Positions 1 to 43,306 of a DNA stretch of 43,306 nucleotides are shown one piece after another; the stretch's first letter is position 1; the number at the start of each line of letters is the position of its first letter. This DNA is from a virus (lineage: Duplodnaviria > Heunggongvirae > Uroviricota > Caudoviricetes): the IMG/VR virus record IMGVR_UViG_3300025133_000025. The stretch is one strand, 5' to 3'. The translations under genes were made by a program, and so were the position numbers. The notes under the pieces are model-generated. The model was not told the origin of the DNA. It did not search any database and was given only the letters and a program-made list of their open reading frames with translations.

Positions 1-279
1 CTTGATGAAATCTGCTTTATTCTCTAAGTGAAGTCCCGCTATTGTTGCTTCACCACTATTTCGTGAGCCATAATGAAGATTTGGATCGATTCTATAAAGA
101 GAATACGCATCATATCCTGTATCACGAAAAATAACAATATTGCGGGTCTTAAATGTATCAGGGTCTGGCACGTTAAGAACTGCCAGAACTTCAGGCGCAT
201 CTAACTCAGCTGTTCTGTCGCCTCTATTGACACTGATCTCACAGACCTCTTTTCGCTTGCCTGCTGACAAATTAATCAT
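1..279 (-). CDS. Hypothetical protein, 5' part only; the gene continues past the window start
   Basis: The minus-strand frame is open from the ATG at 279-277 down to position 1 (MINLSAGKRKEVCEISVNRGDRTAELDAPEVLAVLNVPDPDTFKTRNIVIFRDTGYDAYSLYRIDPNLHYGSRNSGEATIAGLHLENKADFIK...). The ATG overlaps the TGA of the upstream gene (ATGA coupling). Confidence 0.4.
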   Translation of the reverse strand, partial: MINLSAGKRKEVCEISVNRGDRTAELDAPEVLAVLNVPDPDTFKTRNIVIFRDTGYDAYSLYRIDPNLHYGSRNSGEATIAGLHLENKADFIK

Positions 280-608
280 GTGGCTCCCACTAAGACTATG
301 TCAGTCAGCAGTGCTGAAGACCTATTTCCAGCTGCATCAATTCCAACAATTGAAAATTGCAAGGCATGACCAATCTGTGCGCCCTCATCAACATAGCGCA
401 TGCTGTCTCCTGACGAGATGATTGAGCCCGCGTATTGGAAATATTTATGCCCCAAATTGAAATTCCGCTTGTGAATCTCATACATTACAAAACGCTTATC
501 ATGTACTTCAATTATAACGATAGCTTCAACTGCTGATTCATCTTTCACACTTACAATTGGTGTCAATGTTGCGAGTGCAAGGAGATGCGCTGACGATTTC
601 TGGATCAT
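276..608 (-). CDS. Hypothetical protein, distal end of the tail/baseplate module
   Basis: 110-aa ORF, co-directional with and tightly packed against its neighbours (4-nt overlap with the next gene). Confidence 0.45.
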   Translation of the reverse strand: MIQKSSAHLLALATLTPIVSVKDESAVEAIVIIEVHDKRFVMYEIHKRNFNLGHKYFQYAGSIISSGDSMRYVDEGAQIGHALQFSIVGIDAAGNRSSALLTDIVLVGAT

Positions 609-1336
609 TCTAACTCAAACTCGATCATTTCTACGTCATTATAAACAACACGAAAAACAGTATCACTCACCCTTTTCAACGTATAAATATCGCCGTTGGC
701 CATGCTTACTGTGTTATTTAGCTCAAGTCTAATAAATTGTTCAACAGTGTCGCCTGCGCCAGGTGACGATTCAGCCCCAAGTACGCGCTTGAAGACTTTT
801 ATGACAAATCCACCAGCAGGATCGTAGTAATGTGGAATAATATCAACTACCTGTTCTGCTACAGAATCGCGTGAAAACTCAATAAGATCGTTTGCCAATT
901 CAACATCAGCAACCTGATCAACCTCTGCATGCTGGCTGAAGAGTATTCCTGAATGTAAACCCTTTTGAAGATCAACGACACGACGGGTAGTACTTCCTCC
1001 AAGATGAATCTCATTAAACTCTGTTGTTACATTGTTACTTACACCGATGGAGCCTGACTGGATTTGTGCCATGTTGGACGAATCATCTAGCGTGCCCAAA
1101 GGCATGTCATGCGCTTCAAAGATCGGCGTTTCCAAGATTCTTGCTTGCGCTTCTGCTGGCAATCGTTTTCTAAGCTCAGTTTCTCCTATTGGCAAAATCT
1201 TGTCAGTATAGAATGTATAGTCAATCTCAGCATCACCAAAATTGTAAAACGAAAACTTAAGCTTACCCTGGGCGAGAAGCTCGCGGCCTCGTGCAGTTAG
1301 CTTAAAATCAATGACTTCTTGTTCAGAATTTAGCAT
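605..1336 (-). CDS. Hypothetical structural protein (tail-fibre module)
   Basis: 243-aa ORF whose start overlaps the upstream gene's stop by 1 nt; it sits inside the fibre/baseplate gene block. Confidence 0.55.
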   Translation of the reverse strand: MLNSEQEVIDFKLTARGRELLAQGKLKFSFYNFGDAEIDYTFYTDKILPIGETELRKRLPAEAQARILETPIFEAHDMPLGTLDDSSNMAQIQSGSIGVSNNVTTEFNEIHLGGSTTRRVVDLQKGLHSGILFSQHAEVDQVADVELANDLIEFSRDSVAEQVVDIIPHYYDPAGGFVIKVFKRVLGAESSPGAGDTVEQFIRLELNNTVSMANGDIYTLKRVSDTVFRVVYNDVEMIEFELE

Positions 1337-2661
1337 TACGCTCCTGTAACTACAGCGGCTGGAACTGCCATGGCAAATTCCCGGGCGGCGGTCGGATCAA
1401 TATCAGCTGGAGCACTCAACTTGTGATGAAAAATAGCATGAACTTTAATAGCAAGTGAATTTGCCGACGCGTATCCAGAATTACCAAGGCCCTGATCAAG
1501 TGCTCCAGTTGCTACAAGACTGAGACGCATATTGTTTCCAAAGTCGTTATCTTCATCGTCATTGAACGTGAAGTTAAACATGAAACGCGGTTCTTTTGTG
1601 ATATAATCTGCTACCGAGGAGATCGACACATTCGGCACTGCACCATTTCCAGATCCACTTATTGTCCACCTCTTTATTGCAAGCACACTTCCAAGGTTAT
1701 CTGCGCGCTGGCGTTGATTTGATACATCAACTGCACCACTAGTTTCTAGAATAACGTTAGCATCAAACCACTCATGCCCCCTTGAGGGCCTTTGTTGTAC
1801 TGCGATGCCGATGCCCAACCAATTAATCGGACTTGCGGCAAGGCCATTGTTGACAGTGACATTTTCACCATTGTCAAGCAATTCAACAAACACTGACATG
1901 CCAGCGTACTGCGCTGCATCAAAATCGCGGGTCGGAAGAGGACGATCATCAGGAAGTGTAACGTAAGATGATACGTCTGTGTTTGTCTTTCCACTATACA
2001 AAAGCAACTTGTAATCAGTTTTTCCGCCGACTTGTGTAACAGGCGAAATAATTGGCGAAGATGAAACAGTCGTTCCAGTCCACATGGCATATTGCATAGT
2101 TCCTCGCGCGGAACCAAAATCAACGCGGCGCCAACCTGTCTCACCAATGAATTGTGATGGTAAAACCTGCGCTGACGATTGCAATACACCCTTATAATAA
2201 AAATTCTGATAGTCTTTCGTAGACGACGATACAAGCAGGCCTATTCCTGAATCTAGTTCTTGAAACTCATCTGTTCCCAGTGGGCCACGCTTAAAGAGAT
2301 TTACTGAGTTTAAGGAAATCTCCTGAAACTCGACGGTGTACTCTTCTGGTCCACCTAGATAGTCTGTCGTTGAAAAGATGGGCCTTTCGGCACTTCCTGT
2401 GTCAATACTTTGAACTACAGTTGATGGCCCAGGAAAATTGTCGTTCCTATGCTGCCTCTCAAATTGCGGCATCCCAGATGCATTTCCGAATCCTGGGGTT
2501 GCAATTTGTTGTGATGAATTTGCTGTCCCATCCTTAACAGGAAATGGTGTCAACGTAACAGTTATATTTTCTTCTGCTTGCACAGCTGGTGCAACGGCAA
2601 CCTCAGCGTTCTGTGCTACAAAATAATCAGCTGACGCGCTATAAAATGTAGTTCTTGCCAT
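1336..2661 (-). CDS. Putative tail-fibre / fibre-associated structural protein
   Basis: 441-aa ORF rich in Ser/Thr/Gly/Asn, immediately downstream of the large fibre gene; the overlapping +/- ORFs at 1746-2234 and 2438-2626 are nested and rejected. Confidence 0.5.
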   Translation of the reverse strand: MARTTFYSASADYFVAQNAEVAVAPAVQAEENITVTLTPFPVKDGTANSSQQIATPGFGNASGMPQFERQHRNDNFPGPSTVVQSIDTGSAERPIFSTTDYLGGPEEYTVEFQEISLNSVNLFKRGPLGTDEFQELDSGIGLLVSSSTKDYQNFYYKGVLQSSAQVLPSQFIGETGWRRVDFGSARGTMQYAMWTGTTVSSSPIISPVTQVGGKTDYKLLLYSGKTNTDVSSYVTLPDDRPLPTRDFDAAQYAGMSVFVELLDNGENVTVNNGLAASPINWLGIGIAVQQRPSRGHEWFDANVILETSGAVDVSNQRQRADNLGSVLAIKRWTISGSGNGAVPNVSISSVADYITKEPRFMFNFTFNDDEDNDFGNNMRLSLVATGALDQGLGNSGYASANSLAIKVHAIFHHKLSAPADIDPTAAREFAMAVPAAVVTGA

Positions 2662-5600
2662 TATGTCACCGTGAAGAATGTTTCAATTACTGCTTCAATG
2701 ACGTTCGATGAAGCCAAGTAATCTTCACCAGCATCTAGTTCAGCAAGATAAGTATCATTAAATGTTGTACTTCCATCAGGTCTAAAAATCGCTGGTCGGC
2801 GCTGCACTTTCTGCCTGTTGAGAGGGTGGTTCTCAATAGTGAATGCAATTTCACTAAAGTTTGCTAGCGCTGGAATCAATTGTGAAACAAGCCTTGAAAA
2901 TGTTGCATCAATAACACGATATGCATTCATGAAATATTCGAATGAAATTGCCTGACGAAGACGAGCTCCTCCTACACGCTTGAAATAAATTGCGCGATAC
3001 TCTTCTAAATCGCTGTAGTCAGCCCACCATTTCATAACAGGCCTGCCGATTGTTCTATTGAAATCTTCAAAATCTACAAACAGATTCAGCAGCTCTTCAG
3101 AGAGTTCATCAACCATATTCATTTCAACAGTTACAAGCGGAACATCACCAAACTGCTCTTCATCATCAAGCTCTGTTAGATCACCAATATCATTACGAAT
3201 TCGTGTTTTGAATTGTGTATCAAGCAGACCCACACTTGTTCCGTAGGGAAAATATTCTATTTCACGATATTGTGCAATAGATGATTTGCCTGGAATCTGC
3301 CAAGTGTGCTGACTGCCAGTTACAATATCAAAGATTGTACTTCCTGTGTCATAAAGTTGTGCATGTAAACTAAGCAATTCATAACTTGATGTTACGTTTG
3401 TTGAACCAAAACTTTTATAGTTTGATGCGTGTGTAAATGACTCTTGTAGAGAAACAGATTTTTCCCAAACACGAACCTCATGAAAATAACCCTCTGAAGA
3501 TGTTAGCACAATCTTGGCAGGATTAACGACAGGACCTAGGATTAGCTCATCAGTGTCTCTCATAAAAAATGAGTCCGTGGCCGAGTATGTTCCTGTTACA
3601 TGCGCTGTTCTTTCAACCTCACCTCGACGAACAGTGTGTACTGTCAGATAATCTTCACTTCCTGTCAAGAACTCTGTTCCACCTCGACCATGTGTAATAT
3701 GCACATAGGTATCATCACCAAATAAACGAATTGTTGGTGTCGAAAATGATTCAGATCCAGATGTAAAGTGCAATTTTCCATAACTTGATGTCAGTGAACT
3801 TGACATTCTTGTTGTATAGATTCTTGGTAGCAGAGGATCTGGATTTCCTGAGGACTTCAATTCAACATTCCAAATTGAAGCAGTTACAATTGACGCAGTA
3901 GACGGGAAGTGCCCAATAACTTCAAGCGCAAAACCATCAGTGGCATTTACTTGTGGAAAGAATTCGCTGGCACCCGTATTGTCAAAGTGCGCCTGCCACT
4001 CTTGTGAAGAAGAAATATATGGGATTAACTTTGTGTCACGCATACGCAACGAGCCAGATCCGATCTGGGTTGGATTAACAACATATTCCTTAATGCGAAC
4101 AAGAGACTCATCAACACCAAAAACGTTTAAAACTTTACGCAGTGCTTCTCTTGTTCCTTTGCTTTTGTGAATGCCCGGTTGCGCGTTGTAGAGGCGCCTA
4201 AGAAATTCCTCACGAACTTTAACAGGCGTTAACGGCGCTTCAATACACGATGTTGCATCAATTCCGTAGAGTTGCTCTTCTGCAGAGAGTGTTAAGAACT
4301 GAAAGGCAGTATCGATACCATTTACGCGAAGCATTTCTGACAGCATCTCTGCTGGAATACGATTAAATCCCGTCAGTCTATCATTTTCCAATGCAGTCAT
4401 GCCATCAATGGCTGCTTTTGCTTCATCAAACATTTGGCCAATTGTGAATAAGAAATCACGCATTGCGTCTTGTGCAAAATCTTGATCATCTTGTAGATGA
4501 AGGACATGGTCTGTTATGCCTGACCCTGACGCATTATTTCCATAATCGCTAACAACGCTGCGCACAATATCATCAGTTACTAGATGCGCTGGCAACAATC
4601 GTGTAATGAGATTTGGATTTCGTGAATCGTAAATCGTTCCTGACGTAATTAAGGCGTCAGCAAAATCAACAACCTGTCTATTCTGCACAAACATAACAGG
4701 CGTTGGCACTTCATAATTTAGTAACGATGAGCTAGCGGCAACAAGTTGTAGGCCATCAAAAACAGTATCTGTAGTAGTTACAACTTTTGCATTAGACGTG
4801 AAGACGTATTCGCCTGTTCGATTATTTGCTGCATATGAAGTAAAAGCTCCGTGGTTTTCATTTCCTGAATAATCAGCAACAATTTGGTCAAATCCGGAAG
4901 TTCCAGTAATCCCCTCATTAAAGCGGTAATAAAGTGTTAATCCAGGTTGCGCAAAGATGTTTACATTATATGAGCATGACATCTCAGACAGGGGGCGCGC
5001 ATAATTAAAAATTCGAATTTCATCAAGTGATCCAGAAAACCCGAAATTTGAAAAACCAGCCGGAAATGAGCCTGCAAGACTTCCAGAGGCAATCTCAAGT
5101 GCTCCGCCAATATTATTGATATCTCCAAAGAAATCTGGCTCAACAGTCTTCGTTGCTTTTTTAACACCATCTACATAAATCGCTATTTCATTTGCGTTTC
5201 TGGAGAAAACAGCGTGTGTATAAAAAGAATCAATTGTGGGTGTATGCGTCACACTCTTTAAGAAAGATCCTGACACAACAGTGAATTCAAGCTCACCACT
5301 TGTTGTAGTAAGTGACCACCCCATATTATCTGACTGCGTTAGGTGCGAAATAATCTTTTTCTGCGCAGCAGATTGTATTCTTGATACTGCAACACCAACC
5401 GTTAAAGAACCTGTCCCGATGTAACCTGCAGTGCCAGACGCTTCATAGTTATTTACAGTTACTTGATCATTTTCATGAAAGTGCGCAATTCCTGCAAACT
5501 TTGGATATTTTTGATAAATATGCTCTTGATATTGTGATGAACTTGCGTGAAATTTCTCAATATCGACTGCAGAACCAAGAACAGGATATCGATTTAGTAT

Positions 5601-5777
5601 TCGTGCAATTCCAACATCTACCTGATGTGCAGCTGAACCAAAGAACACAAATTGACTATAGGACTCAAAATCAACATCGAAACTTGCTGTTAGCGCGCGA
5701 GCGTCGCGAATTGCCAATGATGTCACATTATGAACAGAACCTGTTACAGTGCTAAGCGTTCCATATATTGTTGACAT
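2661..5777 (-). CDS. Large tail fibre / baseplate-attached protein with a LamG (concanavalin-A-like lectin) domain
   Basis: 1038-aa ORF. The motif GSLDEIRIFNYARPLSEM matches the LamG/Laminin_G_3 signature (xLDEVRIYNRALS). Long beta-rich Ser/Thr/Gly composition is typical of fibres. Confidence 0.6.
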   Translation of the reverse strand: MSTIYGTLSTVTGSVHNVTSLAIRDARALTASFDVDFESYSQFVFFGSAAHQVDVGIARILNRYPVLGSAVDIEKFHASSSQYQEHIYQKYPKFAGIAHFHENDQVTVNNYEASGTAGYIGTGSLTVGVAVSRIQSAAQKKIISHLTQSDNMGWSLTTTSGELEFTVVSGSFLKSVTHTPTIDSFYTHAVFSRNANEIAIYVDGVKKATKTVEPDFFGDINNIGGALEIASGSLAGSFPAGFSNFGFSGSLDEIRIFNYARPLSEMSCSYNVNIFAQPGLTLYYRFNEGITGTSGFDQIVADYSGNENHGAFTSYAANNRTGEYVFTSNAKVVTTTDTVFDGLQLVAASSSLLNYEVPTPVMFVQNRQVVDFADALITSGTIYDSRNPNLITRLLPAHLVTDDIVRSVVSDYGNNASGSGITDHVLHLQDDQDFAQDAMRDFLFTIGQMFDEAKAAIDGMTALENDRLTGFNRIPAEMLSEMLRVNGIDTAFQFLTLSAEEQLYGIDATSCIEAPLTPVKVREEFLRRLYNAQPGIHKSKGTREALRKVLNVFGVDESLVRIKEYVVNPTQIGSGSLRMRDTKLIPYISSSQEWQAHFDNTGASEFFPQVNATDGFALEVIGHFPSTASIVTASIWNVELKSSGNPDPLLPRIYTTRMSSSLTSSYGKLHFTSGSESFSTPTIRLFGDDTYVHITHGRGGTEFLTGSEDYLTVHTVRRGEVERTAHVTGTYSATDSFFMRDTDELILGPVVNPAKIVLTSSEGYFHEVRVWEKSVSLQESFTHASNYKSFGSTNVTSSYELLSLHAQLYDTGSTIFDIVTGSQHTWQIPGKSSIAQYREIEYFPYGTSVGLLDTQFKTRIRNDIGDLTELDDEEQFGDVPLVTVEMNMVDELSEELLNLFVDFEDFNRTIGRPVMKWWADYSDLEEYRAIYFKRVGGARLRQAISFEYFMNAYRVIDATFSRLVSQLIPALANFSEIAFTIENHPLNRQKVQRRPAIFRPDGSTTFNDTYLAELDAGEDYLASSNVIEAVIETFFTVT

Positions 5778-7252
5778 TAGTCACTTACCTTAAAAACAAA
5801 GCTGTCTTTAAGAATACGCCTGTAGCCATTCTCATCAAGCAAAAATTCAATCCTATATGCATTTCCAGGAATAAGCATTGACATATGCAATTCTAAGAAG
5901 TTGGTTGCACCATCATAGCTCAACTTTGTATACTCTTCACTTGAGCCTGTGTAAAATGGAACGATGATTGTGCCTGAATCGGCCTCCTTGATTCTCCAAT
6001 AAGCTTTTTCAAGATAGTTATTCTTTATGCCAGCTGACCCAGTTGATTGTACAGAGGGTTTCCAGTTATCTTGTCGCGCAATAATGTTAATACGGGCATA
6101 CTCAGCTGCACCATACCACTTTCTCATATTTGTTGCTTCAAGTGCATACTCAACTGGATTAATGGTTGCAGTAAAATTCTCAATAGAGCCAGTAAATGCA
6201 GATCCTGTAAAAAACAATGTCGCAGATGGGTCTGGAGCAAGTAAGCCGTGACTACCAGAGAACCAAACTTCATGCAGAATGTTTCCTGTGGTTGCACTTC
6301 TAATAGCTGACGATGTCATTGTTGTTTGCCAATTATAAACACCTGGGCGCACATAAGAACCTGTGAAAAACGCCACGTGCTGTCCATTAAGTGCGTCCTT
6401 TAGCTGGACTTTTACATCTTTCAGCACAGAGCCTGTTGCTAGATTAGTTAATTGCCCTCTTACAATGTTATAACCATAAACTGTTGATGATTCATCAAAC
6501 AAAAAATCGTCACGTTGATCACGAATATTAGTTTCAAAACGCGCCTCAACATAAGGGCGTCGATCAAGGAAATGTGTAGTACGACTATGAAACTTCTTCA
6601 TGTAAAGTGAAGTTGAATTTGCAGCCTCTTGTGACGCTGTAATCTTTAGAAGTAATCCGTTATTTGGAATATTTCCAGACAGCCAATTGTTCACAATTTC
6701 TGTCACATCAATTTCTAGATTTTCATTTCCAATATCAAAAAACTGCGATCCAGATCCATAGTAGTCTGGATCGCCAGGGTTGCTAGTGTAGTAATCACCT
6801 CCATCCGCAACCCAATCAAGTGTTGTTGAGGCTGTTCCCCAATTAGCAACACCCGGATCACCAAGGGTGTCGTTATCAAAACCTGCACCCTCAACCCAAA
6901 TTTTACTTGAACCAGCTGATGAAGAAACTGGAAAAACCTTTAATGTGAACTGCTCTGCTTGTTGGTTGCCATGCGGAGCGTCAGTCATCTTAAGAAAATA
7001 TTTTACACCAATGCCTGTGGAAGGCAGTAGTTCGTCATCAATTAAATCCTGAAATGGTTGATGATTTAGATACACAAGCGCCCTCGCCCGCTCTTCACCT
7101 TGTGAACCTGTTCTGTAGAAGACATCAATTATCTCAGATCTGCCCAAGTTAGAGCCTGTTGCACGTGTAGATCTACCTTGCCTATACGGCTTTGGATCCA
7201 TAAATGCATCAGTAATAGACGTGTCGCGATCAAAAAATTTTCTAAACAGCAT
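5777..7252 (-). CDS. Baseplate / tail-fibre-associated protein (gpI-like position)
   Basis: 491-aa ORF directly downstream of the Baseplate-J-like gene, the position held by gpI in P2-like baseplate operons; no motif recognised. Confidence 0.45.
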   Translation of the reverse strand: MLFRKFFDRDTSITDAFMDPKPYRQGRSTRATGSNLGRSEIIDVFYRTGSQGEERARALVYLNHQPFQDLIDDELLPSTGIGVKYFLKMTDAPHGNQQAEQFTLKVFPVSSSAGSSKIWVEGAGFDNDTLGDPGVANWGTASTTLDWVADGGDYYTSNPGDPDYYGSGSQFFDIGNENLEIDVTEIVNNWLSGNIPNNGLLLKITASQEAANSTSLYMKKFHSRTTHFLDRRPYVEARFETNIRDQRDDFLFDESSTVYGYNIVRGQLTNLATGSVLKDVKVQLKDALNGQHVAFFTGSYVRPGVYNWQTTMTSSAIRSATTGNILHEVWFSGSHGLLAPDPSATLFFTGSAFTGSIENFTATINPVEYALEATNMRKWYGAAEYARINIIARQDNWKPSVQSTGSAGIKNNYLEKAYWRIKEADSGTIIVPFYTGSSEEYTKLSYDGATNFLELHMSMLIPGNAYRIEFLLDENGYRRILKDSFVFKVSD

Positions 7253-9060
7253 TATCGCACGACTCCTCTAACATCTGTTTCATCAAACTTAATCTCAAGT
7301 AATGAATTAGCAGGTACATGAATTATACCACCATGCGTAACACTTTGAATTGACAATGCATCACGTGAATATTCACGACCCTCAATTGTACCTGCCAGAT
7401 TGCGAAGATTAACAGATGCGACTGCAAGCGTGCCGGGCATTCCTGCAAGGATTCCTATAATATTTGATAGAATAACATTCTGCCCCATTTGCCATCTTGA
7501 AGTGTCAAAATAATCAAGCACGCGTTGAATTGCTGACGCCAGGAGCGCATTTTTATTAACGCCGGATCGTGCTACAAGCTCAAAATCAACACCAACGTTA
7601 ACGATTTTGCCATCAAGAATATCGATTCCTGACGAAAGCATCTTATATTTGCTAATGTACTTTTTCAGATTTTCTTTCAATGCTGGTGTTGGTACTACCA
7701 GCGTTCCTGCTGCATCTTTTGAGATTGCCCACAAAGAAACTGAATTTCTATTGCCTTCATTTTGCGCTGCCCGAGCACGAAAAACAGAACCAAGTGAGGC
7801 AGGCATTGACATTGCTCTTACAACAAAATCTTCAGAAGTAACAACGCGATCTTGTGCTGCTTGATGCGCAGGAATCATACGTGCAAGTTCATTAATTGTT
7901 AAGCCGTCATCGCCTCCAATGATTGGCTTTGCATTTTGGACAGAAACAGAATTTTTTACAGTTGTAATAATTGTTGCATCGTAAAAAGGATCAGGCATCT
8001 CAATATCAAGTGAAACTGGACTCTGTAATTGGCCAGCTCCAATATTTGAATTAAACCCTCCACCAACTCTATATTGCACCGTCAATGTTGTATTTGCTGG
8101 ACCAACTCCAAAACTTGTTGTTTGAAGAAAGTTTTGTGGATCTATAGAAACGCTTGGAAATTGTGTCCTACCCGCTAGTGGTAATGCAAGCTCATTGACA
8201 TCTGGAATAATTACTTGATCAAACCTTGAGCCATCAGCACCACCAAATGTTAGCTTAGTTAGCTTAGTTAATGGATCATACTCCTTCATGAATCTACGGG
8301 GTGCGCGCACTAATTTAAGCACACTTGGCACTGTTGCAGAATCTGCCCCTACATTTTGTTCAATAACAAAAACCATATCCTGCGAAAGATTTTCAACTTC
8401 ATAAAAGCGGTTGCCGGCAGAATCAAAAACATCAATTATATCAGTTACATTCAAGTCTTGCAGTGTTATTTGATGAAATTTCTTGAAAGAACCAATAATA
8501 TGCTGCTTTTTAACAGTTTTTCCTGCTACACAAGGTACATTTTGCTTAAGAACGATCAAATCTGTGAATGATCCAACAGCAGCTGGTAAAATCTTTCTGT
8601 TAACTGAATTGGCAAAATCGCAGTTTTCAACTGTTTCTACGCTTGATCCTGCCCCAGAAAACCGAGATCCTGCCCTCAGATTCATTAAAAGGTTAGGAAC
8701 GGGCACAATTTCACCATCTATGACTGTGGATGGTACAATAATGGCAATATCAATGAAGCCAGACGCAGCTGCACCTGGTCGAATAGAATAGCCTTGTCGG
8801 CGACCCATATTAATCACGTTTTTAGCTTCGCGAGCAGCAAGAGTGCGTTCACGTACCTGATGATCGATATAGAAATTTAACACATCGGTTGCTGTCGCCA
8901 TTAATTCAATCAGCATCATACCTGACGAGGCTTCATTGAAGTCTTGGTACGTCTCGGGGAAATTCTGCCGAATATACTCAATCAGGCGGGCGCGTGTTTG
9001 ATCAAAATCACGATCTAAATATTTTACGCCTACAGGAAGATTGTCATCATTTACAGTCAT
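7252..9060 (-). CDS. Baseplate wedge protein, Baseplate_J / gp6-like
   Basis: 602-aa ORF immediately downstream of the gp25/GpW-like gene (W-J order as in P2/T4). The N-terminal region (DFDQTRARLIEYIRQNFPETY...ELMATATDVLNFYID) resembles Baseplate_J N-termini. Confidence 0.5.
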   Translation of the reverse strand: MTVNDDNLPVGVKYLDRDFDQTRARLIEYIRQNFPETYQDFNEASSGMMLIELMATATDVLNFYIDHQVRERTLAAREAKNVINMGRRQGYSIRPGAAASGFIDIAIIVPSTVIDGEIVPVPNLLMNLRAGSRFSGAGSSVETVENCDFANSVNRKILPAAVGSFTDLIVLKQNVPCVAGKTVKKQHIIGSFKKFHQITLQDLNVTDIIDVFDSAGNRFYEVENLSQDMVFVIEQNVGADSATVPSVLKLVRAPRRFMKEYDPLTKLTKLTFGGADGSRFDQVIIPDVNELALPLAGRTQFPSVSIDPQNFLQTTSFGVGPANTTLTVQYRVGGGFNSNIGAGQLQSPVSLDIEMPDPFYDATIITTVKNSVSVQNAKPIIGGDDGLTINELARMIPAHQAAQDRVVTSEDFVVRAMSMPASLGSVFRARAAQNEGNRNSVSLWAISKDAAGTLVVPTPALKENLKKYISKYKMLSSGIDILDGKIVNVGVDFELVARSGVNKNALLASAIQRVLDYFDTSRWQMGQNVILSNIIGILAGMPGTLAVASVNLRNLAGTIEGREYSRDALSIQSVTHGGIIHVPANSLLEIKFDETDVRGVVR

Positions 9061-9458
9061 AGCTTCACTGTTACCTCATCGAAGATGTTATTGTTGAATG
9101 TATATGTAAAGCGCACAAAAACTTTCATCTCATTAGCGAGAAGATCAGGCTCTTCATCTTTTGTTGTGATTCTTAAGTCAACAATGGAAACGAATGACAT
9201 ATATTTCCCAACAGATGATTTGATGCGATCTGCAACATTCAACTTCATATCCTGCGTCATTTGCTCAAATAAGAGGCCGCGGATGCCGGCGCCGAAATCA
9301 GTGAACATCAATCGTTCACCTGGGTTTGTTAGAAGTAAGTTGATGATATTATCACGAACTGCAGAGCGTGAATCACGATTCATCGCAAAATATGAACCAT
9401 CACCTGTACGTTGGAATGGAAGCTTGAAATTTAACCCTGGAATGTTTCGCCTTGCCAT
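9057..9458 (-). CDS. Baseplate wedge protein gp25 / GpW family
   Basis: 133 aa. The motif VRDNIINLLLTNPGERLMFTDFGAGIRGLLFEQ matches the GPW_gp25 signature (xNIxxILxTxPGERxMxPxFGxxLxxLLFEP). Confidence 0.75.
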   Translation of the reverse strand: MARRNIPGLNFKLPFQRTGDGSYFAMNRDSRSAVRDNIINLLLTNPGERLMFTDFGAGIRGLLFEQMTQDMKLNVADRIKSSVGKYMSFVSIVDLRITTKDEEPDLLANEMKVFVRFTYTFNNNIFDEVTVKL

Positions 9459-9466
9459 GTTAGTAA

Positions 9467-10429
9467 CTAGTCAACGAATACATTTTCTGACGTGAGATTT
9501 TCAGCTGCAGTTTCTGCATTTACAATATCTGCGCTTGCAACAGGCGTTGCAATTCCAACAGCAGCACCGGTCACTGTTGTTACTTTTTGAGCGTCTAAAC
9601 GCTGGACGGCATTTATCAAGCTGTCAATGGTTGCCTTCAATTGGTTACCTAGAACAACTGGCTCTTGAGCATTCTCTGGATCAAAACCAACAGAAACTGA
9701 GTTTCCGCCAATATTAACATCACCTGCTGCAATTGCGTTTAATTGACCGCCGACCTCTGCAGTCATATCGCCATCAACTGCTAGTGCTATATCACCTTTG
9801 CATGTGATATTGATTTTTGCACCTTCTGTCTTACCAACAACAAGATTGACCTCATTGGCTACCAGAATGTTGAGTGTTCCACCATTTTCGCTATTACCAA
9901 CAACAACTGTGTAGTCACCCTCAACGACATCTTGCCTAATGCCAGCCGTGAGTGTAAGGACTTGATCCTCACCATCATCTGATATTTCTATTACAGATGT
10001 TTTCCCATCACGCTGTGCAACTCCGAGGCGCGCGTACGTCTTTCCAGCAACTTCATTCAAGTCTAGATATGCTCGTAGTTTACCATCTTTTACAAGTGTA
10101 ATTGCACCTTCTGGCTTTGCACGCAATGTAATATACTCAGTTGAAACAATAGCACCGGGCCCCTCGAGCTTATCTGTATCTGAGAAGAGATATTCCTTCA
10201 CAAGCCTATCTGTTATTAGCTTCTTCTGCTCCTCAGTTAGAAATTTCAAATCATCCTGAATTGTGATTTCAAGTTCATTAGCAATATTTCTAATAAAATC
10301 AGCAGGCTGCGCTGCTCTAAGTAATGCTATAAAGCTAGAGGCTGTTAAGTGCTCTGCAACATTTCTTGGATTGAGCGACAACTCAATCCCTTCTTCACTA
10401 ACAAGCAGGCCCTCTGCAAGAACAACCAT
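9467..10429 (-). CDS. Baseplate central spike / hub-like protein with beta-helix repeats
   Basis: 320 aa with short repetitive beta-strand segments (VVVGNSENGGTLNILVANEVNLVVGKTEGAKINITCKGDIALAVDGDMTAEVGG), typical of gpV/gp5-type spike beta-helices; it sits upstream of gp25-like, as in P2 (V-W-J). Confidence 0.45.
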   Translation of the reverse strand: MVVLAEGLLVSEEGIELSLNPRNVAEHLTASSFIALLRAAQPADFIRNIANELEITIQDDLKFLTEEQKKLITDRLVKEYLFSDTDKLEGPGAIVSTEYITLRAKPEGAITLVKDGKLRAYLDLNEVAGKTYARLGVAQRDGKTSVIEISDDGEDQVLTLTAGIRQDVVEGDYTVVVGNSENGGTLNILVANEVNLVVGKTEGAKINITCKGDIALAVDGDMTAEVGGQLNAIAAGDVNIGGNSVSVGFDPENAQEPVVLGNQLKATIDSLINAVQRLDAQKVTTVTGAAVGIATPVASADIVNAETAAENLTSENVFVD

Positions 10430-12069
10430 TACATTAACCTCCCTTGTTTGTTTAGCGCCCGAATTTTGGCATATGTCAATTGGCTGTAAATATCGCTATA
10501 CTCATCAATGAACTCTGCTGCAAAGTCAGCAATCCCTGCTGACTCAACATCATTATCATCCGATAGTTCTAGTAAATGTACACGCTTAATTGGTCTGCGA
10601 ACTGTATTGTCAGTTTCACGTAGGAATGCACTCTCTGTTGTAAATTTCTGCCCCACTTGCTTTGGAGCTTTGCGCGCAGGAGGTCGTTCATTGCGGGCGC
10701 GAATAATACGCAAAAGAAAATACACACGCATAAACTTCAAAATGTCAATATCTGTTAAAAGCTCCGGGGTGAATGTCTTCTTATAGCGCTCTTTATATAA
10801 TTCGTGTGCAAGGTTCCAATGTGAATCAGCGCCGGTGTGGCCTTGCTCAACATCACGATCAAACTCAATACGCTCGTATAACAACTTAAGCTTCTCGCCC
10901 AGGGATTTAATATTTTTCCTAGATGGCAGTAAATAGCCATTAATGGCTGCAGACACCTGGAAGGCTTGTGCGGCGGTCCCCTCGTCGGTGGTGCCGTCGA
11001 AGACTTCTTTATAAAACTCTTTCCATTTTCTTTTAAATGGTGAGCGTGTATCCGAGATCTTCTCTGCCCCAAGCTCTGCTTCTCTTGCAAAGATTACTGG
11101 CATGAAAATTCGAGTTTCAAACGTATATGTTCCCCCAAGATGACCATTTACTGCATACTTTATACGATCAATTATTGTGCCGTCGCCAAGCGAGTCGTTA
11201 TCAACTGCATTATCATGCGTCTCTTCGTATTGCGCACGTAATGTTCCTGGAGCGTCGGGACCTATCTTTTCAAACTCTGACCTGGCTTCTTCAAGTGTAA
11301 ATGAATATTTCCTTGATGCAGCTGCAATTCTTCTTTTCTGCTTCTCATTGTTCATCATTGTTGTCATCAGCGGTTTATATCCACCTTGACTGTTGGGGAA
11401 AAACTGAATTATTCCGACAGCTCCCTGAGGATTGAGGGCCCAAAAATTTGACCATGTTTTTGTATCAAGCTGACCTGTCTCGAGCCTAATAGTTGGCAGC
11501 ATAACAGCAATATCATGGGCATTAAGGTTTGCAAAACGTTGCTGGAATGCTGCAATATCGTCTGTGACTTTAACCTCACTGGGGATATTTACTTGCCCAA
11601 AAATCGTATCACTGTCGTTATTTAACGCCTTACACATTATCTCAGTCATGTAGATAATTGTATTAACGTCATATGATGTTTGCGCAGATGAAAATGATGC
11701 ATGCGAATCATAGCTATACGCAATTACAGGAGGAAGCTCAATGAGCTTCTTGTCTAATTTCATGAAACTATTAAGCGTCTTAAGCGTGCCGTGATCTGCT
11801 TTGCTATATTCAAAGACAGGAATGCAGACTGCCGTAACATCTCTGCGCTCAATTACATTTCGAGACAATTGCTGCATATCTCGAATTCCCTCAATAGGAT
11901 AAACAACTACGTAATTAACACCTGCGCCAAGATATGCGAATGAGTTCTTTAGTGCAATTAATTGTTCTTCTGGTACATCAGTTGAAAGTAGAATTGGGAT
12001 TCCATAGAATGTGTCAACACGAGTTCGCTTCCCACTGTGCCTACTGATACTATCATTAAAGAGCTTCAT
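10429..12069 (-). CDS. Hypothetical protein (546 aa) in the morphogenesis block
   Basis: Long ORF with no recognisable motif; its start overlaps the upstream small acidic gene. Confidence 0.45.
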   Translation of the reverse strand: MKLFNDSISRHSGKRTRVDTFYGIPILLSTDVPEEQLIALKNSFAYLGAGVNYVVVYPIEGIRDMQQLSRNVIERRDVTAVCIPVFEYSKADHGTLKTLNSFMKLDKKLIELPPVIAYSYDSHASFSSAQTSYDVNTIIYMTEIMCKALNNDSDTIFGQVNIPSEVKVTDDIAAFQQRFANLNAHDIAVMLPTIRLETGQLDTKTWSNFWALNPQGAVGIIQFFPNSQGGYKPLMTTMMNNEKQKRRIAAASRKYSFTLEEARSEFEKIGPDAPGTLRAQYEETHDNAVDNDSLGDGTIIDRIKYAVNGHLGGTYTFETRIFMPVIFAREAELGAEKISDTRSPFKRKWKEFYKEVFDGTTDEGTAAQAFQVSAAINGYLLPSRKNIKSLGEKLKLLYERIEFDRDVEQGHTGADSHWNLAHELYKERYKKTFTPELLTDIDILKFMRVYFLLRIIRARNERPPARKAPKQVGQKFTTESAFLRETDNTVRRPIKRVHLLELSDDNDVESAGIADFAAEFIDEYSDIYSQLTYAKIRALNKQGRLM

Positions 12070-12364
12070 CCTGCGGGTTTTCCTCGTCGTAGATATCTAA
12101 ATCTTGTGCAAGACCATCTAGATCATCGTCATCATTTTCAGGCTGCATTTTTTCAAGGATTCTAGCAATTGCCATTAATTGATCAACCGTCTTTGCACGA
12201 GCAGCGTACATCTTTGGAAGCTCTTTCATATATGCTGCAGCACTGCCAGGCTCAGAATCGATGCCTTGTTCAATGTAGCCAAGTACGACAGTTATTGATT
12301 CTCTATCTTCCTCAGCCTGCTTATAAGCCTGCTTAAGCAGTGCTTCAACATCAAGTTCATTCAT
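12056..12364 (-). CDS. Small acidic hypothetical protein
   Basis: 102 aa, D/E-rich (DDDDLDGLAQDLDIYDEE); ATGA-type overlap with the sigma-like gene upstream. Confidence 0.4.
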   Translation of the reverse strand: MNELDVEALLKQAYKQAEEDRESITVVLGYIEQGIDSEPGSAAAYMKELPKMYAARAKTVDQLMAIARILEKMQPENDDDDLDGLAQDLDIYDEENPQDEAL

Positions 12365-13116
12365 GGCGCTCTATAACCCTCTTCAAACCTTTTCAATGAA
12401 TAAGTATAGCGTACCTTGAGTTTGCTGATTGCGTTCGTTATCTTTTTAGTCTCTAGTCCCGTTATCTCTCTAAGATATACATATACAGCTCTCTTACTGA
12501 GTATTTCAAGGCCATCAGCCTCTTTGAACAACTCAATTACAGCAGAGATAACAATCTTATCATTCTCCTTTGCAGCTTCAGTAAGCCATCTTGTTTGCGC
12601 TTCAAATACAATAAATCTAACAAGCTCTGCCCGCTCAAACTCATCTTCACTTGTTGCAATCTGGTTCGTACCTTCATTTGCCCTTGTCTTAATGACATCG
12701 TCATAACAGAGATTGCGTGATGAATCGCGTTGCTGGCGCCTATAGGCTGCAATGAAAAAGTTCTTGGTAATCTGATTGAAGTATGAAAATGCCTTGGTGC
12801 CGCGGGTTGGATCAAACCTTACAAGTGCCTTGTAGATGTGAACGAGACACTCTTGCTCTGCTTGCTCAATATCATGAATGGTTCTTCGAAACTTATACAC
12901 ATTGATGACATTTTCAATTAGCTTTGAAACAGCTGGATGAATTTCTTTTGTGTAAATTCTTTCACGCTCTGATGGATTTTCGCTTGTATTAAAGCGAACA
13001 ATTGCAGCATCAACTTCTGGTCCAAAATATAATTTCTTTGTTGAATTCTTTTTACGCCTGCCCATCATCTTCTCCCATATTTGATGTAATATGCCCGCCA
13101 TCAATGACAATTTCAA
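12361..13116 (-). CDS. Putative phage late sigma factor (T4 gp55-like, sigma-70 region-2 related)
   Basis: 251 aa. The segment ECLVHIYKALVRFDPTRGTKAFSYFNQITKNFFIAAYRRQQR aligns by eye to T4 gp55 [35 protein letters not shown], the conserved sigma region-2-like core. Confidence 0.45.
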   Translation of the reverse strand: MKLSLMAGILHQIWEKMMGRRKKNSTKKLYFGPEVDAAIVRFNTSENPSERERIYTKEIHPAVSKLIENVINVYKFRRTIHDIEQAEQECLVHIYKALVRFDPTRGTKAFSYFNQITKNFFIAAYRRQQRDSSRNLCYDDVIKTRANEGTNQIATSEDEFERAELVRFIVFEAQTRWLTEAAKENDKIVISAVIELFKEADGLEILSKRAVYVYLREITGLETKKITNAISKLKVRYTYSLKRFEEGYRAP

Positions 13117-13378
13117 GAGACTCGCATGAACTAATTATTGTATGCTCAAGAAATCGCCATGTTGCAAACATAGCACGGAGCTTTGGCGTGTCAAAGAAAA
13201 GCTGTTGCTCATTTACTTCTTCAACAAATCTATTAAACTTCAAAATATCAGCTGAAATATCGCCGACGACGCCTGAATAATTGTCAAGCTTGATGAGTGC
13301 TCTGTATAGCAGCACAGAGACAATTCCCAAACACGCAAGTGCTGCAAGTAAGGCGCCTCCTAAAATCCATGGCATCAT
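13052..13378 (-). CDS. Small membrane protein
   Basis: 108 aa with an N-terminal hydrophobic helix (MMPWILGGALLAALACLGIVSVLLY); it overlaps the sigma-like gene by 65 nt, so the start is uncertain. Confidence 0.35.
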   Translation of the reverse strand: MMPWILGGALLAALACLGIVSVLLYRALIKLDNYSGVVGDISADILKFNRFVEEVNEQQLFFDTPKLRAMFATWRFLEHTIISSCESLEIVIDGGHITSNMGEDDGQA

Positions 13379-13584
13379 GTTAAATCGTCAAAGGAATCAT
13401 CATCTAGGTCGACATCACTTGATTCGTTTGCATCATCAATTAATTGCGGATACAGTTCACCATCAACAGCATTATAACGAACACTTCGCAAGTATTCAGA
13501 TACGTCGGTTCCATTTAGCAGTGCGCTCTGCAGCGCTAAAACAAATTGTGCTGTCGCCTCTGACGATAGCTTTAAGTCAGTCAT
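13375..13584 (-). CDS. Small acidic hypothetical protein
   Basis: 69 aa, D/E-rich C-terminus; 4-nt overlaps with both neighbours. Confidence 0.4.
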   Translation of the reverse strand: MTDLKLSSEATAQFVLALQSALLNGTDVSEYLRSVRYNAVDGELYPQLIDDANESSDVDLDDDSFDDLT

Positions 13585-13931
13585 TCTTTAAGTCCTGGTA
13601 GAGAATCTAAATCTTCTGGGTTATCAAAACAAAAACCCTTATCATCAATGTATATGTCAGCTGACACTTTCCCAAAAAAGATTGAATCATAGGGCACATC
13701 CCATTCATCCATTTGGGAAAGTGTCAGCTCTTTAATTGCTTCTGGAATATTCTTTACATTATCTTTTGTTCGGCCCATTCCTCGAGCCGTTTGTAGTTTT
13801 ATTGTGTTCCCTTTATTATAAAGAGCCCGCATTCGCTCAATAACAGCCTCATTTGGCACAGAATTTTCATAATTGCTGTCCTTTGTAGCACAAACAACTC
13901 CATCAATGTCAAAACAATAGGTTTTAATCAT
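13581..13931 (-). CDS. HAD-superfamily phosphatase, GmhB-like (heptose 1,7-bisphosphate phosphatase type)
   Basis: 116 aa. HAD motif I CFDIDGVVC (DxDGV) near the N-terminus and IYIDDKG late; small size and context beside heptose kinase/nucleotidyltransferase genes. Confidence 0.55.
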   Translation of the reverse strand: MIKTYCFDIDGVVCATKDSNYENSVPNEAVIERMRALYNKGNTIKLQTARGMGRTKDNVKNIPEAIKELTLSQMDEWDVPYDSIFFGKVSADIYIDDKGFCFDNPEDLDSLPGLKE

Positions 13932-14380
13932 AACGTAGTCCCCCGCATTATGCGGTATGAGTCCTCATCAAAGTGTTCTGTGGAGAACTCGAATAGCTCC
14001 AGACCGCTGCGAGAGATGATCTGGTGCACAGTTCTGGGTGGAATTGGGATGATTTCGCCCGCAAATAGCGGTATAACCTGCAAATCTAAAATTTCTTTTG
14101 CCCTCGACCACGTATCAGTGAACTCTGTTCCTTTGAGGCTATCGATGCGCAAACCCTTCGGGAAATGAACATCAAGTTGGCCCGGGGCAAATTGTCGAGA
14201 AATAAGAAGAAGGCCCTCACCGCCCTGGATGTAAAATGTCTCGTTCTTCTTCTCATGATAATGAAGAGAACACTTGGTGCCAGGACTAAATACAAGCTTT
14301 TTACCGCAGTAAAGAGACGAATTTGCCGCCCAAAGCTCATAGCCCCACCCCTTTGCTACACGCACTGGTTCAAACGTCAT
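13928..14380 (-). CDS. Cupin-fold protein (possible sugar-phosphate isomerase/epimerase)
   Basis: Cupin motif HYHEKKNETFYIQGGEG. The likely start is the internal Met (MTFEPVRVAKGWGYELW) at 14380, which is preceded by AAGGA; the longest ORF extends to 14452 and would overlap the kinase gene by 83 nt. Confidence 0.45.
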   Translation of the reverse strand: MTFEPVRVAKGWGYELWAANSSLYCGKKLVFSPGTKCSLHYHEKKNETFYIQGGEGLLLISRQFAPGQLDVHFPKGLRIDSLKGTEFTDTWSRAKEILDLQVIPLFAGEIIPIPPRTVHQIISRSGLELFEFSTEHFDEDSYRIMRGTTL

Positions 14381-15293
14381 TTGATGTCCTTGGTAAGGCA
14401 ACTGCCTTTGTTGCAGCAGCCTCAGCAATTCGAGCGGCCCATTTAAAATCATCCTGAAATGTCAAAGCATACGCGAACACCGCTGTCACTACATCACCTG
14501 CTCCGACAACACTTCTTACTGGTCCAGCTGTTGTTTTTAGGCGCTCAGTTTCATTACCCAACTCAAATACTGCTAGGCCATCAGCTCCCATTGAAACAAT
14601 TGCAACAGGGATGTCTTGTTTATTATCTAGAGCAGTCCACTCTGCAAAATTTACTGTAATATACACATCAAAATCACGTGATAGAAAACCATCATAATCT
14701 TGAAAATTAGCTTTCTTGGTATCAATTACAATTTTTGCTGTTTCTGGAAGGCGGGTGGCAATCTCATCAATGAGCTCACGTGTAACAATTCCCTTTGCAT
14801 AATCAGACACGATTACTACATCTGCTATATCAAGAATATTACATTTCTGCGCATTCATAGATTTCACTGACTGCAGAACAAGATTACTATCTTGCGGTGA
14901 GAATGACTTACCGGTGTCAACACGAAGAAGTGTTACGTCACCATTCATATAACGTGTCTTCAACAGCATCTTGTCGATTTCGCCGTCTATAAACATAACT
15001 GTTGGAGCTAGATATCGCAAGTGACTATTTACAGGGCCAATGAAACTTGTTGAGCAATGAAGCCTGCTAATTATTTTTGCAACGTTTGCAGCTCCGCCAG
15101 CCTGCTCTACAGTGTCATTGACATCAAGCAGTAGGCTCGGGGCTTCAGGGTTCACCCTGCTTACGTCACCGTAAATGTAGCGATCAACCATTGGATCACC
15201 GATAACAACAACATTAGGCATTAATACGCCCGCGAATTGCTGTTGAACTAAATCCCTCGACTGTTGGAAAAATTGCGATTGACGCATATTCAT
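14370..15293 (-). CDS. hldE: D-beta-D-heptose 7-phosphate kinase-like (HldE/RfaE domain I, PfkB family)
   Basis: VVVIGDPMVDRYIYGDVSRVNPEAPSLLLDV matches the RfaE domain-I N-terminus (VLVVGDVMLDRYWYG...EAPVPV); GAGD near the C-terminus is PfkB motif 2. The start was chosen at the Met about 20 aa before the motif; the longest ORF runs to 15356. Confidence 0.65.
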   Translation of the reverse strand: MNMRQSQFFQQSRDLVQQQFAGVLMPNVVVIGDPMVDRYIYGDVSRVNPEAPSLLLDVNDTVEQAGGAANVAKIISRLHCSTSFIGPVNSHLRYLAPTVMFIDGEIDKMLLKTRYMNGDVTLLRVDTGKSFSPQDSNLVLQSVKSMNAQKCNILDIADVVIVSDYAKGIVTRELIDEIATRLPETAKIVIDTKKANFQDYDGFLSRDFDVYITVNFAEWTALDNKQDIPVAIVSMGADGLAVFELGNETERLKTTAGPVRSVVGAGDVVTAVFAYALTFQDDFKWAARIAEAAATKAVALPRTSNDV

Positions 15294-15726
15294 GTCCAAC
15301 AACATCTTCTGGTTTATAATCACCACCTTTAACGATGATATCAGGTTCAACAGCAAGAATAAGATTTAATGGTGTGTCTTCACTGAAGGGAATCGTTACA
15401 AGATATTTTACTGGGTTGGTCGCAATGTTTTCAATCATGAAACATCTTTCATCAATTGGCACAAAGGGCCGATCGCTACCTTTGTAGCGGCGCACACTGC
15501 TATCACTGTTTACACCAACAACTAATGCGCCATATGGGCCTGCAAGCGCCGCGGCATATTGAATAATCTTTACATGGCCAGGATGTAGAATATCAAAGCA
15601 CCCATTTGTAAATACAACTCGTGATGGTAGAGGAATTCTGCGAAGTTGTACAATCTTTTGCTCCAGTGAATATCCTGTTCTTGGCTTAATAGCTGTAGCA
15701 TAACTTTTCTTTACTCTACGATCCAT
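15214..15726 (-). CDS. Heptose 1-phosphate adenylyltransferase-like (RfaE domain II, cytidylyltransferase fold)
   Basis: VVFTNGCFDILHPGHVKIIQYAA is a near-exact RfaE-II / HIGH-motif nucleotidyltransferase signature. Confidence 0.7.
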   Translation of the reverse strand: MDRRVKKSYATAIKPRTGYSLEQKIVQLRRIPLPSRVVFTNGCFDILHPGHVKIIQYAAALAGPYGALVVGVNSDSSVRRYKGSDRPFVPIDERCFMIENIATNPVKYLVTIPFSEDTPLNLILAVEPDIIVKGGDYKPEDVVGHEYASIAIFPTVEGFSSTAIRGRINA

Positions 15727-16325
15727 GCGATTTGGCCCCCCTTTTCATGGGCAGAGGCAAACAGTGGTTCGATACCAATCGCGTTGAAGTACTCCTGCAC
15801 CAGCTCAGGCTTGCTTGCTCCCTCGCGGTGGTAGTCGTCAACCATGACGATGACAGCACGAGGGAAGCGGCCAGTTACGACGGGCCAGATGGCTGTCAGC
15901 TCCTTGAGGTGGTGAATCGCAGCGGCTTGGCCCTCCAGGGGGTTGTAATCGTAGGAATCGAGGTATACGAGGTCAGGAAGTGTGCCCTGGGCCGCGATTC
16001 TGTGCAGTTCTGCCACGGAATCCGCAGTAATTGCGGTTACGTATTTGGAATCGCACACCTTTCGGGCAAGCTCAGTAGCTGCCGGATCGATGTCAATTGT
16101 GATCACCTGGCCGCCCGTTTGGGCCACGAACCACTCCCAAACACGTGTAGACTGCCCGTCCCACGTCCAATTATCATACTGGCGCACGGTTCCTGTCTCG
16201 ATGATGATATGACCAGTATCTCGCTCTTCTAACATAGCAGCAATGGCCTTACGAAACGTAGCAAATCTACGGCCTAAGCGCTTATCCATGAAAAACTTGT
16301 CATACTCTGCAAGAATGTTGGTCAT
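15711..16325 (-). CDS. Class I SAM-dependent methyltransferase, TylF/macrocin-O-methyltransferase-like (Methyltransf_24)
   Basis: 204 aa; IIETGTVRG glycine-rich SAM motif I; overall resemblance to TylF-type sugar O-methyltransferases; it lies in the GC-rich island. Confidence 0.45.
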   Translation of the reverse strand: MTNILAEYDKFFMDKRLGRRFATFRKAIAAMLEERDTGHIIIETGTVRQYDNWTWDGQSTRVWEWFVAQTGGQVITIDIDPAATELARKVCDSKYVTAITADSVAELHRIAAQGTLPDLVYLDSYDYNPLEGQAAAIHHLKELTAIWPVVTGRFPRAVIVMVDDYHREGASKPELVQEYFNAIGIEPLFASAHEKGGQIAWIVE

Positions 16326-16372
16326 CCTGCCTCCAATATGTACATTGTATCACGCAGTTAAGGGCGTGGAAC

Positions 16373-16780
16373 CTATTTTGCGGCTGCAGCCAGAGCGCTG
16401 GACGACTGGACCTTGCCACCGCGACCGACATTCCAGAGGAGACCCACATTCATGTCGTTACAGAGGTTGACCTCAGGCGTGTTGTCGCTGACACGATCTC
16501 CACCATTGGCGAAGTAGTCAGGCTTGAACCGCTTGATTGCGTCACAGGCAGTGTCATCAGAGTCGTCAAAGGCAACCACCTGTGAGACGCCGCGGATGGC
16601 CATCAGAATCTCCTTGCGCTCTTCAAACGGCATGAAAACGAAGCCCTTCTTGCGGAGCAGCCATGCGTCTGAATTGAGGGCGACAATCACCGGGCCCATC
16701 CGGTTCGCCTGCAGGATCATCCTCACATGCCCGATGTGAATTGGGTCGAAGCCTCCGGATACCATGATTCGCTCATTCAT
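16373..16780 (-). CDS. Cytidylyltransferase-fold nucleotidyltransferase (second RfaE-II/TagD-like paralog)
   Basis: MVSGGFDPIHIGHVRMIL is a HIGH-motif nucleotidyltransferase signature; 135 aa; GC-rich codon usage unlike the 15214 copy. Confidence 0.6.
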   Translation of the reverse strand: MNERIMVSGGFDPIHIGHVRMILQANRMGPVIVALNSDAWLLRKKGFVFMPFEERKEILMAIRGVSQVVAFDDSDDTACDAIKRFKPDYFANGGDRVSDNTPEVNLCNDMNVGLLWNVGRGGKVQSSSALAAAAK

Positions 16781-16791
16781 CTCAACACTCT

Positions 16792-17043
16792 CTATTCTGG
16801 CACAAAGCAGAAGCGCATGACGGGGACCAATCGATCACCCTTCTCGTACATGTCAAAGTTTGACGTGCTCTTGCAGAAGAGCTTCCCCCGGAGGCCGGCA
16901 AAAGCCCTCTCATCTCCGGGCCAGGCGTACTCTGACGTGAGATGGCGTGATACCTCACCATCAAGAAACTGCGGTGTCTCTACCTCAACCACCTCGATGC
17001 CAGGGTAATCCGCGAAGAACGCTCTAACTTCGTCAACCGTCAT
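16792..17043 (-). CDS. Hypothetical protein
   Basis: 83-aa ORF in the GC-rich island; 4-nt overlap with the upstream gene. Confidence 0.35.
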   Translation of the reverse strand: MTVDEVRAFFADYPGIEVVEVETPQFLDGEVSRHLTSEYAWPGDERAFAGLRGKLFCKSTSNFDMYEKGDRLVPVMRFCFVPE

Positions 17044-17315
17044 GGGCGGTTGGCGTCCATCTCCGCCAGCAGCTCATCAGCGTCGTAGCCACACATTGGG
17101 GCGGCATCACGAATCTGCTTCTCGGTGATCTTTCCATTGACGAATGGCAACACGACTAGGGTCTCGCCATCCTCGGCGAGTAGAAATACTCCCCCGCCTC
17201 GCTCCTTGAAGAGCGCCTGCATGTTGTTCCAGCCTGGGATAGGTTCTTCAGTTGCCAAGGGAAAAAGCCCTTCTGGTGTGCACTGGATGCTGTCCAGTGA
17301 ACTCGTAGATGCCAT
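17040..17315 (-). CDS. Hypothetical protein
   Basis: 91-aa ORF, co-directional and tightly packed. Confidence 0.35.
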   Translation of the reverse strand: MASTSSLDSIQCTPEGLFPLATEEPIPGWNNMQALFKERGGGVFLLAEDGETLVVLPFVNGKITEKQIRDAAPMCGYDADELLAEMDANRP

Positions 17316-18048
17316 AATCGCCCGTAGTGGTGGCTTTTCCGTCCTCTACAGCCCAATCGTAGGTGAATTCCCGGTCTCCGAACCGTGTATTCCACCAATC
17401 GATCTTGGACTGGATACGCTCTGGAGGCCGCATAAATGAGTAGTGGAAGTAGGAAATCGGCAGCTTGAGGTGCTGCGCGTTGCCCGAGAACCATCCAGCG
17501 TACTCCCAATCCATGTAGTTGTCGTTTACGAAGCGGCAACCAGGCGTCATCCTGAAGAAGCGAGGAAATTCATGCCACGTGTACGTGTCGAAGTCGTTCA
17601 CGAACGTCCTGGACTTGACGTGCACGCAGTCGACAGGAGTCACGTCCAGATTCCTTGTCAGGACCTTAGCAGCAATGGCCAGCTGGTCATCCTCCCACAC
17701 CTCATCGCCATCAACGATGAAGAGATAGTCCTCAACGCCATCACCGAAGTTGCAGAGGTTGTCACGAATGTAGTTCAGGCCCGCGTTTCGCTGGTGTGTG
17801 TCAGACTCCTGGTTGGTCTGCAGCATGGCCACCTTGTCGTGTGCCTCAGCAGCATCGACAATGCTCATGATGAGACCAACGGTGCCATCAGTGGAGCGAG
17901 CGGAGCGTCCAATGCGGATGAACTCCTGGTACGCACCTTCCACGATCGTGATGGAGGCGACGTGGGGCGACTCGATCATTGCTGGAAGGGAGGCAGGAAT
18001 GAACTCCGCCTCGTTGTACACTGTCATGAGAACGTGGATTCTAGCCAT
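17248..18048 (-). CDS. Glycosyltransferase family 2
   Basis: N-terminal VLMTVYNEAEFI (GT2 signature) and a DXD motif, FIVDGDEVW. Confidence 0.6.
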   Translation of the reverse strand: MARIHVLMTVYNEAEFIPASLPAMIESPHVASITIVEGAYQEFIRIGRSARSTDGTVGLIMSIVDAAEAHDKVAMLQTNQESDTHQRNAGLNYIRDNLCNFGDGVEDYLFIVDGDEVWEDDQLAIAAKVLTRNLDVTPVDCVHVKSRTFVNDFDTYTWHEFPRFFRMTPGCRFVNDNYMDWEYAGWFSGNAQHLKLPISYFHYSFMRPPERIQSKIDWWNTRFGDREFTYDWAVEDGKATTTGDYGIYEFTGQHPVHTRRAFSLGN

Positions 18049-18280
18049 TTTCTGCGGCCCTTCGCATTGCGTCCCACTCCTGCCCAGCAGTAAACATCAT
18101 TGTCGCCAGCAGAGTGTTTGACAAGCCAAACTCATCAAACTCTTCAGCGACACTCATGACAAATTTGGCCTGCATGTCTGGGGCGTCCATGACCATTGTC
18201 TGGCCGCTCTTGAATTCTGCGTAAACTGCCCTCATGTTGCGGCACAATATTTCGTAAGCGATTACTTCTGCATTATCCAT
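18041..18280 (-). CDS. Hypothetical protein
   Basis: 79-aa ORF overlapping the GT2 start by 8 nt. Confidence 0.35.
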   Translation of the reverse strand: MDNAEVIAYEILCRNMRAVYAEFKSGQTMVMDAPDMQAKFVMSVAEEFDEFGLSNTLLATMMFTAGQEWDAMRRAAENG

Positions 18281-19094
18281 CTTCTACCCAGAGAATGTCA
18301 TTGATCTGGCCAGTCTTGGGGAGCTCAATTGTCTTCAAGACCTCACCATTCATTGTAACCAAATGTAGGTGAGATGGAACCTCACCATGCCTCTCGCCTC
18401 GTGAAGCGCGGAAACTTTCACCAACCCAGAGGTTCCCATTGGGGAGCTGGGCAATGCCACGAATGAAGCCAGACAGCTTGACGAGTGGCTCATGGCCGCC
18501 GACGAGCCAGACCTCGCTGTCGTGAGACGAGCAGTAGGCGATGGTGCCATCGTGGAGGACTTCGATGTCGTGGGTGTGCGTTCCACCCTGGCTGACTGGA
18601 TGCATCTCGCTGATCTGGATGACGTCACCATGCGAGGCTTCGTCAATCCAGCTCCAGGGGATGAGCCCAATCTGACTTGTCTGCCCGCGGTTGTTGAGGC
18701 CGACCATGAGGCCATGCTCAGTCGCCGCCAGGGCGTTGATGTGGTTGATGTCAGCTCGGCGCTGGCCAATGTTGATCCGCCACTCTCTTTCCACTTCCGC
18801 CACTACGATGGAGTTGTCCTTCGTGCTCGTGAGGAACATCTGGTTGGCTTGCCTGAAGGCGATTTGGTGGCAGTCCAGCACATTGGGAATCCGGATGAAC
18901 ACCGCAGGGTCGTCGCTGGAGTAGATCCGCACGCCTGTGGCACCCTCATCACGACCTGTCGCAGCTACAACACCGGAGTCGTCTGTGATCAGACCAAACC
19001 AGTTGCTGCAATTGCTGTCATGGAAATAGAGCTCCGCCCGCGTTCCTTCATCATTTACCTGGAGGACGCCGGCGGTTGTTGCTACATAGAGCAA
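18273..19094 (-). CDS. Hypothetical protein, possibly beta-propeller fold
   Basis: 273 aa with repeated short beta-rich segments and H/D-rich motifs (THTHDIEVLHDGTIAY, NGNLWVGESF); no confident family assignment. Confidence 0.4.
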   Translation of the reverse strand: MLYVATTAGVLQVNDEGTRAELYFHDSNCSNWFGLITDDSGVVAATGRDEGATGVRIYSSDDPAVFIRIPNVLDCHQIAFRQANQMFLTSTKDNSIVVAEVEREWRINIGQRRADINHINALAATEHGLMVGLNNRGQTSQIGLIPWSWIDEASHGDVIQISEMHPVSQGGTHTHDIEVLHDGTIAYCSSHDSEVWLVGGHEPLVKLSGFIRGIAQLPNGNLWVGESFRASRGERHGEVPSHLHLVTMNGEVLKTIELPKTGQINDILWVEDG

Positions 19095-19097
19095 GCT

Positions 19098-19352
19098 CTA
19101 CTCCGCTTCTTTGTCTGCTGTCTTCGGCTTGCGCTTCCTGCTACTCGGCTTGCGCTTTGAAGGTAGGCGCTTCTCAGCAAGTGAAGGTAAGGCTGGTGCT
19201 GGTGCTAAATCTACAGGCTTAGCTTCAACAGGCTCAGGCTTAGCTTCAACAGGCTCAGGCTTGGCTTCAACAGGCTCAGGCGTTGGAAGAACCCAACCTG
19301 CTTGCCTCTCACGCTGTGAACGCTTAATTCGTGCTCGTGAACGTTTACTCAT
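19098..19352 (-). CDS. Small basic protein with (PEPVEAK)x3 repeat
   Basis: 84 aa, Lys/Arg-rich termini; the central triple PEPVEAK is encoded by a 21-bp tandem repeat; SD AGGAGA upstream. Confidence 0.45.
   Translation of the reverse strand: MSKRSRARIKRSQRERQAGWVLPTPEPVEAKPEPVEAKPEPVEAKPVDLAPAPALPSLAEKRLPSKRKPSSRKRKPKTADKEAE
19214..19276. repeat. 21-bp tandem repeat x3 (CAGGCTTAGCTTCAACAGGCT), coding
   Basis: Three consecutive near-identical 21-mers inside ORF 19098-19352; one substitution in copy 3. Confidence 0.8.
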
Positions 19353-19363
19353 CTTTGTGTCTC

Positions 19364-20269
19364 CTAGTTTTCAAGTGCTGCAACAATTCTGTTGACAACA
19401 CGTTCTGGTGTATAAGTAGCCGCAATCTTGCTTGCAGGCCCAAGATCCCACTCAAAATGACTCTGTATAAGGGCTTCAACTACGCTAACAAAATCTTCGA
19501 TATTATCTGGCTCAAACATTGGAATAGTATCACCCCACACTTCTTGCATCACGGATGTAGCAGCTACAACAGGAACTGCTCCACACAAAACAGCTTCAAT
19601 CGGGATAAGGCCTAGACCCTCGCGCACTGAAGGGGCGAGCACGCACTTGGACGCACAGAGTATGTTCGTCAGTGACATGCTATTCAAAAAGCCTAGGCCG
19701 CGGGCGCAGCCGTACTTTCCTGGCTTAATTGCTGGGCCTGCGACCATATATGTAAAGCTCTTATCATAGATAGTATTCAGCGTTCTTACAGTTTCCTCAG
19801 CTAGTCGAAACCTCTTTGCTTCATCTTCAAGACGACCATAGGAAAAAAAGTCAGCTGTGCCACGTGGAATCTTTCCAGCGATTGCAGAAGCAACCGTGAG
19901 GTTCACGTTGACTGGGTCACCCACTACGTGATATGCTCCTTCATAGCCCAACTCACGAATCTGCTTACCCACAAATTCAGTATTAACAAGAACGCAATCA
20001 GCAAGATCGAGGCGCCACATATGCTCCTTAGCTCTTGCGTCTTCAGCCTCTGCAGCCCAATTCATATCGAGCACTTTAGCTACAACCTTTGTCTTTCCTT
20101 GCAAAATTGCAGTATTGTACTTCACATCAAGCAATGCTTGGGGATCATGGCAGTATACCCAATCGGCTTCACTACTATCTGTAGCAAGCATTCCGCGTTT
20201 ATGCAGCTCAGTAGCCAATGTTGGTACCTGCCCCCAAGGGCCTGCAAACCCTGTTAACTTAATCTTCAT
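19364..20269 (-). CDS. Glycosyltransferase family 4 (GT-B, group 1)
   Basis: LAPSVREGLGLIPIEAVLCGAVPVVAAT matches the GT4 E-x7-E region (PSxxEGFGLxxLEAMAxGxPVIAT). Confidence 0.55.
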   Translation of the reverse strand: MKIKLTGFAGPWGQVPTLATELHKRGMLATDSSEADWVYCHDPQALLDVKYNTAILQGKTKVVAKVLDMNWAAEAEDARAKEHMWRLDLADCVLVNTEFVGKQIRELGYEGAYHVVGDPVNVNLTVASAIAGKIPRGTADFFSYGRLEDEAKRFRLAEETVRTLNTIYDKSFTYMVAGPAIKPGKYGCARGLGFLNSMSLTNILCASKCVLAPSVREGLGLIPIEAVLCGAVPVVAATSVMQEVWGDTIPMFEPDNIEDFVSVVEALIQSHFEWDLGPASKIAATYTPERVVNRIVAALEN

Positions 20270-20838
20270 CTATGATCCTCAAATTTATAACCAAAATATT
20301 CAAAATCTTCTGCAAAGCGGTCATAGATAATTCTTATTAAATCATCACTATCATAGTAGAGGCTATAATGTGGAAGCCTTTTACTCGCGACTTTATTATT
20401 ATTTTTGTGTGGCAACAAAGTTGTTATACCAATCGCTTCACCAGCAATGGCCCAATCAGCTGTAAGGTTTTCAAACCTCCCAATAAAATCTGCTGCTATT
20501 TCTCCACTGTTGTCGCGAAAGAAATCTAGCTGATGTTGCTTCTCTGTTGGATGAACCTGAAAGGTGGTGGTGTGTTTAAATGCATGCACAAAATCATGAA
20601 ATGTATTTTTCTTGTGCAGGCCTTTTCGATTAGCGTACAATGATACAGCGCGATCAAACGGATTCCTAACAAAGCCAAATTTATAAAAGCTTGAAAATTC
20701 TTCAGCAGTTATTTCACTTTGATATTGTTTTAGATCTTTGTGGGGATTTTTCTCATCACCAAGAATTGTGCGTATTGATTGTGATGCTGTTTTTGGAACA
20801 GCTACAAAAATAGTCCTATGCTTATAATTAACGCTCAT
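20266..20838 (-). CDS. Carbohydrate sulfotransferase (Sulfotransfer_2-like)
   Basis: 5'-PSB-like VAVPKTASQSI and 3'-PB-like RNPFDRAVSLY motifs; 190 aa. Confidence 0.55.
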   Translation of the reverse strand: MSVNYKHRTIFVAVPKTASQSIRTILGDEKNPHKDLKQYQSEITAEEFSSFYKFGFVRNPFDRAVSLYANRKGLHKKNTFHDFVHAFKHTTTFQVHPTEKQHQLDFFRDNSGEIAADFIGRFENLTADWAIAGEAIGITTLLPHKNNNKVASKRLPHYSLYYDSDDLIRIIYDRFAEDFEYFGYKFEDHR

Positions 20839-23800
20839 CGAGAAAGCCTCGAATACTTTGTGCCAGTCATGATTTCAGGCTGCTTGAAGCCCATACGCTC
20901 TAAATCATACTTTGGATAAACCACTTCTTCACCAATCCCAGCGAACTCATGACCAACCCGGAAGATTGTATTTGCAAGCTCTGCAATCTCTTCATCAGTT
21001 ACGTCATTCCAGTCCTTATCCTTGAAAAATCGCTTCTTGCCTTGCTCTTGCTCAAGATAGAGGCATGACCATTGCTTATCCCACATATCACGAAATTGCT
21101 TAACTTTCGCAGGGATGTCAGCCCATGAATAATGCCACACGCATGGCATATCTTCGATGATTCGCTGCACAACACTCTCATATGCAATTGGATCTGTCAG
21201 GCGCAAGCGTTCAATATCAGCTGTCCAGAAATTTTGTGTCGGTGTTGATTGATAAGTATACGAATTAACATACTCACATCCATCACTCATGCCTGTTGCA
21301 GCATAAATTCTGCCATCAGGAGCCTGCCGACGTGCTCCAGCGTTAATTCCGTGTGTAATTAATGGATCGTTCTTGGAAAGGCGCCACTTCCATAGGTGCC
21401 TATCTCCACGGAGGTGCTTAGTGTCGCCCCAAAGTTCAACAACAGGCAACGCAAGGACACCAAAATCAGAAGAAAACGTCTTTGTTAGCTTCTTAATCTT
21501 AAGATAGTCATTTTCGTGCACAATTTCGTCACCATCCATTTGCCAGAGGTAGTCTCCTGTGCATAAAGCACGTGCAAATGCCTTCTGTTGGCCATCAATG
21601 CCTGGCTCGTTGAAGTCCCACTCCTTTTGATAAAGTTGTACTCTATCATCATTTCCGAACGCTTCTTGCAGTTTTTCCCATGTTCCATCGGTAGAAATGC
21701 CATCTACTACAACAACTTCATCACAGAAGCCCAGCATTGATGTAATTGACTGTTCAAAAGGGTACTTCAGGGCATTAAATGTTGTTGTATAGCCTGAAAT
21801 GGACGGAAACTGCTCTTCAAACGGTTTTCTTAAAACGGCCAGTACTCTGTCATCGGGCTGCACATCCAAACTAACTGCGGGTTCCCAGATATCCATCACA
21901 TTGTTATACACAGTAGCAGCTGCAATGTTGTTAATACAAGGATTGTCTTTATCAACAACACACTGGTCCTTGTAGCAGGGTGCTGCGCAACCCTTTCGGT
22001 CAACTGCTTCAATAATAGTAAGCCTGTCAGAACCATATTCTGTATGGATCAATTTGCCAGTACACTCAGGGTTTGATGATCCAAAAAGCGCAACGCCAGG
22101 CACATCAAGGTGATTTGCGACGTGCATCGGGAATGAATCAATTCCTACAAATGCTGTTGCATCACCAATGATTCCGGCAGCTTCTGTAAATGTTGTTTTT
22201 CCGCGTAGGTCTTCCACACTGCGATACTCTGGATCGTCAGGGCCACCAATTTGAACAACCCTGACACCATTTGATCTAAGATTATCAATGACATCTTGCC
22301 AATAAGCATAGTGGCGTGCATGACCCTTCTTATAGCCTGGATGAATCACTACATATGGCGAAGCATTGCTAAAACCTTCCAGGGGATCAGTCACAATCCT
22401 GGGAAGAAGAGGGCCAGGCTCGAGACCGCAGTGCGCTGCAAACTCTTCAGCCAGATGCCGCTTGTTTCTGCGGTTGACCCAATTTGAGCCCTGATACTGG
22501 ACAAACAGGTCTGGTGTGTACACTTCGTCCCAAATCTTATTTGTCAGGTCTGGTGTATGCATCCACGGCTGGAATTCAATCCAGTTATACCCAAGATCCT
22601 TAACTACACCCTTGAAAACTGGTTTTGTGGCGATATAGGCTTCAACAGCATCTGCAGCTAGGCCAGTATCACTTATGAGATTATCAATCACACCAGTTGA
22701 TAAGAAGATGTCACCAGCAGATTGCGGCATGGTATAAAGAATCTTATGTTTGTCACCTGGAAGTATGTTATTTGCTACCCAATATTCAACACTGTTTTTC
22801 TGGAAAAACTCATGCGCAGATGCCTGCACTAAGTCAACAAATTTTCTGCCCAGTACCCCTGGATTATAATTTTCTGCAATTTCCTTACTGAGCTTTTTTG
22901 CCCATGCGGTGGGTGTTGAAGCTTTGCTATAGAAGCGACGCATGATAATCTTGGCATCGTCCAATGACGGCTCTGCCCACATTACACCCTCAGGGATAAC
23001 GCCTTGCCAAACGAATGATGCAGGAACTGGCACAGGTGTAACAGGAACTGGTAACCAACGACGCTTTGCTTCACCAAGAAATGTAAGGTGTCCTGACCAG
23101 TTAGTCGCAATTACAGGAAGTCCGCATGCAGCAGCTTCAATAATCGGCAAACCATATCCTTCACCGTGCGTTAGTGAAACAAATGCTTTAATCTTGGGAT
23201 GGTTGTAAAGTGCAGCAAGCTCTTTATCTGTTGCAAAACCAGAAACAAGATAGAGCTTACACTTTGGCTCATGGCCAACTTGCTGAGTAATCTCTTTTAC
23301 CAGAAGTTCTTTAAGTTCTGCTAATCGTGCTTGCACAATAAAGCGATCTGGAATACTATTTCGAATTGCCGCAATCTTAAGAACTAAACCAACATCTTCG
23401 TCATTATGAAACTCTTCATAGAAAGCTTTAATTGTGTTGGTGATATTCTTTCTATCCTGCCCAAAATTAACGTTTACACCCCACTGGCCAACAACAAGAA
23501 AATTAAAATCTGTTGAAAACAGTTCATCTGTAATAGATTCTGCTTGGGCACCAGGGAAAAAAGTATCAATCTTAACAGATTCTTCTACAATTACAATTGG
23601 TGTTGTAATTTGAATCTCATGCTCTTTACCAGCTTTATGATCGTAAACCTCATACCTAGTCTGCTCCATGACATTCTTGGAATGTTCTGACGGAACAACA
23701 ATCAGGTCCATTAGATTACACTGTGGAATCCACTCAGGCGCAATTCTATCAGTCTCGATTCCTGCAGTTACACCGATATTGAATTTTGCCCGACGGGCAA

Positions 23801-24077
23801 ATTCATTTGGAATCGTCACCTGCACAGACACATCAAACACAGCGTTAAACTGGTCTTCTGCTACCTGTGATTTAAGATTCTCCATCTTCCCGCATGCATT
23901 TGCATATCTGCTAAAGGCATGATCAGTGACGGGCAGCCAACTGCATTGTCCCCACGGAATTTGGTCAGCATATATGTCATACTGGCCTGCTTCCATCAAC
24001 GCATCAAGAATCTGGCGGGCGTGAACGCCGTAGCCGCTTGCTGTTAAAACTGGTCCGCGAAAATGCAGTCGTGTCAT
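20835..24077 (-). CDS. Multidomain glycosyltransferase: GT4 + GT9 (ADP-heptose heptosyltransferase-like) + GT2-like
   Basis: 1080 aa. GT4 motif FVSLTHGEGYGLPIIEAAACGLPVIATN. GT9 C-terminal motif AAGIIGDATAFVGIDSFPMHVANHLDVPGVALFG (compare GNDSGPMHLAAALGxPxVALFG). GT2-like segment with VVVVDGISTDGT and DGDEIVHEND (DXD). Confidence 0.65.
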   Translation of the reverse strand: MTRLHFRGPVLTASGYGVHARQILDALMEAGQYDIYADQIPWGQCSWLPVTDHAFSRYANACGKMENLKSQVAEDQFNAVFDVSVQVTIPNEFARRAKFNIGVTAGIETDRIAPEWIPQCNLMDLIVVPSEHSKNVMEQTRYEVYDHKAGKEHEIQITTPIVIVEESVKIDTFFPGAQAESITDELFSTDFNFLVVGQWGVNVNFGQDRKNITNTIKAFYEEFHNDEDVGLVLKIAAIRNSIPDRFIVQARLAELKELLVKEITQQVGHEPKCKLYLVSGFATDKELAALYNHPKIKAFVSLTHGEGYGLPIIEAAACGLPVIATNWSGHLTFLGEAKRRWLPVPVTPVPVPASFVWQGVIPEGVMWAEPSLDDAKIIMRRFYSKASTPTAWAKKLSKEIAENYNPGVLGRKFVDLVQASAHEFFQKNSVEYWVANNILPGDKHKILYTMPQSAGDIFLSTGVIDNLISDTGLAADAVEAYIATKPVFKGVVKDLGYNWIEFQPWMHTPDLTNKIWDEVYTPDLFVQYQGSNWVNRRNKRHLAEEFAAHCGLEPGPLLPRIVTDPLEGFSNASPYVVIHPGYKKGHARHYAYWQDVIDNLRSNGVRVVQIGGPDDPEYRSVEDLRGKTTFTEAAGIIGDATAFVGIDSFPMHVANHLDVPGVALFGSSNPECTGKLIHTEYGSDRLTIIEAVDRKGCAAPCYKDQCVVDKDNPCINNIAAATVYNNVMDIWEPAVSLDVQPDDRVLAVLRKPFEEQFPSISGYTTTFNALKYPFEQSITSMLGFCDEVVVVDGISTDGTWEKLQEAFGNDDRVQLYQKEWDFNEPGIDGQQKAFARALCTGDYLWQMDGDEIVHENDYLKIKKLTKTFSSDFGVLALPVVELWGDTKHLRGDRHLWKWRLSKNDPLITHGINAGARRQAPDGRIYAATGMSDGCEYVNSYTYQSTPTQNFWTADIERLRLTDPIAYESVVQRIIEDMPCVWHYSWADIPAKVKQFRDMWDKQWSCLYLEQEQGKKRFFKDKDWNDVTDEEIAELANTIFRVGHEFAGIGEEVVYPKYDLERMGFKQPEIMTGTKYSRLSR

Positions 24078-25345
24078 ACCTCAAAAACCTCAAGCTGTGT
24101 AGTGCGCTCACCATGTGTAACAACAGTTCGTTGAATTGCTGCATCCCACTTGCTAATCATTGTATCAATATCAAAGCGACGGCGGGCAGAGGCAGCAGCC
24201 TCAATGCCCATTGCTTTAAATTCTTCTGGACCATCATTCCACATATTGTACATGTATTCCATGGCATCACAAATTTGCTCATGCGATACATTATCTTCAA
24301 AGACATATGGAACAGGCTGCGTGCCAACGCAAGAAACTGCGGCAGGCCGTAAAAGAAGACCATTCAGTTTTCCAGTCTCCTTATCAGCTAACTGCTCTGT
24401 CATTCCGCCTGTCATTGTTGCAACAACAGGATTACCCGCCATCAGGCTTTCCAGTACAGACAGGCCAAAGCCTTCGGCATTTGAAATGTTGAATGTCACG
24501 TCAGTGGCGTTAATGAGATCGTTTATCTGCTCGCGGGACACAAAATTTGATGAAAGAATAACATCATCCTGCAATCCCAAGCGCTCTACGACGTTAATAA
24601 GATTTGGTCCCTCTTGGTCAAGAGGATTTGTATGCAAGAAGAGTTGAACCTTTCCCTGCACACCATCGACAGTGTCAATAAATTCACGAAATCCGAAAAG
24701 CAAGTCAGACGCTTTCTTGCGGCGGGCATTGCGGTTCATCCAGAAGATTGTGAATTTATCCTTATTTGGTCCAAGAATTTGAGCCCTGAGCTCACTTCTA
24801 CGTTCATCAGGGAGTCGCTTGAAGAGATCACTGGGTACTGCATGCGGCATGTACTCTGCGCGCTCAGCAAATCCAAGCTCTTCGACGACGGAGTGTGTAA
24901 GCTTGGAGATACACCCGATGAAGTCTGTTGACTCGTAAAAAGGCTTGTTGAATTCGGGAGCCGGGTTGTTATCCCAGACGTGCCAATAAAGGAGTGGTGC
25001 CACTGCTCGTACTTCATTTTCCATCTCCCAAAGCCATACGTAGAAACGTGGATCTGTGATGAACAAAACAGCATCAGGCCTGAAGTTCATGAGCATTGTT
25101 CTGATTACATTGGGGTCGCCGTAATTATTTACGGGATGCACAATCAGATCAGTCCCAAACTCTGGACTCTGGGTCGGTGTATAATCTCGATGAGCCTTCG
25201 CGCCTCCGAGATTCAAAACACTATAGCGTCCTGTTTTTACTAGACCCTCTGCAAGTAATTTTGCTTGCGTTCCAACACCTGAGGGTGATTCAATATGATC
25301 GCTAATTAAAAGCAATCGTGTCTTAGGCTGTTCTGTCATACTCAT
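24074..25345 (-). CDS. Glycosyltransferase family 4
   Basis: FNISNAEGFGLSVLESLMAGNPVVATMTGG matches the GT4 E-x7-E motif; 423 aa. Confidence 0.65.
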   Translation of the reverse strand: MSMTEQPKTRLLLISDHIESPSGVGTQAKLLAEGLVKTGRYSVLNLGGAKAHRDYTPTQSPEFGTDLIVHPVNNYGDPNVIRTMLMNFRPDAVLFITDPRFYVWLWEMENEVRAVAPLLYWHVWDNNPAPEFNKPFYESTDFIGCISKLTHSVVEELGFAERAEYMPHAVPSDLFKRLPDERRSELRAQILGPNKDKFTIFWMNRNARRKKASDLLFGFREFIDTVDGVQGKVQLFLHTNPLDQEGPNLINVVERLGLQDDVILSSNFVSREQINDLINATDVTFNISNAEGFGLSVLESLMAGNPVVATMTGGMTEQLADKETGKLNGLLLRPAAVSCVGTQPVPYVFEDNVSHEQICDAMEYMYNMWNDGPEEFKAMGIEAAASARRRFDIDTMISKWDAAIQRTVVTHGERTTQLEVFEV

Positions 25346-25739
25346 CTACCAGCATTTCTTCAAGCAGTTCTTTTTCTTCAAGCATTCCAAGTGTATTTGC
25401 AAGCTCAATGCCCCACTCAAAGCGAGTATCAAACCCGTGAACAGAATCAAGCTCTCTAATGACAGCAGCATTCGTTGCGACTTGCAATGGTTTATTTGGA
25501 TACGCTGCCTTGATCTTCTTGCTGCTCACATAAAAGATTGCAGTTTTAGGATCAGAGGTTGACATAAAGACCAATTGGTCAGACATGTCATTCAAAGCGT
25601 CATGCATGGCTACAAGTGACGGTGAAAGATCACTCATCATATCTAAATCAACAATGCTGGCAAAACTTTCAACAGGAACCATTTGTGGTGTTGTTGTCAT
25701 GATTAATTGTACAATGCTGCCAGAACTTTGTAACATCAC
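25323..25739 (-). CDS. Hypothetical protein
   Basis: 138-aa ORF with 4-nt coupling to the nuclease gene upstream. Confidence 0.4.
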   Translation of the reverse strand: MMLQSSGSIVQLIMTTTPQMVPVESFASIVDLDMMSDLSPSLVAMHDALNDMSDQLVFMSTSDPKTAIFYVSSKKIKAAYPNKPLQVATNAAVIRELDSVHGFDTRFEWGIELANTLGMLEEKELLEEMLVDEYDRTA

Positions 25740-26614
25740 TTACAAAACTTTGTTTGCTTAAATGGGCAGAAGAAGCACGCATCTTGCCCAAATTTTGTTT
25801 TTCCAAGCGGAGGGGCAAAACCTCGACGCATTGCTTGCAGAGCTTTTTCTAGTTTGATAAGAAGATTGTCAACCTTCCGTTTTGTGAATTTTGCTTGAAA
25901 AATTTCAATAGGATGTTGCTTCCCTGGCTCACGCTTAAGCAGCATAAAGAATGTCCTGATATTCTCGAATGGAATTCCTGCGGCAACTGAATAGAAATAT
26001 CTGTACAGCATTAACTGGGCTTGCATCCAGTAATCGTTTTTCTTTTTGGACTGCCAACCCCAACCGCATGTCTTCTGATCAAGGATTATTGTCATTCCTG
26101 CTGTCAATAATTCACCGTCTGGGGTAACATGATCCTCAGTCATTTCAACAATCGTATCGATGAATCCCTTAAATTTGAAGTCATCAAACTGGTCACCCTT
26201 AAGGTGACCCTGCAGTGGAACCATCAGTGGATATTCGTTCTGCACAAACTTCCACTTTCCTTCACCAAAATACCTGTTGAACCCTTCGAGTGATGTCGCT
26301 ACAATTTCTTTTCCAGCTCCCAGAAGTTTTCTATTTGGATTTTGGCCGTACGGATTAACGCATTGCTTGCGCGATTCAGTAATAAACGTTTCCCGAAAGA
26401 GATCAACACTCTCAGAAAGTGCACCTCCTGCAAGGATAGCCTGCACTCCTTCGTGCGCTCCAGTTCCAAATGGAGCTGCCCATTCCCACTTTGTATTATG
26501 GGAAGTTCCTTCGGCATCATTCAAGCCGAGAATGTAACCGAGCTTGTGACGCTTTGGACATTCACTGTGCACACGGAATTCCGAAAAACTAATCGTTAGA
26601 TCATTAAAAGACAT
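25736..26614 (-). CDS. PD-(D/E)XK nuclease, Cas4/RecB-like, with a C-terminal Cys cluster
   Basis: GFIDTIVEM...IILDQKT fits the D...(D/E)xK core; the C-terminal CFFCPFKQTKFC Cys cluster resembles the Fe-S module of Cas4/AddB-type nucleases. Confidence 0.5.
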   Translation of the reverse strand: MSFNDLTISFSEFRVHSECPKRHKLGYILGLNDAEGTSHNTKWEWAAPFGTGAHEGVQAILAGGALSESVDLFRETFITESRKQCVNPYGQNPNRKLLGAGKEIVATSLEGFNRYFGEGKWKFVQNEYPLMVPLQGHLKGDQFDDFKFKGFIDTIVEMTEDHVTPDGELLTAGMTIILDQKTCGWGWQSKKKNDYWMQAQLMLYRYFYSVAAGIPFENIRTFFMLLKREPGKQHPIEIFQAKFTKRKVDNLLIKLEKALQAMRRGFAPPLGKTKFGQDACFFCPFKQTKFCK

Positions 26615-26643
26615 ACTTACCTTGAGGTTTAATTTGTAAGATT

Positions 26644-26652
26644 ATTATACCA
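26644..26652 (-). promoter_or_regulatory. Extended -10 promoter element TGGTATAAT (minus strand) for the nuclease gene
   Basis: The reverse complement of 26644-26652 is TGGTATAAT, about 30 nt upstream of the ATG at 26614; it is the same extended -10 as in the cassette promoters but lacks the TTTCCG upstream box. Confidence 0.4.
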
Positions 26653-26695
26653 CGCAGTTCGTTTAAATGAATAAGAAAAGTCACAGGAGCTAGCA

Positions 26696-27004
26696 ATGGA
26701 ACCAATTACAATCAGCATCGGAGCAGGAGTATTTGCAATTGTTAGTGCAATAGGCACGGGCATCACTGTTTATTACAAGCTCAAGATGTCTTTTGACACA
26801 GATCTAGATGACGCCATTGAAAAGCGTGTGAAAGAATCAGAAGCGAAAAACGAACTTCGAATGCAAGCGATTGAAATCAAACACAGCGCGCTGGCTAGTG
26901 TCAGTGTTAAAAAAGAAGATCTTGCTACCGTCAGCGCAAATATCGCTCACCTAACTACGTTAGTTGAAGACCTTAAGCGCATGATTCAGAACAATAATAA
27001 CTAA
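26696..27004 (+). CDS. Small membrane / coiled-coil protein
   Basis: 102 aa; N-terminal hydrophobic helix ITISIGAGVFAIVSAIGTGITVYY; SD AGGAG 8 nt upstream. Confidence 0.5.
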   Translation: MEPITISIGAGVFAIVSAIGTGITVYYKLKMSFDTDLDDAIEKRVKESEAKNELRMQAIEIKHSALASVSVKKEDLATVSANIAHLTTLVEDLKRMIQNNNN

Positions 27005-27100
27005 CCGAGTAGAAGTGGTCCAGTGCGGCCATTCTTTGTCTCTACCCTACCTTGCCTTGCACAACTGCAAGTATGATTTACAGTAACAATTTCTGAATTG

Positions 27101-27520
27101 TCATCCTTCTTCTGTGGCAAGCTTCGTGTCTCGTAGATCGGCGCTCCACAATTTGGACACTGACTCGCGCGCTTTGCGCCTGCTGTTAGGACTGTTTGGT
27201 TTTCCGGCATTTCCTGCTCTTCTCCATAATTCTTCTCTGTTGTTTGACCAGCGCTTATATTCGCTGTTGACAACATTTGCTTTAAGCCACAGTTCATCTC
27301 CGCGATGTAGTAACTCTTTATTTGGGCTATCATAAACTCCGCAATGCCCAATAACTTCAACCTTATAAGCTTTAAGAGCAAAGTCATACTCAACAAGCTT
27401 CAAAGTTACATAGATTGCAAAACCGCGGTTTGATGACTTTCTAGGTGATTTAATGATGTCGTGATATGAAACGTTATCAATGACAAATGTTTCGCCGTCA
27501 GAAATGTTGTGGCGGTTCAC
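27101..27520 (-). CDS. Hypothetical protein (possible frameshift partner of the 27001-27396 frame)
   Basis: 139 aa; ATGA coupling to the upstream gene at 27517-27520; see the finding on overlapping frames. Confidence 0.45.
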   Translation of the reverse strand: MNRHNISDGETFVIDNVSYHDIIKSPRKSSNRGFAIYVTLKLVEYDFALKAYKVEVIGHCGVYDSPNKELLHRGDELWLKANVVNSEYKRWSNNREELWRRAGNAGKPNSPNSRRKARESVSKLWSADLRDTKLATEEG

Positions 27521-27810
27521 TGACCTGGTAAGATGATGCGACTCCGATTGTCGCGTTGCTCAGCTAGTAAAAGATTATCTTGAACGCGGTCGTAAATAAT
27601 TCCAATAACATTCTCAGCCTTAATGGCTCTTGTGGCTTCTATAACAAATTCAACTGCAGTTTGAAACGCATCCATGAGATTTTCATCTGAGTGCTGTTTT
27701 ACAATTTCGTCAGCAGTATATTCAAATTTTGGATCAATCCGCGCCATCATTGCAGAGAGGATTACATTCTCAAGTTCCATTTCAATCTGTGTCTTTTCAA
27801 CTGTAGCCAT
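27517..27810 (-). CDS. Hypothetical protein
   Basis: 97 aa; first gene leftward of the AT-rich divergent region. Confidence 0.5.
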   Translation of the reverse strand: MATVEKTQIEMELENVILSAMMARIDPKFEYTADEIVKQHSDENLMDAFQTAVEFVIEATRAIKAENVIGIIYDRVQDNLLLAEQRDNRSRIILPGQ

Positions 27811-28076
27811 AAATCGTATGTCCTTCTATAATTCCATTGTATAACAAGCAGCCAGATGTGTAACAAGACTTTATTTTCATCAAAGTTTGTTTCCATATTC
27901 CTGTCAGTAATGCAACAATATAAAAAGTAAAGTAAAGCACTTCAATTATCTGTTGATTCATTATCCTTAAATACTAAATCTGAATTGGTATTACATCTAC
28001 TCACTTTATAGTTCCAACACTTTCAATTTGTATTACAATATCAATATGAATCTATTAACTCATAGGAGTCTTTAAA
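27811..28076. promoter_or_regulatory. AT-rich divergent intergenic control region
   Basis: 266 bp of about 25% GC between the leftward (27810) and rightward (28077) gene blocks, with multiple TATAAT/TACAAT-like hexamers on both strands. Confidence 0.45.
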
Positions 28077-28349
28077 ATGACTGAAGGTCTGATCAACGAA
28101 CTCGCGCAGCATGACGCAGAAAATGAAATCAAAAAGATTATAAATGTCAGTAGAGACGATGTAATCGGCATTGTAACCGAAAGGCTTATGAAGACCTTTG
28201 CAGCACAAGATGTAGTTGACTGCCCAAAATATTTTGTAAATATTACTGAGGATCCGAAGAAGTTTATGCAGTTTATTTTTGCAGGTGACCCTGTAGGATC
28301 TACTGAAAACTTTGGGGAAGTGCGCGACCTTTTGCAGGATGAATCGTAG
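28077..28349 (+). CDS. Hypothetical protein
   Basis: 90 aa; SD TAGGAG upstream. Confidence 0.5.
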   Translation: MTEGLINELAQHDAENEIKKIINVSRDDVIGIVTERLMKTFAAQDVVDCPKYFVNITEDPKKFMQFIFAGDPVGSTENFGEVRDLLQDES

Positions 28350-28545
28350 ACATTTTGTGCATTCTTCGGCGGATTTTGGCCCGAATCCTCTCTTCAGGAC
28401 TCTTTGATTCATCAAATGCCTCTTCGCCGTGAAATTGCAGCCATTCTTCCTCAGTTGAGGGTGGCGAAACATACTGTTTCCCACCATAATCTCGAACTGT
28501 TCCCAGAACTTCATTCATACAATAGGTAGTGAAAAAAGTATGCAA
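28300..28545 (-). CDS. Questionable small ORF (antisense to a plus-strand block)
   Basis: 81-aa ORF starting with TTG; protein-like composition but no RBS; it fills a 190-nt gap between plus-strand genes. Confidence 0.2.
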   Translation of the reverse strand: MHTFFTTYCMNEVLGTVRDYGGKQYVSPPSTEEEWLQFHGEEAFDESKSPEERIRAKIRRRMHKMSTIHPAKGRALPQSFQ

Positions 28546-28845
28546 GAGGCCGCCAAATGTGAATGGTGCAGTGAAATACTGCCAAAACCAAGCTTGACCG
28601 AGTGTAAAACGTGTACAGAGCTTATTAAAGACATGGATTTGACAATGTTTGCCGGTCCAGATCCTCGGCCAGTTCTTCGAGAATTTCGAAAAGGAAATGC
28701 TGTTAGCGTTACCTTTGGTAAACCCAGCAAAGGCGAAACTCTTGGTGAAAGACTGACAAGAAATCTTTACGCAGCTGAATTTGAAAAGCTTTTAAACGAA
28801 AGCGATCTACCATTTACCATTGAAAGGATCGGAAATGACACCTGA
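28540..28845 (+). CDS. Zinc-ribbon protein
   Basis: CEWC...x13...CKTC N-terminal Cys4 pattern; 101 aa. Confidence 0.5.
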   Translation: MQEAAKCEWCSEILPKPSLTECKTCTELIKDMDLTMFAGPDPRPVLREFRKGNAVSVTFGKPSKGETLGERLTRNLYAAEFEKLLNESDLPFTIERIGNDT

Positions 28846-29413
28846 CTTTTATATCTTGATTGATCTTGAGGCAACATGCTGGAGAGGCGGAAAGCCAAGG
28901 AGGTCGGAGATTATTGAGATTGGCGCCACCTGTATTGATTCAAAAACGCTCGATGTTGTCGATAAATTTCAGACATTTGTAAAACCCGTTGTTAACCCGA
29001 TTTTAAGTGAGTTCTGTAATGAGCTGACGACCATCGAGCAGACTGACGTAGACAATGCACCAGAATTCTCTGTGGCAATGTCGATGTTTTATGGCTGGGT
29101 TGACGAGAAAGAAGGAAGCTGGCTGTGGGGCTCTTGGGGAGATTATGACCGTAGGATGTTTGAGCGTGATTGCCAATTTAAGAAGGTTGAATATTTATTC
29201 CCCGCCCACTTCAACGTGAAAGTTGAATTTGGAGAATGGGAAAGAAATGTCTTCAGGCCAGACGGGAAAACGAAGGGGTGGGGAATGGCAAAAGCACTTG
29301 CAAAGCTAAACATGACCCTGGAGGGTGTCCCCCACCGCGCAGACTCTGACGCACTTAATATTTCACGTATCTTCAAGCATATTCGAACGCGGACTGATCT
29401 ACTTAAGGCGTAA
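28820..29413 (+). CDS. DEDDh 3'-5' exonuclease (DnaQ/ERI-1-like)
   Basis: Exo I motif ILIDLEATCW (D-x-E), and GVPHRADSDALN (H-x4-D Exo III of DEDDh). Confidence 0.65.
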   Translation: MKGSEMTPDFYILIDLEATCWRGGKPRRSEIIEIGATCIDSKTLDVVDKFQTFVKPVVNPILSEFCNELTTIEQTDVDNAPEFSVAMSMFYGWVDEKEGSWLWGSWGDYDRRMFERDCQFKKVEYLFPAHFNVKVEFGEWERNVFRPDGKTKGWGMAKALAKLNMTLEGVPHRADSDALNISRIFKHIRTRTDLLKA

Positions 29414-29697
29414 TGGACACCATGCAACACATTGTACAACAGCTGCGTAATCTCGGCCTCCCAGCCGATGTTACTGACAGGGGTGAGTTCATTATGGAAG
29501 GTGGTATTATTCTTCGAACTGCAGTTCCTGGGAAGGGTCTTCTTGAGACTTATCGCCAAATTTATCCGGCCGGGCTTGACATTCTTGTTGATGAGCTGGC
29601 GTCAGCTGTTCACAATGAGGTTGATGAAATTCGGAGATCTGGGAATGCAGGGCGGCCAATGTTTTCAGATCTGCTTAAGCAACTTAACCTTAAGTAA
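29413..29697 (+). CDS. Hypothetical protein
   Basis: 94 aa; ATG overlaps the preceding TAA (TAATG). Confidence 0.5.
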   Translation: MDTMQHIVQQLRNLGLPADVTDRGEFIMEGGIILRTAVPGKGLLETYRQIYPAGLDILVDELASAVHNEVDEIRRSGNAGRPMFSDLLKQLNLK

Positions 29698-29826
29698 AAT
29701 ATATCACTTCCTGCCATCTAGAAGCAGAAACACTTGGCAGAATTTGAATGTTTAAAATCATTAATAAAGAGACAACCAGCTAGTAATTTCGTTAAACATT
29801 TTCGCTAATTAGAAAGGCTTTGTATC

Positions 29827-30108
29827 ATGCAAGATATTGAAACAAAAACAACACGCATTCCAATTCGAGAAGCCCGCAAGGTGATCGGTCTCACAGAAAA
29901 AATTCCAATCTTTGATAATGGTGATGGAATTGTTCTTGTAAGTAAATTCATTCTGGATGAAAATTTGCTTCCAAATGACAGCCATGCGCTGCAAGCAAAA
30001 AGCCTTATTGACTTGATGGCTCGTCGCCGCCCAACTGACACAGTTGATATTCCAGAGCGAGGGTGGGATGCAATCATGGTTGAATACAAAAAGTGGACTG
30101 ACCCGTAA
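29827..30108 (+). CDS. Hypothetical protein
   Basis: 93-aa ORF after a 129-bp AT-rich spacer. Confidence 0.5.
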   Translation: MQDIETKTTRIPIREARKVIGLTEKIPIFDNGDGIVLVSKFILDENLLPNDSHALQAKSLIDLMARRRPTDTVDIPERGWDAIMVEYKKWTDP

Positions 30109-30152
30109 TACTTTTAAATTTCTGAGCAATTAAGAAAGTATTACAATTAAAT

Positions 30153-30578
30153 ATGGGAACACCATTAATCCAATTGATCACACTGTTTGCCTGCTTGGTG
30201 GGCTTTATAGTTTTTATCCTCTACCTTCGTGGAGAAACTGAGGAAGAAACTGGTGAAGTTGTTGCGCTTCCAATACTCAAAGCACGATTTCCACCACTGT
30301 TGACCGCTGCTGAGATTATCTCTGCGGTCCAGCCGATGATGACTGGTACACCGGGTCACTTCTATTTTGTGGATGAGGCGGGTGAACCAATTGGTGATCG
30401 CGATTCACCAAAATCTGTTGAAGAGTTAGAACTTGAGTATCTACAAAAATCTGCAGATAGAGAGCGCCACAGTCACTGGGCATATTGCGTTAGCTGTGAC
30501 TGGAATGATGAAGGTTACCAAGCCTTAACAGATGATGGTGAGTATGCTTGCCCGCTTTGCGGCAGTAATATAACATGA
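30153..30578 (+). CDS. Membrane-anchored protein with a C-terminal zinc ribbon
   Basis: N-terminal TM helix LIQLITLFACLVGFIVFILYL; C-terminal CVSC...x19...CPLC. Confidence 0.5.
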   Translation: MGTPLIQLITLFACLVGFIVFILYLRGETEEETGEVVALPILKARFPPLLTAAEIISAVQPMMTGTPGHFYFVDEAGEPIGDRDSPKSVEELELEYLQKSADRERHSHWAYCVSCDWNDEGYQALTDDGEYACPLCGSNIT

Positions 30579-30676
30579 AAATTCGCTGGACAACACTCTT
30601 TTGCTGGAGTATGATTGTTCTTTGGATTTTAACATTCTTTGGAGGTTGTTTCATAGCAGCCTTCCTAGCAGCCTAG
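30575..30676 (+). CDS. Possible 33-aa hydrophobic peptide
   Basis: ATGA overlap with the preceding stop; encodes MKIRWTTLFCWSMIVLWILTFFGGCFIAAFLAA; not in the ORF track because it is under 60 aa. Confidence 0.3.
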   Translation: MKIRWTTLFCWSMIVLWILTFFGGCFIAAFLAA

Positions 30677-30682
30677 GCCAAT

Positions 30683-30895
30683 ATGCAACCTGTAGCAATC
30701 TATAAATGCTCGCATTGTAGTTATGAGTGGTCTGCCGTTGTCCAACAGGGCTTTTCGCCGCAAAATTGCCCAAAATGTAAGTTAAATTACTTCGAATGGG
30801 TGAATTATGACGATCTGGAGGCCTCTGGTATCTTTGAGATGAGTCCAGATGAAATTTCTGGTGAACCTTCATGTAAAATAAAGATTGGCACTTAA
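30683..30895 (+). CDS. Zinc-ribbon protein
   Basis: 70 aa; CSHC...x17...CPKC. Confidence 0.45.
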   Translation: MQPVAIYKCSHCSYEWSAVVQQGFSPQNCPKCKLNYFEWVNYDDLEASGIFEMSPDEISGEPSCKIKIGT

Positions 30896-30904
30896 GGAAT
30901 AGAG

Positions 30905-31144
30905 ATGACATATACAATTTTGAGAAAGCAAGAAAGTGCTGAGTTTACTCGTATTATTGAATTTCGCTTCGCGTTTTCATCATTTACACACACAGAGGAT
31001 ATTGAGAATGCAATTGAAGAAGCATTGTATCACATTCGTTGTCACGGGCAAGCAGGGCAGATCGGCGAAGAGGGGCGAATTAATGCGGCGTTTGACAAGA
31101 TCAAAATCAGCGAATTGGCAAGTGCCAGTTGGGAAAAGCAGTGA
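30905..31144 (+). CDS. Hypothetical protein
   Basis: 79 aa; SD AAGGAA upstream. Confidence 0.5.
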   Translation: MTYTILRKQESAEFTRIIEFRFAFSSFTHTEDIENAIEEALYHIRCHGQAGQIGEEGRINAAFDKIKISELASASWEKQ

Positions 31145-31294
31145 GTCCTGAAACGGAGCAATTGCTGGCCATTTTAAAAGAAATTGCCAGTACGGGTGAT
31201 TTACAAGAAGTTTATGATATTATGCCTGACTGCGGAGCTCCGCTGGACGCGGCGGTATGGAATTGGATTGAGGCAGGTTGCCCAGACGCTGATT
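31141..31294 (+). CDS. Possible small ORF (GTG start)
   Basis: GTGA overlap with the preceding stop; 51 aa ending at the TAG at 31292-31294, convergent with the kinase operon end. Confidence 0.25.
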
Positions 31295-32600
31295 AGTGAA
31301 AGCGAAACAGGCCAAGGTCAGCTGCGACAATTGCTCTGTCTGTCGGGCGAATAAGAACATTACCTCTATGCAAATCAACGAAGCGCATTCCATGTTTTTC
31401 GTACATGTAGTGAAGTGCATTCACAAGACCTGAGAGTCCTGACTTCTCCGCAGTTTTTTTCTGCATTTTCAAGATTGCATCCTGCGTTTCTGGATCTTTA
31501 CTTCCTTTAAAGTCTCTAGCAAAATACGCGCCAGCCTTATCAGCAATGCCATGTGCCTTCCAAGTTTGATGCTTGTCGTAACCCTTTGGCACAATCCCAG
31601 TTCGGACGCCAATCTTAACAGAGGCGTCCAGCCACTTTTTAAATTTAGGTATACCCTGTTCATTTTGCGACAGATCAGCAAATTTCCGCATATGCTGCGC
31701 GAAAGTCTCGGCGACCTTGTCACTAAGATTTAATGATTTGTAAAGCGCCTTAAGGATGATTGCAACCTTATCATCATCTTTCATTGCAATCCATAATAGA
31801 TCTTCTTTTGCTTCGCCATGCGGATTCTTTGGCCCCTTTGGGGCTTTTGGAATTTCCCATGGCTTTTCAATGCGTTTCAAATATTCACCAGCCTTGACAG
31901 CACCTGGAAGTTCATCAAGCTTCTCCATTAGAACAATGGGAAATTCTTTTCCAGTTCGCCTGATAAGCCAGACGCCATAAATCTTCGGAAAGTGTTTAGC
32001 GACATCTGGTGGCAATTGTTCATACAGGTTAGCAATGGTCTTATACGGTTCGATGTTGTCAGCACGGTTCGATGTGGGAATTTTTAATGCCATGGCCTGG
32101 CCGTTGTCAGGCATAAATTCAAAGACTGTGCCAAATGCACCGATGCCAAGAAAGGCGCCGACATCACCGGGCGGAAGAATCTTTTGCATGTGCCCTGAAA
32201 AAGCTTCGCCCTTTTCTTGACTAAAATATGTAGATGACGCACGCTTCAAGAAATCGTTTGAAAGATTAGCAGGGTTTTTCTTTGACGGCGTTTCAAGATC
32301 CGGATCGACGTAGATGGCGACTGCAGTCGGTTCCTGACCATGCTTTGTATCCAGGCTTCCACCCCTCCGCCGCCTCCTTCCGCCTACAGGCACTGTAGCT
32401 GGAAGTTCCTCTGCATTGATTGGACCGTGTGATGTAGGCGGCGTCTCAGGCCAGTCTTCCTTTTCTGCAACAAGGCCTGAATATTCCTTAACAACAGTTA
32501 CTGATATACTGTCAACATCATCATCTTCCTGATCATAGATATTTTCAATTACGCGATTGTAATTTTCAAGTGCGAGGAGCTGTGTTATTGTTGGAAACAT
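31293..32600 (-). CDS. Protein-kinase-like fold protein K1 (truncated ePK-like; ends 6 aa after the DLG)
   Basis: Gly-loop LGIGAFGTVFEF, AMALKI (VAIK-like Lys), catalytic loop VDLHRGNVLI, Mg-binding VAADLGLFRFH at the extreme C-terminus. Confidence 0.6.
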   Translation of the reverse strand: MFPTITQLLALENYNRVIENIYDQEDDDVDSISVTVVKEYSGLVAEKEDWPETPPTSHGPINAEELPATVPVGGRRRRRGGSLDTKHGQEPTAVAIYVDPDLETPSKKNPANLSNDFLKRASSTYFSQEKGEAFSGHMQKILPPGDVGAFLGIGAFGTVFEFMPDNGQAMALKIPTSNRADNIEPYKTIANLYEQLPPDVAKHFPKIYGVWLIRRTGKEFPIVLMEKLDELPGAVKAGEYLKRIEKPWEIPKAPKGPKNPHGEAKEDLLWIAMKDDDKVAIILKALYKSLNLSDKVAETFAQHMRKFADLSQNEQGIPKFKKWLDASVKIGVRTGIVPKGYDKHQTWKAHGIADKAGAYFARDFKGSKDPETQDAILKMQKKTAEKSGLSGLVNALHYMYEKHGMRFVDLHRGNVLIRPTDRAIVAADLGLFRFH

Positions 32601-33349
32601 TAGCGGAAAAGTCCAATATCTGAGACAACAAGCGATTTGTCAGTCGGGCGCACCATTATATTGCCGTGGTGCAGATCGTCAGGTTCGATATTCTGAAAAT
32701 CGATTAAATCTTCCATGGCATGATAGAACGTCGCCACACCTATGAACTCTGCAGTTGCAGCGTCAACATTTGACGTAAGGCTATAATCTGGTAGTTTGCC
32801 GGTTATAATCGCTTTACGCAGTAATTTCTCCATTTTGATCGGGAGAGGTTCAAGATATTCCATAAGGGTAATGACAAGACCTGAGTCAGGAATAAGCCAC
32901 GCTGCAGAAGGTCGACCTGATTCAGGAATAAGCCACGCAGCATAGATTTTCGGGAGGTGGCGGGCAGTTCCAGGCTTCGACGTGCCCTTTGCACGGGCCA
33001 CAAGTTTGTAAGCATCCGGCTCATCCTCACTGATTTTCAACGCCATCCTCGGCCCATGATCGGGAACGAAGTCCCAAACAACACCATAGGACCCCTGTCC
33101 AAGTACATCCTTGATTGTTCCTGCAGGCAAAAGTTGCTCCAGAGCAGACCTTACGTCAGCAGTGAAAATGCTATCGCGCGGAATACCATCAACATGCCCG
33201 GGTTCTGCAAGGGTCGGATCAACATAGATTTCTTTATATGCAAGATTTTGCACATGACCTGTTCGGGCACCTTGTTGTTCAAGCAATTGAACCATTGTAG
33301 GAAGCAGATCAATCATATTTGTAGAAGTTACCGATGTCAGCAACAACAA
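32600..33349 (-). CDS. Protein-kinase-like fold protein K2 (paralog; ends right after the DIG)
   Basis: LGQGSYGVVWDF, RMALKI, HLPKIYAAW, ITLMEYLEPLP, DDLHHGNIMVRPTD, VVSDIGLFR-stop. Confidence 0.6.
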   Translation of the reverse strand: MLLLTSVTSTNMIDLLPTMVQLLEQQGARTGHVQNLAYKEIYVDPTLAEPGHVDGIPRDSIFTADVRSALEQLLPAGTIKDVLGQGSYGVVWDFVPDHGPRMALKISEDEPDAYKLVARAKGTSKPGTARHLPKIYAAWLIPESGRPSAAWLIPDSGLVITLMEYLEPLPIKMEKLLRKAIITGKLPDYSLTSNVDAATAEFIGVATFYHAMEDLIDFQNIEPDDLHHGNIMVRPTDKSLVVSDIGLFR

Positions 33350-34283
33350 GGTGCCCGTCAGATTTACGAACCATTACATTATCATCATGCAAGTCCTGCC
33401 AGCTTATGCCATATCTTTCATGAATCTCTCTCAGCGCTTCGTAAAATGGCAGGATACCGAGAGATTCAAGTTTATCGTCACCTTCATCACCCAGGTTCTT
33501 CCAATGCGCACGAGATGTTGGAGTTATAGTGAGCATCGCCCGGTTATAATCAAACACATCAAGTGAGTTGTGCATTCTTGGCCCGGGCCTAATTCCAACC
33601 TCCTTGGCGGAATCAATAATCGCATCACGCAATCGAGCAGCCTGAGCATCATCCTCAAAATCATGGGGAGCGTTGAGGTTGTATGTTCGGCGAAGTCCTG
33701 CCACAGCGTGAGGCAATCGCTCTACCAATTCCGGCCGTGTTTCTGTATCAAGCAGGCCGAGGGTGATTCGCATAAGCCGGCCAACACGTTTATCACTTTG
33801 CACAAATTCTTCCCATGACATCCTATTTTCAGGATCCCCGCGGACCATGGCTGTCTTAATATTCTTTGGAAGCGGCGACAGGATTTCCATAAGCGTTATA
33901 ACAGTTTCTGTATCGACAGACCAAATGCCATAGATTTTCGGGAGGTGGCGAATCAGTTCCCGCGGCGCTGTGTCGTAAATCTTTTGAATTTCTTCGTAGG
34001 CCTCCGGCTCATCCTCACTGATTTTCAATGCCATCATAGGTCCATCGTCAGGCTTGAAACGGTAGACAGTACCAAATGAACCAGCGCCGAGGCGGGTCTC
34101 TACAACCCCGGGTGGCAGCACGTCAGCAAGGGGCGCCGGGGCGAGCCGATGTCCCCGAAGAAGACGAAGATCAACAGATCCTGGACCCTTGTTAATTTCC
34201 AGTTCTGGTGACACAAAGATTTCCTTTGTTGAAGCTGCCTTTGCAGCTTCAACAACCAGGGTTTTCATTGTGGGAAATGTCAT
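33309..34283 (-). CDS. Protein-kinase-like fold protein K3 (paralog)
   Basis: LGAGSFGTVYRF (canonical GxGxFGxV), MMALKI, HLPKIYGIW, ITLMEILSPLP, QDLHDDNVMV, VVADIGNFYKYD-stop. Confidence 0.6.
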   Translation of the reverse strand: MTFPTMKTLVVEAAKAASTKEIFVSPELEINKGPGSVDLRLLRGHRLAPAPLADVLPPGVVETRLGAGSFGTVYRFKPDDGPMMALKISEDEPEAYEEIQKIYDTAPRELIRHLPKIYGIWSVDTETVITLMEILSPLPKNIKTAMVRGDPENRMSWEEFVQSDKRVGRLMRITLGLLDTETRPELVERLPHAVAGLRRTYNLNAPHDFEDDAQAARLRDAIIDSAKEVGIRPGPRMHNSLDVFDYNRAMLTITPTSRAHWKNLGDEGDDKLESLGILPFYEALREIHERYGISWQDLHDDNVMVRKSDGHLVVADIGNFYKYD

Positions 34284-35326
34284 ACAAATTCACCGATGTC
34301 AGACACAACAACGTCGTTTGTTCCAGCGCGCATCATGATGTTATCTGTTTTAAGGTCATGCCAATCAACATTATGCTTACTTGATATATATTCGAGCGTC
34401 GCGTAAAATGTACGAAGACCTGTTTTGGAGAGATAGTCAAAGTGCCTTTCCATTTCCCTTGAATCCGTTGGTTTCGATGTAGGAAGCATAACAGCTGTGG
34501 CAGCAGCAGAAGTCCAGGTGTGGGACATGAACTGCGTTAAGCGTTTAATCTCACTCGCATGCTCGGGATGTAGTTGAACAAGGAGATTGGCGATGAGTCC
34601 GGCGAAGGCCTCGGCTTGGGCCTGTGTTGGAGGTGTTTCTGAAAATCTCCAGCGTTTTCGAATTTGCGGAATGAGCTCATCTGCAACGACAGCATAGAGG
34701 TTTGGAATGATGCTGTGTAGTCGAAAAATTCCCTCGTAAACGTATGCTGCAATATTTGCATCATCAGCAATCCATTTTGACCAGTCAGGTTCATGACCAT
34801 GATATTCTTCATATTCAAAGAATCCGTCAAGGGCGTTCTGAATGGAGATGGGGAGTTTGCTGAGATGTTCCATCAAAATTACTGTTAGGGTTGTATTCTG
34901 CAGGGCCAATTCCCAGACGCCGAAAATCTTTGGGAGGTGCCTGCTGTGCAGTTCAGGGAGTTGCCCACGAATGGCATATACGTCGTCGTATGGTTTGGTA
35001 TCGTCGTCACCGATTTTCACAACCATAAGCGGTCCGAAATCCGGTTTAAATTCAAAAACAGAGCTGTGCGCTCCAGCACCTACATATTCACCCACATCAC
35101 CTGGTGGTAAAACGTTTTGTAAGGTCTGGAACACTATTTTATCAACCCTGGGAACACCCAGGTGGTCAGTGGCCCGATCGGCTGTGCGAAGTGCGTCCTG
35201 GATGCTAACAGTGGATTTCGTGCCAGCTGGACGGATCTCGTCGCGGATAATTTCCTTGACCGCAATTTTGTTGTTGTCACCCCTGGGCGACAGTTCTGTC
35301 AACAGGTTATGCATTGTGGGGAGCAT
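34280..35326 (-). CDS. Protein-kinase-like fold protein K4 (paralog; start uncertain)
   Basis: VGAGAHSSVFEF, LMVVKI, HLPKIFGVW, VILMEHLSKLP, HDLKTDNIMM (compare HRDLKPEN), VVVSDIGEFV-stop. The start was set at the Met (MLPTMHN) at 35326; the open frame continues to 35806, but that part translates tandem DNA repeats. Confidence 0.5.
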   Translation of the reverse strand: MLPTMHNLLTELSPRGDNNKIAVKEIIRDEIRPAGTKSTVSIQDALRTADRATDHLGVPRVDKIVFQTLQNVLPPGDVGEYVGAGAHSSVFEFKPDFGPLMVVKIGDDDTKPYDDVYAIRGQLPELHSRHLPKIFGVWELALQNTTLTVILMEHLSKLPISIQNALDGFFEYEEYHGHEPDWSKWIADDANIAAYVYEGIFRLHSIIPNLYAVVADELIPQIRKRWRFSETPPTQAQAEAFAGLIANLLVQLHPEHASEIKRLTQFMSHTWTSAAATAVMLPTSKPTDSREMERHFDYLSKTGLRTFYATLEYISSKHNVDWHDLKTDNIMMRAGTNDVVVSDIGEFV

Positions 35327-35402
35327 AACATATATAGTGTCCACGCTGCCATCTATGCCATGGTGTTTCGTGGCAACGATTTTTTCCAGAAATTTTTGTG
35401 CT

Positions 35403-35486
35403 GGCAGGGCTGTTCTGGTGGTGCAATCCTGGCAGAGCTGTTCTGGTGGTGCAATCCTGGCAGAGCTGTTCTGGTGGTGCAAATTC
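35403..35486. repeat. 28-bp tandem direct repeat x3 (GGCAGAGCTGTTCTGGTGGTGCAATCCT)
   Basis: Three head-to-tail copies; copy 1 has 1 mismatch and copy 3 diverges in its last 5 nt. Confidence 0.85.
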
Positions 35487-35698
35487 TCGAGAAGTTGTGC
35501 AGAGGCGTTGCGCGGCTTCGAGGCCTTTCTAAATCTCCAACAACCTATCTGAGGCCTTTCCGCAGGCCCTCGCCGGCCCGAGCTGGGTTGCGCCGACGGG
35601 CGGCTAGAAGGTCCCAACCTGGTATGGAAAGGCCCTGAGGGTGGTGTGGGGCAGGCCTTTCCATGGCGCCAGCACCAAGGCATGCCGTGCCGGCGAGG

Positions 35699-35806
35699 GC
35701 CTATCTTTCCGCAGGGCCTCCGACCACAAGATAGGTCTATCTTTCCGCAGGGCCTCCGACCACAAGATAGGCCTATCTTTCCGCAGGGCCTCCGACCACC
35801 AACCAC
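35699..35806. repeat. 36-bp tandem direct repeat x3 carrying the CTTTCCGCAG promoter upstream box
   Basis: GCCTATCTTTCCGCAGGGCCTCCGACCACAAGATAG x3. A fourth partial unit continues into promoter P1. Further degenerate copies of GGCCTTTCC(G/A) lie at 35554 and 35656. Confidence 0.85.
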
Positions 35807-35814
35807 GGTCTAGC

Positions 35815-35843
35815 TTTCCGCAGCACCACCGCCTTGGTATATT
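35815..35843 (+). promoter_or_regulatory. Cassette promoter P1: TTTCCG-N17-TATATT with TGG upstream (extended -10)
   Basis: gcTTTCCGcagcaccaccgcctTGGTATATT; 17-nt spacer; about 65 nt upstream of the ATG at 35910. Confidence 0.6.
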
Positions 35844-35909
35844 AATAACATAAGGGGCACGGACCAACCGGCAATAAAGCTGGAAGGCCGGCCCCCTGGA
35901 GATACTATC

Positions 35910-36299
35910 ATGGCCAAGTGGAACCCCAGCTCGAAGGTGAACCAGAGCCACCTCCTGACCATCCTGCGCCGCGGCGGCAACGAGTACCTCGACATCGTCG
36001 AGCGCCTCTCCCACCGGGCCCAGAAGCCCAACGGTCCTGACGGCCTGAACGTGACCATCATCCGGGATGCGATCGAGCAGGGCTACCTCGCTACGGATGC
36101 TGAGGCCATCCTGTTCCCCTCCGAGGAGAACGTGAACAAGGCCAAGGTGGCCGCGGCCGAGGATGCCAAGGCGACGATGATCGACAACCTCCTGGAGCTC
36201 GGGCAGCAGGGAGCGGTCAACGCGATGATCCAGGCGGGGACGGTCAGCGCGGAGCTGGTCGCCGGCATCGAGGCCAGCCGGGCCGCCGAAGAGGCCTAG
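35910..36299 (+). CDS. MAK-family small protein, paralog 1 (unknown function)
   Basis: 129 aa; MAKWNPSSKVNQSH N-terminus shared with 3 other cassette ORFs; SD GGAGA 9 nt upstream; about 65% GC. Confidence 0.65.
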   Translation: MAKWNPSSKVNQSHLLTILRRGGNEYLDIVERLSHRAQKPNGPDGLNVTIIRDAIEQGYLATDAEAILFPSEENVNKAKVAAAEDAKATMIDNLLELGQQGAVNAMIQAGTVSAELVAGIEASRAAEEA

Positions 36300-36307
36300 G
36301 CCTGACA

Positions 36308-36336
36308 GGGCCGGCGGGGGCAACACCCGCCGGCCC
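36308..36336 (+). terminator. GC-rich hairpin (11-bp stem) after cassette 1
   Basis: GGGCCGGCGGG-gcaacac-CCCGCCGGCCC; no U-tract, so this may be an intrinsic-terminator variant or a processing/recombination site. Confidence 0.4.
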
Positions 36337-36393
36337 ACCCGTCTGGAGCTGGTCTCACCGGTCCTCAACCTCTCGGCTCCTCCACCCGGAGGG

Positions 36394-36413
36394 CCGAAGG
36401 TCCGGACCTTCGG
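36394..36413. repeat. Perfect 20-bp palindrome CCGAAGGTCCGGACCTTCGG
   Basis: Exact inverted repeat with no loop, in the inter-cassette spacer. Confidence 0.8.
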
Positions 36414-36469
36414 AGCCTAGGCTTTCCGCAGCCCTGCTGCCTAGGCCTTACAGCGTGGGCTGAGCTGGC

Positions 36470-36498
36470 TTTCCGCGGCACCACTGAAATGGTACAAT
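36470..36498 (+). promoter_or_regulatory. Cassette promoter P2: TTTCCG-N17-TACAAT with TGG upstream
   Basis: ggcTTTCCGcggcaccactgaaaTGGTACAAT; a near-duplicate of P3 including the downstream AAGGACGG(A/T)GGCCA. Confidence 0.6.
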
Positions 36499-36556
36499 AT
36501 AATTACAAGGACGGAGGCCATCATACAGATGGGCTGCCGATCCGACTGGAGCCACC

Positions 36557-36967
36557 ATGGCCAAGAAGAACCGCTGGAACCCCTCCTCCAAGGTCAACTG
36601 CAACCACGTCACGGGCATGCTCGCCAAGGGCACGGCGGAGTACAAGGACTGGGTCGGCCGGGCCTTCTCCGTCCCCGCCGACGCCGACGCCGAGTACTTC
36701 GAGGACATCATCCGCGAGGGCCACGAGGACGGCTACCTCACCGATGAGAATGTGGACACCCTGCTGGGTACGGGCCCCTCGACGAAGGACGTCCAGGCCG
36801 CCGCCGCCGGCAACGCCCAGGCCCAGATGATCTCCGGGCTGGCCAACGCCGGGCAGCACAGCGCGGTGGCCTCCATGATCGGCACGACCGTCTCGCAGGA
36901 CCAGGTCGACCAGGTCTACGAGGCGCTCAACCTGGACTTCGCCGCCTTGACCGCGCCGGAGGCCTAG
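36557..36967 (+). CDS. MAK-family small protein, paralog 2
   Basis: 136 aa; MAKKNRWNPSSKVNCNHVTGMLAKG...; the overlapping +/- ORFs at 36489-37024 are rejected as GC artefacts. Confidence 0.65.
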   Translation: MAKKNRWNPSSKVNCNHVTGMLAKGTAEYKDWVGRAFSVPADADAEYFEDIIREGHEDGYLTDENVDTLLGTGPSTKDVQAAAAGNAQAQMISGLANAGQHSAVASMIGTTVSQDQVDQVYEALNLDFAALTAPEA

Positions 36968-37049
36968 CCGGCCCAACCCTTCGCCCCGAGCACCATCGAA
37001 GCCATCGGCTACTAGCACCACCACAGTCGGCCTAGCAGGGAGGAGACTC

Positions 37050-37088
37050 TCTGTTAGGCCGGCCTAACAGCGACTGAGCAGCTCAGTC
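37050..37088. repeat. Two adjacent perfect palindromes (CTGTTAGGCCGGCCTAACAG; CGACTGAGC-a-GCTCAGTCG)
   Basis: A 20-bp exact palindrome followed directly by a 19-bp one, in the spacer after cassette 2. Confidence 0.8.
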
Positions 37089-37097
37089 GATTTAAGG

Positions 37098-37126
37098 TTT
37101 CCGCCGCACCACCGACTTGGTATAAT
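37098..37126 (+). promoter_or_regulatory. Cassette promoter P3: TTTCCG-N17-TATAAT with TGG upstream
   Basis: ggTTTCCGccgcaccaccgactTGGTATAAT. Confidence 0.6.
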
Positions 37127-37187
37127 TTAGGTATAAGGACGGTGGCCACCAAAACGGTGAATCACTGCTCCCGTTGGAGAATGAGAC

Positions 37188-37622
37188 ATGGCCAAGAAGA
37201 ACCGCTGGAATCCTGCCTCGCGTGTCAACTGCAACCACCTCACGGGGATGCTCCTGAAGGGCGACGACGCGTACCGGGACTTCGTCTCCCGCGCCTTCTC
37301 CGCCGCCCCCGAGGAGTTCGAGGCGATCGTCCAGGAGGGCCTCGACTGGGGGTACTTCACCTCGGACAACCGGGACGCCTTGCTCGGCACCGGCCCCTCC
37401 ACGGCCGCGATCTCGGAAGCCGCGGCGGGCAACGCCCAGGCGACGATGATCTCCGGCCTCGCCAACGCCGGCCAGCACAGCGCGGTGGCCTCCCTCGTCG
37501 CCGCCGGGACCTGCACCCAGGACCAGGTCGACCAGGTGTACGGCGCCTTGGAGCTGGACTACGCGGCCCTGATCGCCCCGCCGGCCCCCAAGGCGCCCAA
37601 GGCCAAGAAGGCCGCCAAGTAG
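37188..37622 (+). CDS. MAK-family small protein, paralog 3
   Basis: 144 aa; MAKKNRWNPASRVNCNHLTGMLLKG...; SD GGAGA upstream; Lys-rich C-terminal tail PKAPKAKKAAK. Confidence 0.65.
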   Translation: MAKKNRWNPASRVNCNHLTGMLLKGDDAYRDFVSRAFSAAPEEFEAIVQEGLDWGYFTSDNRDALLGTGPSTAAISEAAAGNAQATMISGLANAGQHSAVASLVAAGTCTQDQVDQVYGALELDYAALIAPPAPKAPKAKKAAK

Positions 37623-37642
37623 CCTAGCCGGCTGCCACTGAC

Positions 37643-37667
37643 GGACCGGCCCCTCCTGGGCCGGTCC
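37643..37667 (+). terminator. GC-rich hairpin (10-bp stem) after cassette 3
   Basis: GGACCGGCCC-ctcct-GGGCCGGTCC; followed by GGCCTTACAGCG and GGCCTAACAGCG half-site copies. Confidence 0.4.
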
Positions 37668-37767
37668 ACCGGCTGGGCCTTACAGCGTGAGCTGCGCGAA
37701 CGCTGATAGTCCTCTCTGAGCCGGCCTAACAGCGCGGGCTGAGCCCGCCGTCACAGTGCCACGAGGC

Positions 37768-37796
37768 TTTCCGCAGCAGGCCAACCATGGTATAAT
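37768..37796 (+). promoter_or_regulatory. Cassette promoter P4: TTTCCG-N17-TATAAT with TGG upstream
   Basis: ggcTTTCCGcagcaggccaaccaTGGTATAAT. Confidence 0.6.
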
Positions 37797-37829
37797 TTAG
37801 GTACCGGAATTGACCGGCTGGAGAACCCC

Positions 37830-38531
37830 ATGATCGATGCACTTACAATCTTCAACGCTTCCACGGATCGGCGGACCTACTGGCGCCTGAATCGTGAGGC
37901 GGGCGCTGCTACCCTGGATGAGGCGATCGCCTTGACCTGGGAGGACTTCTACCCGTACGAGCACATGCCCCAGGATGACGCCATCAACATGGATGGCATG
38001 GACGACATCTTCGAGGTCGGTGGACCGGAGAACATGGAGATCGTGACCCACGGCGGCGGGTGGTTCACCGTGGAGTACAAGAACGGTTGCTCCCAGGAGG
38101 AGGACACCCGCGACCACCCGGAGGAGTGGAACCAGTGGGAACAGGTCACCCGCCTCGTCAGCCAGGACTACCTCACCTTGGAGCGTGGGTTCACCGTCCT
38201 GGACGATACCCCGGCCGGCCACGGCGACGAGTTCGGTCGGATCTACTGGGTGATCGGCGACACCACGGAGCCGGGGACGGTCGATCGGAAGCCCAAGGTG
38301 CTCACCGGTGATGAGGTCATCGAGCGGTCGATCAAGGAGGGCATCCGGTCCGACCTCGAGTTGGAACAGCAGGTCCTGCCGCCGGTCGATCACCGGTGGA
38401 ACGACATGATGATGCAGAGCGCCGCCCTGGACATCCTGGCTGGTGTGACCATGGCCAGCATCCGCTACCACAGCTACGACGCCTGGGAGGATGTGGAGAT
38501 GCTGACCCGCCACTTCCACGGCAAGATCTAG
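37830..38531 (+). CDS. Acidic hypothetical protein (233 aa) in the cassette array
   Basis: SD GGAGAA upstream; D/E/W-rich; no family recognised; the antisense ORF 37797-38555 is rejected. Confidence 0.6.
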   Translation: MIDALTIFNASTDRRTYWRLNREAGAATLDEAIALTWEDFYPYEHMPQDDAINMDGMDDIFEVGGPENMEIVTHGGGWFTVEYKNGCSQEEDTRDHPEEWNQWEQVTRLVSQDYLTLERGFTVLDDTPAGHGDEFGRIYWVIGDTTEPGTVDRKPKVLTGDEVIERSIKEGIRSDLELEQQVLPPVDHRWNDMMMQSAALDILAGVTMASIRYHSYDAWEDVEMLTRHFHGKI

Positions 38532-38576
38532 AAGCCTCACCAGCTGGCTCAGCACCTGCGGCCTGGGGTAGCCTGG

Positions 38577-38598
38577 GCCGTAAGGCCGGCCTTACGGC
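38577..38598. repeat. Perfect 22-bp palindrome GCCGTAAGGCCGGCCTTACGGC
   Basis: Exact inverted repeat centred on GGCCGGCC, in the spacer after cassette 4. Confidence 0.8.
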
Positions 38599-38653
38599 GA
38601 AGAACAGCTCAGCCCCTCCCTTTCCTCCATACTTGGAAGCACAGACCGGCATG

Positions 38654-38682
38654 TTTCCGATGCATGACCGCCATGGTATAAT
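38654..38682 (+). promoter_or_regulatory. Cassette promoter P5: TTTCCG-N17-TATAAT with TGG upstream
   Basis: gTTTCCGatgcatgaccgccaTGGTATAATatattAGGAACCCC; a near-duplicate of P8. Confidence 0.6.
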
Positions 38683-38763
38683 ATATTAGGAACCCCGGCC
38701 GGTTGAATCAATGCCATGGCAGATGGCTGTCATGGCAACTGGCCACCTACTACAGGAAGTGAC

Positions 38764-39591
38764 ATGAACTGGAATAGCATCGCAAATGACCTTGACATCT
38801 GGAACAGTGGTGGGAAGATGAAGGCGACGATCTCGCTCTTCTTGAACAGCCCCGGCATCAGCCACGCCCTGTACATCATCTTCCTCGCTGTCTACGGTGG
38901 CTGGAACATGTTGTCGACCGCCGCGCTCCGCCAGGAGCCTGGCCCGTCGGCGTCCCAGAAGTACGAGTTGACCGACTACGTCAACAAGGACACCATCCTC
39001 AGCATCGTCAACGACGCCCGTCAGAAGGCCTGGAGCGATCTGGAGATCAGTGGTATCATGCCCGAGTGGAAGGTGGGCGGCATGGCGGAGCCGGCCTGCG
39101 CGATCCGGCCGGGCGAGGACAATCCAACCCTTGTCTTCAACAAGATCCAGTTCATCAAGCAGGTGCGTGAGGCCCACGGCTTGGGACTGAAGGAAGCGAA
39201 GAAGGCTGTGGAAGACATGTTGGTGCAGGCTTCCGGGCTCGTCGCCTTCCGTGGAGTCCGTGGGAAGCTCATTGAGCACATGCCGACGACTTTCCTCCAC
39301 ATCACGAACGTCCACATCAATCTCGACGAGCTCGTCTCCCTGCCCATCAACTATCGGCCGCATGCCTACGAAGGAGAGCGCAGGTCGCGTGACAACTCGA
39401 CCAGCGATGACACCTTCTACACGGTGGGGTGGTACTGGGAGAACGTGCTCTCCTTCGAGAACAAGCGACTCTTCCGGAGCTTGGACCACTTCCGAAGCAC
39501 GTCCATCGCAGTGAAGCGGCGCGCCCAGTACCTCAACCACGAGGGTGCCTGGGTTTACGTCGATGATGTCGCCACCGAAATCCTTGCCTGA
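38764..39591 (+). CDS. Membrane-anchored protein with a ribosomal bL12 (L7/L12) C-terminal-domain-like segment
   Basis: The start was chosen at MNWNS (SD AGGAAG 5 nt upstream); the longer frame starts at 38716. TM helix [45 protein letters not shown] aligns to E. coli bL12 [26 protein letters not shown] (GLGLKEAK identical). Confidence 0.55.
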   Translation: [275 protein letters not shown]

Positions 39592-39613
39592 GTGAAGGGG
39601 TTCCTCGGCGAGG

Positions 39614-39653
39614 GGCCCTGGGCCTGCTGTCTTCGGATGGCAGGCCCAGGGCC
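39614..39653 (+). terminator. GC-rich hairpin (14-bp stem) after cassette 5
   Basis: GGCCCTGGGCCTGC-tgtcttcggatg-GCAGGCCCAGGGCC. Confidence 0.45.
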
Positions 39654-39693
39654 TATTAGCGCTTCGCGCCGAAGGCCCCAAGACGCAGCTGGC

Positions 39694-39722
39694 TTTCCGC
39701 CGATCTACCGTGTTTGTATAAT
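39694..39722 (+). promoter_or_regulatory. Cassette promoter P6: TTTCCG-N17-TATAAT (TG adjacent)
   Basis: ggcTTTCCGccgatctaccgtgtttgTATAAT; downstream ATAAGGGGCGC resembles the P1 leader. Confidence 0.55.
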
Positions 39723-39743
39723 AATACTATAAGGGGCGCAGGT

Positions 39744-39759
39744 GCTGAAATATTTCAGC
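39744..39759. promoter_or_regulatory. Perfect 16-bp palindrome GCTGAAATATTTCAGC in the P6 leader (operator-like or leader hairpin)
   Basis: Exact inverted repeat about 15-30 nt downstream of the predicted TSS and 25 nt upstream of the SD; a second CTGAAA...TTTCAG palindrome lies at 40265. Confidence 0.45.
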
Positions 39760-39794
39760 AGTTGTTATAAACAGCCCCGACATGGAGAGAAGAC

Positions 39795-40190
39795 ATGGCT
39801 AAGAACCGCTGGAACCCTTCGAGCAAGGTCAACTGCAATCACATCACCGGGATGATCGCCAAGGGTGACGCCGAGTACAAGGACTGGGTCGCCCGGATCT
39901 TCGGCTCGAACAACGACACCTTCGCCGACCTGGTGACCGAGGGCAAGACCGCGGGCTACCTCACCGCCGAGAACTCCAACTTCCTGCTGGGCACGTCGGC
40001 CAGCACCCCGGCTGTGAAGGCGGCCGCCGCGGCCGACGCCAAGCGCAGCATGGTCATCGGCCTGCTGGGTGCGGGACAGGACACGGCGGTCGATTCGCTG
40101 ATCCAGTCCGGGCAGGTGGACCAGGAGTTCGTCGACAGCATCCGCGCGGAAATCGTGGATGCTGAGGAAGCTCGCCGCTCGTCGAAGTAG
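39795..40190 (+). CDS. MAK-family small protein, paralog 4
   Basis: 131 aa; MAKNRWNPSSKVNCNHITGMIAKGDAEYKDWVARIFG...; SD GGAGAG upstream. Confidence 0.65.
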   Translation: MAKNRWNPSSKVNCNHITGMIAKGDAEYKDWVARIFGSNNDTFADLVTEGKTAGYLTAENSNFLLGTSASTPAVKAAAAADAKRSMVIGLLGAGQDTAVDSLIQSGQVDQEFVDSIRAEIVDAEEARRSSK

Positions 40191-40198
40191 AGAAACGC

Positions 40199-40226
40199 CA
40201 GGCCGGGGGCTTCGGTCCCCGGCCGT
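40199..40226 (+). terminator. Hairpin GGCCGGGGGC-TTCG-GTCCCCGGCC (UUCG-type loop) after cassette 6
   Basis: 8-10-bp GC stem immediately after the stop; a CCGTACGG palindrome and a GCTGCTTTT run follow. Confidence 0.5.
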
Positions 40227-41238
40227 ACGGCGCTGCTTTTCAAAGCTCTTCGGCGCAGCCAGCGCTGAAAGACCGGTCTTTCAGAGAAAGCAGCTGAGCC
40301 CGCAGTCCTGGCCACAGCTCCCTGCCTGGCAACATTCCGACGCTGTCCAGCTTTCGGCAGCCTACATCACCTTCCGATGCGGCTCAGCACTGCAATGTGC
40401 TGAAAAGACTGCAATTTTGCTGCCCACTGCCCTGCCGATGCTGAATGTGAGATTCGAGGCATCTGCTCTTCGCTGCAGCAATCATATGAATACTATGCCC
40501 ATCCCGGTTTTTCACTATACCCGCCGGGATAGAAAGCAGGCTGGCCCATGCGCTGGCCTCGGCAGCCCATCGATGCAGCGGAAGCAGACGGTGTGGCGCT
40601 ATGATATCATTCCCAGCAAAACGCCACCAGACCTGCCGTGCCGCGACGCTCTGCGCTCTCCCTTCGCAACTCTGCTCCCGGCTTCTGGCGCTGCGCTCTG
40701 TAGTTGCGGGCACCACTCCACCCATTCTTGTTAGGCTTGAAAACCTTATCAGGCCATCTCGTCAGCTCCCATTTTGTGAGTTTGCATATGAATCAGTAGC
40801 GCCAGCTGTTCTTCCCTATTTGCAATGTGAAGAGCTGCTCAGTGTTGTCCGAGCTGTAGACATTTTGTTGTGTGATGTTAAAGGCTTAGGGCTCTGCTGC
40901 TGTCCCTGCAGCGTTGCTCCACCCCGCAGCGCCAAAGCAGGGAAACAGCATATGCTGATATCATAAAGCACACAGAGCTTACAGCACCAGCAGAGAAACG
41001 AGGTTTAGGAGTTGGGAGTTGTGGTATAGAACCTATCCTATTGGAGTCTATTGGTTTATCTGTTAGTTAGTTGTTGGTTCTGATACCATCAAAGGCACGT
41101 TGTATTGTAGCAAGAGTATATGAATGAGGCTGCCCAGCATTTCCGGCTGACCAAATTGGTAGGCTGCAGGGCAAGCCGCGTGAGTTCGGACTGTTGGATT
41201 GCAGTCCTGATGATATCTTCTGGCAACATCCACAGTAA
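40227..41238. other. About 1-kb apparently non-coding region with palindromes (candidate structured RNA or decayed cassettes)
   Basis: Only low-complexity R/S/P/C-rich ORFs on either strand (40159-40734, 40601-40966, 40384-40725). Contains the CTGAAAGACCGGTCTTTCAG palindrome and several short hairpins. GC is intermediate. Confidence 0.4.
40265..40284. repeat. Perfect 20-bp palindrome CTGAAAGACCGGTCTTTCAG
   Basis: Exact inverted repeat; shares CTGAAA/TTTCAG arms with the 39744 palindrome. Confidence 0.8.
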
Positions 41239-41266
41239 TTTCCGTGTATGAATTCACTGTTATAAA
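41239..41266 (+). promoter_or_regulatory. Cassette promoter P7: TTTCCG-N16-TATAAA with TGT upstream
   Basis: aaTTTCCGtgtatgaattcacTGTTATAAAat; AT-rich context. Confidence 0.5.
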
Positions 41267-41304
41267 ATAGAAATAGGTGAGAATGTTCCACCGAGGAGAT
41301 AAGC

Positions 41305-41604
41305 ATGAGCGATAACAGGGACTTCCCAACGATTCGTCGCCTGATTGGTGTCATTGAGGACGCATCTTCTGCTGAGCAGATTATCCTCAACAACAGGGTT
41401 TTGGGCGATCACCTCGGCGGAATTATCCGCATTCGGAATGAGGGCGTGATCAGGAATCTCTACTTTGGCAACGCATCCTCCGAAGGCGCCCTCGATGCTT
41501 TGATTGCGCTTGTTGAAGCTATTCGATCCGAAGCTGCCCACGAATTGGCTGGGCAGGGTGTGGATGTCAGGCCGGTTTCAGATGCAACGAAGATTTCCGA
41601 CTAA
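41305..41604 (+). CDS. Hypothetical protein (99 aa)
   Basis: SD GAGGAG 7 nt upstream; the stop overlaps the -35 box of P8. Confidence 0.55.
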   Translation: MSDNRDFPTIRRLIGVIEDASSAEQIILNNRVLGDHLGGIIRIRNEGVIRNLYFGNASSEGALDALIALVEAIRSEAAHELAGQGVDVRPVSDATKISD

Positions 41605-41622
41605 CAACCGCCATGGTATAAT
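41594..41622 (+). promoter_or_regulatory. Cassette promoter P8: TTTCCG-N17-TATAAT with TGG upstream
   Basis: aTTTCCGactaacaaccgccaTGGTATAATatacctAGGAACCCCC; a duplicate of the P5 module. Confidence 0.6.
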
Positions 41623-41657
41623 ATACCTAGGAACCCCCAACCCAAGCGAGTACTAAC

Positions 41658-42032
41658 ATGGCCGCCCGCACACTTTCCGACCGCTTCTCAGAGTTCATCC
41701 ACTTCGAGTACGGTGATGGCAACGGACGACTGAACCTGCTCGAAGAGGCCATCAAGCGAGTAGATGAGCCCCATTACGCGCAGAACAACTCACACTACTA
41801 TGTGCGACCCGACGGATCATGGGGAGCTCGCCCGCCGCTCTCGATGGGGCCGCGCGACTCGTACGAGTCGCGCGGCGGGATGCCGGCTTTGACATACGAT
41901 CCGAAGTATGTCTTCTGGCCCGAGGACGGATTCGTGTACGTGCGGTCGCGTGAGGCTGCTATCGAGCTCGTGACGATCATGGTCCTCCACAACGCCCGCA
42001 TCGCGGTGCGGGTGCTGGAAATCATGTCCTGA
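41658..42032 (+). CDS. Hypothetical protein (124 aa), GC-rich
   Basis: ORF directly downstream of P8; about 58% GC; weak SD. Confidence 0.5.
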   Translation: MAARTLSDRFSEFIHFEYGDGNGRLNLLEEAIKRVDEPHYAQNNSHYYVRPDGSWGARPPLSMGPRDSYESRGGMPALTYDPKYVFWPEDGFVYVRSREAAIELVTIMVLHNARIAVRVLEIMS

Positions 42033-42331
42033 TGAACTATAATCCACTGAACGAAAACCCGGAGTACTGGCGCATGGATAGTGTGAGACTTCGAAGAGGC
42101 GATTTGGTAAGCGTTACTTACAACGGACGCAATGGATCAACTGTAGGGTTTTTTAAGGCAGAAATCCTTAGCGTATTTAAGAATACTTCTCTGGTTCGCT
42201 TTGAAGATAAGATTGCTCCGGACTATCCAGACGACACTTGGAACCCAGACCTTGGCTACCACTTTGTCGATTCAGACCGAGGCTATGTGGACGAAGTTAC
42301 GAACGATTCACTCATCCGCGTTGGGCTATAA
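42032..42331 (+). CDS. Hypothetical protein (99 aa)
   Basis: TGATG stop/start overlap with the preceding gene. Confidence 0.5.
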   Translation: MNYNPLNENPEYWRMDSVRLRRGDLVSVTYNGRNGSTVGFFKAEILSVFKNTSLVRFEDKIAPDYPDDTWNPDLGYHFVDSDRGYVDEVTNDSLIRVGL

Positions 42332-42335
42332 GATT

Positions 42336-42482
42336 ATGGATAACTGGGGAAGTTACGTCGCGCATTACAAGGATGGAACAACCTGGATTTTTGCGGCTCG
42401 CCATTGGCGCGAAGCATGGGAACGAGCAACATACCATTACCCCGACCTTGATAAAGTAGAAACAAAGAAGGAAGCACAATGA
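42336..42482 (+). CDS. Small hypothetical protein (48 aa)
   Basis: ATG 4 nt after the preceding stop; the longer listed frame from 42201 overlaps 42032-42331, so it is trimmed here; weak RBS. Confidence 0.35.
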   Translation: MDNWGSYVAHYKDGTTWIFAARHWREAWERATYHYPDLDKVETKKEAQ

Positions 42483-42790
42483 ACCGTCGCAAGTTTTTTG
42501 CCCAGCTTAAGAAGCATGGGTTCTCTAAGTCCGACCTACAGATGACCCGAGTTGGACTCACCTATGATAGGCCTCATAACGGAGGCCGCATCAGGGTAAC
42601 GGTCCCTAAATCTCATAGCGAAACCTTTACCATTCTTGGTCCTGTTAACTACAGCGGAATCTTTGTCAATGGTGATCTAAAGCAGTGTAACTGGGGCAGC
42701 GTCGTTAAGCCTTCCGAATTCGGAATGGAAAATATGCTGGAGGTTTGTATCGCACTTATCTCTGGCGACTTGGCGATGGTAGAGGCATGA
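42479..42790 (+). CDS. Hypothetical protein (103 aa)
   Basis: SD AAGGAAG upstream; ATGA overlap with the preceding stop. Confidence 0.5.
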   Translation: MNRRKFFAQLKKHGFSKSDLQMTRVGLTYDRPHNGGRIRVTVPKSHSETFTILGPVNYSGIFVNGDLKQCNWGSVVKPSEFGMENMLEVCIALISGDLAMVEA

Positions 42791-42839
42791 CACATCCGCC
42801 AGGAAGAGATTCTGACTGAAGAGTCTCAGCGGTTCGAAA

Positions 42840-42878
42840 GGCGAAACAGCAAGGTGATTTTGCCTTTGCTGTTTCGCC
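42840..42878. terminator. Hairpin between convergent genes (about 15-bp stem, 1 bulge)
   Basis: GGCGAAACAGCAAGG-tgattttg-CCTTTGCTGTTTCGCC, between the plus-strand block end (42790) and the minus-strand gene end (42936). Confidence 0.5.
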
Positions 42879-42935
42879 TTATAAAGCTTGTGAAGTTTTT
42901 GCCCCGAAGGGCTGAGTTCACTACTCAAACTTTCC

Positions 42936-43265
42936 CTACCACGACGATGAATAGATAATCTCATATCCATCTTGGAGATACTTTTCGGCCTTGGACAGAA
43001 AATCCCAAGTATCTTCGTTCTGCTCAGGACGCGATTCGCCCCAGAAAAACCCTGCGGCTTTGGTCAAGCCGAGATATTCATCGGTCAACTTATCGAGGTC
43101 TGCCCTGGTAAGCCTCAACTCAATACAGTTGAAATCCCACTTGCCACCGCGCCGAGCATAAAGATCGGCCATCCAACCTTCAAGATTTGCGTGCTTACGC
43201 CAGTACATAATTTCGGTATCTTCTTCGCCGCTCTTTCGAGCGAAAGCATATTGATCAAGTCCCAT
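42936..43265 (-). CDS. Hypothetical protein (109 aa)
   Basis: SD AGGAGA 6 nt upstream (reverse complement of 43268-43275). Confidence 0.55.
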   Translation of the reverse strand: MGLDQYAFARKSGEEDTEIMYWRKHANLEGWMADLYARRGGKWDFNCIELRLTRADLDKLTDEYLGLTKAAGFFWGESRPEQNEDTWDFLSKAEKYLQDGYEIIYSSSW

Positions 43266-43306
43266 CTCTATCTCCTATTCAACAGGGTTCTTCTCTCACG
43301 TGACGT

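What the first reader, a model, noticed from the sequence alone, without database searches (positions are those of the whole stretch)
35815..41622. Conserved promoter class (G)CTTTCCG(C)NG - 17 nt - TGGTATAAT: extended -10 plus a non-sigma70-like upstream box
Eight plus-strand copies were found: P1 35815, P2 36470, P3 37098, P4 37768, P5 38654, P6 39694, P7 41239, P8 41594.

The extended -10 matches the sigma70 TGnTATAAT consensus almost perfectly. The upstream hexamer TTTCCG matches TTGACA at only 3 of 6 positions.

The upstream box is conserved over about 11 nt (GCTTTCCGCAG). That is more than sigma70 region 4 would demand. It suggests recognition by a dedicated phage or host factor, by analogy with the T4 MotA box at -30.

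The extended -10 alone also occurs on the minus strand at 26644-26652, upstream of the nuclease gene.
Basis: seen in the sequence. Interest (0 to 1): 0.65.

Follow-up and report, generated by a model that had tools for sequence, protein, structure and literature searches.

The report
Phage promoter class with odd -35
Seven near-identical promoters with a perfect bacterial -10 element but an invariant non-standard upstream box (TTTCCG) each drive one small gene in an unusually G+C-rich block of an uncultured marine phage, which points to a promoter class read with a specificity determinant that is not yet identified.

Summary
cTTTCCG-N17-TATAAT occurs at 35815, 36470, 37098, 37768, 38654, 39694 and 41594, all on the + strand and each in front of one small gene. 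Six are exact matches against 0.03 expected by chance. P7 (41239) does not fit the class.

The motif is also present ten times in two diverged metagenomic relatives (35-56% protein identity). TTTCCG, the 17-nt spacer, C-21, G-13 and TATAAT are kept across lineages. The canonical TGn is not kept.

The class is confined to a cassette array of genes with GC3 0.77-0.98, inside a roughly 42% G+C phage of about 175 kb. Each cassette is promoter, 5' stem-loop plus Shine-Dalgarno site, orphan gene, then G+C-rich hairpins.

The same phage carries a perfect TTGACA-16-TATAAT promoter elsewhere, so TTTCCG is not simply the host's -35 consensus.

My best reading is sigma70-type promoters whose -35 position holds a class-specific box read by a dedicated factor, as in T4 middle promoters. 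No such factor was identified, so this step is inference. The cassette architecture resembles T4-type PeSL elements. I rate it a new variant of a known kind, of moderate interest.

The parts
35814..35843 (+). P1: CTTTCCGCAG box, 17-nt spacer, TGG + TATATT. The predicted transcription start is A at about 35850. It drives paralog A1 (35910-36299).
   Evidence: 40.9 bits
36469..36498 (+). P2: CTTTCCGCGG box, 17-nt spacer, TGG + TACAAT, with an overlapping TATAAT 5 nt downstream. It drives paralog A2 (36557-36967).
   Evidence: 34.1 bits
37097..37126 (+). P3: GTTTCCGCCG box, 17-nt spacer, TGGTATAAT. It drives paralog A3 (37188-37622).
   Evidence: 44.5 bits
37767..37796 (+). P4: CTTTCCGCAG box, 17-nt spacer, TGGTATAAT. 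It drives gene B (37830-38531). Orthologous promoters are L001 2776 and L003 310.
   Evidence: 32.1 bits
38653..38682 (+). P5: GTTTCCGATG box, 17-nt spacer, TGGTATAAT. It drives gene C (38764-39591), which contains a segment like the ribosomal protein L7/L12 C-terminal domain.
   Evidence: 37.3 bits
39693..39722 (+). P6: CTTTCCGCCG box, 17-nt spacer, TTGTATAAT. It drives paralog A4 (39795-40190).
   Evidence: 36.4 bits
41593..41622 (+). P8: ATTTCCGACT box, 17-nt spacer, TGGTATAAT. The box overlaps the stop codon of ORF 41305-41604. It drives gene E (41658-42032).
   Evidence: 33.4 bits
41239..41266 (+). It is not a member of the class by the matrix. It may be a divergent promoter for ORF 41305-41604 (GC3 0.57).
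35556..35786 (+). Copies of CTTTCCGCAG without a -10, at 35556, 35705, 35741 and 35777. The last three lie in a 36-bp tandem repeat (35698-35805), each inside the inverted repeat CCTATCTT..AAGATAGG. The repeat number varies between assemblies (3 here, 1 in L005).
36422..36446 (+). Box without a -10 (CTTTCCGCAGCCCTGCTGCCTAGGC), 48 nt upstream of the P2 box. It sits in the loop of a CCTAGGC/GCCTAGG hairpin. It is conserved in L001 at 3455.
37048..37097 (+). A representative stem-loop module between a gene and the next promoter: the palindrome CTCTGTTAGGCCGGCCTAACAG followed by CGACTGAGCAGCTCAGTCG. Related GGCCTTACAGCG palindromes lie at 36441, 37673, 37720 and 38577-38600. None has a U tract.
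35910..42032 (+). An array of eight monocistronic genes: A1, A2, A3, B, C, A4, D and E. Seven of them sit behind class promoters. GC3 is 0.84-0.98 for A1 to A4, B and C, 0.77 for E, and 0.57 for D, against 0.27-0.37 in structural genes.
12361..13116 (-). A phage-encoded sigma-like protein with Sigma70_r2 above the Pfam cut-off and a C-terminal helical domain with a motif resembling region 4.2. It is a candidate alternative reader, but not shown to be linked to this class.
26644..26652 (-). TGGTATAAT without the TTTCCG box, 29 nt upstream of the exonuclease gene start at 26614. It belongs to a different, box-less promoter type.

Best explanation
The seven sites are genuine sigma70-family-type promoters. 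Each heads a self-contained expression cassette made of five parts:
- the promoter;
- an A/T-rich discriminator, with a start at an A about 7 nt after the -10;
- a 5' stem-loop that begins at about +5 and leaves a free UGGAG Shine-Dalgarno site;
- one small orphan gene;
- one or more very stable G+C-rich hairpins.

The cassettes form a hyperplastic, G+C-rich block of an uncultured phage of about 175 kb.

The consensus -10 (with TG or G-13) is read by region 2 of a primary-type sigma in host RNA polymerase. This step is inferred from the sequence.

The canonical -35 hexamer is replaced by an invariant, asymmetric box, cTTTCCG at -36 to -30. It is backed by G-27/C-26 and ACCG at -22 to -19, at a fixed 17-nt distance from the -10.

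I take the box to be the class determinant. I think it is read by a dedicated protein that occupies the place of sigma region 4, that is, a phage-encoded or virion-delivered activator or sigma-appropriation-type factor. That would set these genes apart in time from genes behind canonical TTGACA promoters. This step is inference, and no such factor has been identified.
For: Non-randomness and restriction to the island.

Placement. Every site lies 27-75 nt upstream of a + strand ORF, in an intergenic gap behind the previous gene's hairpins.

Conservation. There are 10 further copies in the relatives L001 and L003, whose proteins are only 35-56% identical to the window's. TTTCCG, the 17-nt spacer, C-21 and TATAAT are invariant, while the flanking sequence has diverged.

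The box is not the host -35 consensus. A perfect TTGACA-16-TATAAT followed by a Shine-Dalgarno site lies in L076. L076 is 100% identical to the window over their 1144-nt overlap, so it is the same phage.

Features that suggest a dedicated reader:
- There is no A/T-rich UP element upstream of the box.
- The box is single and asymmetric, which suits a monomeric reader positioned by RNA polymerase.
- L001 lacks a canonical TGn, so its -10 alone would be weak.
- The box recurs on its own in five places followed by CAG, and one of these is conserved in L001.

Precedent. T4 middle promoters combine a sigma70 -10 with a MotA box that replaces the -35 (PMC2988021).
Against: - No transcription start or expression data exist, and the host is unknown.
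- No MotA, AsiA, helix-turn-helix or other DNA-binding family was found in about 40 window ORFs. Only 53 kb of about 175 kb could be inspected.
- The box keeps T-35, T-34 and C-31 of TTGACA. With a consensus -10 plus TGn, the window's promoters could work with the host holoenzyme alone.
- Uniformity within each genome points to concerted evolution among cassettes: TGGTATAAT throughout the window, and (A/T)TGTATAAT, mostly followed by TAT, throughout L001. That inflates apparent conservation inside one genome.
- If these are the very first genes expressed, a phage-made factor would not yet be available.
Confidence: 0.5

Rival explanations
1. The host primary-sigma holoenzyme acts alone. The promoters fire immediately after infection through the consensus -10 and the TG/G-13 element, with TTTCCG serving as a weak -35 hexamer. 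On this view the box's invariance comes from other causes. One is homogenisation by recombination between cassettes, as proposed for PeSL elements. Another is that the box doubles as the target of a later shut-off protein.
For: - The box matches TTGACA at 3 of 6 positions, including T-35 and T-34, and the spacer is the optimal 17 nt.
- Six of seven window sites carry TGnTATAAT.
- Spacer and -10 flank variants are lineage-specific and uniform within a genome.
- Gene order is shuffled between relatives, and the repeat copy number is variable.
- PeSL cassettes in T4-type phages are strong host-type early promoters paired with stem-loops (PMC2839356).
Against: - Six positions are invariant in 17 of 17 sites across three diverged loci. 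Three of them (T-33, C-32, G-30) go against the sigma70 preference, although the phage uses TTGACA elsewhere.
- The L001 sites lack a canonical TGn.
- There is no UP element, unlike the strong early promoters of T4 and PeSL.
- Concerted evolution does not explain identity between lineages whose spacers differ.
Confidence: 0.3
2. The phage's own sigma-like protein (12361-13116, - strand) reads both elements, with its C-terminal domain on TTTCCG and its region 2 on TATAAT. The island would then be a sigma-switch class.
For: - Sigma70_r2 scores 32.6 bits against a cut-off of 24.
- The family of 26 homologues has a conserved C-terminal motif, YIREITGLSSKQLSIVLSSLKK, that resembles the region 4.2 helix-turn-helix.
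- The AlphaFold model has two helical domains, and nearly all top Foldseek hits are sigma factors, although the best E-value is only 0.017.
- A strict -35/-10 pair with a fixed spacer is typical of two-domain sigma factors.
Against: - TATAAT is the signature of primary sigma factors. The protein's nearest families are ECF-type, whose -10 elements are different.
- The gene lies inside the structural-gene block, as late sigma factors do, whereas the island looks like an early or accessory region.
- Region 4 is not detected by any profile above threshold.
Confidence: 0.12
3. The repeats are not promoters. On this view they are cassette-junction or recombination sites, or replication or packaging repeats, that only resemble a promoter.
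For: The conserved intergenic modules flank shuffled cassettes. Box-only copies and tandem repeats cluster at the left edge of the island, next to a conserved non-coding element.
Against: Many independent features point to promoters: a perfect TATAAT embedded in roughly 65% G+C DNA, an A/T-rich discriminator, a fixed 17-nt spacing, a single orientation that matches the genes, and a position 27-75 nt upstream of start codons preceded by Shine-Dalgarno sites.
Confidence: 0.03

Closest known systems
T4 middle promoters (MotA/AsiA sigma appropriation)
   Same: Both combine a host sigma70-type -10, often with TGn, with a phage-specific asymmetric box that overlaps the -35 position and replaces the -35 hexamer. 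In both phages canonical -35/-10 promoters are present elsewhere in the genome (PMC2988021).
   Different: The box here is cTTTCCG(c)nG at -36 to -27, not (a/t)(a/t)TGCTT(t/c)a. Its spacing to the -10 is rigid. There are additional conserved spacer blocks (GC at -27/-26, ACCG at -22 to -19). No motA or asiA homologue was found in the window, and the phage is not T4-type beyond its gp25/gp6-like baseplate proteins.
PeSL cassettes (promoter-early stem-loop) of T4-type hyperplastic regions
   Same: Both are conserved composite modules of a stem-loop plus a promoter. They lie in the intergenic gaps of a block of small orphan genes, each gene is transcriptionally insulated, and gene content and order differ between relatives (PMC2839356 and PMC4122927).
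   Different: PeSL promoters match the sigma70 consensus, including the -35, and have an A/T-rich upstream region. These have a non-consensus -35 box and G+C-rich surroundings. The stem-loops here are sequence-conserved palindromes of the type CGCTGTAAGGCCGGCCTTACAGCG. Recombination or minicircle formation was not tested.
Extended -10 (TGn) promoters that do not depend on a -35 element
   Same: Six of the seven window promoters carry TGnTA(T/C)A(A/T)T.
   Different: The -35 region is as invariant as the -10 rather than free to vary. In the relative L001 the TG is displaced to -14/-13, so TGn is not the conserved feature.
T4 early promoters with consensus beyond the hexamers
   Same: In both cases phage promoters show extra conserved positions beyond what host promoters show. 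The -10 plus TGn is close to consensus (PMC2988021).
   Different: T4 early promoters have excellent -35 matches and UP elements. These have neither.

Membership tests
sigma70-type (-35/-10) bacterial promoter | A -10 hexamer close to TATAAT, upstream of and co-oriented with a gene | tested here: met
   TATAAT in 5 of 7 sites, with TATATT and TACAAT in the other two. All sites lie 27-75 nt before an ATG with a Shine-Dalgarno site.
sigma70-type (-35/-10) bacterial promoter | A -35 hexamer resembling TTGACA (at least 4 of 6), 16-18 nt upstream | tested here: not met
   TTTCCG matches at 3 of 6 positions with a 17-nt spacer. The consensus scan did not list any of the seven sites.
sigma70-type (-35/-10) bacterial promoter | Transcripts start 6-8 nt downstream of the -10 | not testable with these tools
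   No RNA data are available. A conserved T-1/A+1 lies 7 nt after the -10.
Extended -10 promoter | TG at -15/-14 | tested here: inconclusive
   TG at -15/-14 is present in 6 of 7 window sites, 0 of 7 in L001 and 1 of 3 in L003. G-13 is conserved in 16 of 17 sites.
T4 MotA-dependent middle promoter | MotA box (a/t)(a/t)TGCTT(t/c)a centred near -30 | tested here: not met
   The box is cTTTCCGynG, with no TGCTT core (the definition is from PMC2988021).
T4 MotA-dependent middle promoter | Phage encodes MotA and AsiA | tested here: inconclusive
   No hit was found in about 40 window ORFs with Pfam, PHROGs or NCBIfam.
PeSL cassette | A conserved composite of stem-loop and promoter in the intergenic gaps of an ORFan-rich variable region | tested here: met
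PeSL cassette | Promoter matching the sigma70 consensus (-35 and -10) with an A/T-rich upstream tract | tested here: not met
   The -35 position holds TTTCCG, and positions -55 to -37 are G+C-rich with no A-tract.
PeSL cassette | Mediates recombination (insertions, deletions, minicircles) between cassettes | not testable with these tools
   There is only indirect evidence. Gene order and content differ between the window, L001 and L003, and the copy number of the 36-bp repeat differs.
Promoter of a phage-encoded sigma factor | Phage encodes a sigma factor with DNA-reading regions 2 and 4 | tested here: inconclusive
   Region 2 is met (Pfam 32.6 bits against a cut-off of 24). Region 4 is suggested only by a motif, a two-domain model and weak Foldseek and NCBIfam hits.

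The most novel reading that the evidence does not exclude
cTTTCCG, together with the ACCG spacer block, is the DNA site of a previously undescribed factor that replaces or remodels sigma region 4 in an uncultured marine phage lineage. This could be a MotA/AsiA-like appropriation system of independent origin, or a phage sigma with a TATAAT-reading region 2. The factor would switch host RNA polymerase onto a codon-distinct (GC3 above 0.84), transcriptionally insulated cassette array.
Probability: 0.35. Interest if true: 0.7.

Novelty: new variant of a known kind. Interest (0 to 1): 0.55.

Why it matters
Sigma appropriation has been worked out mainly in T4. A second promoter class with the same logic (host -10 plus a foreign box at -35) but an unrelated box would suggest that the strategy arose more than once, and it would give a defined DNA bait for finding the factor.

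The class is exactly co-extensive with genes whose GC3 is 0.77-0.98, inside a 42% G+C phage. That links a promoter class to a separate codon regime, which is unusual and unexplained.

The cassette layout of hairpin, promoter and orphan gene extends the PeSL idea of modular shuffling outside the T4-type phages.

The limits are that the phage is uncultured, the host is unknown, and nothing is known about expression.

Tried and rejected
Searches for relatives or the motif elsewhere:
- A nucleotide search of the island against 50,697 phage records found no match. A protein search with paralog A2 also found none.
- The IMG/VR collection was scanned with the paralog profile and two DNA patterns. This gave no relatives and 8 single chance hits.
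- A metagenome scan gave 57 single hits and a scan of 185,579 species genomes gave 51 single hits. Both are about the chance level. No locus had a second relaxed match, and no taxon was enriched. The class is therefore not a host chromosomal or prophage motif that I could find, and no host could be named.

Searches for function:
- Rfam found nothing credible.
- The B protein found only itself in the protein database.

Searches for other promoter types:
- There is no T4-late-type TATAAATA motif.
- The enriched heptamer TTGATGA turned out to be a common coding word, not a promoter.

Literature:
- A search for TTTCCG promoters returned only irrelevant papers.
- Nothing was found on Mel-JY01, the nearest phage by baseplate protein at 32% identity.

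Ideas rejected:
- An archaeal TATA/BRE reading was considered and rejected, because the phage encodes a sigma factor and a bL12-like domain and uses Shine-Dalgarno sites.
- A Bacteroidetes-type promoter (TTTG / TAnnTTTG) was rejected because the sequences do not fit.

Full report
**Context**

The window is part of an uncultured phage.
- Recognisable genes include gp25-like and gp6-like baseplate proteins, glycosyltransferases, a PD-(D/E)XK exonuclease, an RNase T-like exonuclease and kinase-like proteins.
- The nearest sequenced phages share only 31-32% identity in a baseplate protein: Microcystis phage Mel-JY01 and Flavobacterium phage immuto.
- Nothing similar exists at the nucleotide level in 50,697 phage records.
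- Identical proteins occur on metagenomic contigs of 170-179 kb. Several carry JGI names that I recall as marine viromes, which I did not verify.
- G+C is about 42% across most of the window but rises to 59-66% between about 35 and 41 kb.

**The observation**

TTTCCG-N(15-22)-TATAAT gives six exact matches, all on the + strand, against 0.03 expected. P1 has the same box and spacing with TATATT. P2 has TACAAT in register. All seven sites have a 17-nt spacer.

A less biased test gives the same answer. Every + strand TATAAT in the G+C-rich block of this phage and of two relatives belongs to such a promoter: 18 of 18, of which 3 are overlapping second hexamers. None of the 29 TATAAT hexamers in the other 46.6 kb of this phage has the box.

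A 30-position matrix scores the seven sites at 32-44 bits. Nothing else in 53 kb exceeds 10 bits, which is the level reached by shuffled sequence. It has a 16-nt spacer to TATAAA and none of the spacer blocks.

**Conservation elsewhere**

The four paralogous genes behind P1, P2, P3 and P6 belong to a family with only eight members among 5.8 billion proteins. Four are these genes. The other four lie on two short metagenomic contigs, L001 and L003.

Proteins on those contigs are 35-56% identical to the window's. Even so, the contigs carry seven and three copies of TTTCCG-N17-TATAAT, each ahead of a small + strand gene.

The 17-site matrix shows these features:
- TTTCCG, C-21, and five of the six TATAAT positions (T-12, A-11, A-9, T-7 invariant; A-8 in 16 of 17 and T-10 in 16 of 17) are conserved.
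- G-13 is present in 16 of 17 sites.
- ACCG at -22 to -19, G-27/C-26 and C-36 are preferred.
- The discriminator is A/T-rich.
- T-1/A+1 lies 7 nt after the -10.

Sequence upstream of -37 is not conserved and is not A/T-rich. Orthologous promoters of gene B in the three loci keep just these blocks while their flanks have diverged.

The canonical extended -10 is a feature of this phage only. In L001 the TG sits at -14/-13.

The spacer and -10 flank are uniform within each genome but differ between genomes. That indicates concerted evolution among cassettes. Only the invariants shared across lineages can be taken as constrained.

**What the sites belong to**

Each promoter heads a monocistronic unit.
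- If transcription starts at the conserved A, five of the seven 5' leaders (P1, P2, P3, P6 from about +5; P5 from +9) fold into a stable stem-loop, while P4 forms only a short stem and P8 almost none. A UGGAG-type Shine-Dalgarno site precedes six of the seven genes; the P8 gene (41658) has none.
- Each gene is followed by one or more very stable G+C-rich hairpins without U tracts.
- These include sequence-conserved palindromes of the type CGCTGTAAGGCCGGCCTTACAGCG, with symmetrical variants.

The genes have no recognisable function.
- PHROGs, Pfam and NCBIfam give no hits apart from a short segment resembling the ribosomal protein L7/L12 C-terminal domain in gene C.
- A confident model of the paralog family has no structural neighbour.

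Their GC3 is 0.84-0.98 (0.77 for gene E), against 0.27-0.37 for structural genes. The relatives show the same bias.

Gene content and order differ between the three loci. A 36-bp repeat carrying the box varies from one to three copies between assemblies that are 99.9% identical.

This is the architecture described for PeSL cassettes in the hyperplastic regions of T4-type phages (PMC2839356, PMC4122927). The difference is that PeSL promoters match the sigma70 consensus and have A/T-rich upstream tracts.

**Who reads the box**

L076 is 100% identical to the window over a 1144-nt overlap and extends it by 10 kb. It contains a perfect TTGACA-16-TATAAT, 22 nt before a gene with an AAGGAGA Shine-Dalgarno site. 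About 0.004 such sites would be expected by chance. The polymerase that serves this phage therefore recognises the canonical -35, and TTTCCG is not simply the host's version of it.

Several features favour a monomeric reader held in register by RNA polymerase, in the place of sigma region 4:
- The box is asymmetric and single.
- It is as invariant as the -10.
- It sits at a rigid distance from the -10.
- It is not accompanied by a UP element.
- It is needed in a lineage that lacks TGn.

This is the logic of T4 middle promoters (PMC2988021).

The box followed by CAG also occurs five times without a -10. In each case it lies in or next to the loop of an inverted repeat. One copy (36422) is conserved in L001. 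Autonomous copies fit a DNA-binding factor better than they fit a promoter hexamer.

Evidence against a dedicated factor:
- No MotA, AsiA or helix-turn-helix family appeared in about 40 window ORFs.
- Only 53 of about 175 kb could be read.
- The box retains three TTGACA positions, so the host holoenzyme alone remains a serious rival.

The phage does encode a sigma-like protein (12361-13116, - strand). It has Sigma70_r2 above the Pfam cut-off, a conserved C-terminal motif resembling region 4.2, a two-domain model, and mostly sigma factors among its weak fold hits. However, its nearest relatives are ECF-type, it sits among structural genes, and TATAAT is the hallmark of primary sigma factors. 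I rank it third.

**Distribution**

The motif, including its spacer CCG, was not found in multiple copies anywhere else. This covers IMG/VR, the metagenome collection and 185,579 species genomes. All hits were single and at about the chance rate. The class is therefore specific to this rare phage lineage. No host could be inferred.

**Verdict**

Membership of the MotA family is not supported.

I rate it a new variant of a known kind, namely phage promoter classes with a host -10 and a private upstream determinant, arranged as PeSL-like cassettes. The coincidence with an extreme GC3 island is the most surprising aspect.

Noticed in passing
window 35910-40190 and 41658-42032, compared with the rest of the window: Genes behind the class promoters have GC3 of 0.77-0.98, against 0.27-0.37 in structural genes of the same phage. 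The relatives L001 and L003 show the same bias (GC3 0.73-0.98). The cause is unknown. Possibilities are host-matched early codon usage, resistance of the mRNAs to nucleases, or foreign origin.
   Followed up: partly
window 35481-35700; L001 17-250: A non-coding element left of P1 is better conserved between the lineages (80% nucleotide identity over 138 nt) than the coding regions (65-69%). It contains GGCCTTTCC motifs in both orientations and a long-range inverted repeat, AGGCCCTCGCCGGCCCG / CGTGCCGGCGAGGGCCT (35564-35580 and 35686-35702). It has no Rfam match. It could be a structured RNA, a replication origin or a protein-binding platform.
   Followed up: partly
window 35401-35484: Three tandem copies of a 28-bp unit (CTGGCAGAGCTGTTCTGGTGGTGCAATC) lie in the divergent gap between the kinase-like operon and P1. 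They are not present in the part of L001 that could be compared.
   Followed up: no
window 40200-41250; L001 5030-5777: About 1 kb has no conserved ORF: the ORF translations look like junk and tblastn against L001 is negative. It does contain conserved patches, including TGATATCA palindromes (GCTATGATATCATTCCCAGC and GCTGATATCATAAAGCA) and TTCCG-like boxes. It may be a replication origin or a non-coding RNA region that closes the island.
   Followed up: partly
window 16344-16371 (-), 18352-18379 (-), 28012-28039 (+); also 27836-27864 (-) and 25706-25734 (-): A possible second promoter type lies outside the island. GTTCCA-N17-TACAAT occurs three times against 0.09 expected, and GTTACA-N17-TACAAT occurs twice. 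Two of the GTTCCA sites lie just upstream of gene starts (16325 on the - strand and 28077 on the + strand). These share T-34, T-33, C-31 and the 17-nt spacer with the island class.
   Followed up: partly
L076 6423-6450 (+), about 3.5 kb beyond the right end of the window, on the window's - strand: A perfect TTGACA-16-TATAAT consensus promoter, 22 nt before a HAD-family gene with an AAGGAGA Shine-Dalgarno site. It lies in a cluster of small genes that includes an RNA ligase, an AAA_33 kinase and a metallophosphatase.
   Followed up: yes
window 31293-35326 (-): Four consecutive paralogous proteins of 435, 249, 324 and 348 aa have weak protein-kinase-like hits. They are transcribed divergently from the island. 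This recalls early phage kinases that modify host proteins, but their function was not tested.
   Followed up: no
window 38764-39591 (+), residues 126-151: The product of island gene C contains a short segment matching the C-terminal domain of ribosomal protein L7/L12 (Pfam 32.2 bits against a cut-off of 25.9). This is the part of bL12 that contacts translational GTPases.
   Followed up: no
window 15200-19100 (-): A second, milder G+C-rich block (50-55% G+C, GC3 0.60-0.70) contains a cytidylyltransferase-like gene and genes of unknown function. It has no TTTCCG-class promoters.
   Followed up: no
window 35698-35805 compared with L005: The 36-bp repeat carrying the box is present three times in the window but once in an assembly that is 99.9% identical to the window (a 72-nt offset). 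It is therefore a variable-number repeat within the phage population.
   Followed up: yes
L076, L077, L078 and L079, compared with window 42035-43306: The last 1.27 kb of the window recurs at 99.5-100% identity in contigs whose further flanks differ from one another. This suggests mosaic relatives or rearrangements to the right of the island.
   Followed up: no

Follow-up and report, generated by a model that had tools for sequence, protein, structure and literature searches.

We found that a marine, uncultured, myovirus-like phage of roughly 175 kb carries four paralogous genes written in a codon dialect opposite to that of the rest of its genome. In the window, by which we mean the whole stretch of 43,306 nt that was analysed, this GC-rich dialect is confined to cassettes equipped with their own promoters (Table 1). 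GC3 is 0.90-0.98 in the four paralogs versus ~0.33 elsewhere in the phage, and this codon inversion is the most unusual feature of the gene family. The family is new, while the kind of module to which it belongs is already known.

Table 1. Positions of the paralogs, neighbouring genes, promoters, repeats and RNA hairpins in the window.
Feature	Position	Strand	Details
Tandem repeats, 3 x 36 bp	35698..35805	+	7-bp inverted repeat (CTATCTT...AAGATAG) around TTTCCGCAG box
Promoter of paralog 1	35815..35843	+	TTTCCG-N17-TATATT, preceded by TGG
5'-UTR stem-loop of paralog 1	35854..35895	+	ends directly before GGAG; z = -3.97
Paralog 1	35910..36299	+	129 aa, clade A (MAKWNPSSKVN..LLTILRRG)
3' GC hairpin of paralog 1	36308..36336	+	11-bp stem, without U-tract
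Promoter of paralog 2	36470..36498	+	
Paralog 2	36557..36967	+	136 aa, clade B2; used for AlphaFold2 model
3' hairpin of paralog 2	37026..37063	+	17-bp stem, z = -3.71
Promoter of paralog 3	37098..37126	+	
Paralog 3	37188..37622	+	144 aa, clade B2; Lys/Ala/Pro-rich tail (PAPKAPKAKKAAK)
3' hairpin of paralog 3	37643..37667	+	10-bp inner stem, z = -4.18
Promoter of orf233	37768..37796	+	
orf233	37830..38531	+	orphan unrelated to family, interleaved in array; GC3 0.88
Promoter of orf291	38654..38682	+	
orf291	38716..39591	+	orphan; GC3 0.82
3' hairpin of orf291	39614..39653	+	18-bp stem, z = -4.64
Promoter of paralog 4	39694..39722	+	
5'-UTR stem-loop of paralog 4	39733..39778	+	z = -5.94
Paralog 4	39795..40190	+	131 aa, clade B1
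3' hairpin of paralog 4	40201..40224	+	10-bp stem
Seventh promoter, same type	41594..41622	+	upstream of orf124
orf124	41658..42032	+	GC3 0.77, behind seventh promoter

The four ORFs are genuine coding sequences, and the coordinates and lengths (129-144 aa) given for them in a first-pass annotation were borne out. High GC yields long ORFs in several frames, and on contigs L005 and L006 gene callers put antisense ORFs over paralogs 2 and 3, which would fit ORFs that arose by chance in non-coding DNA of high GC content, or true genes lying antisense. The evidence refutes this explanation almost beyond doubt. GC1/GC2/GC3 periodicity (~0.63/0.45/0.95) agrees with the + frame, and promoters lie upstream together with a GGAG Shine-Dalgarno sequence 7-9 nt 5' of every paralog ATG. 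Other phages carry homologs at 25-57% identity, synonymous differences are present in the conserved motif, where dN is well below dS, and the AlphaFold2 model of paralog 2 reaches a pLDDT of 88. Because on public contigs two of these four genes are overlaid by antisense ORF calls, families of this type are under-represented in protein databases.

A full-length alignment of the four paralogs contains 28 invariant columns, and identities range from 33 to 68%. Paralogs 2 and 3 are 68% identical, 2 and 4 54%, and 3 and 4 46%, while paralog 1 shares 33-38% with the other three. All four start with the motif MAK..WNPxSxVNxxH. This N-terminus had been described as invariant; it is highly conserved, but the K-N-R residues are missing from paralog 1, which also shows Q/S at the C/N positions of the other copies, and paralog 3 has A/R in place of S/K. 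As a whole, the proteins, for which a central acidic region had been noted, are no more than mildly acidic (net -2 to -10), and their N-terminal 25 residues are basic, at +1 to +5 in all members. Members of clade E are basic overall, with a pI of 8-9. The Lys-rich tail noted for paralog 3 is present, and similar Lys/Ala/Pro tails are found on the relative P0009 and on a partial copy in another contig (L003 11-172).

The codon bias of the four paralogs is pronounced, with a GC3s of 0.944 and an Nc of 30.8, compared to 0.325 and 50 for the rest of the phage. The codons AAA, CAA, TAT, TTT, ATT, ACA and GTT are never used in the four genes. Such a pattern might mark a recent passenger module acquired from a high-GC phage or host, in which codons and cassettes reflect origin and not adaptation of expression. 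There is indeed a sharp GC step from ~0.42-0.48 to 0.60-0.67, high GC (0.61) extends over the whole of the related contigs L001 and L003, and small genes have been gained or lost between strains in the related early region (L015 versus L016). We nevertheless regard a recent import as unlikely. We found no cellular homologs in 185,579 species genomes, and the GC3 of family genes exceeds that of their neighbours in several diverged phages (0.77-0.89 in L013/L014, 0.68 in L021 and 0.93 in L012), which speaks for selection that keeps the bias up and against a recent import. Since protein identity between these GC3-enriched relatives is only 25-50%, the bias has persisted over long divergence and has not been ameliorated. 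Furthermore, Nc in the paralogs is lower than GC3 alone predicts, C-ending codons are favoured, and the same promoter type also serves genes of lower GC content that lie further downstream in this phage (L015).

As proposed in the first-pass annotation, each copy has its own cassette promoter. The motif TTTCCG-N17-TAYAWT occurs at seven exact sites, which all lie on the + strand within 35.8-41.6 kb. When one mismatch was allowed, we found eight matches versus 0.66 in shuffled sequences, and 0 of 100 shuffles reached eight. The -10 element is the consensus extended TGnTATAAT, with TGnTA(T/C)A(A/T)T across the seven promoters. Every gene of the island (124-291 aa) is preceded by such a promoter and most are followed by a hairpin, and the series runs on past the family genes to orf124; the structural genes, which occupy the opposite strand of the window, have no such promoter in their vicinity. 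The TTTCCG box agrees with the -35 consensus TTGACA in just three of six positions, so that it could be a site for a phage or host activator, which would place these promoters in a middle, not an immediate-early, class. Stem-loops near the 5' end and long GC hairpins at the 3' end frame the genes of the cassettes, and the paralog starts are A-rich and weakly folded, at -6 to -9 kcal/mol versus -14 to -16 kcal/mol inside the genes. An Rfam search of 35-43.3 kb gave sub-threshold chance matches only.

The 36-bp repeats that head the cassette array contain the same TTTCCGCAG box as the -35 element of the promoters, lack a -10 element, and possibly represent regulator binding sites. Together, the invariant TTTCCG(C) at every promoter and the three copies in the repeats imply a factor that binds the box. 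The paralogs themselves might act on the phage's own nucleic acid, for instance as regulators or chaperones that bind DNA or RNA; they could recognise the TTTCCGCAG boxes, or they could coat DNA as it enters. Consistent with this are the basic N-terminus of all members, the basic clade E, weak and non-significant helical matches to ParB/Spo0J, CtsR and TrpR, and the tails of clade B2 (paralog 3, P0009 and the partial L003 copy); Lys/Ala/Pro tails of this kind, for example those resembling histone H1, also occur on proteins that bind DNA non-specifically. However, most members carry a net acidic charge, neither a helix-turn-helix nor any other DNA-binding family was detected in them, and at least six paralogs seem too many for one regulator, which makes such a role improbable.

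The family had been thought to have four members, but the same phage encodes two more outside the window (L015 7100-7498 and 13963-14388). The DNA that carries them runs on from the window's end. In two family members outside the window GC3 is ordinary or mildly raised (0.49 and 0.66), an observation that counts against the host-takeover reading given below. The paralog cluster lies ~2-6 kb from the end of the 175,726-bp contig, and because the window's tail continues into the start of this contig, the assembly is either circular or permuted. No additional or degraded family copy turned up when the window was searched. The family is phage-restricted, rare and orphan: among roughly 15 billion proteins we found ~20-25 distinct sequences of ~105-160 aa, the 185,579 species genomes yielded no relatives, IMG/VR and INPHARED contained none at the DNA level, and a DNA-level search of JGI metagenomes returned solely the window's own phage.

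Arrays of family genes occur in three or more lineages of phages. Each of the clades A, B1 and B2 is represented in two phages, to which lineage-specific duplications have been added; paralog 1 has orthologs in other phages (P0007, P0010 and P0011), and paralog 4 has one in a second phage (P0005, 57% identity). Pseudogenisation of most copies in relatives had been named as a sign against a functional role, and all copies in related phages are intact. Purifying selection is much stronger on the N-terminus than on the rest of the protein, with dN/dS at ~0.1-0.3 for most pairs over the 24 aligned N-terminal codons and at 0.5-0.9 over the remaining codons, higher still in the most divergent pair; as the extreme codon bias compresses dS, absolute values are unreliable and only the contrast between N-terminus and rest within the same gene is safe to use. 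The Lys and Asn residues at the N-terminus may owe part of their conservation to selection for a translation start that is A-rich and free of structure, and not to protein function.

The AlphaFold2 model of paralog 2 is confident and all-alpha, with no recognisable enzyme fold and no significant structural match. The earlier failure to recognise a known family was upheld by searches of Pfam-A, PHROGs v4 and NCBIfam, none of which gave a significant match. The best Pfam matches had E-values of 0.06-0.08 for the four paralogs and 0.00067 (CLIP, in one relative) among 20 relatives; these were isolated matches to unrelated families, and every match shown with a score stays below its gathering threshold. 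PHROGs v4 returned no match, NCBIfam returned noise only, and sequence profiles of 8 and 20 members gave no PDB match below E 0.1. An anti-sigma or sigma-70 region 1.1 identity was rejected on sub-threshold matches (Sigma70_r1_1, E 0.08; FlgM, E 0.02 in one member; PDB 8her_B, E 0.2-0.4), as was ParB, which recurs weakly but below threshold throughout. A likeness of ~7 residues to ribosomal bL34 (N-terminal KRT(F/W)QPS), seen by eye in some members, was discarded with PF00468 absent at E <= 1.

We also observed that the family profile matches multi-repeat secreted proteins of the DUF2680 or YckD type (PF10925) via a C-terminal LIxxGTVTxEQVxxV segment. In a full HMM scan, these proteins showed 4-8 repeat matches each. 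The family proteins carry a single copy of the GT(V/I)TxEQ hairpin, where DUF2680 membership would call for a repeated ~40-aa unit. The likeness covers only a ~30-40-residue helix-Gly-Thr-x-Thr-x-Glu-Gln hairpin, a motif that also scores against SHOCT, XkdX and SPP1 gp23.1, and the N-terminal motif and first four helices of the family have no counterpart. None of 20 members matches PF10925, even at E <= 1, and membership was ruled out in favour of a shared short hairpin motif.

Phage T4 internal proteins IPI, IPII and IPIII are small, multi-copy and fast-evolving and share an N-terminal capsid-targeting sequence, and IPI is an anti-restriction effector. The paralogs are likewise small phage proteins that diverge rapidly behind a near-invariant N-terminal peptide, a pattern that could indicate internal or ejected virion proteins with a capsid-targeting or processing signal. 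We consider packaging very unlikely. There is no homology to the T4 proteins, the alignments lack a conserved (L/I)xE prohead-protease site after the N-terminal peptide, and no PHROG structural family was matched. Moreover, the genes sit among small orphans, not morphogenesis genes, and have a housekeeping-type extended -10 promoter that is absent from the window's structural-gene region. Promoter type and genomic position point to early rather than late expression, unlike that of the T4 proteins. T7 Ocr and ArdA are early phage proteins, small, helical and acidic, whose genes lie close to the beginning of the early region, and the paralogs seem analogous in size, helicity and early-type gene context. 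A DNA-mimic function, which would call for a very strong and evenly spaced negative surface charge, was rejected on the net charge of only -2 to -10, the basic N-terminus, the pI of clade E and the lack of a structural match.

The closest parallel in architecture is the host-takeover module of Bacillus phage SPO1 (genes 37-60), a set of small early genes in short transcription units, with promoters and ribosome-binding sites typical of highly expressed genes, whose products bind and disable host machinery (PMC6873191). In the window, too, each small gene, set among orphans, comes with a promoter and a strong ribosome-binding site of its own and in most cases with a hairpin; seven promoters, GGAG sites and genes of 124-291 aa match this functional class in architecture, which is not a claim of homology. 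Neither sequence nor fold similarity links the SPO1 products to the paralog family. To our knowledge, the SPO1 module is not a paralog family, and we know of no report of a codon dialect in it opposite to the rest of the genome.

By analogy with this module, the paralogs could plausibly be abundant early host-takeover or anti-defence binders, although we hold this reading at somewhat less than even confidence. A role of this kind had been suggested before; it fits the cassettes, the phage-only range, the conserved clades and the combination of a conserved N-terminus with a fast-evolving body, and its basis is analogy. Early timing, abundance, binder function and host target are all inferred, the timing from the promoter type and its absence from the structural region. 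Each cassette would be built for rapid, high-level expression by the host's machinery for transcription and translation, at the onset of infection or close to it. The paralog products would then act as stoichiometric binders rather than enzymes, aimed at host components. The conserved, mostly unstructured peptide A-K-x-x-W-N-P-x-S-x-V-N-x-x-H might provide a common contact, and the faster-evolving helical body might give each paralog lineage its own specificity. This two-part design, a conserved N-terminal handle on a diverging body, is directly testable. If the proteins are early effectors, an uncharacterised helical fold joins the phage host-manipulation proteins. The codon inversion, with two opposite dialects side by side in one phage genome, would offer a clear natural case in which the timing of expression has moulded codon usage; from it, the host GC content of uncultured phages might be predicted.

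A more far-reaching version, which we regard as rather doubtful, is that the family has a new fold and forms a new class of immediate-early effectors. The N-terminal peptide would bind a conserved machine of the host, for example the ribosome, RNA polymerase or a protease, the diversified helical bodies would divert or inhibit it, each paralog in its own manner, and the GC-rich dialect would allow full-speed translation before the cell is remodelled. If this is true, an AT-rich phage keeps a gene set in the GC-rich dialect of its host (GC3 ~0.95 versus 0.33), a strategy not described before; the host dialect is assumed here, and neither a possibly host-derived glycosyltransferase nor scans of genome collections gave a clue to the host.

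The neighbouring genes also point to host manipulation. They include four kinase-like paralogs and orf291, in which a 26-aa segment resembles the C-terminal domain of ribosomal protein L7/L12. The true start of orf291 is probably at 38764, giving 275 aa; its single-sequence structure model (pLDDT 33) is unusable. The 1.4-kb ORF-poor stretch after paralog 4 is neither conserved elsewhere nor unusually structured. A word-indexed search with orf233 returned no relatives beyond itself, but the first ~45 aa of its product reappear in L001 2841-3377 and L003 380-886, in both cases adjoining family members.

We found the four paralogous ORFs (p1-p4) exactly where the first-pass annotation had placed them, all on the plus strand. 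Several frames are open as long ORFs across this region because it is very GC-rich. The plus frame is the coding frame of the four ORFs: its GC1/GC2/GC3 values are ~0.63/0.45/0.90-0.98, GGAG lies 7-9 nt upstream of every ATG, and the Ser, Pro and Asn codons of the conserved motif vary synonymously between paralogs. In addition, homologs are present in other phages, and AlphaFold2 reached a pLDDT of 88 from an alignment of just eight sequences. The idea that these ORFs are a non-coding artefact is refuted. End-to-end alignment of p1-p4 shows 28 invariant columns, with pairwise identities of 68% (p2/p3), 54% (p2/p4), 46% (p3/p4) and 33-38% (p1 against the others). The N-terminal motif, MAK..WNPxSxVNxxH, had been described as invariant; it is very highly conserved, yet varies between paralogs. 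We observed that public gene calls on two long contigs, L005 and L006, place antisense ORFs over p2, p3 and orf291. These annotations therefore miss the true proteins, which leaves the family under-represented in protein databases.

Coordinates of the features described in the text
Feature	Location	Strand	Description
p1	window 35910-36299	+	129 aa
p2	window 36557-36967	+	136 aa
p3	window 37188-37622	+	144 aa
p4	window 39795-40190	+	131 aa
orf233	window 37830-38531	+	related segments L001 2841-3377, L003 380-886
orf291	window 38716-39591	+	ORF as annotated
Family member P0013	L015 7100-7498		continuation past window
Second L015 family member	L015 13963-14388		141 aa; continuation past window
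Tandem repeats	window 35401-35484		3 x 28 bp
Tandem repeats	window 35698-35805		3 x 36 bp, upstream of first cassette
Kinase-like paralogs	window 31293-35806	-	four in tandem; ORFs of 435, 249, 324, 508 aa
Sigma factor gene	window 12361-13116	-	Sigma70_r2 E 7e-8; ECF superfamily E 1e-5
ORF-poor stretches	window 40200-41590; L013 1768-2540; L021 3748-4495
Antisense gene calls	L005 10612-11112, 11183-11569, 12777-13631; L006 10612-10989	-	public annotation

Scanning the window with tblastn and HMMs revealed no further or decayed family copies. The family had been proposed to have four members, but contig L015, which continues past the window, carries two more, so the phage holds at least six. 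A 59-aa ORF in the same continuation resembles the C-terminal segment of the family only.

The four paralogs use G/C-ending codons almost exclusively (GC3s 0.944), with an Nc of 30.8 compared to 35.4 expected from GC3 alone. AAA, CAA, TAT, TTT, ATT, ACA, ACT, GTA and GTT are absent, and C-ending codons are favoured (GCC 61 vs GCG 26; GGC 26 vs GGG 9). In contrast, eight large genes elsewhere in the phage have a GC3s of 0.325 and an Nc of 50. The surrounding compositional island (window 35000-42100) has a GC content of 0.56-0.67 compared to ~0.40-0.45 elsewhere, and its other genes have a GC3 of 0.77-0.88 and a GC3s of 0.82. Family members on related contigs show GC3 values of 0.93 (L012), 0.90-0.92 (L001/L003), 0.77-0.89 against 0.41-0.55 in neighbouring genes (L013/L014) and 0.68 against 0.36-0.54 in neighbours (L021), while the two dispersed members in the window's own phage have lower values, 0.49 and 0.66. 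Since the GC3-enriched relatives share only 25-50% identity, the bias has persisted through long divergence. This argues for selection over recent import, and we consider it unlikely that the island is a passenger GC-rich module. The most unusual feature is that a single genome holds two opposite codon dialects, the GC-rich one being confined to promoter-equipped cassettes.

A separate promoter, TTTCCG-N17-TA(T/C)A(A/T)T, precedes every gene of the island, with TGn ahead of the -10 element to give an extended -10. The proposal that each copy has its own cassette promoter was borne out by seven exact sites, all on the plus strand, between 35,815 and 41,622. With one mismatch allowed, we found eight matches compared to 0.66 expected from dinucleotide-preserving shuffles, and none of 100 shuffles reached eight. 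No such promoter lies near the structural genes. The type recurs upstream of related cassettes on L001, L003, L012 and L015, and as an ATTCCG variant on L013 and L014. Transcripts are predicted to start ~7 nt past the -10, within a conserved AUAAGG(G/A), and to carry a 5'-proximal stem-loop (z -2.4 to -5.9 in three of the four 5' UTRs; weaker in p3, z = -1.4) followed by an exposed GGAG ribosome-binding site. The start regions are A-rich and weakly folded (-6 to -9 kcal/mol, compared to -14 to -16 on average within the genes), and the 3' ends form a perfect 10-18-bp GC hairpin that lacks a U-tract.

The divergent intergenic region from the kinase-like genes to p1 contains two sets of tandem repeats, which may be regulator binding sites. 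Each 36-mer holds a TTTCCGCAG box, the -35 element of the promoters without a -10, inside a 7-bp inverted repeat. These boxes, together with the basic N-terminus and the Lys-rich tails, would fit paralogs that act on the phage's own nucleic acid, although we regard this role as improbable. The invariant TTTCCG box might just as well be the signature of activator-dependent (middle) promoters.

Profile searching of 5.8 billion clustered proteins returned only the four paralogs and four proteins of one other metagenome. Scanning 1.84 billion cluster representatives exhaustively with HMMER yielded ~17 true members, to which a third search contributed two more. No relatives turned up in back-translated pattern scans of IMG/VR and of 185,579 species genomes; scans of this kind in JGI metagenomes returned nothing except the window's own phage, and tblastn found none in INPHARED. 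The earlier statement that no known family could be recognised held, with no significant match in Pfam, PHROGs, NCBIfam or PDB sequence profiles. The sole outside similarity is a C-terminal '…LIxxGTVTxEQV' hairpin resembling the DUF2680 repeat unit. Membership of DUF2680 was rejected, as no family member matches the Pfam model, and the hairpin is treated as a shared local motif. The family is new in sequence and at the detectable fold level. Early small-gene modules of large lytic phages, the kind of thing it appears to represent, are known.

A distance tree resolved clades A (p1, P0007, P0010, P0011 and the second copy on L001), B1 (p4, P0005), B2 (p2 with p3, P0006 with P0008, and P0009), C (P0013), D (the second L015 copy, P0033) and E (P0014, P0016, P0017, P0022). 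Clades A, B1 and B2 are each represented in both the window's phage and a second phage (L001/L003), so the duplications that produced them are older than the phage split and have been retained. The p2/p3 and P0006/P0008 duplications are later and lineage-specific. Arrays of 3-5 copies occur on L001 and L013/L014. Pseudogenisation of most copies in relatives had been named as a refuting observation; every copy is intact. For most pairs, the first 24 aligned codons give a dN/dS of ~0.1-0.3 (dN 0.08 and dS 0.69 for p2-p4), the exception being p1-p2, the most divergent pair; across the remainder of the protein the ratio is ~0.5-0.9, or higher for p1-p2. Because codon bias compresses dS, only this within-gene contrast is reliable. 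It shows an N-terminal peptide under strong constraint and a helical body that is far freer to vary. Although mildly acidic, the proteins are basic across their N-terminal 25 residues; clade E is basic overall, and a Lys/Ala/Pro tail is common to p3, P0009 and a partial L003 copy.

These data suggest that, at or close to the start of infection, host machinery would make the paralogs fast and in quantity. This is suggested by the cassette design with its housekeeping-type extended -10 and a promoter absent from structural genes, by host-type translation signals and extreme G/C-ending codon optimisation, and by the phage-only distribution and location among orphan small genes beside the kinase-like paralogs. 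The small helical fold lacks a catalytic signature; together with an N-terminal peptide that is conserved and a body that diverges, this suggests stoichiometric binders of host components. We tentatively favour early, abundant binders of host components, a reading in which we infer timing, abundance, host and target alike. The conserved N-terminus could instead be a targeting signal of packaged internal proteins, which we consider quite improbable.

Within the array, orf233 belongs to a second orphan family that is always interleaved with MAK-family genes. Across phages only its N-terminal ~45 residues are shared (MIDxLTIFNASxxRRTYWRLNREAG...), and the 5.8-billion-protein search found no other relatives. 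In orf291, a 26-aa segment matches the ribosomal protein L7/L12 C-terminal domain (Pfam E 1.5e-7; TIGR00855 E 8e-6), and the ORF also matches three PHROGs of unknown function. Strong RNA structure covers its annotated start, so the true start is probably 38764, which yields the 275-aa protein called on L007. AlphaFold2 modelling from the single sequence gave no usable structure (pLDDT 33). In three different phages, a stretch of 0.75-1.4 kb that lacks a convincing ORF follows the last family gene of the array. The three share no sequence similarity; that of the window has no Rfam match and unremarkable folding energy (z = -1.45), and its orf191 has flat GC1/2/3.

The window's phage is an uncultured, marine, myovirus-like phage of ~175-179 kb, encoding a baseplate wedge protein (closest isolate Microcystis phage Mel-JY01, 32% identity), glycosyltransferases, a PD-(D/E)XK-type exonuclease, RNase T and an ECF-like sigma factor. 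The sigma factor gene sits amid structural genes; it presumably serves late transcription, with an expected promoter type unlike the cassette promoters. The minus strand carries structural and sugar-metabolism genes and the kinase-like paralogs, a second paralog family that abuts the cassette array in divergent orientation. Their weak Pkinase, ABC1 and PHROG 'kinase' matches all fall at the extreme C-terminus (catalytic-loop region), and DNA segments of 73% identity join the copies. The 5' part of the 508-aa ORF crosses the intergenic repeats, and L005 calls it as 348 aa. We also observed a milder GC-rich island on the minus strand at 13900-19100 (GC 0.54-0.56 at ~16-19 kb; GC3 0.60-0.70 in four ORFs at 15711-19094). 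Its sugar-nucleotide/LPS-type genes encode cytidylyltransferase-like, PfkB-family kinase, GT2-like glycosyltransferase and cupin proteins; for the GT2-like gene, the 185,579 species genomes yielded no close relative.

Small orphan genes on the plus strand start at ~35.8 kb and run onward. A 175,726-bp contig carries the cluster at its end, and its start overlaps with the tail of the window. It follows that the assembly is circular or permuted and that the rightward run of small genes goes on for more than 17 kb. Downstream of the window, small genes are variably present or absent between the otherwise collinear strains L015 and L016, the latter having additional 56-aa and 81-aa genes at 2252-2664, a pattern typical of a hyperplastic early region.

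Follow-up and report, generated by a model that had tools for sequence, protein, structure and literature searches.

The perfect GC-rich palindromes described here probably constitute, though by a modest balance of probability, the hairpin-forming end-of-unit element of a junction module that is repeated along a very GC-rich, fast-rearranging hyperplastic island and separates autonomous cassettes. Judged from the sequence, they resemble a new form of the terminator-plus-promoter junction modules already known from large phages and not a new kind of mobile-element site. The analysis covered a 43,306-nt stretch (the window, 43 kb) of a phage genome of ~175 kb, together with diverged relatives from other metagenomes, and we observed directly the palindrome family, the covariation of its arms, where it lies and how it is distributed over unit ends, as well as the gain, loss and reordering of cassettes among relatives.

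The island is borne by a large uncultured marine myovirus that encodes gp6-like and gp25-like baseplate proteins. GC content was 60 to 67% in the island versus 42% in the genome, and GC3 was 0.84 to 0.98 versus 0.27 to 0.48 elsewhere in the phage; the extreme island GC3 persists across lineages diverged to ~50% protein identity. Six cassette genes were found in the window, four of them paralogues, and short tandem units whose copy number differs among strains sit at the left edge of the island:
35698-35805, + strand: three tandem 36-bp units at the left island edge, each with CTTTCCGCAGG and a AAGATAGGCCTATCTT-type palindrome
35910-36299, + strand: cassette gene P1, 129 aa, of the paralogue family MAK..WNPSSKVN
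36557-36967, + strand: cassette gene P2, 136 aa, paralogue
37188-37622, + strand: cassette gene P3, 144 aa, paralogue
37830-38531, + strand: cassette gene G4, 233 aa, ORFan
38764-39591, + strand: cassette gene G5, 275 aa in the gene calls of public contigs, with a short L7/L12-C-like stretch
39795-40190, + strand: cassette gene P6, 131 aa, paralogue
Except for short partial matches of G5, the cassette proteins showed no significant match in Pfam, PHROG, PDB or BFVD.

The first-pass annotation had reported five exact palindromes in the spacers between these genes, and all five proved to be exact, correctly placed and intergenic:
36394-36413, + strand: palindrome W1, CCGAAGGTCCGGACCTTCGG, arms CCGAAGGTCC and GGACCTTCGG, 95 nt past the stop codon of P1
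37051-37070, + strand: palindrome W2, CTGTTAGGCCGGCCTAACAG, arms CTGTTAGGCC and GGCCTAACAG
37071-37089, + strand: second hairpin, CGACTGAGC-A-GCTCAGTCG, with 9-bp arms, a 1-nt centre and a GCTNAGC-type motif
38577-38598, + strand: palindrome W4, GCCGTAAGGCCGGCCTTACGGC, arms GCCGTAAGGCC and GGCCTTACGGC, 3' of G4
40265-40284, + strand: palindrome W6, CTGAAAGACCGGTCTTTCAG, arms CTGAAAGACC and GGTCTTTCAG, at the island's right edge, where it closes the final paralogue cassette
With a loop of at most 1 nt, the island (35500-41000) held 7, 6 and 4 palindromes with arms of at least 8, 9 and 10 bp, respectively, against 0.23, 0.10 and 0.01 expected (means of 300 dinucleotide-preserving shuffles), an excess far above chance. 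The whole 43-kb window held 10 such palindromes, 8 of them within 35764-41876. Seven public contig ends coincide with palindromes; six of these palindromes belong to the island, and the seventh end is a fold-back at the palindrome at 41849-41876 just outside it. Since independent contigs from JGI, ENA and Logan contain the same sequences internally, at 99.6 to 100% identity, the palindromes are not an assembly artefact.

A sequence common to the palindromes, which the first-pass annotation had suspected from shared half-sites, was borne out for four of the five but not for the 19-mer at 37071, which is of the GCTNAGC type and falls outside the CCGG-centred family; as read from the sequence, GCTGAGC/GCTCAGC also occurs 1 to 8 nt 3' of the box at other junctions. 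The four window palindromes and 13 to 14 elements in four diverged relatives share a consensus with left arm CYGWWRGNCC and right arm GGNCYWWCRG, in which the arms are exactly 10 bp long with a sharp boundary and the centre CCGG is mostly fixed. Among 17 aligned elements from five lineages, Watson-Crick pairing was found at 170/170 scored arm positions, with five covarying positions and no G-U wobble (0/170, a count that is partly ascertainment, as many elements were chosen as perfect palindromes); slid-register controls were just 21 to 51% paired. The orthologues of G4 in the relatives L007 and L032 carry GCTGTAAGGCCGGCCTTACAGC at the place of W4, a compensatory C-G to T-A change, and the positional counterpart of W6 in L028 is GCTGAAAGTCC-A-GGACTTTCAGC.

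These properties bear on a different reading, in which the palindrome is a sequence-specific hairpin of single-stranded DNA or RNA that is recognised by a dedicated phage factor, either a recombinase or nuclease moving cassettes, the main idea of the first-pass annotation, or a regulator of read-through; we consider this possible, though not probable. In its favour, L028 and L034 share the 20-bp core of W1 in full (20/20), against 39% identity (69/175) in the flanks, the core of W2 recurs at a non-orthologous junction of L007 (about 916-935), positions C1, G3, G7, C9 and C10 are invariant, the arm edge at 10 bp is sharp, and wobble pairs are absent. The core is also far more conserved than a generic terminator would require, which counts, as does the lack of wobble pairs, against a termination reading. 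Copies differ in the length of the centre, which holds 0, 1 or 3 extra bases. Such variation fits a loop and would not be tolerated by a rigid double-stranded dimer site, but it also speaks against a dedicated recognition hairpin.

The family appears to be confined to one phage lineage: a scan of 185,579 species genomes turned up 5 solitary copies, scattered over unrelated taxa, without any repeat family, and a scan of IMG/VR yielded no copy.

The loose half-sites mentioned in the first-pass annotation are real, in that the right arm of the palindrome also stands alone (half-site GGCCTWACAGCG). For the 10-nt arm motif, GGNCYWWCRG, the window has 14 matches where 3.0 are expected, 13 of them in the island, and the following copies lack a left arm or are degenerate:
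36444-36455, + strand: box-only copy GGCCTTACAGCG, right arm without left arm
37676-37687, + strand: box-only copy GGCCTTACAGCG, 9 nt past the hairpin at 37643-37667
37723-37734, + strand: box-only copy GGCCTAACAGCG, right arm alone
39650-39661, + strand: degenerate box GGCCTATTAGCG at the base of the UUCG hairpin (19 bp) that follows G5, as read from sequence and fold

The box and the palindrome keep company with a repeated predicted promoter of sigma-70-like form, TTTCCG-N17-TATAAT, whose -35 element TTTCCG is embedded in a conserved box, CTTTCCGC. A scan for TTTCCG-N17-TAYAWT gave 7 matches versus 0.01 expected, all on the + strand between 35815 and 41622 and in the island only; these are listed below as modules 1 to 7, together with an orphan -35-only copy:
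35815-35843, + strand: promoter module 1, TTTCCG-N17-TATATT, upstream of P1
36421-36445, + strand: orphan -35-only copy GCTTTCCGCAGCCCTGCTGCCTAGG, without a -10
36470-36498, + strand: promoter module 2, upstream of P2
37098-37126, + strand: promoter module 3, upstream of P3
37768-37796, + strand: promoter module 4, upstream of G4
38654-38682, + strand: promoter module 5, upstream of G5
39694-39722, + strand: promoter module 6, upstream of P6
41594-41622, + strand: promoter module 7, upstream of an ORF at 41658-42032
The same motif occurs 7 times in L007, 7 times in L028 and 3 times in L032, and the orphan copy is kept upstream of a P2-type cassette in both L007 and L028. As read from the sequence, GGAG lies 6 to 10 nt ahead of each ATG, with one leaderless case in L007. 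Every promoter-bearing junction has a palindrome or a hairpin-plus-box 26 to 75 bp upstream of the -35, with no phasing; a box or palindrome proper was present at 20 of the 21 and a degenerate copy at the remaining one. Either element also follows the final island cassette in the window, L007 and L028, where the terminal palindromes have no promoter behind them, and both are absent from the two promoter-less junctions seen, which are in L007 only.

A palindromic, intergenic element that lies upstream of promoters and has several invariant positions could in principle be a double-stranded operator, bound by a dimeric regulator of the adjacent promoters, and Cluster O mycobacteriophages offer a precedent: their 17-bp dyad-symmetry repeat has invariant arms and a variable 3-bp centre, occurs in copies genome-wide, and in one case flanks, as a direct repeat, a gene missing from relatives (PMC4351075). 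Like that repeat, the present one is short, mostly intergenic and specific to one phage lineage. Nevertheless, we regard an operator as very unlikely, because four copies depart from the usual half-site spacing, by 1 or 3 bp, the variable positions remain symmetric as a dimer site would not need, the box shows no phasing relative to the -35, and terminal palindromes lack a promoter. The Cluster O repeat has the pattern of a protein site, whereas here the arms covary, the CCGG centre is mostly fixed and the copies are gathered in one island. The fixed spacing and invariant arms that define a dimeric-regulator operator were not found, as the centre can be 0, 1 or 3 nt long and the arms vary, and covary, at five positions.

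All family copies lie 3' of a stop codon on the coding-strand side, in agreement with the earlier placement of the palindromes at cassette boundaries, and the palindrome is usually preceded by a separate GC-rich hairpin, of which the following are examples:
36308-36336, + strand: first hairpin after P1, 11-bp GC stem, 7-nt loop
37643-37667, + strand: first hairpin after P3, 10-bp stem, 5-nt loop
39613-39654, + strand: first hairpin after G5, 19-bp stem, C(UUCG)G loop
40201-40224, + strand: first hairpin after P6, C(UUCG)G loop, then GTACGGCG
GNRA or UNCG loops were found in 10 of 18 neighbouring hairpins on the sense strand versus 0 of 18 on the antisense strand. As such loops are on the sense strand only, the spacers appear to be read as RNA; the spacer fold energies, which are equal for sense and antisense (-814.7 versus -815.0 kcal/mol), count against a transcript-end reading.

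The first-pass annotation had expected the palindromes to extrude as cruciforms or to form very stable RNA hairpins. Cruciform extrusion is unlikely for 20-bp palindromes with a GC-rich centre, and the predicted RNA hairpins were only moderate (-7.4 to -14.4 kcal/mol) and weaker than other hairpins of the same spacers. Because the palindrome is weaker than the adjacent hairpin, it is not needed for stability alone, which favours recognition of the hairpin by a factor; the modest hairpin energies also count against a transcript-end reading. The left arm of W2 is also used by an upstream GAGA-looped hairpin (37026-37063), and in 5 of 18 cases an upstream GNRA hairpin that shares the left arm displaces the palindrome in the predicted minimum-energy fold of the RNA; at these five junctions the two structures would be mutually exclusive and switch-like, again as a recognised hairpin might be, and the preference for the upstream fold is a further point against a transcript-end reading.

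That the palindromes are ordinary rho-independent terminators and nothing more is improbable. They lie 3' of stop codons at transcription-unit ends and can form hairpins, but a T-run is absent after every one of them, so that the earlier description of them as atypical of such terminators held. Furthermore, a stronger tetraloop hairpin already stands ahead of most palindromes, their sequence is conserved beyond structure, and the right arm is found alone as well. A terminator scan reported none of the palindromes or first hairpins, and no T-run lies behind them; for the palindromes, both results count against a transcript-end reading as well. Given that a box or palindrome stands at all unit ends and is missing from the two promoter-less junctions, and that GNRA and UNCG loops are confined to the sense strand, an RNA processing, stability or terminator element is favoured and is the better half of the earlier interpretation, which had offered it beside a recombinase or nuclease that mobilises cassettes.

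The junctions, which the first-pass annotation had proposed to compare among related genomes, proved variable, with cassette content and order differing among the window, L007, L028 and L032. While the window reads P1 P2 P3 G4 G5 P6, L007 reads P1a P1b c104 d68 e72 G4' P2' P3' i87, and L028 has an additional paralogue between G4 and G5 with direct GGCCTTACAGCG copies on both sides, as well as an additional 100-aa gene ahead of the terminal palindrome. Whole cassettes are thus inserted between box copies in relatives, and the direct copies flanking additional cassettes would suit a recognised hairpin that moves them. The P2 cassettes of the window and L007 are homologous from at most ~10 nt past the palindrome despite a different upstream gene.

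Several observations go against a cassette-mobilising enzyme. Synteny breaks on one or the other side of the palindrome, at no single fixed position, and the centre varies. A crossover between differing cores should leave asymmetric hybrids, and there were none among the 17 palindromic copies (0/17). A Pfam scan of the ORFs in the 43-kb window of the ~175-kb genome found no recombinase, integrase, transposase, RAYT or HNH domain; there were only a PD-(D/E)XK nuclease and an RNase T-like exonuclease, 9 to 10 kb off.

That the palindromes are sites of one of the hairpin-dependent mobile systems already known (integron attC, REP/RAYT or IS200/IS605-type ends) is scarcely credible. In favour of this reading, both the integron core and the inverse core are matched in W2, by GTTAGGC and GCCTAAC respectively, TTAC within the box is the IS608 target, and the cassettes are all in one orientation, like an attC array with its hairpin-forming repeats at cassette 3' ends. 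However, the W2 motifs are adjacent and in the wrong order, the other palindromes miss GTTRRRY, extrahelical bases are absent, genes for IntI, TnpA or RAYT are missing from the window ORFs, each cassette is individually provided with a promoter, and the genome and IMG/VR scans gave no family elsewhere. The palindromes are 20 bp and perfectly paired, whereas attC sites are 57 to 141 bp, imperfect and with extrahelical bases. As attC candidates the elements were rejected: only W2 has both motifs, in reversed order, and the GTAAGGC and GAAGGTC cores do not fit. An integron platform was likewise rejected, with no IntI/attI or recombinase domain in the window ORFs scanned (43 kb of ~175 kb) and with self-promoted cassettes. 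REP/BIME elements are also GC-rich extragenic palindromes at gene 3' ends with proposed roles in mRNA stability or termination; a REP/RAYT assignment failed in that no GTAG/CGTC tag, no Y1 transposase/RAYT in the window and no multi-copy family in the 185,579 species genomes was found.

Morons are reportedly single genes with their own promoter, a downstream hairpin and a deviant base composition; they are usually solitary insertions in temperate phages, with canonical terminators. The cassettes resemble them in promoter, downstream hairpin and GC3 (0.84 to 0.98 versus 0.27 to 0.48), and differ in forming a tandem array of 6 to 9 units with one common junction module and a non-canonical terminator.

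The closest parallel to the junction module as a putative unit end is the promoter-early stem-loop (PeSL), a composite terminator/promoter cassette of T4-type phages (Arbiol et al. 2010, PMC2839356; Comeau et al. 2014, PMC4122927). The two share their layout, in which a sigma-70-like -35/N17/-10 promoter is preceded by a stem-loop and leads into a Shine-Dalgarno sequence and an ATG. Both recur among the small ORFans of a hyperplastic region, in each case in a large myovirus, and both adjoin whole-ORF insertions, deletions, replacements and displacements between relatives. The "degraded half PeSLs" described previously (PMC4122927) are matched by the orphan -35-only copy. Experiments on PeSLs showed that the stem-loops terminate, the promoters promote and the elements recombine into mini-circles (PMC2839356). 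The present module, whose activities are putative, differs in several respects. The PeSL stem is a G-run/C-run, in contrast to a sequence-conserved 20-bp palindrome family with a free half-site; a second, tetraloop-capped hairpin stands ahead of the palindrome, making two hairpins and not one; the stem-loop is further from the promoter than in published PeSL figures; there is no AT-rich upstream region, the island being 60 to 67% GC in a 42% GC genome; and the -35 is TTTCCG within CTTTCCGC. The phage is, by all appearances, only distantly related to T4-type phages (best phage matches of its baseplate wedge protein, in Microcystis phage Mel-JY01 and Flavobacterium phage immuto, were only 31 to 32% identical), and this counts against the parallel.

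On the preferred reading, each cassette would run from the promoter TTTCCG-N17-TATAAT through a leader with a 5' hairpin and a GGAG ribosome-binding site to a small ORFan gene, after which would come a GC-rich hairpin, often GNRA/UNCG-looped, and the conserved box GGNCYWWCRG(CG). The box would follow the hairpin either by itself or joined to its complement as the perfect 20-bp palindrome. At the transcript level, the hairpin-plus-box most likely fixes the unit's 3' end, acting as a terminator or insulator that needs no U-tract, so that each cassette would be expressed from its own promoter. At the DNA level, the junction modules, repeated at every junction, probably supply homology for deletion, insertion and reordering of cassettes through the general recombination of the phage, as shown for PeSLs of T4-type phages. 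The arms are probably kept perfect by templated correction of quasi-palindromes during replication.

Less expected, and unlikely, is that the palindrome is not a passive terminator but the recognition hairpin of an undescribed cassette-handling system of a lytic marine myovirus, as a single-stranded DNA exchange site or an RNA switch. As an exchange site, it could form a single-strand hairpin where cassettes are swapped, either through template-switching in replication or through an enzyme whose gene would lie in another part of the ~175-kb genome; the extreme island GC3 (0.84 to 0.98 versus ~0.3) would then be a by-product of very frequent recombination with GC-biased gene conversion. As a switch, it could control read-through between cassettes together with the upstream GNRA hairpin, with which it has a strand in common.

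In practical terms, short-read assemblies are broken by such palindromes, and such islands are therefore fragmented or under-represented in viromes. Hyperplastic regions are where large phages try new genes, and the entry and exit of genes there has been documented mainly for T4-type coliphages and vibriophages. The junction modules extend the same cassette logic to a distant, uncultured marine myovirus and add a sequence-conserved palindrome with covarying arms, a free half-site that flanks inserted cassettes, and a persistent GC3 contrast. Should the palindrome turn out to be a unit-end signal that works without a U-tract, it would be useful for marking transcription units when such phages are annotated; as a recombination site, it would represent a new route of gene flux.

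The five palindromes that the first-pass annotation had placed between cassettes were all found to be exact, and they do lie at cassette junctions, as follows:

36394-36413, + strand: W1, family palindrome (10-bp arms, CCGG-type centre)
37051-37070, + strand: W2, family palindrome
37071-37089, + strand: fifth palindrome, 9-bp arms around one base
38577-38598, + strand: W4, family palindrome
40265-40284, + strand: W6, family palindrome

Within the GC-rich island (35500-41000), 7, 6, and 4 palindromes had arms of at least 8, 9, and 10 bp, respectively, with a loop of at most 1, compared with 0.23, 0.10, and 0.01 in dinucleotide-preserving shuffles of the island, and 8 of the 10 such palindromes in the 43-kb window fall within 35764-41876. 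Since independent public contigs contain these sequences at 99.6-100% identity, the palindromes are not assembly artefacts. The proposed common sequence exists for four of the five as a family consensus, while the palindrome at 37071 represents a separate small motif, GCTNAGC, which reappears a few bases 3′ of the right arm in other junctions. The right arm (GGNCYWWCRG, referred to as the box) also stands alone, and the loose half-sites noticed earlier were located at 36444, 37676, and 37723; in total, the window holds 14 arm motifs versus 3.0 expected, 13 of which are inside the island.

Palindromes of other types were also observed. The longest in the window, GCCGCGCGACTCGTACGAGTCGCGCGGC (28 bp, perfect, 41849-41876), is of a different family with a GTAC centre and sits within an ORF (41658-42032) that has its own island-type promoter at 41594; one contig, L003, terminates there in a fold-back copy. 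The leader of the paralogue gene P6 contains an 18-bp perfect palindrome, TGCTGAAATATTTCAGCA (39743-39760), which shares the outer bases CTGAAA...TTTCAG with CTGAAAGACCGGTCTTTCAG, the palindrome at the 3′ end of the P6 cassette at 40265.

Four diverged versions of the island were recovered from contigs carrying the paralogue family (L007/L008, L028, L032, and L034/L035/L037), and all four have the same promoter as the window and a palindrome of the same kind. Elsewhere in IMG/VR, 241 million metagenome records, and 185,579 species genomes, the module or palindrome gave isolated chance matches only. The promoter-plus-leader pattern detected, among the 241 million metagenome records, only the window's own lineage and three unrelated chance matches (L024, L025, and L027), and the palindrome scan of the 185,579 species genomes yielded 5 isolated chance matches, for which reason a host REP family was rejected. 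The first pattern used on IMG/VR, AGGNCCGGNCCTWWCRGCG, which failed to cover the GGCCGGCC subtype, returned 14 loci, read as chance matches because they lacked the promoter module and were nearly all single-hit; the paralogue-family protein pattern had no match in IMG/VR, and none of 50,697 phage records was matched by the island or by 25 kb of the window in megablast. The palindromes fall outside the definitions of integron attC sites and REP elements. CRISPR-like repeats were rejected, as short spacers are absent and genes lie between the copies, and so were MITEs, as the elements are too short and lack a structure of terminal inverted repeats or target-site duplications.

Alignment of 17 complete elements and one cut by an assembly gap gave nine distinct cores, all matching CYGWWRGNCC (left arm) followed by GGNCYWWCRG (right arm). 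The arms are exactly 10 bp, with pairing dropping from the 11th position outward, and 170 of 170 arm cells are Watson-Crick, a figure that is partly ascertainment because many elements were chosen for being perfect palindromes. Five arm pairs (34 cells) were changed on both sides and none on one side, slid-register controls were 21-51% paired, and four copies carried 1 or 3 extra central bases (…TCC-A-GGA…, …TCC-ACA-GGA…). A search with the right arm on its own gave 29 copies, of which 17 belonged to a palindrome and 11 were solitary; the left arm was solitary only 5 times. Six aligned junctions around the ORFans G4 and G5 share GGCCTWACRGCG as an invariant block, which is preceded on its 5′ side by its complement or else by an unrelated GC-rich hairpin. 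The palindrome of the paralogue gene P1 is identical (20/20) in the window, L028, and L034, and the 3′ spacer around it is identical at 69 of 175 positions. That these palindromes serve as a double-stranded operator is very improbable, given the variable length of the centre, the covarying arms, and a box-to-promoter distance ranging from 26 to 75 bp.

The sequence TTTCCG-N17-TAYAWT precedes each island gene (7 versus 0.01 expected, all on the + strand, 35815-41622) and is followed by a conserved leader and a GGAG site. Of the 21 promoter-bearing junctions, 20 have a box or palindrome, and the remaining one (G5 to P6 in the window) carries a degenerate GGCCTATTAGCG. A box or palindrome also lies 3′ of the last island cassette in the window, L007, and L028, with no promoter after it, and is missing at the only two promoter-less junctions (b148>c104 and h140>i87 of L007), which have tetraloop hairpins. 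This distribution is that expected of a transcription-unit end signal, the promoter-less sample comprising only two junctions.

Several features were observed around these promoters. Tandem arrays occupy the left edge of the island (3 × 28 bp at 35401-35484 and 3 × 36 bp at 35698-35805), and every 36-bp unit includes a -35 box, CTTTCCGCAGG, and a AAGATAGGCCTATCTT-type palindrome. Among contigs otherwise 99.6-100% identical, blast coordinates suggest fewer 36-bp units in L038/L042 and one more in L040, and L005 is without 35572-35704. GCAGATAGGC was found ahead of promoters at L028 junctions. The CTTTCCGC box exceeds a normal -35 in length and conservation, and an activator may bind there, or else the phage sigma-like protein encoded at 12361-13116. 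A 72-aa gene of L007 (2441-2478 region) appears leaderless: its -10 box, TGTATAAT, overlaps one in-frame ATG, and another ATG follows 7 nt beyond.

Most stop codons are followed by a first, stronger hairpin before the palindrome or box. Among perfect-stem hairpins with non-self-complementary 4-nt loops from all islands, GNRA or UNCG loops occurred in 10 of 18 on the sense strand versus 0 of 18 on the antisense strand, and the spacers are therefore shaped for RNA; total RNA folding energies (-814.7 sense versus -815.0 kcal/mol antisense) were uninformative in this comparison. At five junctions (W2 and L007 c, e, f, and g), the palindrome left arm doubles as the 3′ arm of the first hairpin, so that the two structures are mutually exclusive there, and the RNA minimum-energy fold favours the tetraloop hairpin at all five. 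Alone, the palindromes fold with -7.4 to -14.4 kcal/mol as RNA and -5.3 to -8.9 kcal/mol as DNA; cruciform extrusion, raised by the first-pass annotation, is not supported. No tRNAs were found, and Rfam gave no match at gathering thresholds, with only three sub-threshold chance matches in the island.

The palindromes had been called atypical for rho-independent terminators, and this view holds, as none is followed by a T-run and a terminator scan detected none of them. That they are plain terminators is improbable: they lack a U-tract, are only modestly stable, occur in spacers that already contain a stronger hairpin, and are conserved in sequence, and the half-site can also occur alone. These same properties keep alive the idea that the hairpin or box is the target of a specific factor, which we regard as possible but rather unlikely. 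No recombinase, transposase, or HNH domain was detected in the scanned ORFs of the window, which covers only a quarter of the genome. A candidate for binding or cleaving the hairpin or duplex is the PD-(D/E)XK nuclease encoded at 25736-26614. The dedicated mobilising enzyme suggested earlier finds no support.

Junctions in relatives, proposed as a check on the half-site, do differ in cassette content and order. The order is P1 P2 P3 G4 G5 P6 in the window and P1a P1b c104 d68 e72 G4′ P2′ P3′ i87 in L007. L028 has an additional paralogue between G4 and G5, with direct GGCCTTACAGCG copies on both sides, and an additional gene of 100 aa that separates the P6 hairpin-plus-box from the terminal palindrome; in L032, as judged by eye, a paralogue lies between a G4-type gene and the apparent start of a G5-type gene. 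The island left flanks of the window and L007 are 80% identical over ~135 bp. P2 cassette homology between these two starts at an orphan -35 (a -35-only promoter copy), ~10 nt or less past the palindrome (36422 in the window, 3456 in L007), and both gene and palindrome differ upstream. Palindromes mostly move with the upstream gene, as CCGAAGGTCCGGACCTTCGG does with P1 in three lineages and GCYGTAAGGCCGGCCTTACRGC with G4 in three lineages (one compensatory change), but the W2 core sits 3′ of a P1-type gene in L007, indicating that the joints are not at one fixed base.

In L034, one and the same palindrome flanks the paralogue gene on both sides and recurs at the contig start, and the cassette is surrounded by extended non-coding sequence (1-420 and 1010-1440) rich in short repeats (GGCTTAG, GGCAAAGTTAGGT). 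Seven public short-read contig ends fall exactly on palindromes (37051, 37055, 38587, 39743, and 41876 of the window; L002, L003, L004, L040, L043, and L044), an N-gap separates two palindrome copies in L007, and L034 begins mid-palindrome. These ends are most likely assembly-graph breaks at perfect palindromes, which would explain why the relatives are known only as small fragments; real DNA ends were rejected, as a fold-back copy terminates one of the contigs and others cross the same sites.

The window comes from a large, uncultured marine myovirus and encodes gp6-like and gp25-like baseplate proteins, the baseplate wedge protein being 31-32% identical to those of Microcystis phage Mel-JY01 and Flavobacterium phage immuto. 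Public contigs sharing its genes reach 175-179 kb (ENA ERZ27249139 k141_178795 and relatives), and DNA samples from the source environments include JGI 3300006789, 3300008050, and 3300025103, runs SRR5701579 and SRR5703513, and ENA ERZ27249009 and ERZ27249139. The GC content is ~42% for most of the window versus 60-67% at 35500-41000, and GC3 is 0.84-0.98 in the six island genes versus 0.27-0.48 in most other window genes. This contrast is retained in relatives whose proteins are only ~50% identical and so does not reflect a recent transfer that has yet to ameliorate; it may have arisen through GC-biased conversion linked to recombination, or through selection. A second, milder GC-rich stretch (15500-19500, - strand, 50-59% GC, GC3 ~0.7) contains cytidylyltransferase-like genes and unannotated ORFs and is without island-type promoters or palindromes.

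The six island genes, all on the + strand, comprise four paralogues and two other ORFans, with no significant Pfam or PHROG family match and short partial hits in G5 only. The paralogues carry the signature MAK..WNPSSKVNxNH and are 33-38% identical to the first; the N-terminus MAK(K)(N)RWNPSSKVNxNH is strongly conserved, and the window, L007, and L028 islands have 4 copies each. The family amounts to only 12 clusters among 5.8 billion proteins, and the predicted structure of the paralogue is all-helical (pLDDT 85) with no PDB or BFVD neighbour at E ≤ 0.001. A conserved N-terminus with a divergent body presumably resembles the capsid-targeting sequence of T4 internal proteins, whose locus is also known for module shuffling.

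Directly after the island lies ~1 kb without a convincing ORF (window 40300-41300, L007 5100-5777, and L028 5970-6740), weakly conserved among lineages (64% over 150 bp) and with no Rfam match. It contains a conserved inverted pair ~350 bp apart, GCTATGATATCA ... TGATATCATA at 40601 and ~40955 in the window and CTACGATATCA ... TGATATCGTAG in L007, with a similar pair in L028, and may represent a DNA element or a non-coding RNA.

Promoter-early stem-loop elements (PeSLs) of T4-type phages consist of a stem-loop, a sigma-70-like promoter, a Shine-Dalgarno sequence, and an ATG, repeated among ORFans of hyperplastic regions; they adjoin indels and displacements, and degraded -35-only copies occur (PMC4122927). 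Experiments have demonstrated that they act as terminators and promoters and recombine into mini-circles (PMC2839356). The island modules share this layout, the ORFan setting, the -35-only copies, and the nearby indels and displacements. As the architecture fits the published definition, we somewhat favour, by analogy, reading the palindromes as the hairpin-forming, end-of-unit part of a PeSL-like junction module. Such a module would insulate autonomous cassettes, and its repetition would allow cassettes to be gained, lost, and reordered by general recombination. The symmetry would plausibly be kept perfect by templated correction of quasi-palindromes in the course of replication, established in Ripley's quasi-palindrome model. 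The original observation is confirmed and its interpretation partly supported, the molecular function being putative. The island follows PeSL or moron-array logic, carried by a distant lineage of marine phages, and unusual here are the covarying perfect-palindrome family, the free-standing box flanking inserted cassettes, and the extreme, persistent GC3 contrast.

Follow-up and report, generated by a model that had tools for sequence, protein, structure and literature searches.

A single bL12-like helical hairpin embedded in a phage protein of an orphan family

Phages encode domains of the ribosomal protein bL12, and these lie inside larger polypeptides (of up to 724 aa) more often than they stand alone (Mizuno et al. 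2019, Nat Commun 10:752; PMC6375957). They occur in unrelated genomic contexts, pointing to repeated acquisition, and have been suggested to serve as interfaces for translation factors. A peptide of one embedded-bL12 phage protein was detected, weakly, in 70S preparations, and a tagged phage bL12-domain protein was not co-purified with ribosomes (Mizuno et al. 2019; PMC6375957). In bL12 itself, EF-G or EF4 binding causes shifts in residues 66-70 and 80-85, the whole C-terminal domain (CTD) binds these factors with a Kd of 0.1-0.4 mM, and IF2, EF-Tu, EF-G and RF3 show a similar pattern of interaction with it (PMC3505967). A second group of relatives is formed by the bacterial hairpin-repeat proteins (partial PF00542; DUF6793/PF20593; NF005269), which usually carry 2-6 tandem copies of a module of about 28 aa and often a genuine N- or C-terminal transmembrane (TM) anchor.

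The protein examined here is encoded at 38764-39591 of the window, the whole 43,306-nucleotide stretch of viral DNA that was analysed (IMG/VR record IMGVR_UViG_3300025133_000025). Like the proteins of Mizuno et al. it is viral, matches PF00542 above the gathering cut-off, carries the match embedded and is otherwise uncharacterised. Unlike them, its flanks form a separate orphan family, and it lacks the uL11-contact region. Only the α4-α5 hairpin of bL12 is detectable, whereas several of their cases have about 65 residues (9-16% of 418-724 aa). With the bacterial hairpin-repeat proteins it shares a linker-flanked module of about 28 aa at PF00542 positions ~9-40. It differs from them in having a single copy, set between two unrelated regions, and in lacking a convincing anchor. 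The embedded arrangement had been thought unusual when the gene was first noticed; embedding is in fact the usual form in phages (Mizuno et al. 2019; PMC6375957), and more than 120 non-ribosomal multi-copy proteins carry the hairpin. Embedded bL12-derived modules are a known phenomenon, described in 2019; the present result extends it by one orphan family, which is new, and does not reveal a new kind of system.

The gene, its cassette and the phage

The + strand open reading frame ending at 39591 has two candidate start codons, ATG 38716 (291 aa) and ATG 38764 (275 aa). The start was placed at 38764 because a Shine-Dalgarno-like AGGAAG, read from the sequence, lies 4 nt upstream (38754-38759, + strand), because gene callers chose this ATG in two independent assemblies (JGI 3300006789 and Logan SRR5703513; protein P0001), and because the N-terminus that begins there is kept in the homologue P0002 (MSWSEIRNRLNIW; family alignment). 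The 291-aa reading from ATG 38716 was rejected; it has no Shine-Dalgarno sequence, and N-terminal conservation with P0002 starts at 38764. The coding sequence at 38764-39591 (+ strand) specifies 275 aa plus a stop codon, which bears out the polypeptide of roughly 275 aa in the original prediction. The gene is identical in the two independent assemblies and has a GC3 of 0.84, a strong coding signature.

Upstream of the gene are a -35-like hexamer, TTTCCG (38654-38659, + strand), and an extended -10 element, TGGTATAAT (38674-38682, + strand), that fits the sigma-70 consensus with a spacer of 17 nt between the hexamers. The pattern TTTCCG-N14-TGGTATAAT occurs in 7 copies, all on the + strand between 35.8 and 41.6 kb, where 0.07 would be expected by chance, and we infer that it is a promoter. 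A single gene follows 6/7 of these putative promoters and several genes follow the seventh (41594). The gene under study is the fifth cassette; as originally proposed it is phage-borne, and it lies in a promoter cassette of its own. The gene for P0002 (contig L008) is preceded by the same promoter and leader.

The cassette ends with a GC-rich stem-loop (39614-39653, + strand) that has an 18-bp stem and a UUCG loop. The minimum free energy of 39592-39700 is -63.4 kcal/mol (z = -3.3). The stem-loop has no U-tract and would act as a terminator or as an RNA-stabilising hairpin. Strong GC-rich stem-loops lie 3' of this gene and of two neighbours, and the hairpin after the upstream gene scored no better than shuffled controls.

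Four of the cassette genes are paralogues whose products start with MAK(K)NRWNPSSKVNCNH. Nothing related to this MAKNRWNP paralogue family was found in IMG/VR or in cultured phages. In IMG/VR the promoter pattern was matched 7 times, each time singly and in isolation in an AT-rich contig, and no related arrays were found there. GC3 in the cassettes is 0.84-0.98, compared with about 0.3 in structural genes of the same phage. The cassette locus may be more unusual than the hairpin itself.

The window is a fragment of a myovirus-like phage. It encodes a baseplate wedge homologue (PHROG 219/6) with 32% identity to a protein of the cyanophage Microcystis phage Mel-JY01 (E 7e-90), as well as glycosyltransferases and kinase-like genes. 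Megablast of 35-43.3 kb against cultured phages produced no match, Rfam models gave nothing above gathering scores on the same interval, and no tRNAs were found. The cassette region resembles an early or host-takeover region, a timing suggested by the promoter type and the arrangement of the genes.

A bL12-derived hairpin in an orphan family

The bL12-like segment comprises aa 126-152 (39139-39219, + strand), equivalent to N64-A90 of E. coli bL12, as delimited by Pfam, hhalign, the family alignment and AlphaFold2 (AF2). It contains the octapeptide GLGLKEAK at aa 139-146 (39178-39201, + strand; read from the sequence). The original prediction had singled out aa 127-152 (39142-39219) as a match to the bL12 CTD, and that match is sound. 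The peptide shares 16/26 residues with E. coli bL12, 8 of them consecutive, and 19/25 with Thermotoga maritima bL12. The Pfam family Ribosomal_L12 (PF00542) matched with an E-value of 1.5e-7 and 32.1 bits (gathering cut-off 25.9). Compared with PDB bL12 chains, the family profile gave a best E-value of 6.9e-7, and hhalign of the family with 12 full CTDs gave a probability of 97.7% (E 2e-12) over 27-28 columns. The similarity extends beyond the octapeptide to 27 residues. By these profile comparisons, aa 126-152 and helices 4-5 of the bL12 CTD are homologous.

The match ends with the hairpin. PF00542 is covered at profile positions 11-36 of 67. The NCBIfam model of full-length bL12 (TIGR00855) scored 26.3 bits against a cut-off of 84.4, its match confined to positions 69-94 of 125. 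With the entire 291-aa reading as query, Pfam (E ≤ 1) returned PF00542 alone, at residues 142-167, and no bL12 N-terminal domain. When hhalign was forced to extend (greedy, mact 0.01) or run in global mode, the flanking columns had zero confidence and the score fell from 73 to 59; in the PDB profile search, confident alignment was limited to query positions ~116-152. A complete bL12 CTD has the order β1-α4-α5-β2-α6-β3, of which neither β1 nor β2-α6-β3 was detectable by Pfam or hhalign. The uL11-contact region (K95 and α6 residues 103-109) had no counterpart 3' of the hairpin that hhalign could align. As judged from these searches, only the α4-α5 hairpin of bL12 is detectable in the protein. 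The predicted mimic of the bL12 CTD is right in that a segment derives from bL12, and does not hold for the domain as a whole.

In Ralstonia phage RSJ5 ORF7 (93 aa), probably a whole domain, PF00542 covers only positions 4-37. A close relative of this ORF was treated as a whole-domain protein by Mizuno et al. (2019; PMC6375957). Because RSJ5 ORF7 is under-covered as well, partial coverage by Pfam does not by itself prove a fragment.

Like bL12 (RplL; TIGR00855, PF16320 plus PF00542), the protein keeps all signature residues of helices 4-5 in aa 126-152. It retains K127, I128, I131, K132, V134, R135, G139, L140, G141, L142, K143, E144, A145, K146, V149 and E150, which correspond to E. coli K65, V66, I69, K70, V72, R73, G77-K84, V87 and E88. 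Every residue class conserved in the hairpin module is present, and K65, K70, R73, K81, E82 and K84 are nearly invariant charged residues across unrelated hairpin proteins, in a set that carries an ascertainment bias as it was retrieved by similarity to this very hairpin. Also present are those residues of helices 4-5 through which bL12 contacts translational GTPases (E. coli 65-73 and 79-84); as the original prediction supposed, the matched region is the GTPase-contacting one, and it covers the bL12 patches 66-70 and 80-85 (PMC3505967). AF2 placed helices at aa 127-138 and 142-157 in models of low confidence (pLDDT 33.7 from the single sequence, 42.7 from a 3-sequence alignment), in which a pLDDT of about 55-65 was reached only by the hairpin's two helices and by one N-terminal helix.

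Unlike bL12, the protein has neither the N-terminal dimerisation and uL10-binding domain nor an Ala/Gly-rich hinge of the bL12 type. It was not classed as a bL12, because the bL12 N-terminal domain is missing, and nothing in its sequence suggests that it would bind uL10, or uL11 through K95 and α6 (PMC3505967). We hold the identity and anatomy of the protein, that is the hairpin, its extent and the missing bL12 parts, with high confidence.

An exhaustive HMMER search of 1.84 billion representatives recovered two full-length relatives only, P0002 (283 aa, E 1.4e-14) and P0015 (259 aa, E 1.9e-8), both on short metagenome contigs. Each has one hairpin, as does the phage protein, at the equivalent position. 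The hairpin Pfam scored 34.4 bits in P0015 and 21.4 bits, below the gathering cut-off, in P0002, whose hairpin is partly degraded (G77 to D, V66 to R). A word-indexed search with the full-length protein recovered only the protein itself, and one with an 87-aa domain segment gave no candidates. A profile search yielded P0015 together with hairpin and CTD-repeat proteins and no further family member, and the family profile found only hairpin or true rplL matches in IMG/VR and metagenomes. Two of the matched contigs can be described further: the match on contig L028 is a genuine rplL adjoining rplJ, and that on contig L023 is a bacterial tail-anchored protein with one hairpin.

Conservation within the family is highest in the hairpin, which holds 11/30 invariant columns of the 3-sequence alignment in 27/275 residues. 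Both of its flanks are indel-rich linkers in the family alignment. A 14-residue indel immediately precedes the hairpin, and the segment after it is 14-24 residues long, variable in length and rich in Ala, Pro and Ser in the homologues. The conserved C-terminal region (aa 176-275; 39289-39588, + strand; family alignments) opens with the block F-x-H-I-x-N-x-H-x-x-L...P and has conserved residues at H184, L187, P194, D210, W223, Y224, F237, H242 and F243. This region had no sequence match in Pfam, PHROG, NCBIfam or PDB, and used alone it found no relatives in GTDB genomes or IMG/VR.

The segment originally taken for an N-terminal TM helix, aa 35-55 (38866-38928, + strand), is moderately hydrophobic (Kyte-Doolittle 1.3-1.6). 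Its best 19-residue window (1.6) is borderline. Insertion energy was summed on the Hessa scale, a crude measure without position weighting, and came to +2.7 to +3.3 kcal/mol for this protein and +2.4 to +6.8 kcal/mol across the three family members, P0002 and P0015 spanning the full range; anchors of bacterial hairpin-repeat proteins, scored identically as controls, lay between -5 and 0 kcal/mol. Both homologues have K or R inside the segment, and AF2 placed a helix at aa 29-43 (pLDDT ~60). Residues 35-55 are probably a buried helix and not an anchor. The protein was treated as soluble because of the positive insertion energy and the K/R residues in the homologues' segment, and it is probably soluble and cytoplasmic. 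The first reading of this gene is thus amended in two respects: the bL12 part amounts to a hairpin and not to a whole domain, and a membrane anchor could not be demonstrated.

The hairpin module in other proteins

The HMMER search of 1.84 billion representatives gave 124 other matches, in which similarity to the phage protein is confined to the hairpin; more than 120 non-ribosomal proteins with 2-6 hairpin copies were found in this way. Among the retrieved proteins 137/142 have 2-6 tandem copies and 77/142 have a strong hydrophobic (TM) segment (52 N-terminal, 19 C-terminal and 6 internal), proportions that are biased because the E-value threshold favours multi-copy proteins. K/R residues lie C-terminal to the TM helix in 50/52 of the N-anchored proteins, and for this reason their hairpin repeats are predicted to face the cytoplasm. 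The hairpin also occurs with MerR-like matches, in fusions with periplasmic-binding proteins (PF00497/PF12974) and with HEAT-like repeats. Boundaries that enclose the hairpin only, as in the phage protein, were seen in P0003, P0007, P0009, P0128 and P0137.

In cultured phages the hairpin motif was found by tblastn in 108 records, including hypothetical proteins of Streptomyces phages, Ralstonia phage RSJ5 ORF7 and the 'prfA' proteins of Otagovirus. The Otagovirus proteins are among the closest phage matches to this hairpin (tblastn, E 1e-3 to 3e-3). Annotated 'peptide chain release factor 1' (for example Pseudomonas phage VCM VCM_00181), they resemble the present protein in being phage-encoded with a single hairpin. 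They differ in that their hairpin is fused to an RF-1 domain (PF00472) with GGQ reading GGM, and the similarity is limited to the hairpin. Two IMG/VR relatives share this RF-1 fusion. Judged by these sequence matches, the hairpin is a portable module that recurs in many proteins of phages and bacteria. DUF6793 and PHROGs 35727, 5819 and 26927 are all annotated 'unknown function', and no characterisation of the hairpin-only module (Ribosomal_L12 / PF00542) turned up in a literature search.

Possible role of the hairpin and competing explanations

The phage protein would have three parts, an N-terminal region (aa 1 to ~100), the central hairpin and the C-terminal region (aa 176-275). It would be soluble, cytoplasmic and probably expressed early, as its location and timing are read from the features described above. 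It should not join the stalk, because it lacks the uL10-binding N-terminal domain and the rest of the CTD, including the uL11-contact region. The hairpin spans both of the patches that shift in bL12 (66-70 and 80-85) and is placed between two variable linkers; it could be a site of low affinity, on a flexible tether, at which a translational GTPase docks. Kothe and colleagues are said to have linked helices 4-5 of bL12 to helix D of EF-Tu in 2004. Candidate partners would be this helix D or the G/G' domain of EF-G, IF2 or RF3, and docking would bring the protein's two other regions to the factor or would compete locally with stalk CTDs. The hairpin may reasonably be supposed to contact a translation factor. 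Docking to a GTPase in particular is a tentative assignment. We give the explanation as a whole, a soluble early phage protein with the hairpin as a GTPase docking site, a probability of about 0.35.

Several observations were counted on either side of docking. In its favour are the RF-1-hairpin fusions in phages, the phage bL12-domain peptide in 70S preparations (PMC6375957) and the cytoplasm-facing repeats in bacteria. On the other side, I69, V72, L78, L80, A83 and V87 are core residues in intact bL12, single whole CTDs bind at only 0.1-0.4 mM, and the P0002 hairpin is degraded. Because several hairpin residues belong to the bL12 core, conservation of the hairpin may reflect folding and not partner binding.

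The hairpin could instead be no more than a stable two-helix building block without any link to translation, used for spacing, for dimerisation or for generic protein-protein contacts, with the function residing in the N- and C-terminal regions. The very diverse architectures in which it is found speak for this explanation, as do the common 2-6 tandem copies, like those of a structural repeat, the missing functional annotation of DUF6793 and PHROGs 35727, 5819 and 26927, and the partly degraded hairpin of P0002. It accounts poorly for the near-invariant exposed K65, K70, R73, K81, E82 and K84, for which no structural role is obvious in a hairpin on its own, for the phage fusions of the hairpin to RF-1 domains, and for the hairpin being the family's most conserved block. 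We regard a building block as a real possibility that falls short of even odds. Chance similarity or convergence, or an ORF that is not a real gene, would draw on the match being only 27 residues long and the family being tiny; it is effectively refuted by the E-values (1.5e-7 with Pfam, 2e-12 with hhalign), the conservation of the full-length protein in two other metagenomes, the conserved promoter and Shine-Dalgarno sequence of the gene, its GC3 of 0.84 and its identity in two independent assemblies.

Two further explanations assign a larger part of bL12 to the protein, and both are unlikely. Along the lines of the original prediction, the protein could be a whole-CTD mimic tethered to the membrane, where it would sequester or relocate EF-Tu, EF-G, IF2 or RF3. 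The homology of the hairpin is genuine, hydropathy is borderline in the best window (Kyte-Doolittle 1.6), and the bacterial hairpin-repeat proteins that are truly anchored (strong TM segment in 77/142) make the concept plausible. In this family, though, the insertion energy is +2.4 to +6.8 kcal/mol in 3/3 members, K/R residues interrupt the segment in the homologues, and the hairpin is detectable while the CTD is not. EF-Tu is among the most abundant cytoplasmic proteins. Sequestration is implausible for a single hairpin: even the whole CTD has a Kd of 0.1-0.4 mM (PMC3505967), and one copy of expected sub-millimolar affinity cannot sequester EF-Tu. We consider a membrane-tethered mimic most unlikely. 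Alternatively, the hairpin and its non-homologous flanks could form a complete, highly diverged α/β domain of the CTD type that replaces or joins the stalk CTDs, making the protein a viral 'ribosomal protein'. Short hydrophobic stretches just before the hairpin (TLVF, MVL, LSI), together with the conserved F-x-H-I...L-x-x-L block 14-24 residues after it, could supply strands and a helix; Pfam under-covers the probable whole domain of RSJ5 ORF7, and the embedded-bL12 phage peptide was seen in 70S fractions (Mizuno et al. 2019; PMC6375957). Weighing against a cryptic domain, profile signal outside the hairpin is zero, global mode included, and the post-hairpin linker of 14-24 aa is variable and Ala/Pro/Ser-rich in the homologues. 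The bL12 N-terminal domain is missing too (TIGR00855 26.3 vs 84.4 bits), and the tagged protein of Mizuno et al. was not co-purified with ribosomes (PMC6375957). Such a domain is very unlikely to be present.

If the hairpin docks translational GTPases, the phage protein would be a compact example of phage reuse of the stalk's factor-recruiting surface off the ribosome, and the uncharacterised bacterial hairpin-repeat proteins would gain a testable function. In a broader proposal, which we find doubtful, the hairpin would be a peptide, autonomous and portable, that docks translational GTPases. Phages would graft it onto unrelated effector domains, as in the present protein and the RF-1-like Otagovirus proteins, and so bring these to EF-Tu, EF-G or the ribosomal factor-binding site early in infection; in bacteria, membrane-tethered tandem arrays facing the cytoplasm would hold translation factors at the membrane. 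If this were true, these proteins would form a previously unrecognised and widespread class of extraribosomal 'stalk-mimic' proteins.

The hairpin also bears some likeness to the N-terminal (UBA-like) domain of EF-Ts, a short helical module with the pattern I-K-x-L-R-E-x-T-G-x-G. In the crystal structure of EF-Tu with EF-Ts, this domain binds the G domain of EF-Tu. The family profile matched the EF-Ts N-terminal segment (1aip_C residues 3-34) weakly (E 0.08), and bL12 is far closer (E 7e-7).

Promoters, tandem arrays and paralogous genes of the cassettes

The cassettes share a promoter-like repeat, TTTCCG-N14-TGGTATAAT, seven copies of which were found on the plus strand between 35815 and 41622, with 0.07 expected by chance. 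A generic sigma-70 scanner failed to detect these seven repeats because the -35 hexamer is atypical. GC-rich stem-loops with tetraloops lie 3' of several cassette genes. On metagenome contig L008, the gene for P0002, a full-length homologue of the hairpin-bearing cassette protein, has the cassette promoter and leader (TGGTATAATATAT.CAGGAACCCC) in front of it.

Immediately upstream of the first cassette promoter are two tandem arrays, at 35698-35805 and 35401-35484. One is composed of three 36-nt units, each of which carries CTATCTTTCCGCAGGGCCTCC, the -35 motif of the cassette promoter, and the other of three 28-nt units. These arrays could be regulator-binding sites. Each array falls within ORF 34280-35806 of the minus strand or at its 5' end; the GTG start assigned to this ORF may be placed too far upstream.

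Four of the cassette genes, 35910-36299, 36557-36967, 37188-37622 and 39795-40190 (all +), are paralogous and encode proteins of 129-144 aa with the common N-terminus MAK(K)NRWNPSSKVNCNH and a mutual identity of 38-56%. The four proteins had no match in Pfam, PHROG or NCBIfam, and no relatives were found in cultured phages or IMG/VR.

The sixth cassette is followed by ∼850 nt (40200-41050) with no convincing ORF; candidates of 191 and 121 aa look spurious. The start of this stretch is GC-rich with stable hairpins (40191-40300, z = -2.9). The stretch 40200-41050 had no Rfam match and may represent a non-coding RNA or the remains of decayed cassettes.

Codon composition of the cassette region

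The codon composition of the window is sharply bimodal. GC3, the GC content at third codon positions, is 0.84-0.98 in six cassette genes (35910-40190, +) but only 0.26-0.50 in the tail, baseplate and glycosyltransferase genes (276-15726 and 19364-34283, -), while GC1 and GC2 are nearly equal between the two sets. A chimera is not an obvious explanation, since GC declines gradually at both borders of the cassette region and the GC-rich part is covered by two independent assemblies. It is possible that the cassettes are early genes tuned to the tRNA pool of a high-GC host; a recently acquired island is also a possible reading of this composition.

A second, milder GC-rich island was observed at 15711-19094 (-), with GC of 0.54-0.56 and GC3 of 0.60-0.70. 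None of the four ORFs in this island had a Pfam match, and the TTTCCG...TATAAT promoter is absent from it.

bL12 hairpins in bacterial and Otagovirus proteins

The bL12 hairpin, the alpha4-alpha5 piece of the bL12 C-terminal domain, also occurs in a large class of bacterial proteins, in which a genuine N-terminal (or C-terminal) TM helix is combined with one to several tandem hairpins. Examples include P0007, P0009, P0010, P0011, P0016 and P0017, and the tail-anchored, one-hairpin protein at 10052-10399 of bacterial locus L023. K/R follows the TM helix in 50/52 N-anchored proteins, so the hairpin repeats are predicted to face the cytoplasm. A literature search of limited extent found no characterisation of this class.

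Otagovirus proteins annotated as 'peptide chain release factor 1' also carry a bL12 hairpin. They were found in Pseudomonas phage VCM (VCM_00181; L003 1246-1725) and at about 9750-10234 of locus L009 and about 9740-10213 of locus L010. In these ∼160-aa proteins an RF-1 domain (PF00472) comes first, then one bL12 hairpin and finally a Cys-rich tail. The catalytic GGQ of the RF-1 domain is replaced by GGM. The proteins may be catalytically altered ArfB/RF-like phage proteins joined to a stalk-derived module.

Follow-up and report, generated by a model that had tools for sequence, protein, structure and literature searches.

A non-coding stretch with a putative dead-promoter boundary in the cassette array of an uncultured marine phage

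What occupies the roughly 1 kb of DNA between the sixth cassette of a phage early-gene array and the promoter called P7, in a genome that is otherwise ~93% covered by open reading frames (ORFs)? A preliminary description, made from the sequence alone, had suggested either a structured RNA or a "cassette graveyard". We followed up both suggestions over the whole stretch of DNA analysed (43,306 nt, IMGVR_UViG_3300025133_000025, hereafter the window). The feature is real but ordinary: it is non-coding DNA, which appears to begin with a normal cassette boundary and continues into a segment flanked by a direct repeat.

The cassette array and its ORF-free gap

The window lies on a contig of 175–179 kb. 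The phage, which is uncultured, was recovered in separate assemblies from ENA, JGI and Logan metagenomes. The source is a marine phage with a backbone GC content of ~42% and an array of self-promoted early-gene cassettes. The small genes of the array lie on the plus strand from ~35.8 kb to ~42.9 kb. Seven of them are preceded by a near-identical putative promoter (GnTTTCCG-N17-TATAAT with a TGn extension), which scored 44–55 bits on the PWM, compared with 6.6 bits for the next-best site; judged at the sequence level, the seven flanking modules have the −35/−10 arrangement of a sigma-70-like promoter. P7 appears to be a diverged eighth copy of the array promoter and is predicted to drive the gene at 41305–41604, which has the Shine–Dalgarno sequence GAGGAG.

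35812, 36467, 37095, 37765, 38651, 39691 and 41591 (+): the seven promoter copies (PWM)
41239–41266 (+): promoter P7, TTTCCG, 16 nt, TGT-TATAAA (PWM scans and sequence)

Each cassette follows the order promoter, 5′ leader hairpin, orphan gene, GC hairpin and spacer. A stable hairpin (−16 to −31 kcal/mol) is located ~5 nt past the predicted transcription start in the leaders of P1–P3, P5 and P6. The short leaders of P4 and P7 form weak hairpins only, leader hairpins going with leaders longer than ~35 nt. The hairpin that follows each cassette gene is GC-rich and has no U-tract, and the spacers are 50–60% GC. Four of the orphan genes (35910, 36557, 37188 and 39795) are paralogues, 38–56% identical to gene 6 (39795–40190). 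Searches of public collections with the array proteins (the paralogue family, the product of gene 41305–41604 and a 191-aa ORF discussed below) recovered no homologue outside this phage.

Several further observations concern the array and its surroundings. Positions 35900–40190 form a high-GC island (60–67% GC, GC3 of 0.85–1.0) in a 42%-GC phage, one possibility being that GC-biased gene conversion between the repeated cassettes produced it. The cassette-5 protein (38716–39591) matches the L7/L12 C-terminal domain (PF00542, E = 1.5e-7, residues 142–167). The genes at 31293–32600 and 33309–34283 (−), divergent from the adjoining array, gave weak protein-kinase-like matches in Pfam and PHROGs. 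Within a local GC rise at 16–19 kb lies a cluster of glycosyltransferase-like and PfkB-type sugar kinase genes (14370–25345, −).

20835–24077, 24074–25345, 19364–20269 and 14370–15356 (−): genes of the glycosyltransferase-like/PfkB-type cluster

Towards its right end, the window contains a 28-bp perfect palindrome, GCCGCGCGACTCGTACGAGTCGCGCGGC, at 41849–41876, inside the gene at 41658–42032. Here contig L004 terminates in an inverted duplication, which the palindrome probably produced as an artefact of assembly. Contigs of several independent assemblies end between 41876 and 42281, three of them exactly at 42281, and the window goes on beyond this point; these ends suggest that strains are heterogeneous here or that a repeat lies immediately to the right.

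The absence of a credible ORF over ~1 kb, as first described, was confirmed. The ORF-free gap spans 40191–41304 (1,114 nt, two implausible ORFs being discounted) and shows none of the GC3 periodicity seen in the adjoining genes. It is the largest in the 43-kb window and three times as long as the next, all other ORF-free gaps measuring ≤375 nt. The accompanying remarks on composition were also borne out: the ORFs found here overlap one another and are rich in R, S, C and P, and the GC content is intermediate (53% overall, ~58% on the left and ~45% on the right).

Cassette genes at 35.9–40.2 kb have a GC3 of 0.85–1.0, and the frame-specific GC spread reaches 0.38–0.58 in the flanking cassette genes, compared with ≤0.23 in the gap region. 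Between 40227 and 40720, phase-independent period-3 power did not rise above the null level. When trained on the cassette genes, a codon model scored gene 6 at +0.5 to +1.1 and the gap region at the null level. No Pfam match was obtained in a six-frame scan of the region. A six-frame PHROG scan matched only phrog_15012, a family of unknown function, at E = 0.028; this match runs across a stop codon and was read as chance. The check proposed for remnants of known genes was likewise empty: blastn and megablast against 50,697 phage records found no DNA homologue.

40986–41117 (+, third frame): phrog_15012 match (PHROG scan, E = 0.028)
40159–40734 (+): 191-aa ORF, called as a gene by metagenome pipelines; no periodicity

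The 191-aa ORF was rejected as a real gene on three grounds: it has no periodicity, it matched only itself among 5.8 billion proteins, and it is frameshifted in strain L108 by a 2-nt deletion at 40346–40347, no gene being called there. The 191-aa protein annotated here by metagenome pipelines is therefore spurious, and the gene call should be corrected. Stop-codon recoding was also discarded: each of the six frames holds at least two kinds of stop codon, all three kinds being present over the six frames together, the real genes use all three, and no frame was opened by reassigning one stop codon. As for a decayed paralogue, neither tblastn of 20 window proteins nor an HMM of the four paralogues found a remnant in the six frames.

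The gap region is non-coding DNA. A recently decayed copy of the high-GC3 genes next to it is excluded, because the region has no residual GC3 periodicity and matches neither the paralogue HMM nor the window proteins. It may never have been coding at all; it may equally be an old relic, possibly with an ORF at 40601–40966 as its last trace, or captured non-coding DNA.

A cassette boundary at the left edge

The first ~190 nt of the stretch contain most of the parts of an inter-cassette module, in the following order.

40201–40224 (+): GC-rich stem-loop of 10 bp, GGCCGGGGGC-UUCG-GUCCCCGGCC (folding against shuffles)
40265–40284 (both strands): perfect 20-bp CCGG-centred palindrome CTGAAAGACCGGTCTTTCAG (palindrome scan)
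40293–40307 (+): GCTGAGC-type box GCTGAGCCCGCAGTC, 14/15 identical to 37738–37752
40331–40381 (+): putative promoter relic with −35-type boxes AACATTCCGACGC (40331) and AGCTTTCGGCAGC (40349) (PWM, alignment)
40384–40403 (+): 7-bp hairpin TCAGCAC-ugcaau-GUGCUGA (folding z of −4.6)

The stem-loop at 40201–40224 directly follows the stop codon of the cassette-6 gene (39795–40190). It is of the terminator type, again lacks a U-tract, and has a predicted energy of −24 kcal/mol (z of −3.2), with none of 200 shuffles folding as well.

The palindrome belongs to a small family. Perfect 20-bp palindromes centred on CCGG occur exactly four times in the window, as compared with 0.03 expected in shuffles, and each is located in a different inter-cassette spacer: IG1, IG2, IG4 and the gap region.

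36394: CCGG palindrome of spacer IG1, CCGAAGGTCCGGACCTTCGG
37051: CCGG palindrome of spacer IG2, CTGTTAGGCCGGCCTAACAG
38578: CCGG palindrome of spacer IG4, CCGTAAGGCCGGCCTTACGG

The gap copy aligns positionally with the IG4 copy. Across the family, five of the eight stem pairs vary, always on both sides, and 100% of the cells are paired, a count of compensatory changes that is partly circular since palindromic symmetry was what the copies were picked for. Such variation points more to a hairpin or cruciform than to a protein-binding site of fixed sequence. Downstream of the palindrome, the box GCTGAGCCCGC is identical to spacer IG3 at 14 of 15 positions. The GCTGAGC word has nine copies in the window, six of them in cassette spacers, and two are found here (40293, +, and 40382, −).

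The box at 40349 is identical to the −35-type box of P1 at 12 of 13 positions and ranks 9th among ~86,600 positions, outscoring those of two intact promoters. No TATAAT follows it at the canonical distance of 17 nt; the alignment places an 8-nt insertion here and CTCAGC instead of the −10 element. The hairpin at 40384–40403 occupies the position of the leader hairpin in intact cassettes and has GTGCTGAAA in common with the P6 leader. Local alignments of the region with the other spacers scored better than shuffles for IG4, IG3 and IG1 and were collinear with IG3 and IG4, and a third-order k-mer model grouped 40227–40384 with the spacers. Together, the alignments identify the left part as a homologue of the boundary module from which the −10 is missing, and the interval from 40191 to ~40405 is best described as an ordinary cassette boundary with a presumably dead promoter.

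The preliminary description had also pointed out that the arms CTGAAA/TTTCAG are common to the gap palindrome and to a palindrome in the P6 leader, and had suggested a common binding protein. The first part is real. The P6-leader palindrome TGCTGAAATATTTCAGCA is a perfect 18-mer (39743–39760) at the tip of the P6 leader hairpin, and CTGAAA-N0-12-TTTCAG occurs twice in the window, as compared with 0.17 expected. The second part is weak: one protein binding both palindromes is unlikely, because the half-sites are 2 and 8 nt apart and the palindromes belong to different structural classes.

The conserved box of the array promoters, GCTTTCCGCAGC, differs from the consensus −35, and it may be bound by a dedicated factor. 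This box also recurs without a −10 element, at 36420, at 35554, at 35703/35739/35775 within a 36-nt tandem repeat, and at 40349 in the boundary described above. Outside the array, such boxes were observed near 28896 (−) and 30749 (+). Two tandem arrays precede the first promoter, one of 3 × 28 nt (35401–35484) and one of 3 × 36 nt (35698–35805), and each 36-nt unit holds a CTTTCCGCAGG box within an inverted repeat.

The repeat-flanked segment and its possible origins

Beyond the boundary, the stretch is bracketed by a direct repeat of two blocks.

40302–40335 (+): left copy, blocks GCAGTCCTG ... CTGGCAACAT (exact-block search)
41201–41229 (+): right copy (exact-block search)

The flanking repeat exists: GCAGTCCTG is followed 10–15 nt later by CTGGCAACAT, and each block occurs exactly at only these two sites of the window on either strand. 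The first block of the right copy is the 3′ arm of a 7-bp hairpin (41188–41208), ~30 nt upstream of P7. First-order Markov simulations produced such a two-block repeat in 5 of 2000 runs, in a test designed after the repeat was seen, and plain Smith–Waterman alignment did not find the repeat significant (90 of 1000 shuffles). The copies bracket ~0.9 kb of featureless sequence ending at P7. A deletion between them would place P7 ~60 nt from the palindrome, the corresponding spacing being 56–57 nt in IG1 and IG4 and 28 nt in IG2, and recombination through the repeat would leave the predicted junction CCCTGCCTGGCAACATCCACAGTAATTTCCG.

The DNA between the copies is of near-uniform composition, its internal repeats do not exceed chance, and it resembles no other part of the window. 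K-mer classification of 40385–41238 was near-uniform under every model and thus silent on origin. One local deviation was examined: a G/T-rich stretch that gave no TRF array and a folding z of +0.67.

40998–41080 (+): G/T-rich, lower-GC stretch with GGAGTTG twice, CTATTGG twice and a GTTA/GTTG run (sequence)

An inverted repeat between 40282–40301 and 40889–40908 (85% over 20 nt) was considered as the ends of a MITE and set aside as marginal; in one sample, contigs break at 40889 and 40908, which a SNP at 40907 accounts for.

All 10 assemblies that reach the locus carry the segment where they cover it, without presence/absence polymorphism, and every recoverable copy is 99.6–100% identical. 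Relatives were sought more widely. Exact-pattern scans of IMG/VR for the palindrome and the promoter motif gave zero hits or single chance hits only, and the flanking proteins and the 191-aa ORF recovered only this phage in protein, metagenome and viral collections, leaving no relative in the phage database, IMG/VR, JGI metagenomes or protein collections.

Spacers elsewhere in the array are rearrangement hot spots among the strains. In strain L110 (ERZ27249191 k141_79544), the spacer DNA at 36979–37050, which lies between the cassette-2 stop codon and the CCGG palindrome, is swapped for 51 nt of unrelated sequence containing a GC hairpin of its own; the breakpoint falls exactly at the palindrome. 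In strain L107 (Ga0208013_1016960), the cassette-1 terminator hairpin has its upper stem and loop in the opposite orientation (36309–36335), GGGGGCAACACCC versus GGGTGTTGCCCCC between strains, a flip at a palindrome. Tandem-repeat copy number varies as well: L110 is without one 28-nt unit, and L107 is without 35572–35704.

The explanation that we favour, and to which we give an even chance, draws on the promoter-early stem-loop (PeSL) cassettes of T4-type phages (Arbiol et al. 2010, PMC2839356; Comeau et al. 2014, PMC4122927): a PeSL-like cassette entered by recombination at the boundary, lacks a working promoter and ORF, and is now carried as a spacer. The left ~190 nt would be a normal boundary whose −10 element was lost, and with this element gone no transcript would start at the relic. 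The following ~0.9 kb would be a cassette-sized module that entered at the boundary in the manner of the PeSL mini-circles and is now without a working promoter or ORF of its own. Probably transcribed only through read-through from P6, it would persist as a near-neutral spacer until P7 restarts transcription for gene 41305–41604. The insertion by recombination, the loss of the cargo and the neutrality are steps that we infer. Counting against this explanation are the lack of gain or loss of the segment in strains, the weakness of the repeat in the Smith–Waterman alignment, a hairpin count slightly above expectation and a coding-like signal in the ORF at 40601–40966. The term "cassette graveyard" therefore survives in part: a boundary with a probable promoter relic and a repeat-bracketed ~0.9 kb are present, and recently decayed cargo of the neighbouring type is not.

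The other suggestion of the preliminary description, a structured RNA, leads to a first alternative, which we consider unlikely: the segment would be a functional ncRNA (a long leader or trailer, a sponge or an antisense RNA) produced by read-through from P6 or from an unrecognised promoter. It would account for the largest ORF-free stretch of a densely coding genome and for its retention in all 10 assemblies, and read-through is plausible since the cassette hairpins lack U-tracts. The hairpins listed from the outset (40384–40403, 40501–40530 and the palindrome at 40265–40284) are all present, and perfect stems of at least 7 bp number three as compared with 0.96 expected, a marginal excess reached in 13 of 200 simulations.

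40501–40530 (+): 7-bp hairpin ATCCCGG-N16-CCGGGAT, real but not interpretable (stem scan, folding)

Against an ncRNA stand the ordinary folding energies. Z-scores in 150-nt windows range from −2.5 to +1.5 on the plus strand, similar to the coding flanks, one minus-strand window at the P7 edge reaches −3.8, and sub-segments of the region fold no better than shuffles. The proposed Rfam check on the whole window reached no family at the gathering score. At E ≤ 10 on 39500–41700, the sole match inside the stretch was the lncRNA family PART1_3 (14.8 bits against a gathering score of 40), which is at chance level; the strongest of the weak matches, P35 (30.6 against 70 bits), falls on the post-cassette-5 hairpin at 39604–39653, outside the stretch. 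ARAGORN found no tRNA or tmRNA, in line with the initial remark that no tRNA-like T-arm was seen on either strand, and with no Rfam match beyond chance and ordinary z-scores the structured-RNA reading itself found no support. Fixed and gapped PWM scans found no intact array-type promoter inside the region, and the scan for plus-strand terminators found none inside the stretch. The strains also tolerate a 2-nt indel and a SNP here. A possible second promoter relic at 41139–41164 (TTTCCG-N14-TAGGCT) was considered and judged too weak to claim.

More broadly, there is a small chance that the segment is functional, either as a long ncRNA of the early unit or as the docking or origin site of a new, GC-rich mobile promoter cassette with CCGG palindromes. 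If this were true, the orphan GCTTTCCGCAG boxes would be binding sites of a dedicated factor.

The coding-like signal raises a second alternative, improbable in our view, in which the ORF at 40601–40966 would be a genuine orphan gene of small size or a relic that is still expressed, and the region only partly non-coding.

40601–40966 (+): ORF of 121 aa whose middle, ~40690–40890, gives a weak coding-like signal (period-3, codon model)

Period-3 power of 5.4 and 4.95 at 40756–40887 lies just above the shuffle 99th percentile of 4.7, and a native codon model scored the frame of this ORF at 0.06–0.09 over 40690–40840, as compared with a null 99th percentile of 0.04. These native-type scores resemble the weaker parts of the true gene 41305–41604, and the codons are mostly T-ending, as in the phage backbone. 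Set against this, the ORF has no Shine–Dalgarno sequence, starts 220 nt from the presumably dead promoter and carries the signal over ~50 codons only, and its ends are rich in Cys, Arg and Ser. It found no homologue among 1.84 billion representatives, and it is absent from a collection of 15 billion proteins, so no pipeline called it. Its AF2 model reached a pLDDT of 44 with no residue at or above 70, a test that is uninformative here, because an orphan control gene (pLDDT of 55) folds poorly too.

Least probable of all is that the stretch acts in cis as DNA, whether as an origin of replication, as a site at which cassettes dock for capture, or as a binding sink for a factor that recognises the GCTTTCCGCAG box: orphan boxes without a −10 recur in the array and suggest a role beyond the −35, the right part is AT-richer with mini-duplications, and TATGAAT occurs four times on one strand within 770 nt, but the region contains one strong box only and no iterons, tandem arrays or internal repeats beyond chance, palindromic hexamers are not enriched, and the counts of TATGAAT, GATATC, CATATG and GCWGC fail multiple-testing correction.

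The whole array is a more unusual object than the gap and may merit more attention, given its seven near-identical promoters, its CCGG palindromes with compensatory arms and its orphan paralogues at a GC3 of ~0.95.

Comparison with known mobile cassette systems

Morons of lambdoid and other phages are promoter–gene–terminator units, autonomously transcribed and inserted between genes. They are not known to have a conserved flanking sequence that mediates their movement. The array cassettes resemble them in being, as far as their layout indicates, autonomous single-gene units placed between other genes. They differ in that their flanks form a repeated family and that the gap unit is without a gene.

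Integron cassette arrays consist of small cassettes parted by palindromic attC sites, in which symmetry is conserved over sequence. The phage array likewise combines small cassettes with palindromic sites that keep symmetry rather than sequence. In contrast to integrons, each cassette has its own promoter and the palindromes measure only 20 bp; one of the four palindromes contains words similar to the attC motifs RYYYAAC/GTTRRRY, in the wrong order, and no integrase was found among the ~20 window ORF proteins scanned. Both comparisons have a precedent in the literature on PeSL cassettes, where morons are discussed and the parallel with integrons is drawn (PMC2839356).

The closest resemblance is to the PeSL cassettes themselves. 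PeSL modules flank orphan ORFs in hyperplastic regions and recombine mutually (PMC2839356, PMC4122927), and in T4-type phages the cassettes mediate indels and excise and insert as mini-circles (PMC2839356, PMC4122927). The array shares with them repeated intergenic modules that combine a predicted sigma-70-type early promoter with a GGGG...CCCC-type stem-loop, placed upstream of database-orphan ORFs in a plastic region, and close strains here appear to differ in a similar way, by replacements with breakpoints in the modules. In the gap, the stem-loop feature is present as the hairpin at 40201–40224 (−24 kcal/mol) and the palindrome at 40265–40284, and the direct repeat around the segment fits the footprint expected of PeSL mini-circle integration.

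There are also clear differences. Upstream of the −35, PeSL modules have an AT-rich tract and the spacers here are GC-rich; the −35-type box, GCTTTCCGCAGC, departs from the canonical sequence and is also found alone; and two additional elements are present, the CCGG palindrome of 20 bp and a 5′ leader hairpin that is conserved. The gap module is without a −10 and is followed by ~0.9 kb without a credible ORF. PeSL hosts are T4-type myoviruses, and the observations here that bear on such a kinship are a contig of 175–179 kb and, from PHROGs, baseplate-wedge matches only.

If the PeSL-like explanation is right, the locus preserves a dead-promoter boundary together with an insert that has no gene and keeps its recombination repeat on both sides, and would offer a snapshot of promoter/stem-loop cassette turnover in a lineage far from the coliphages that carry PeSL.
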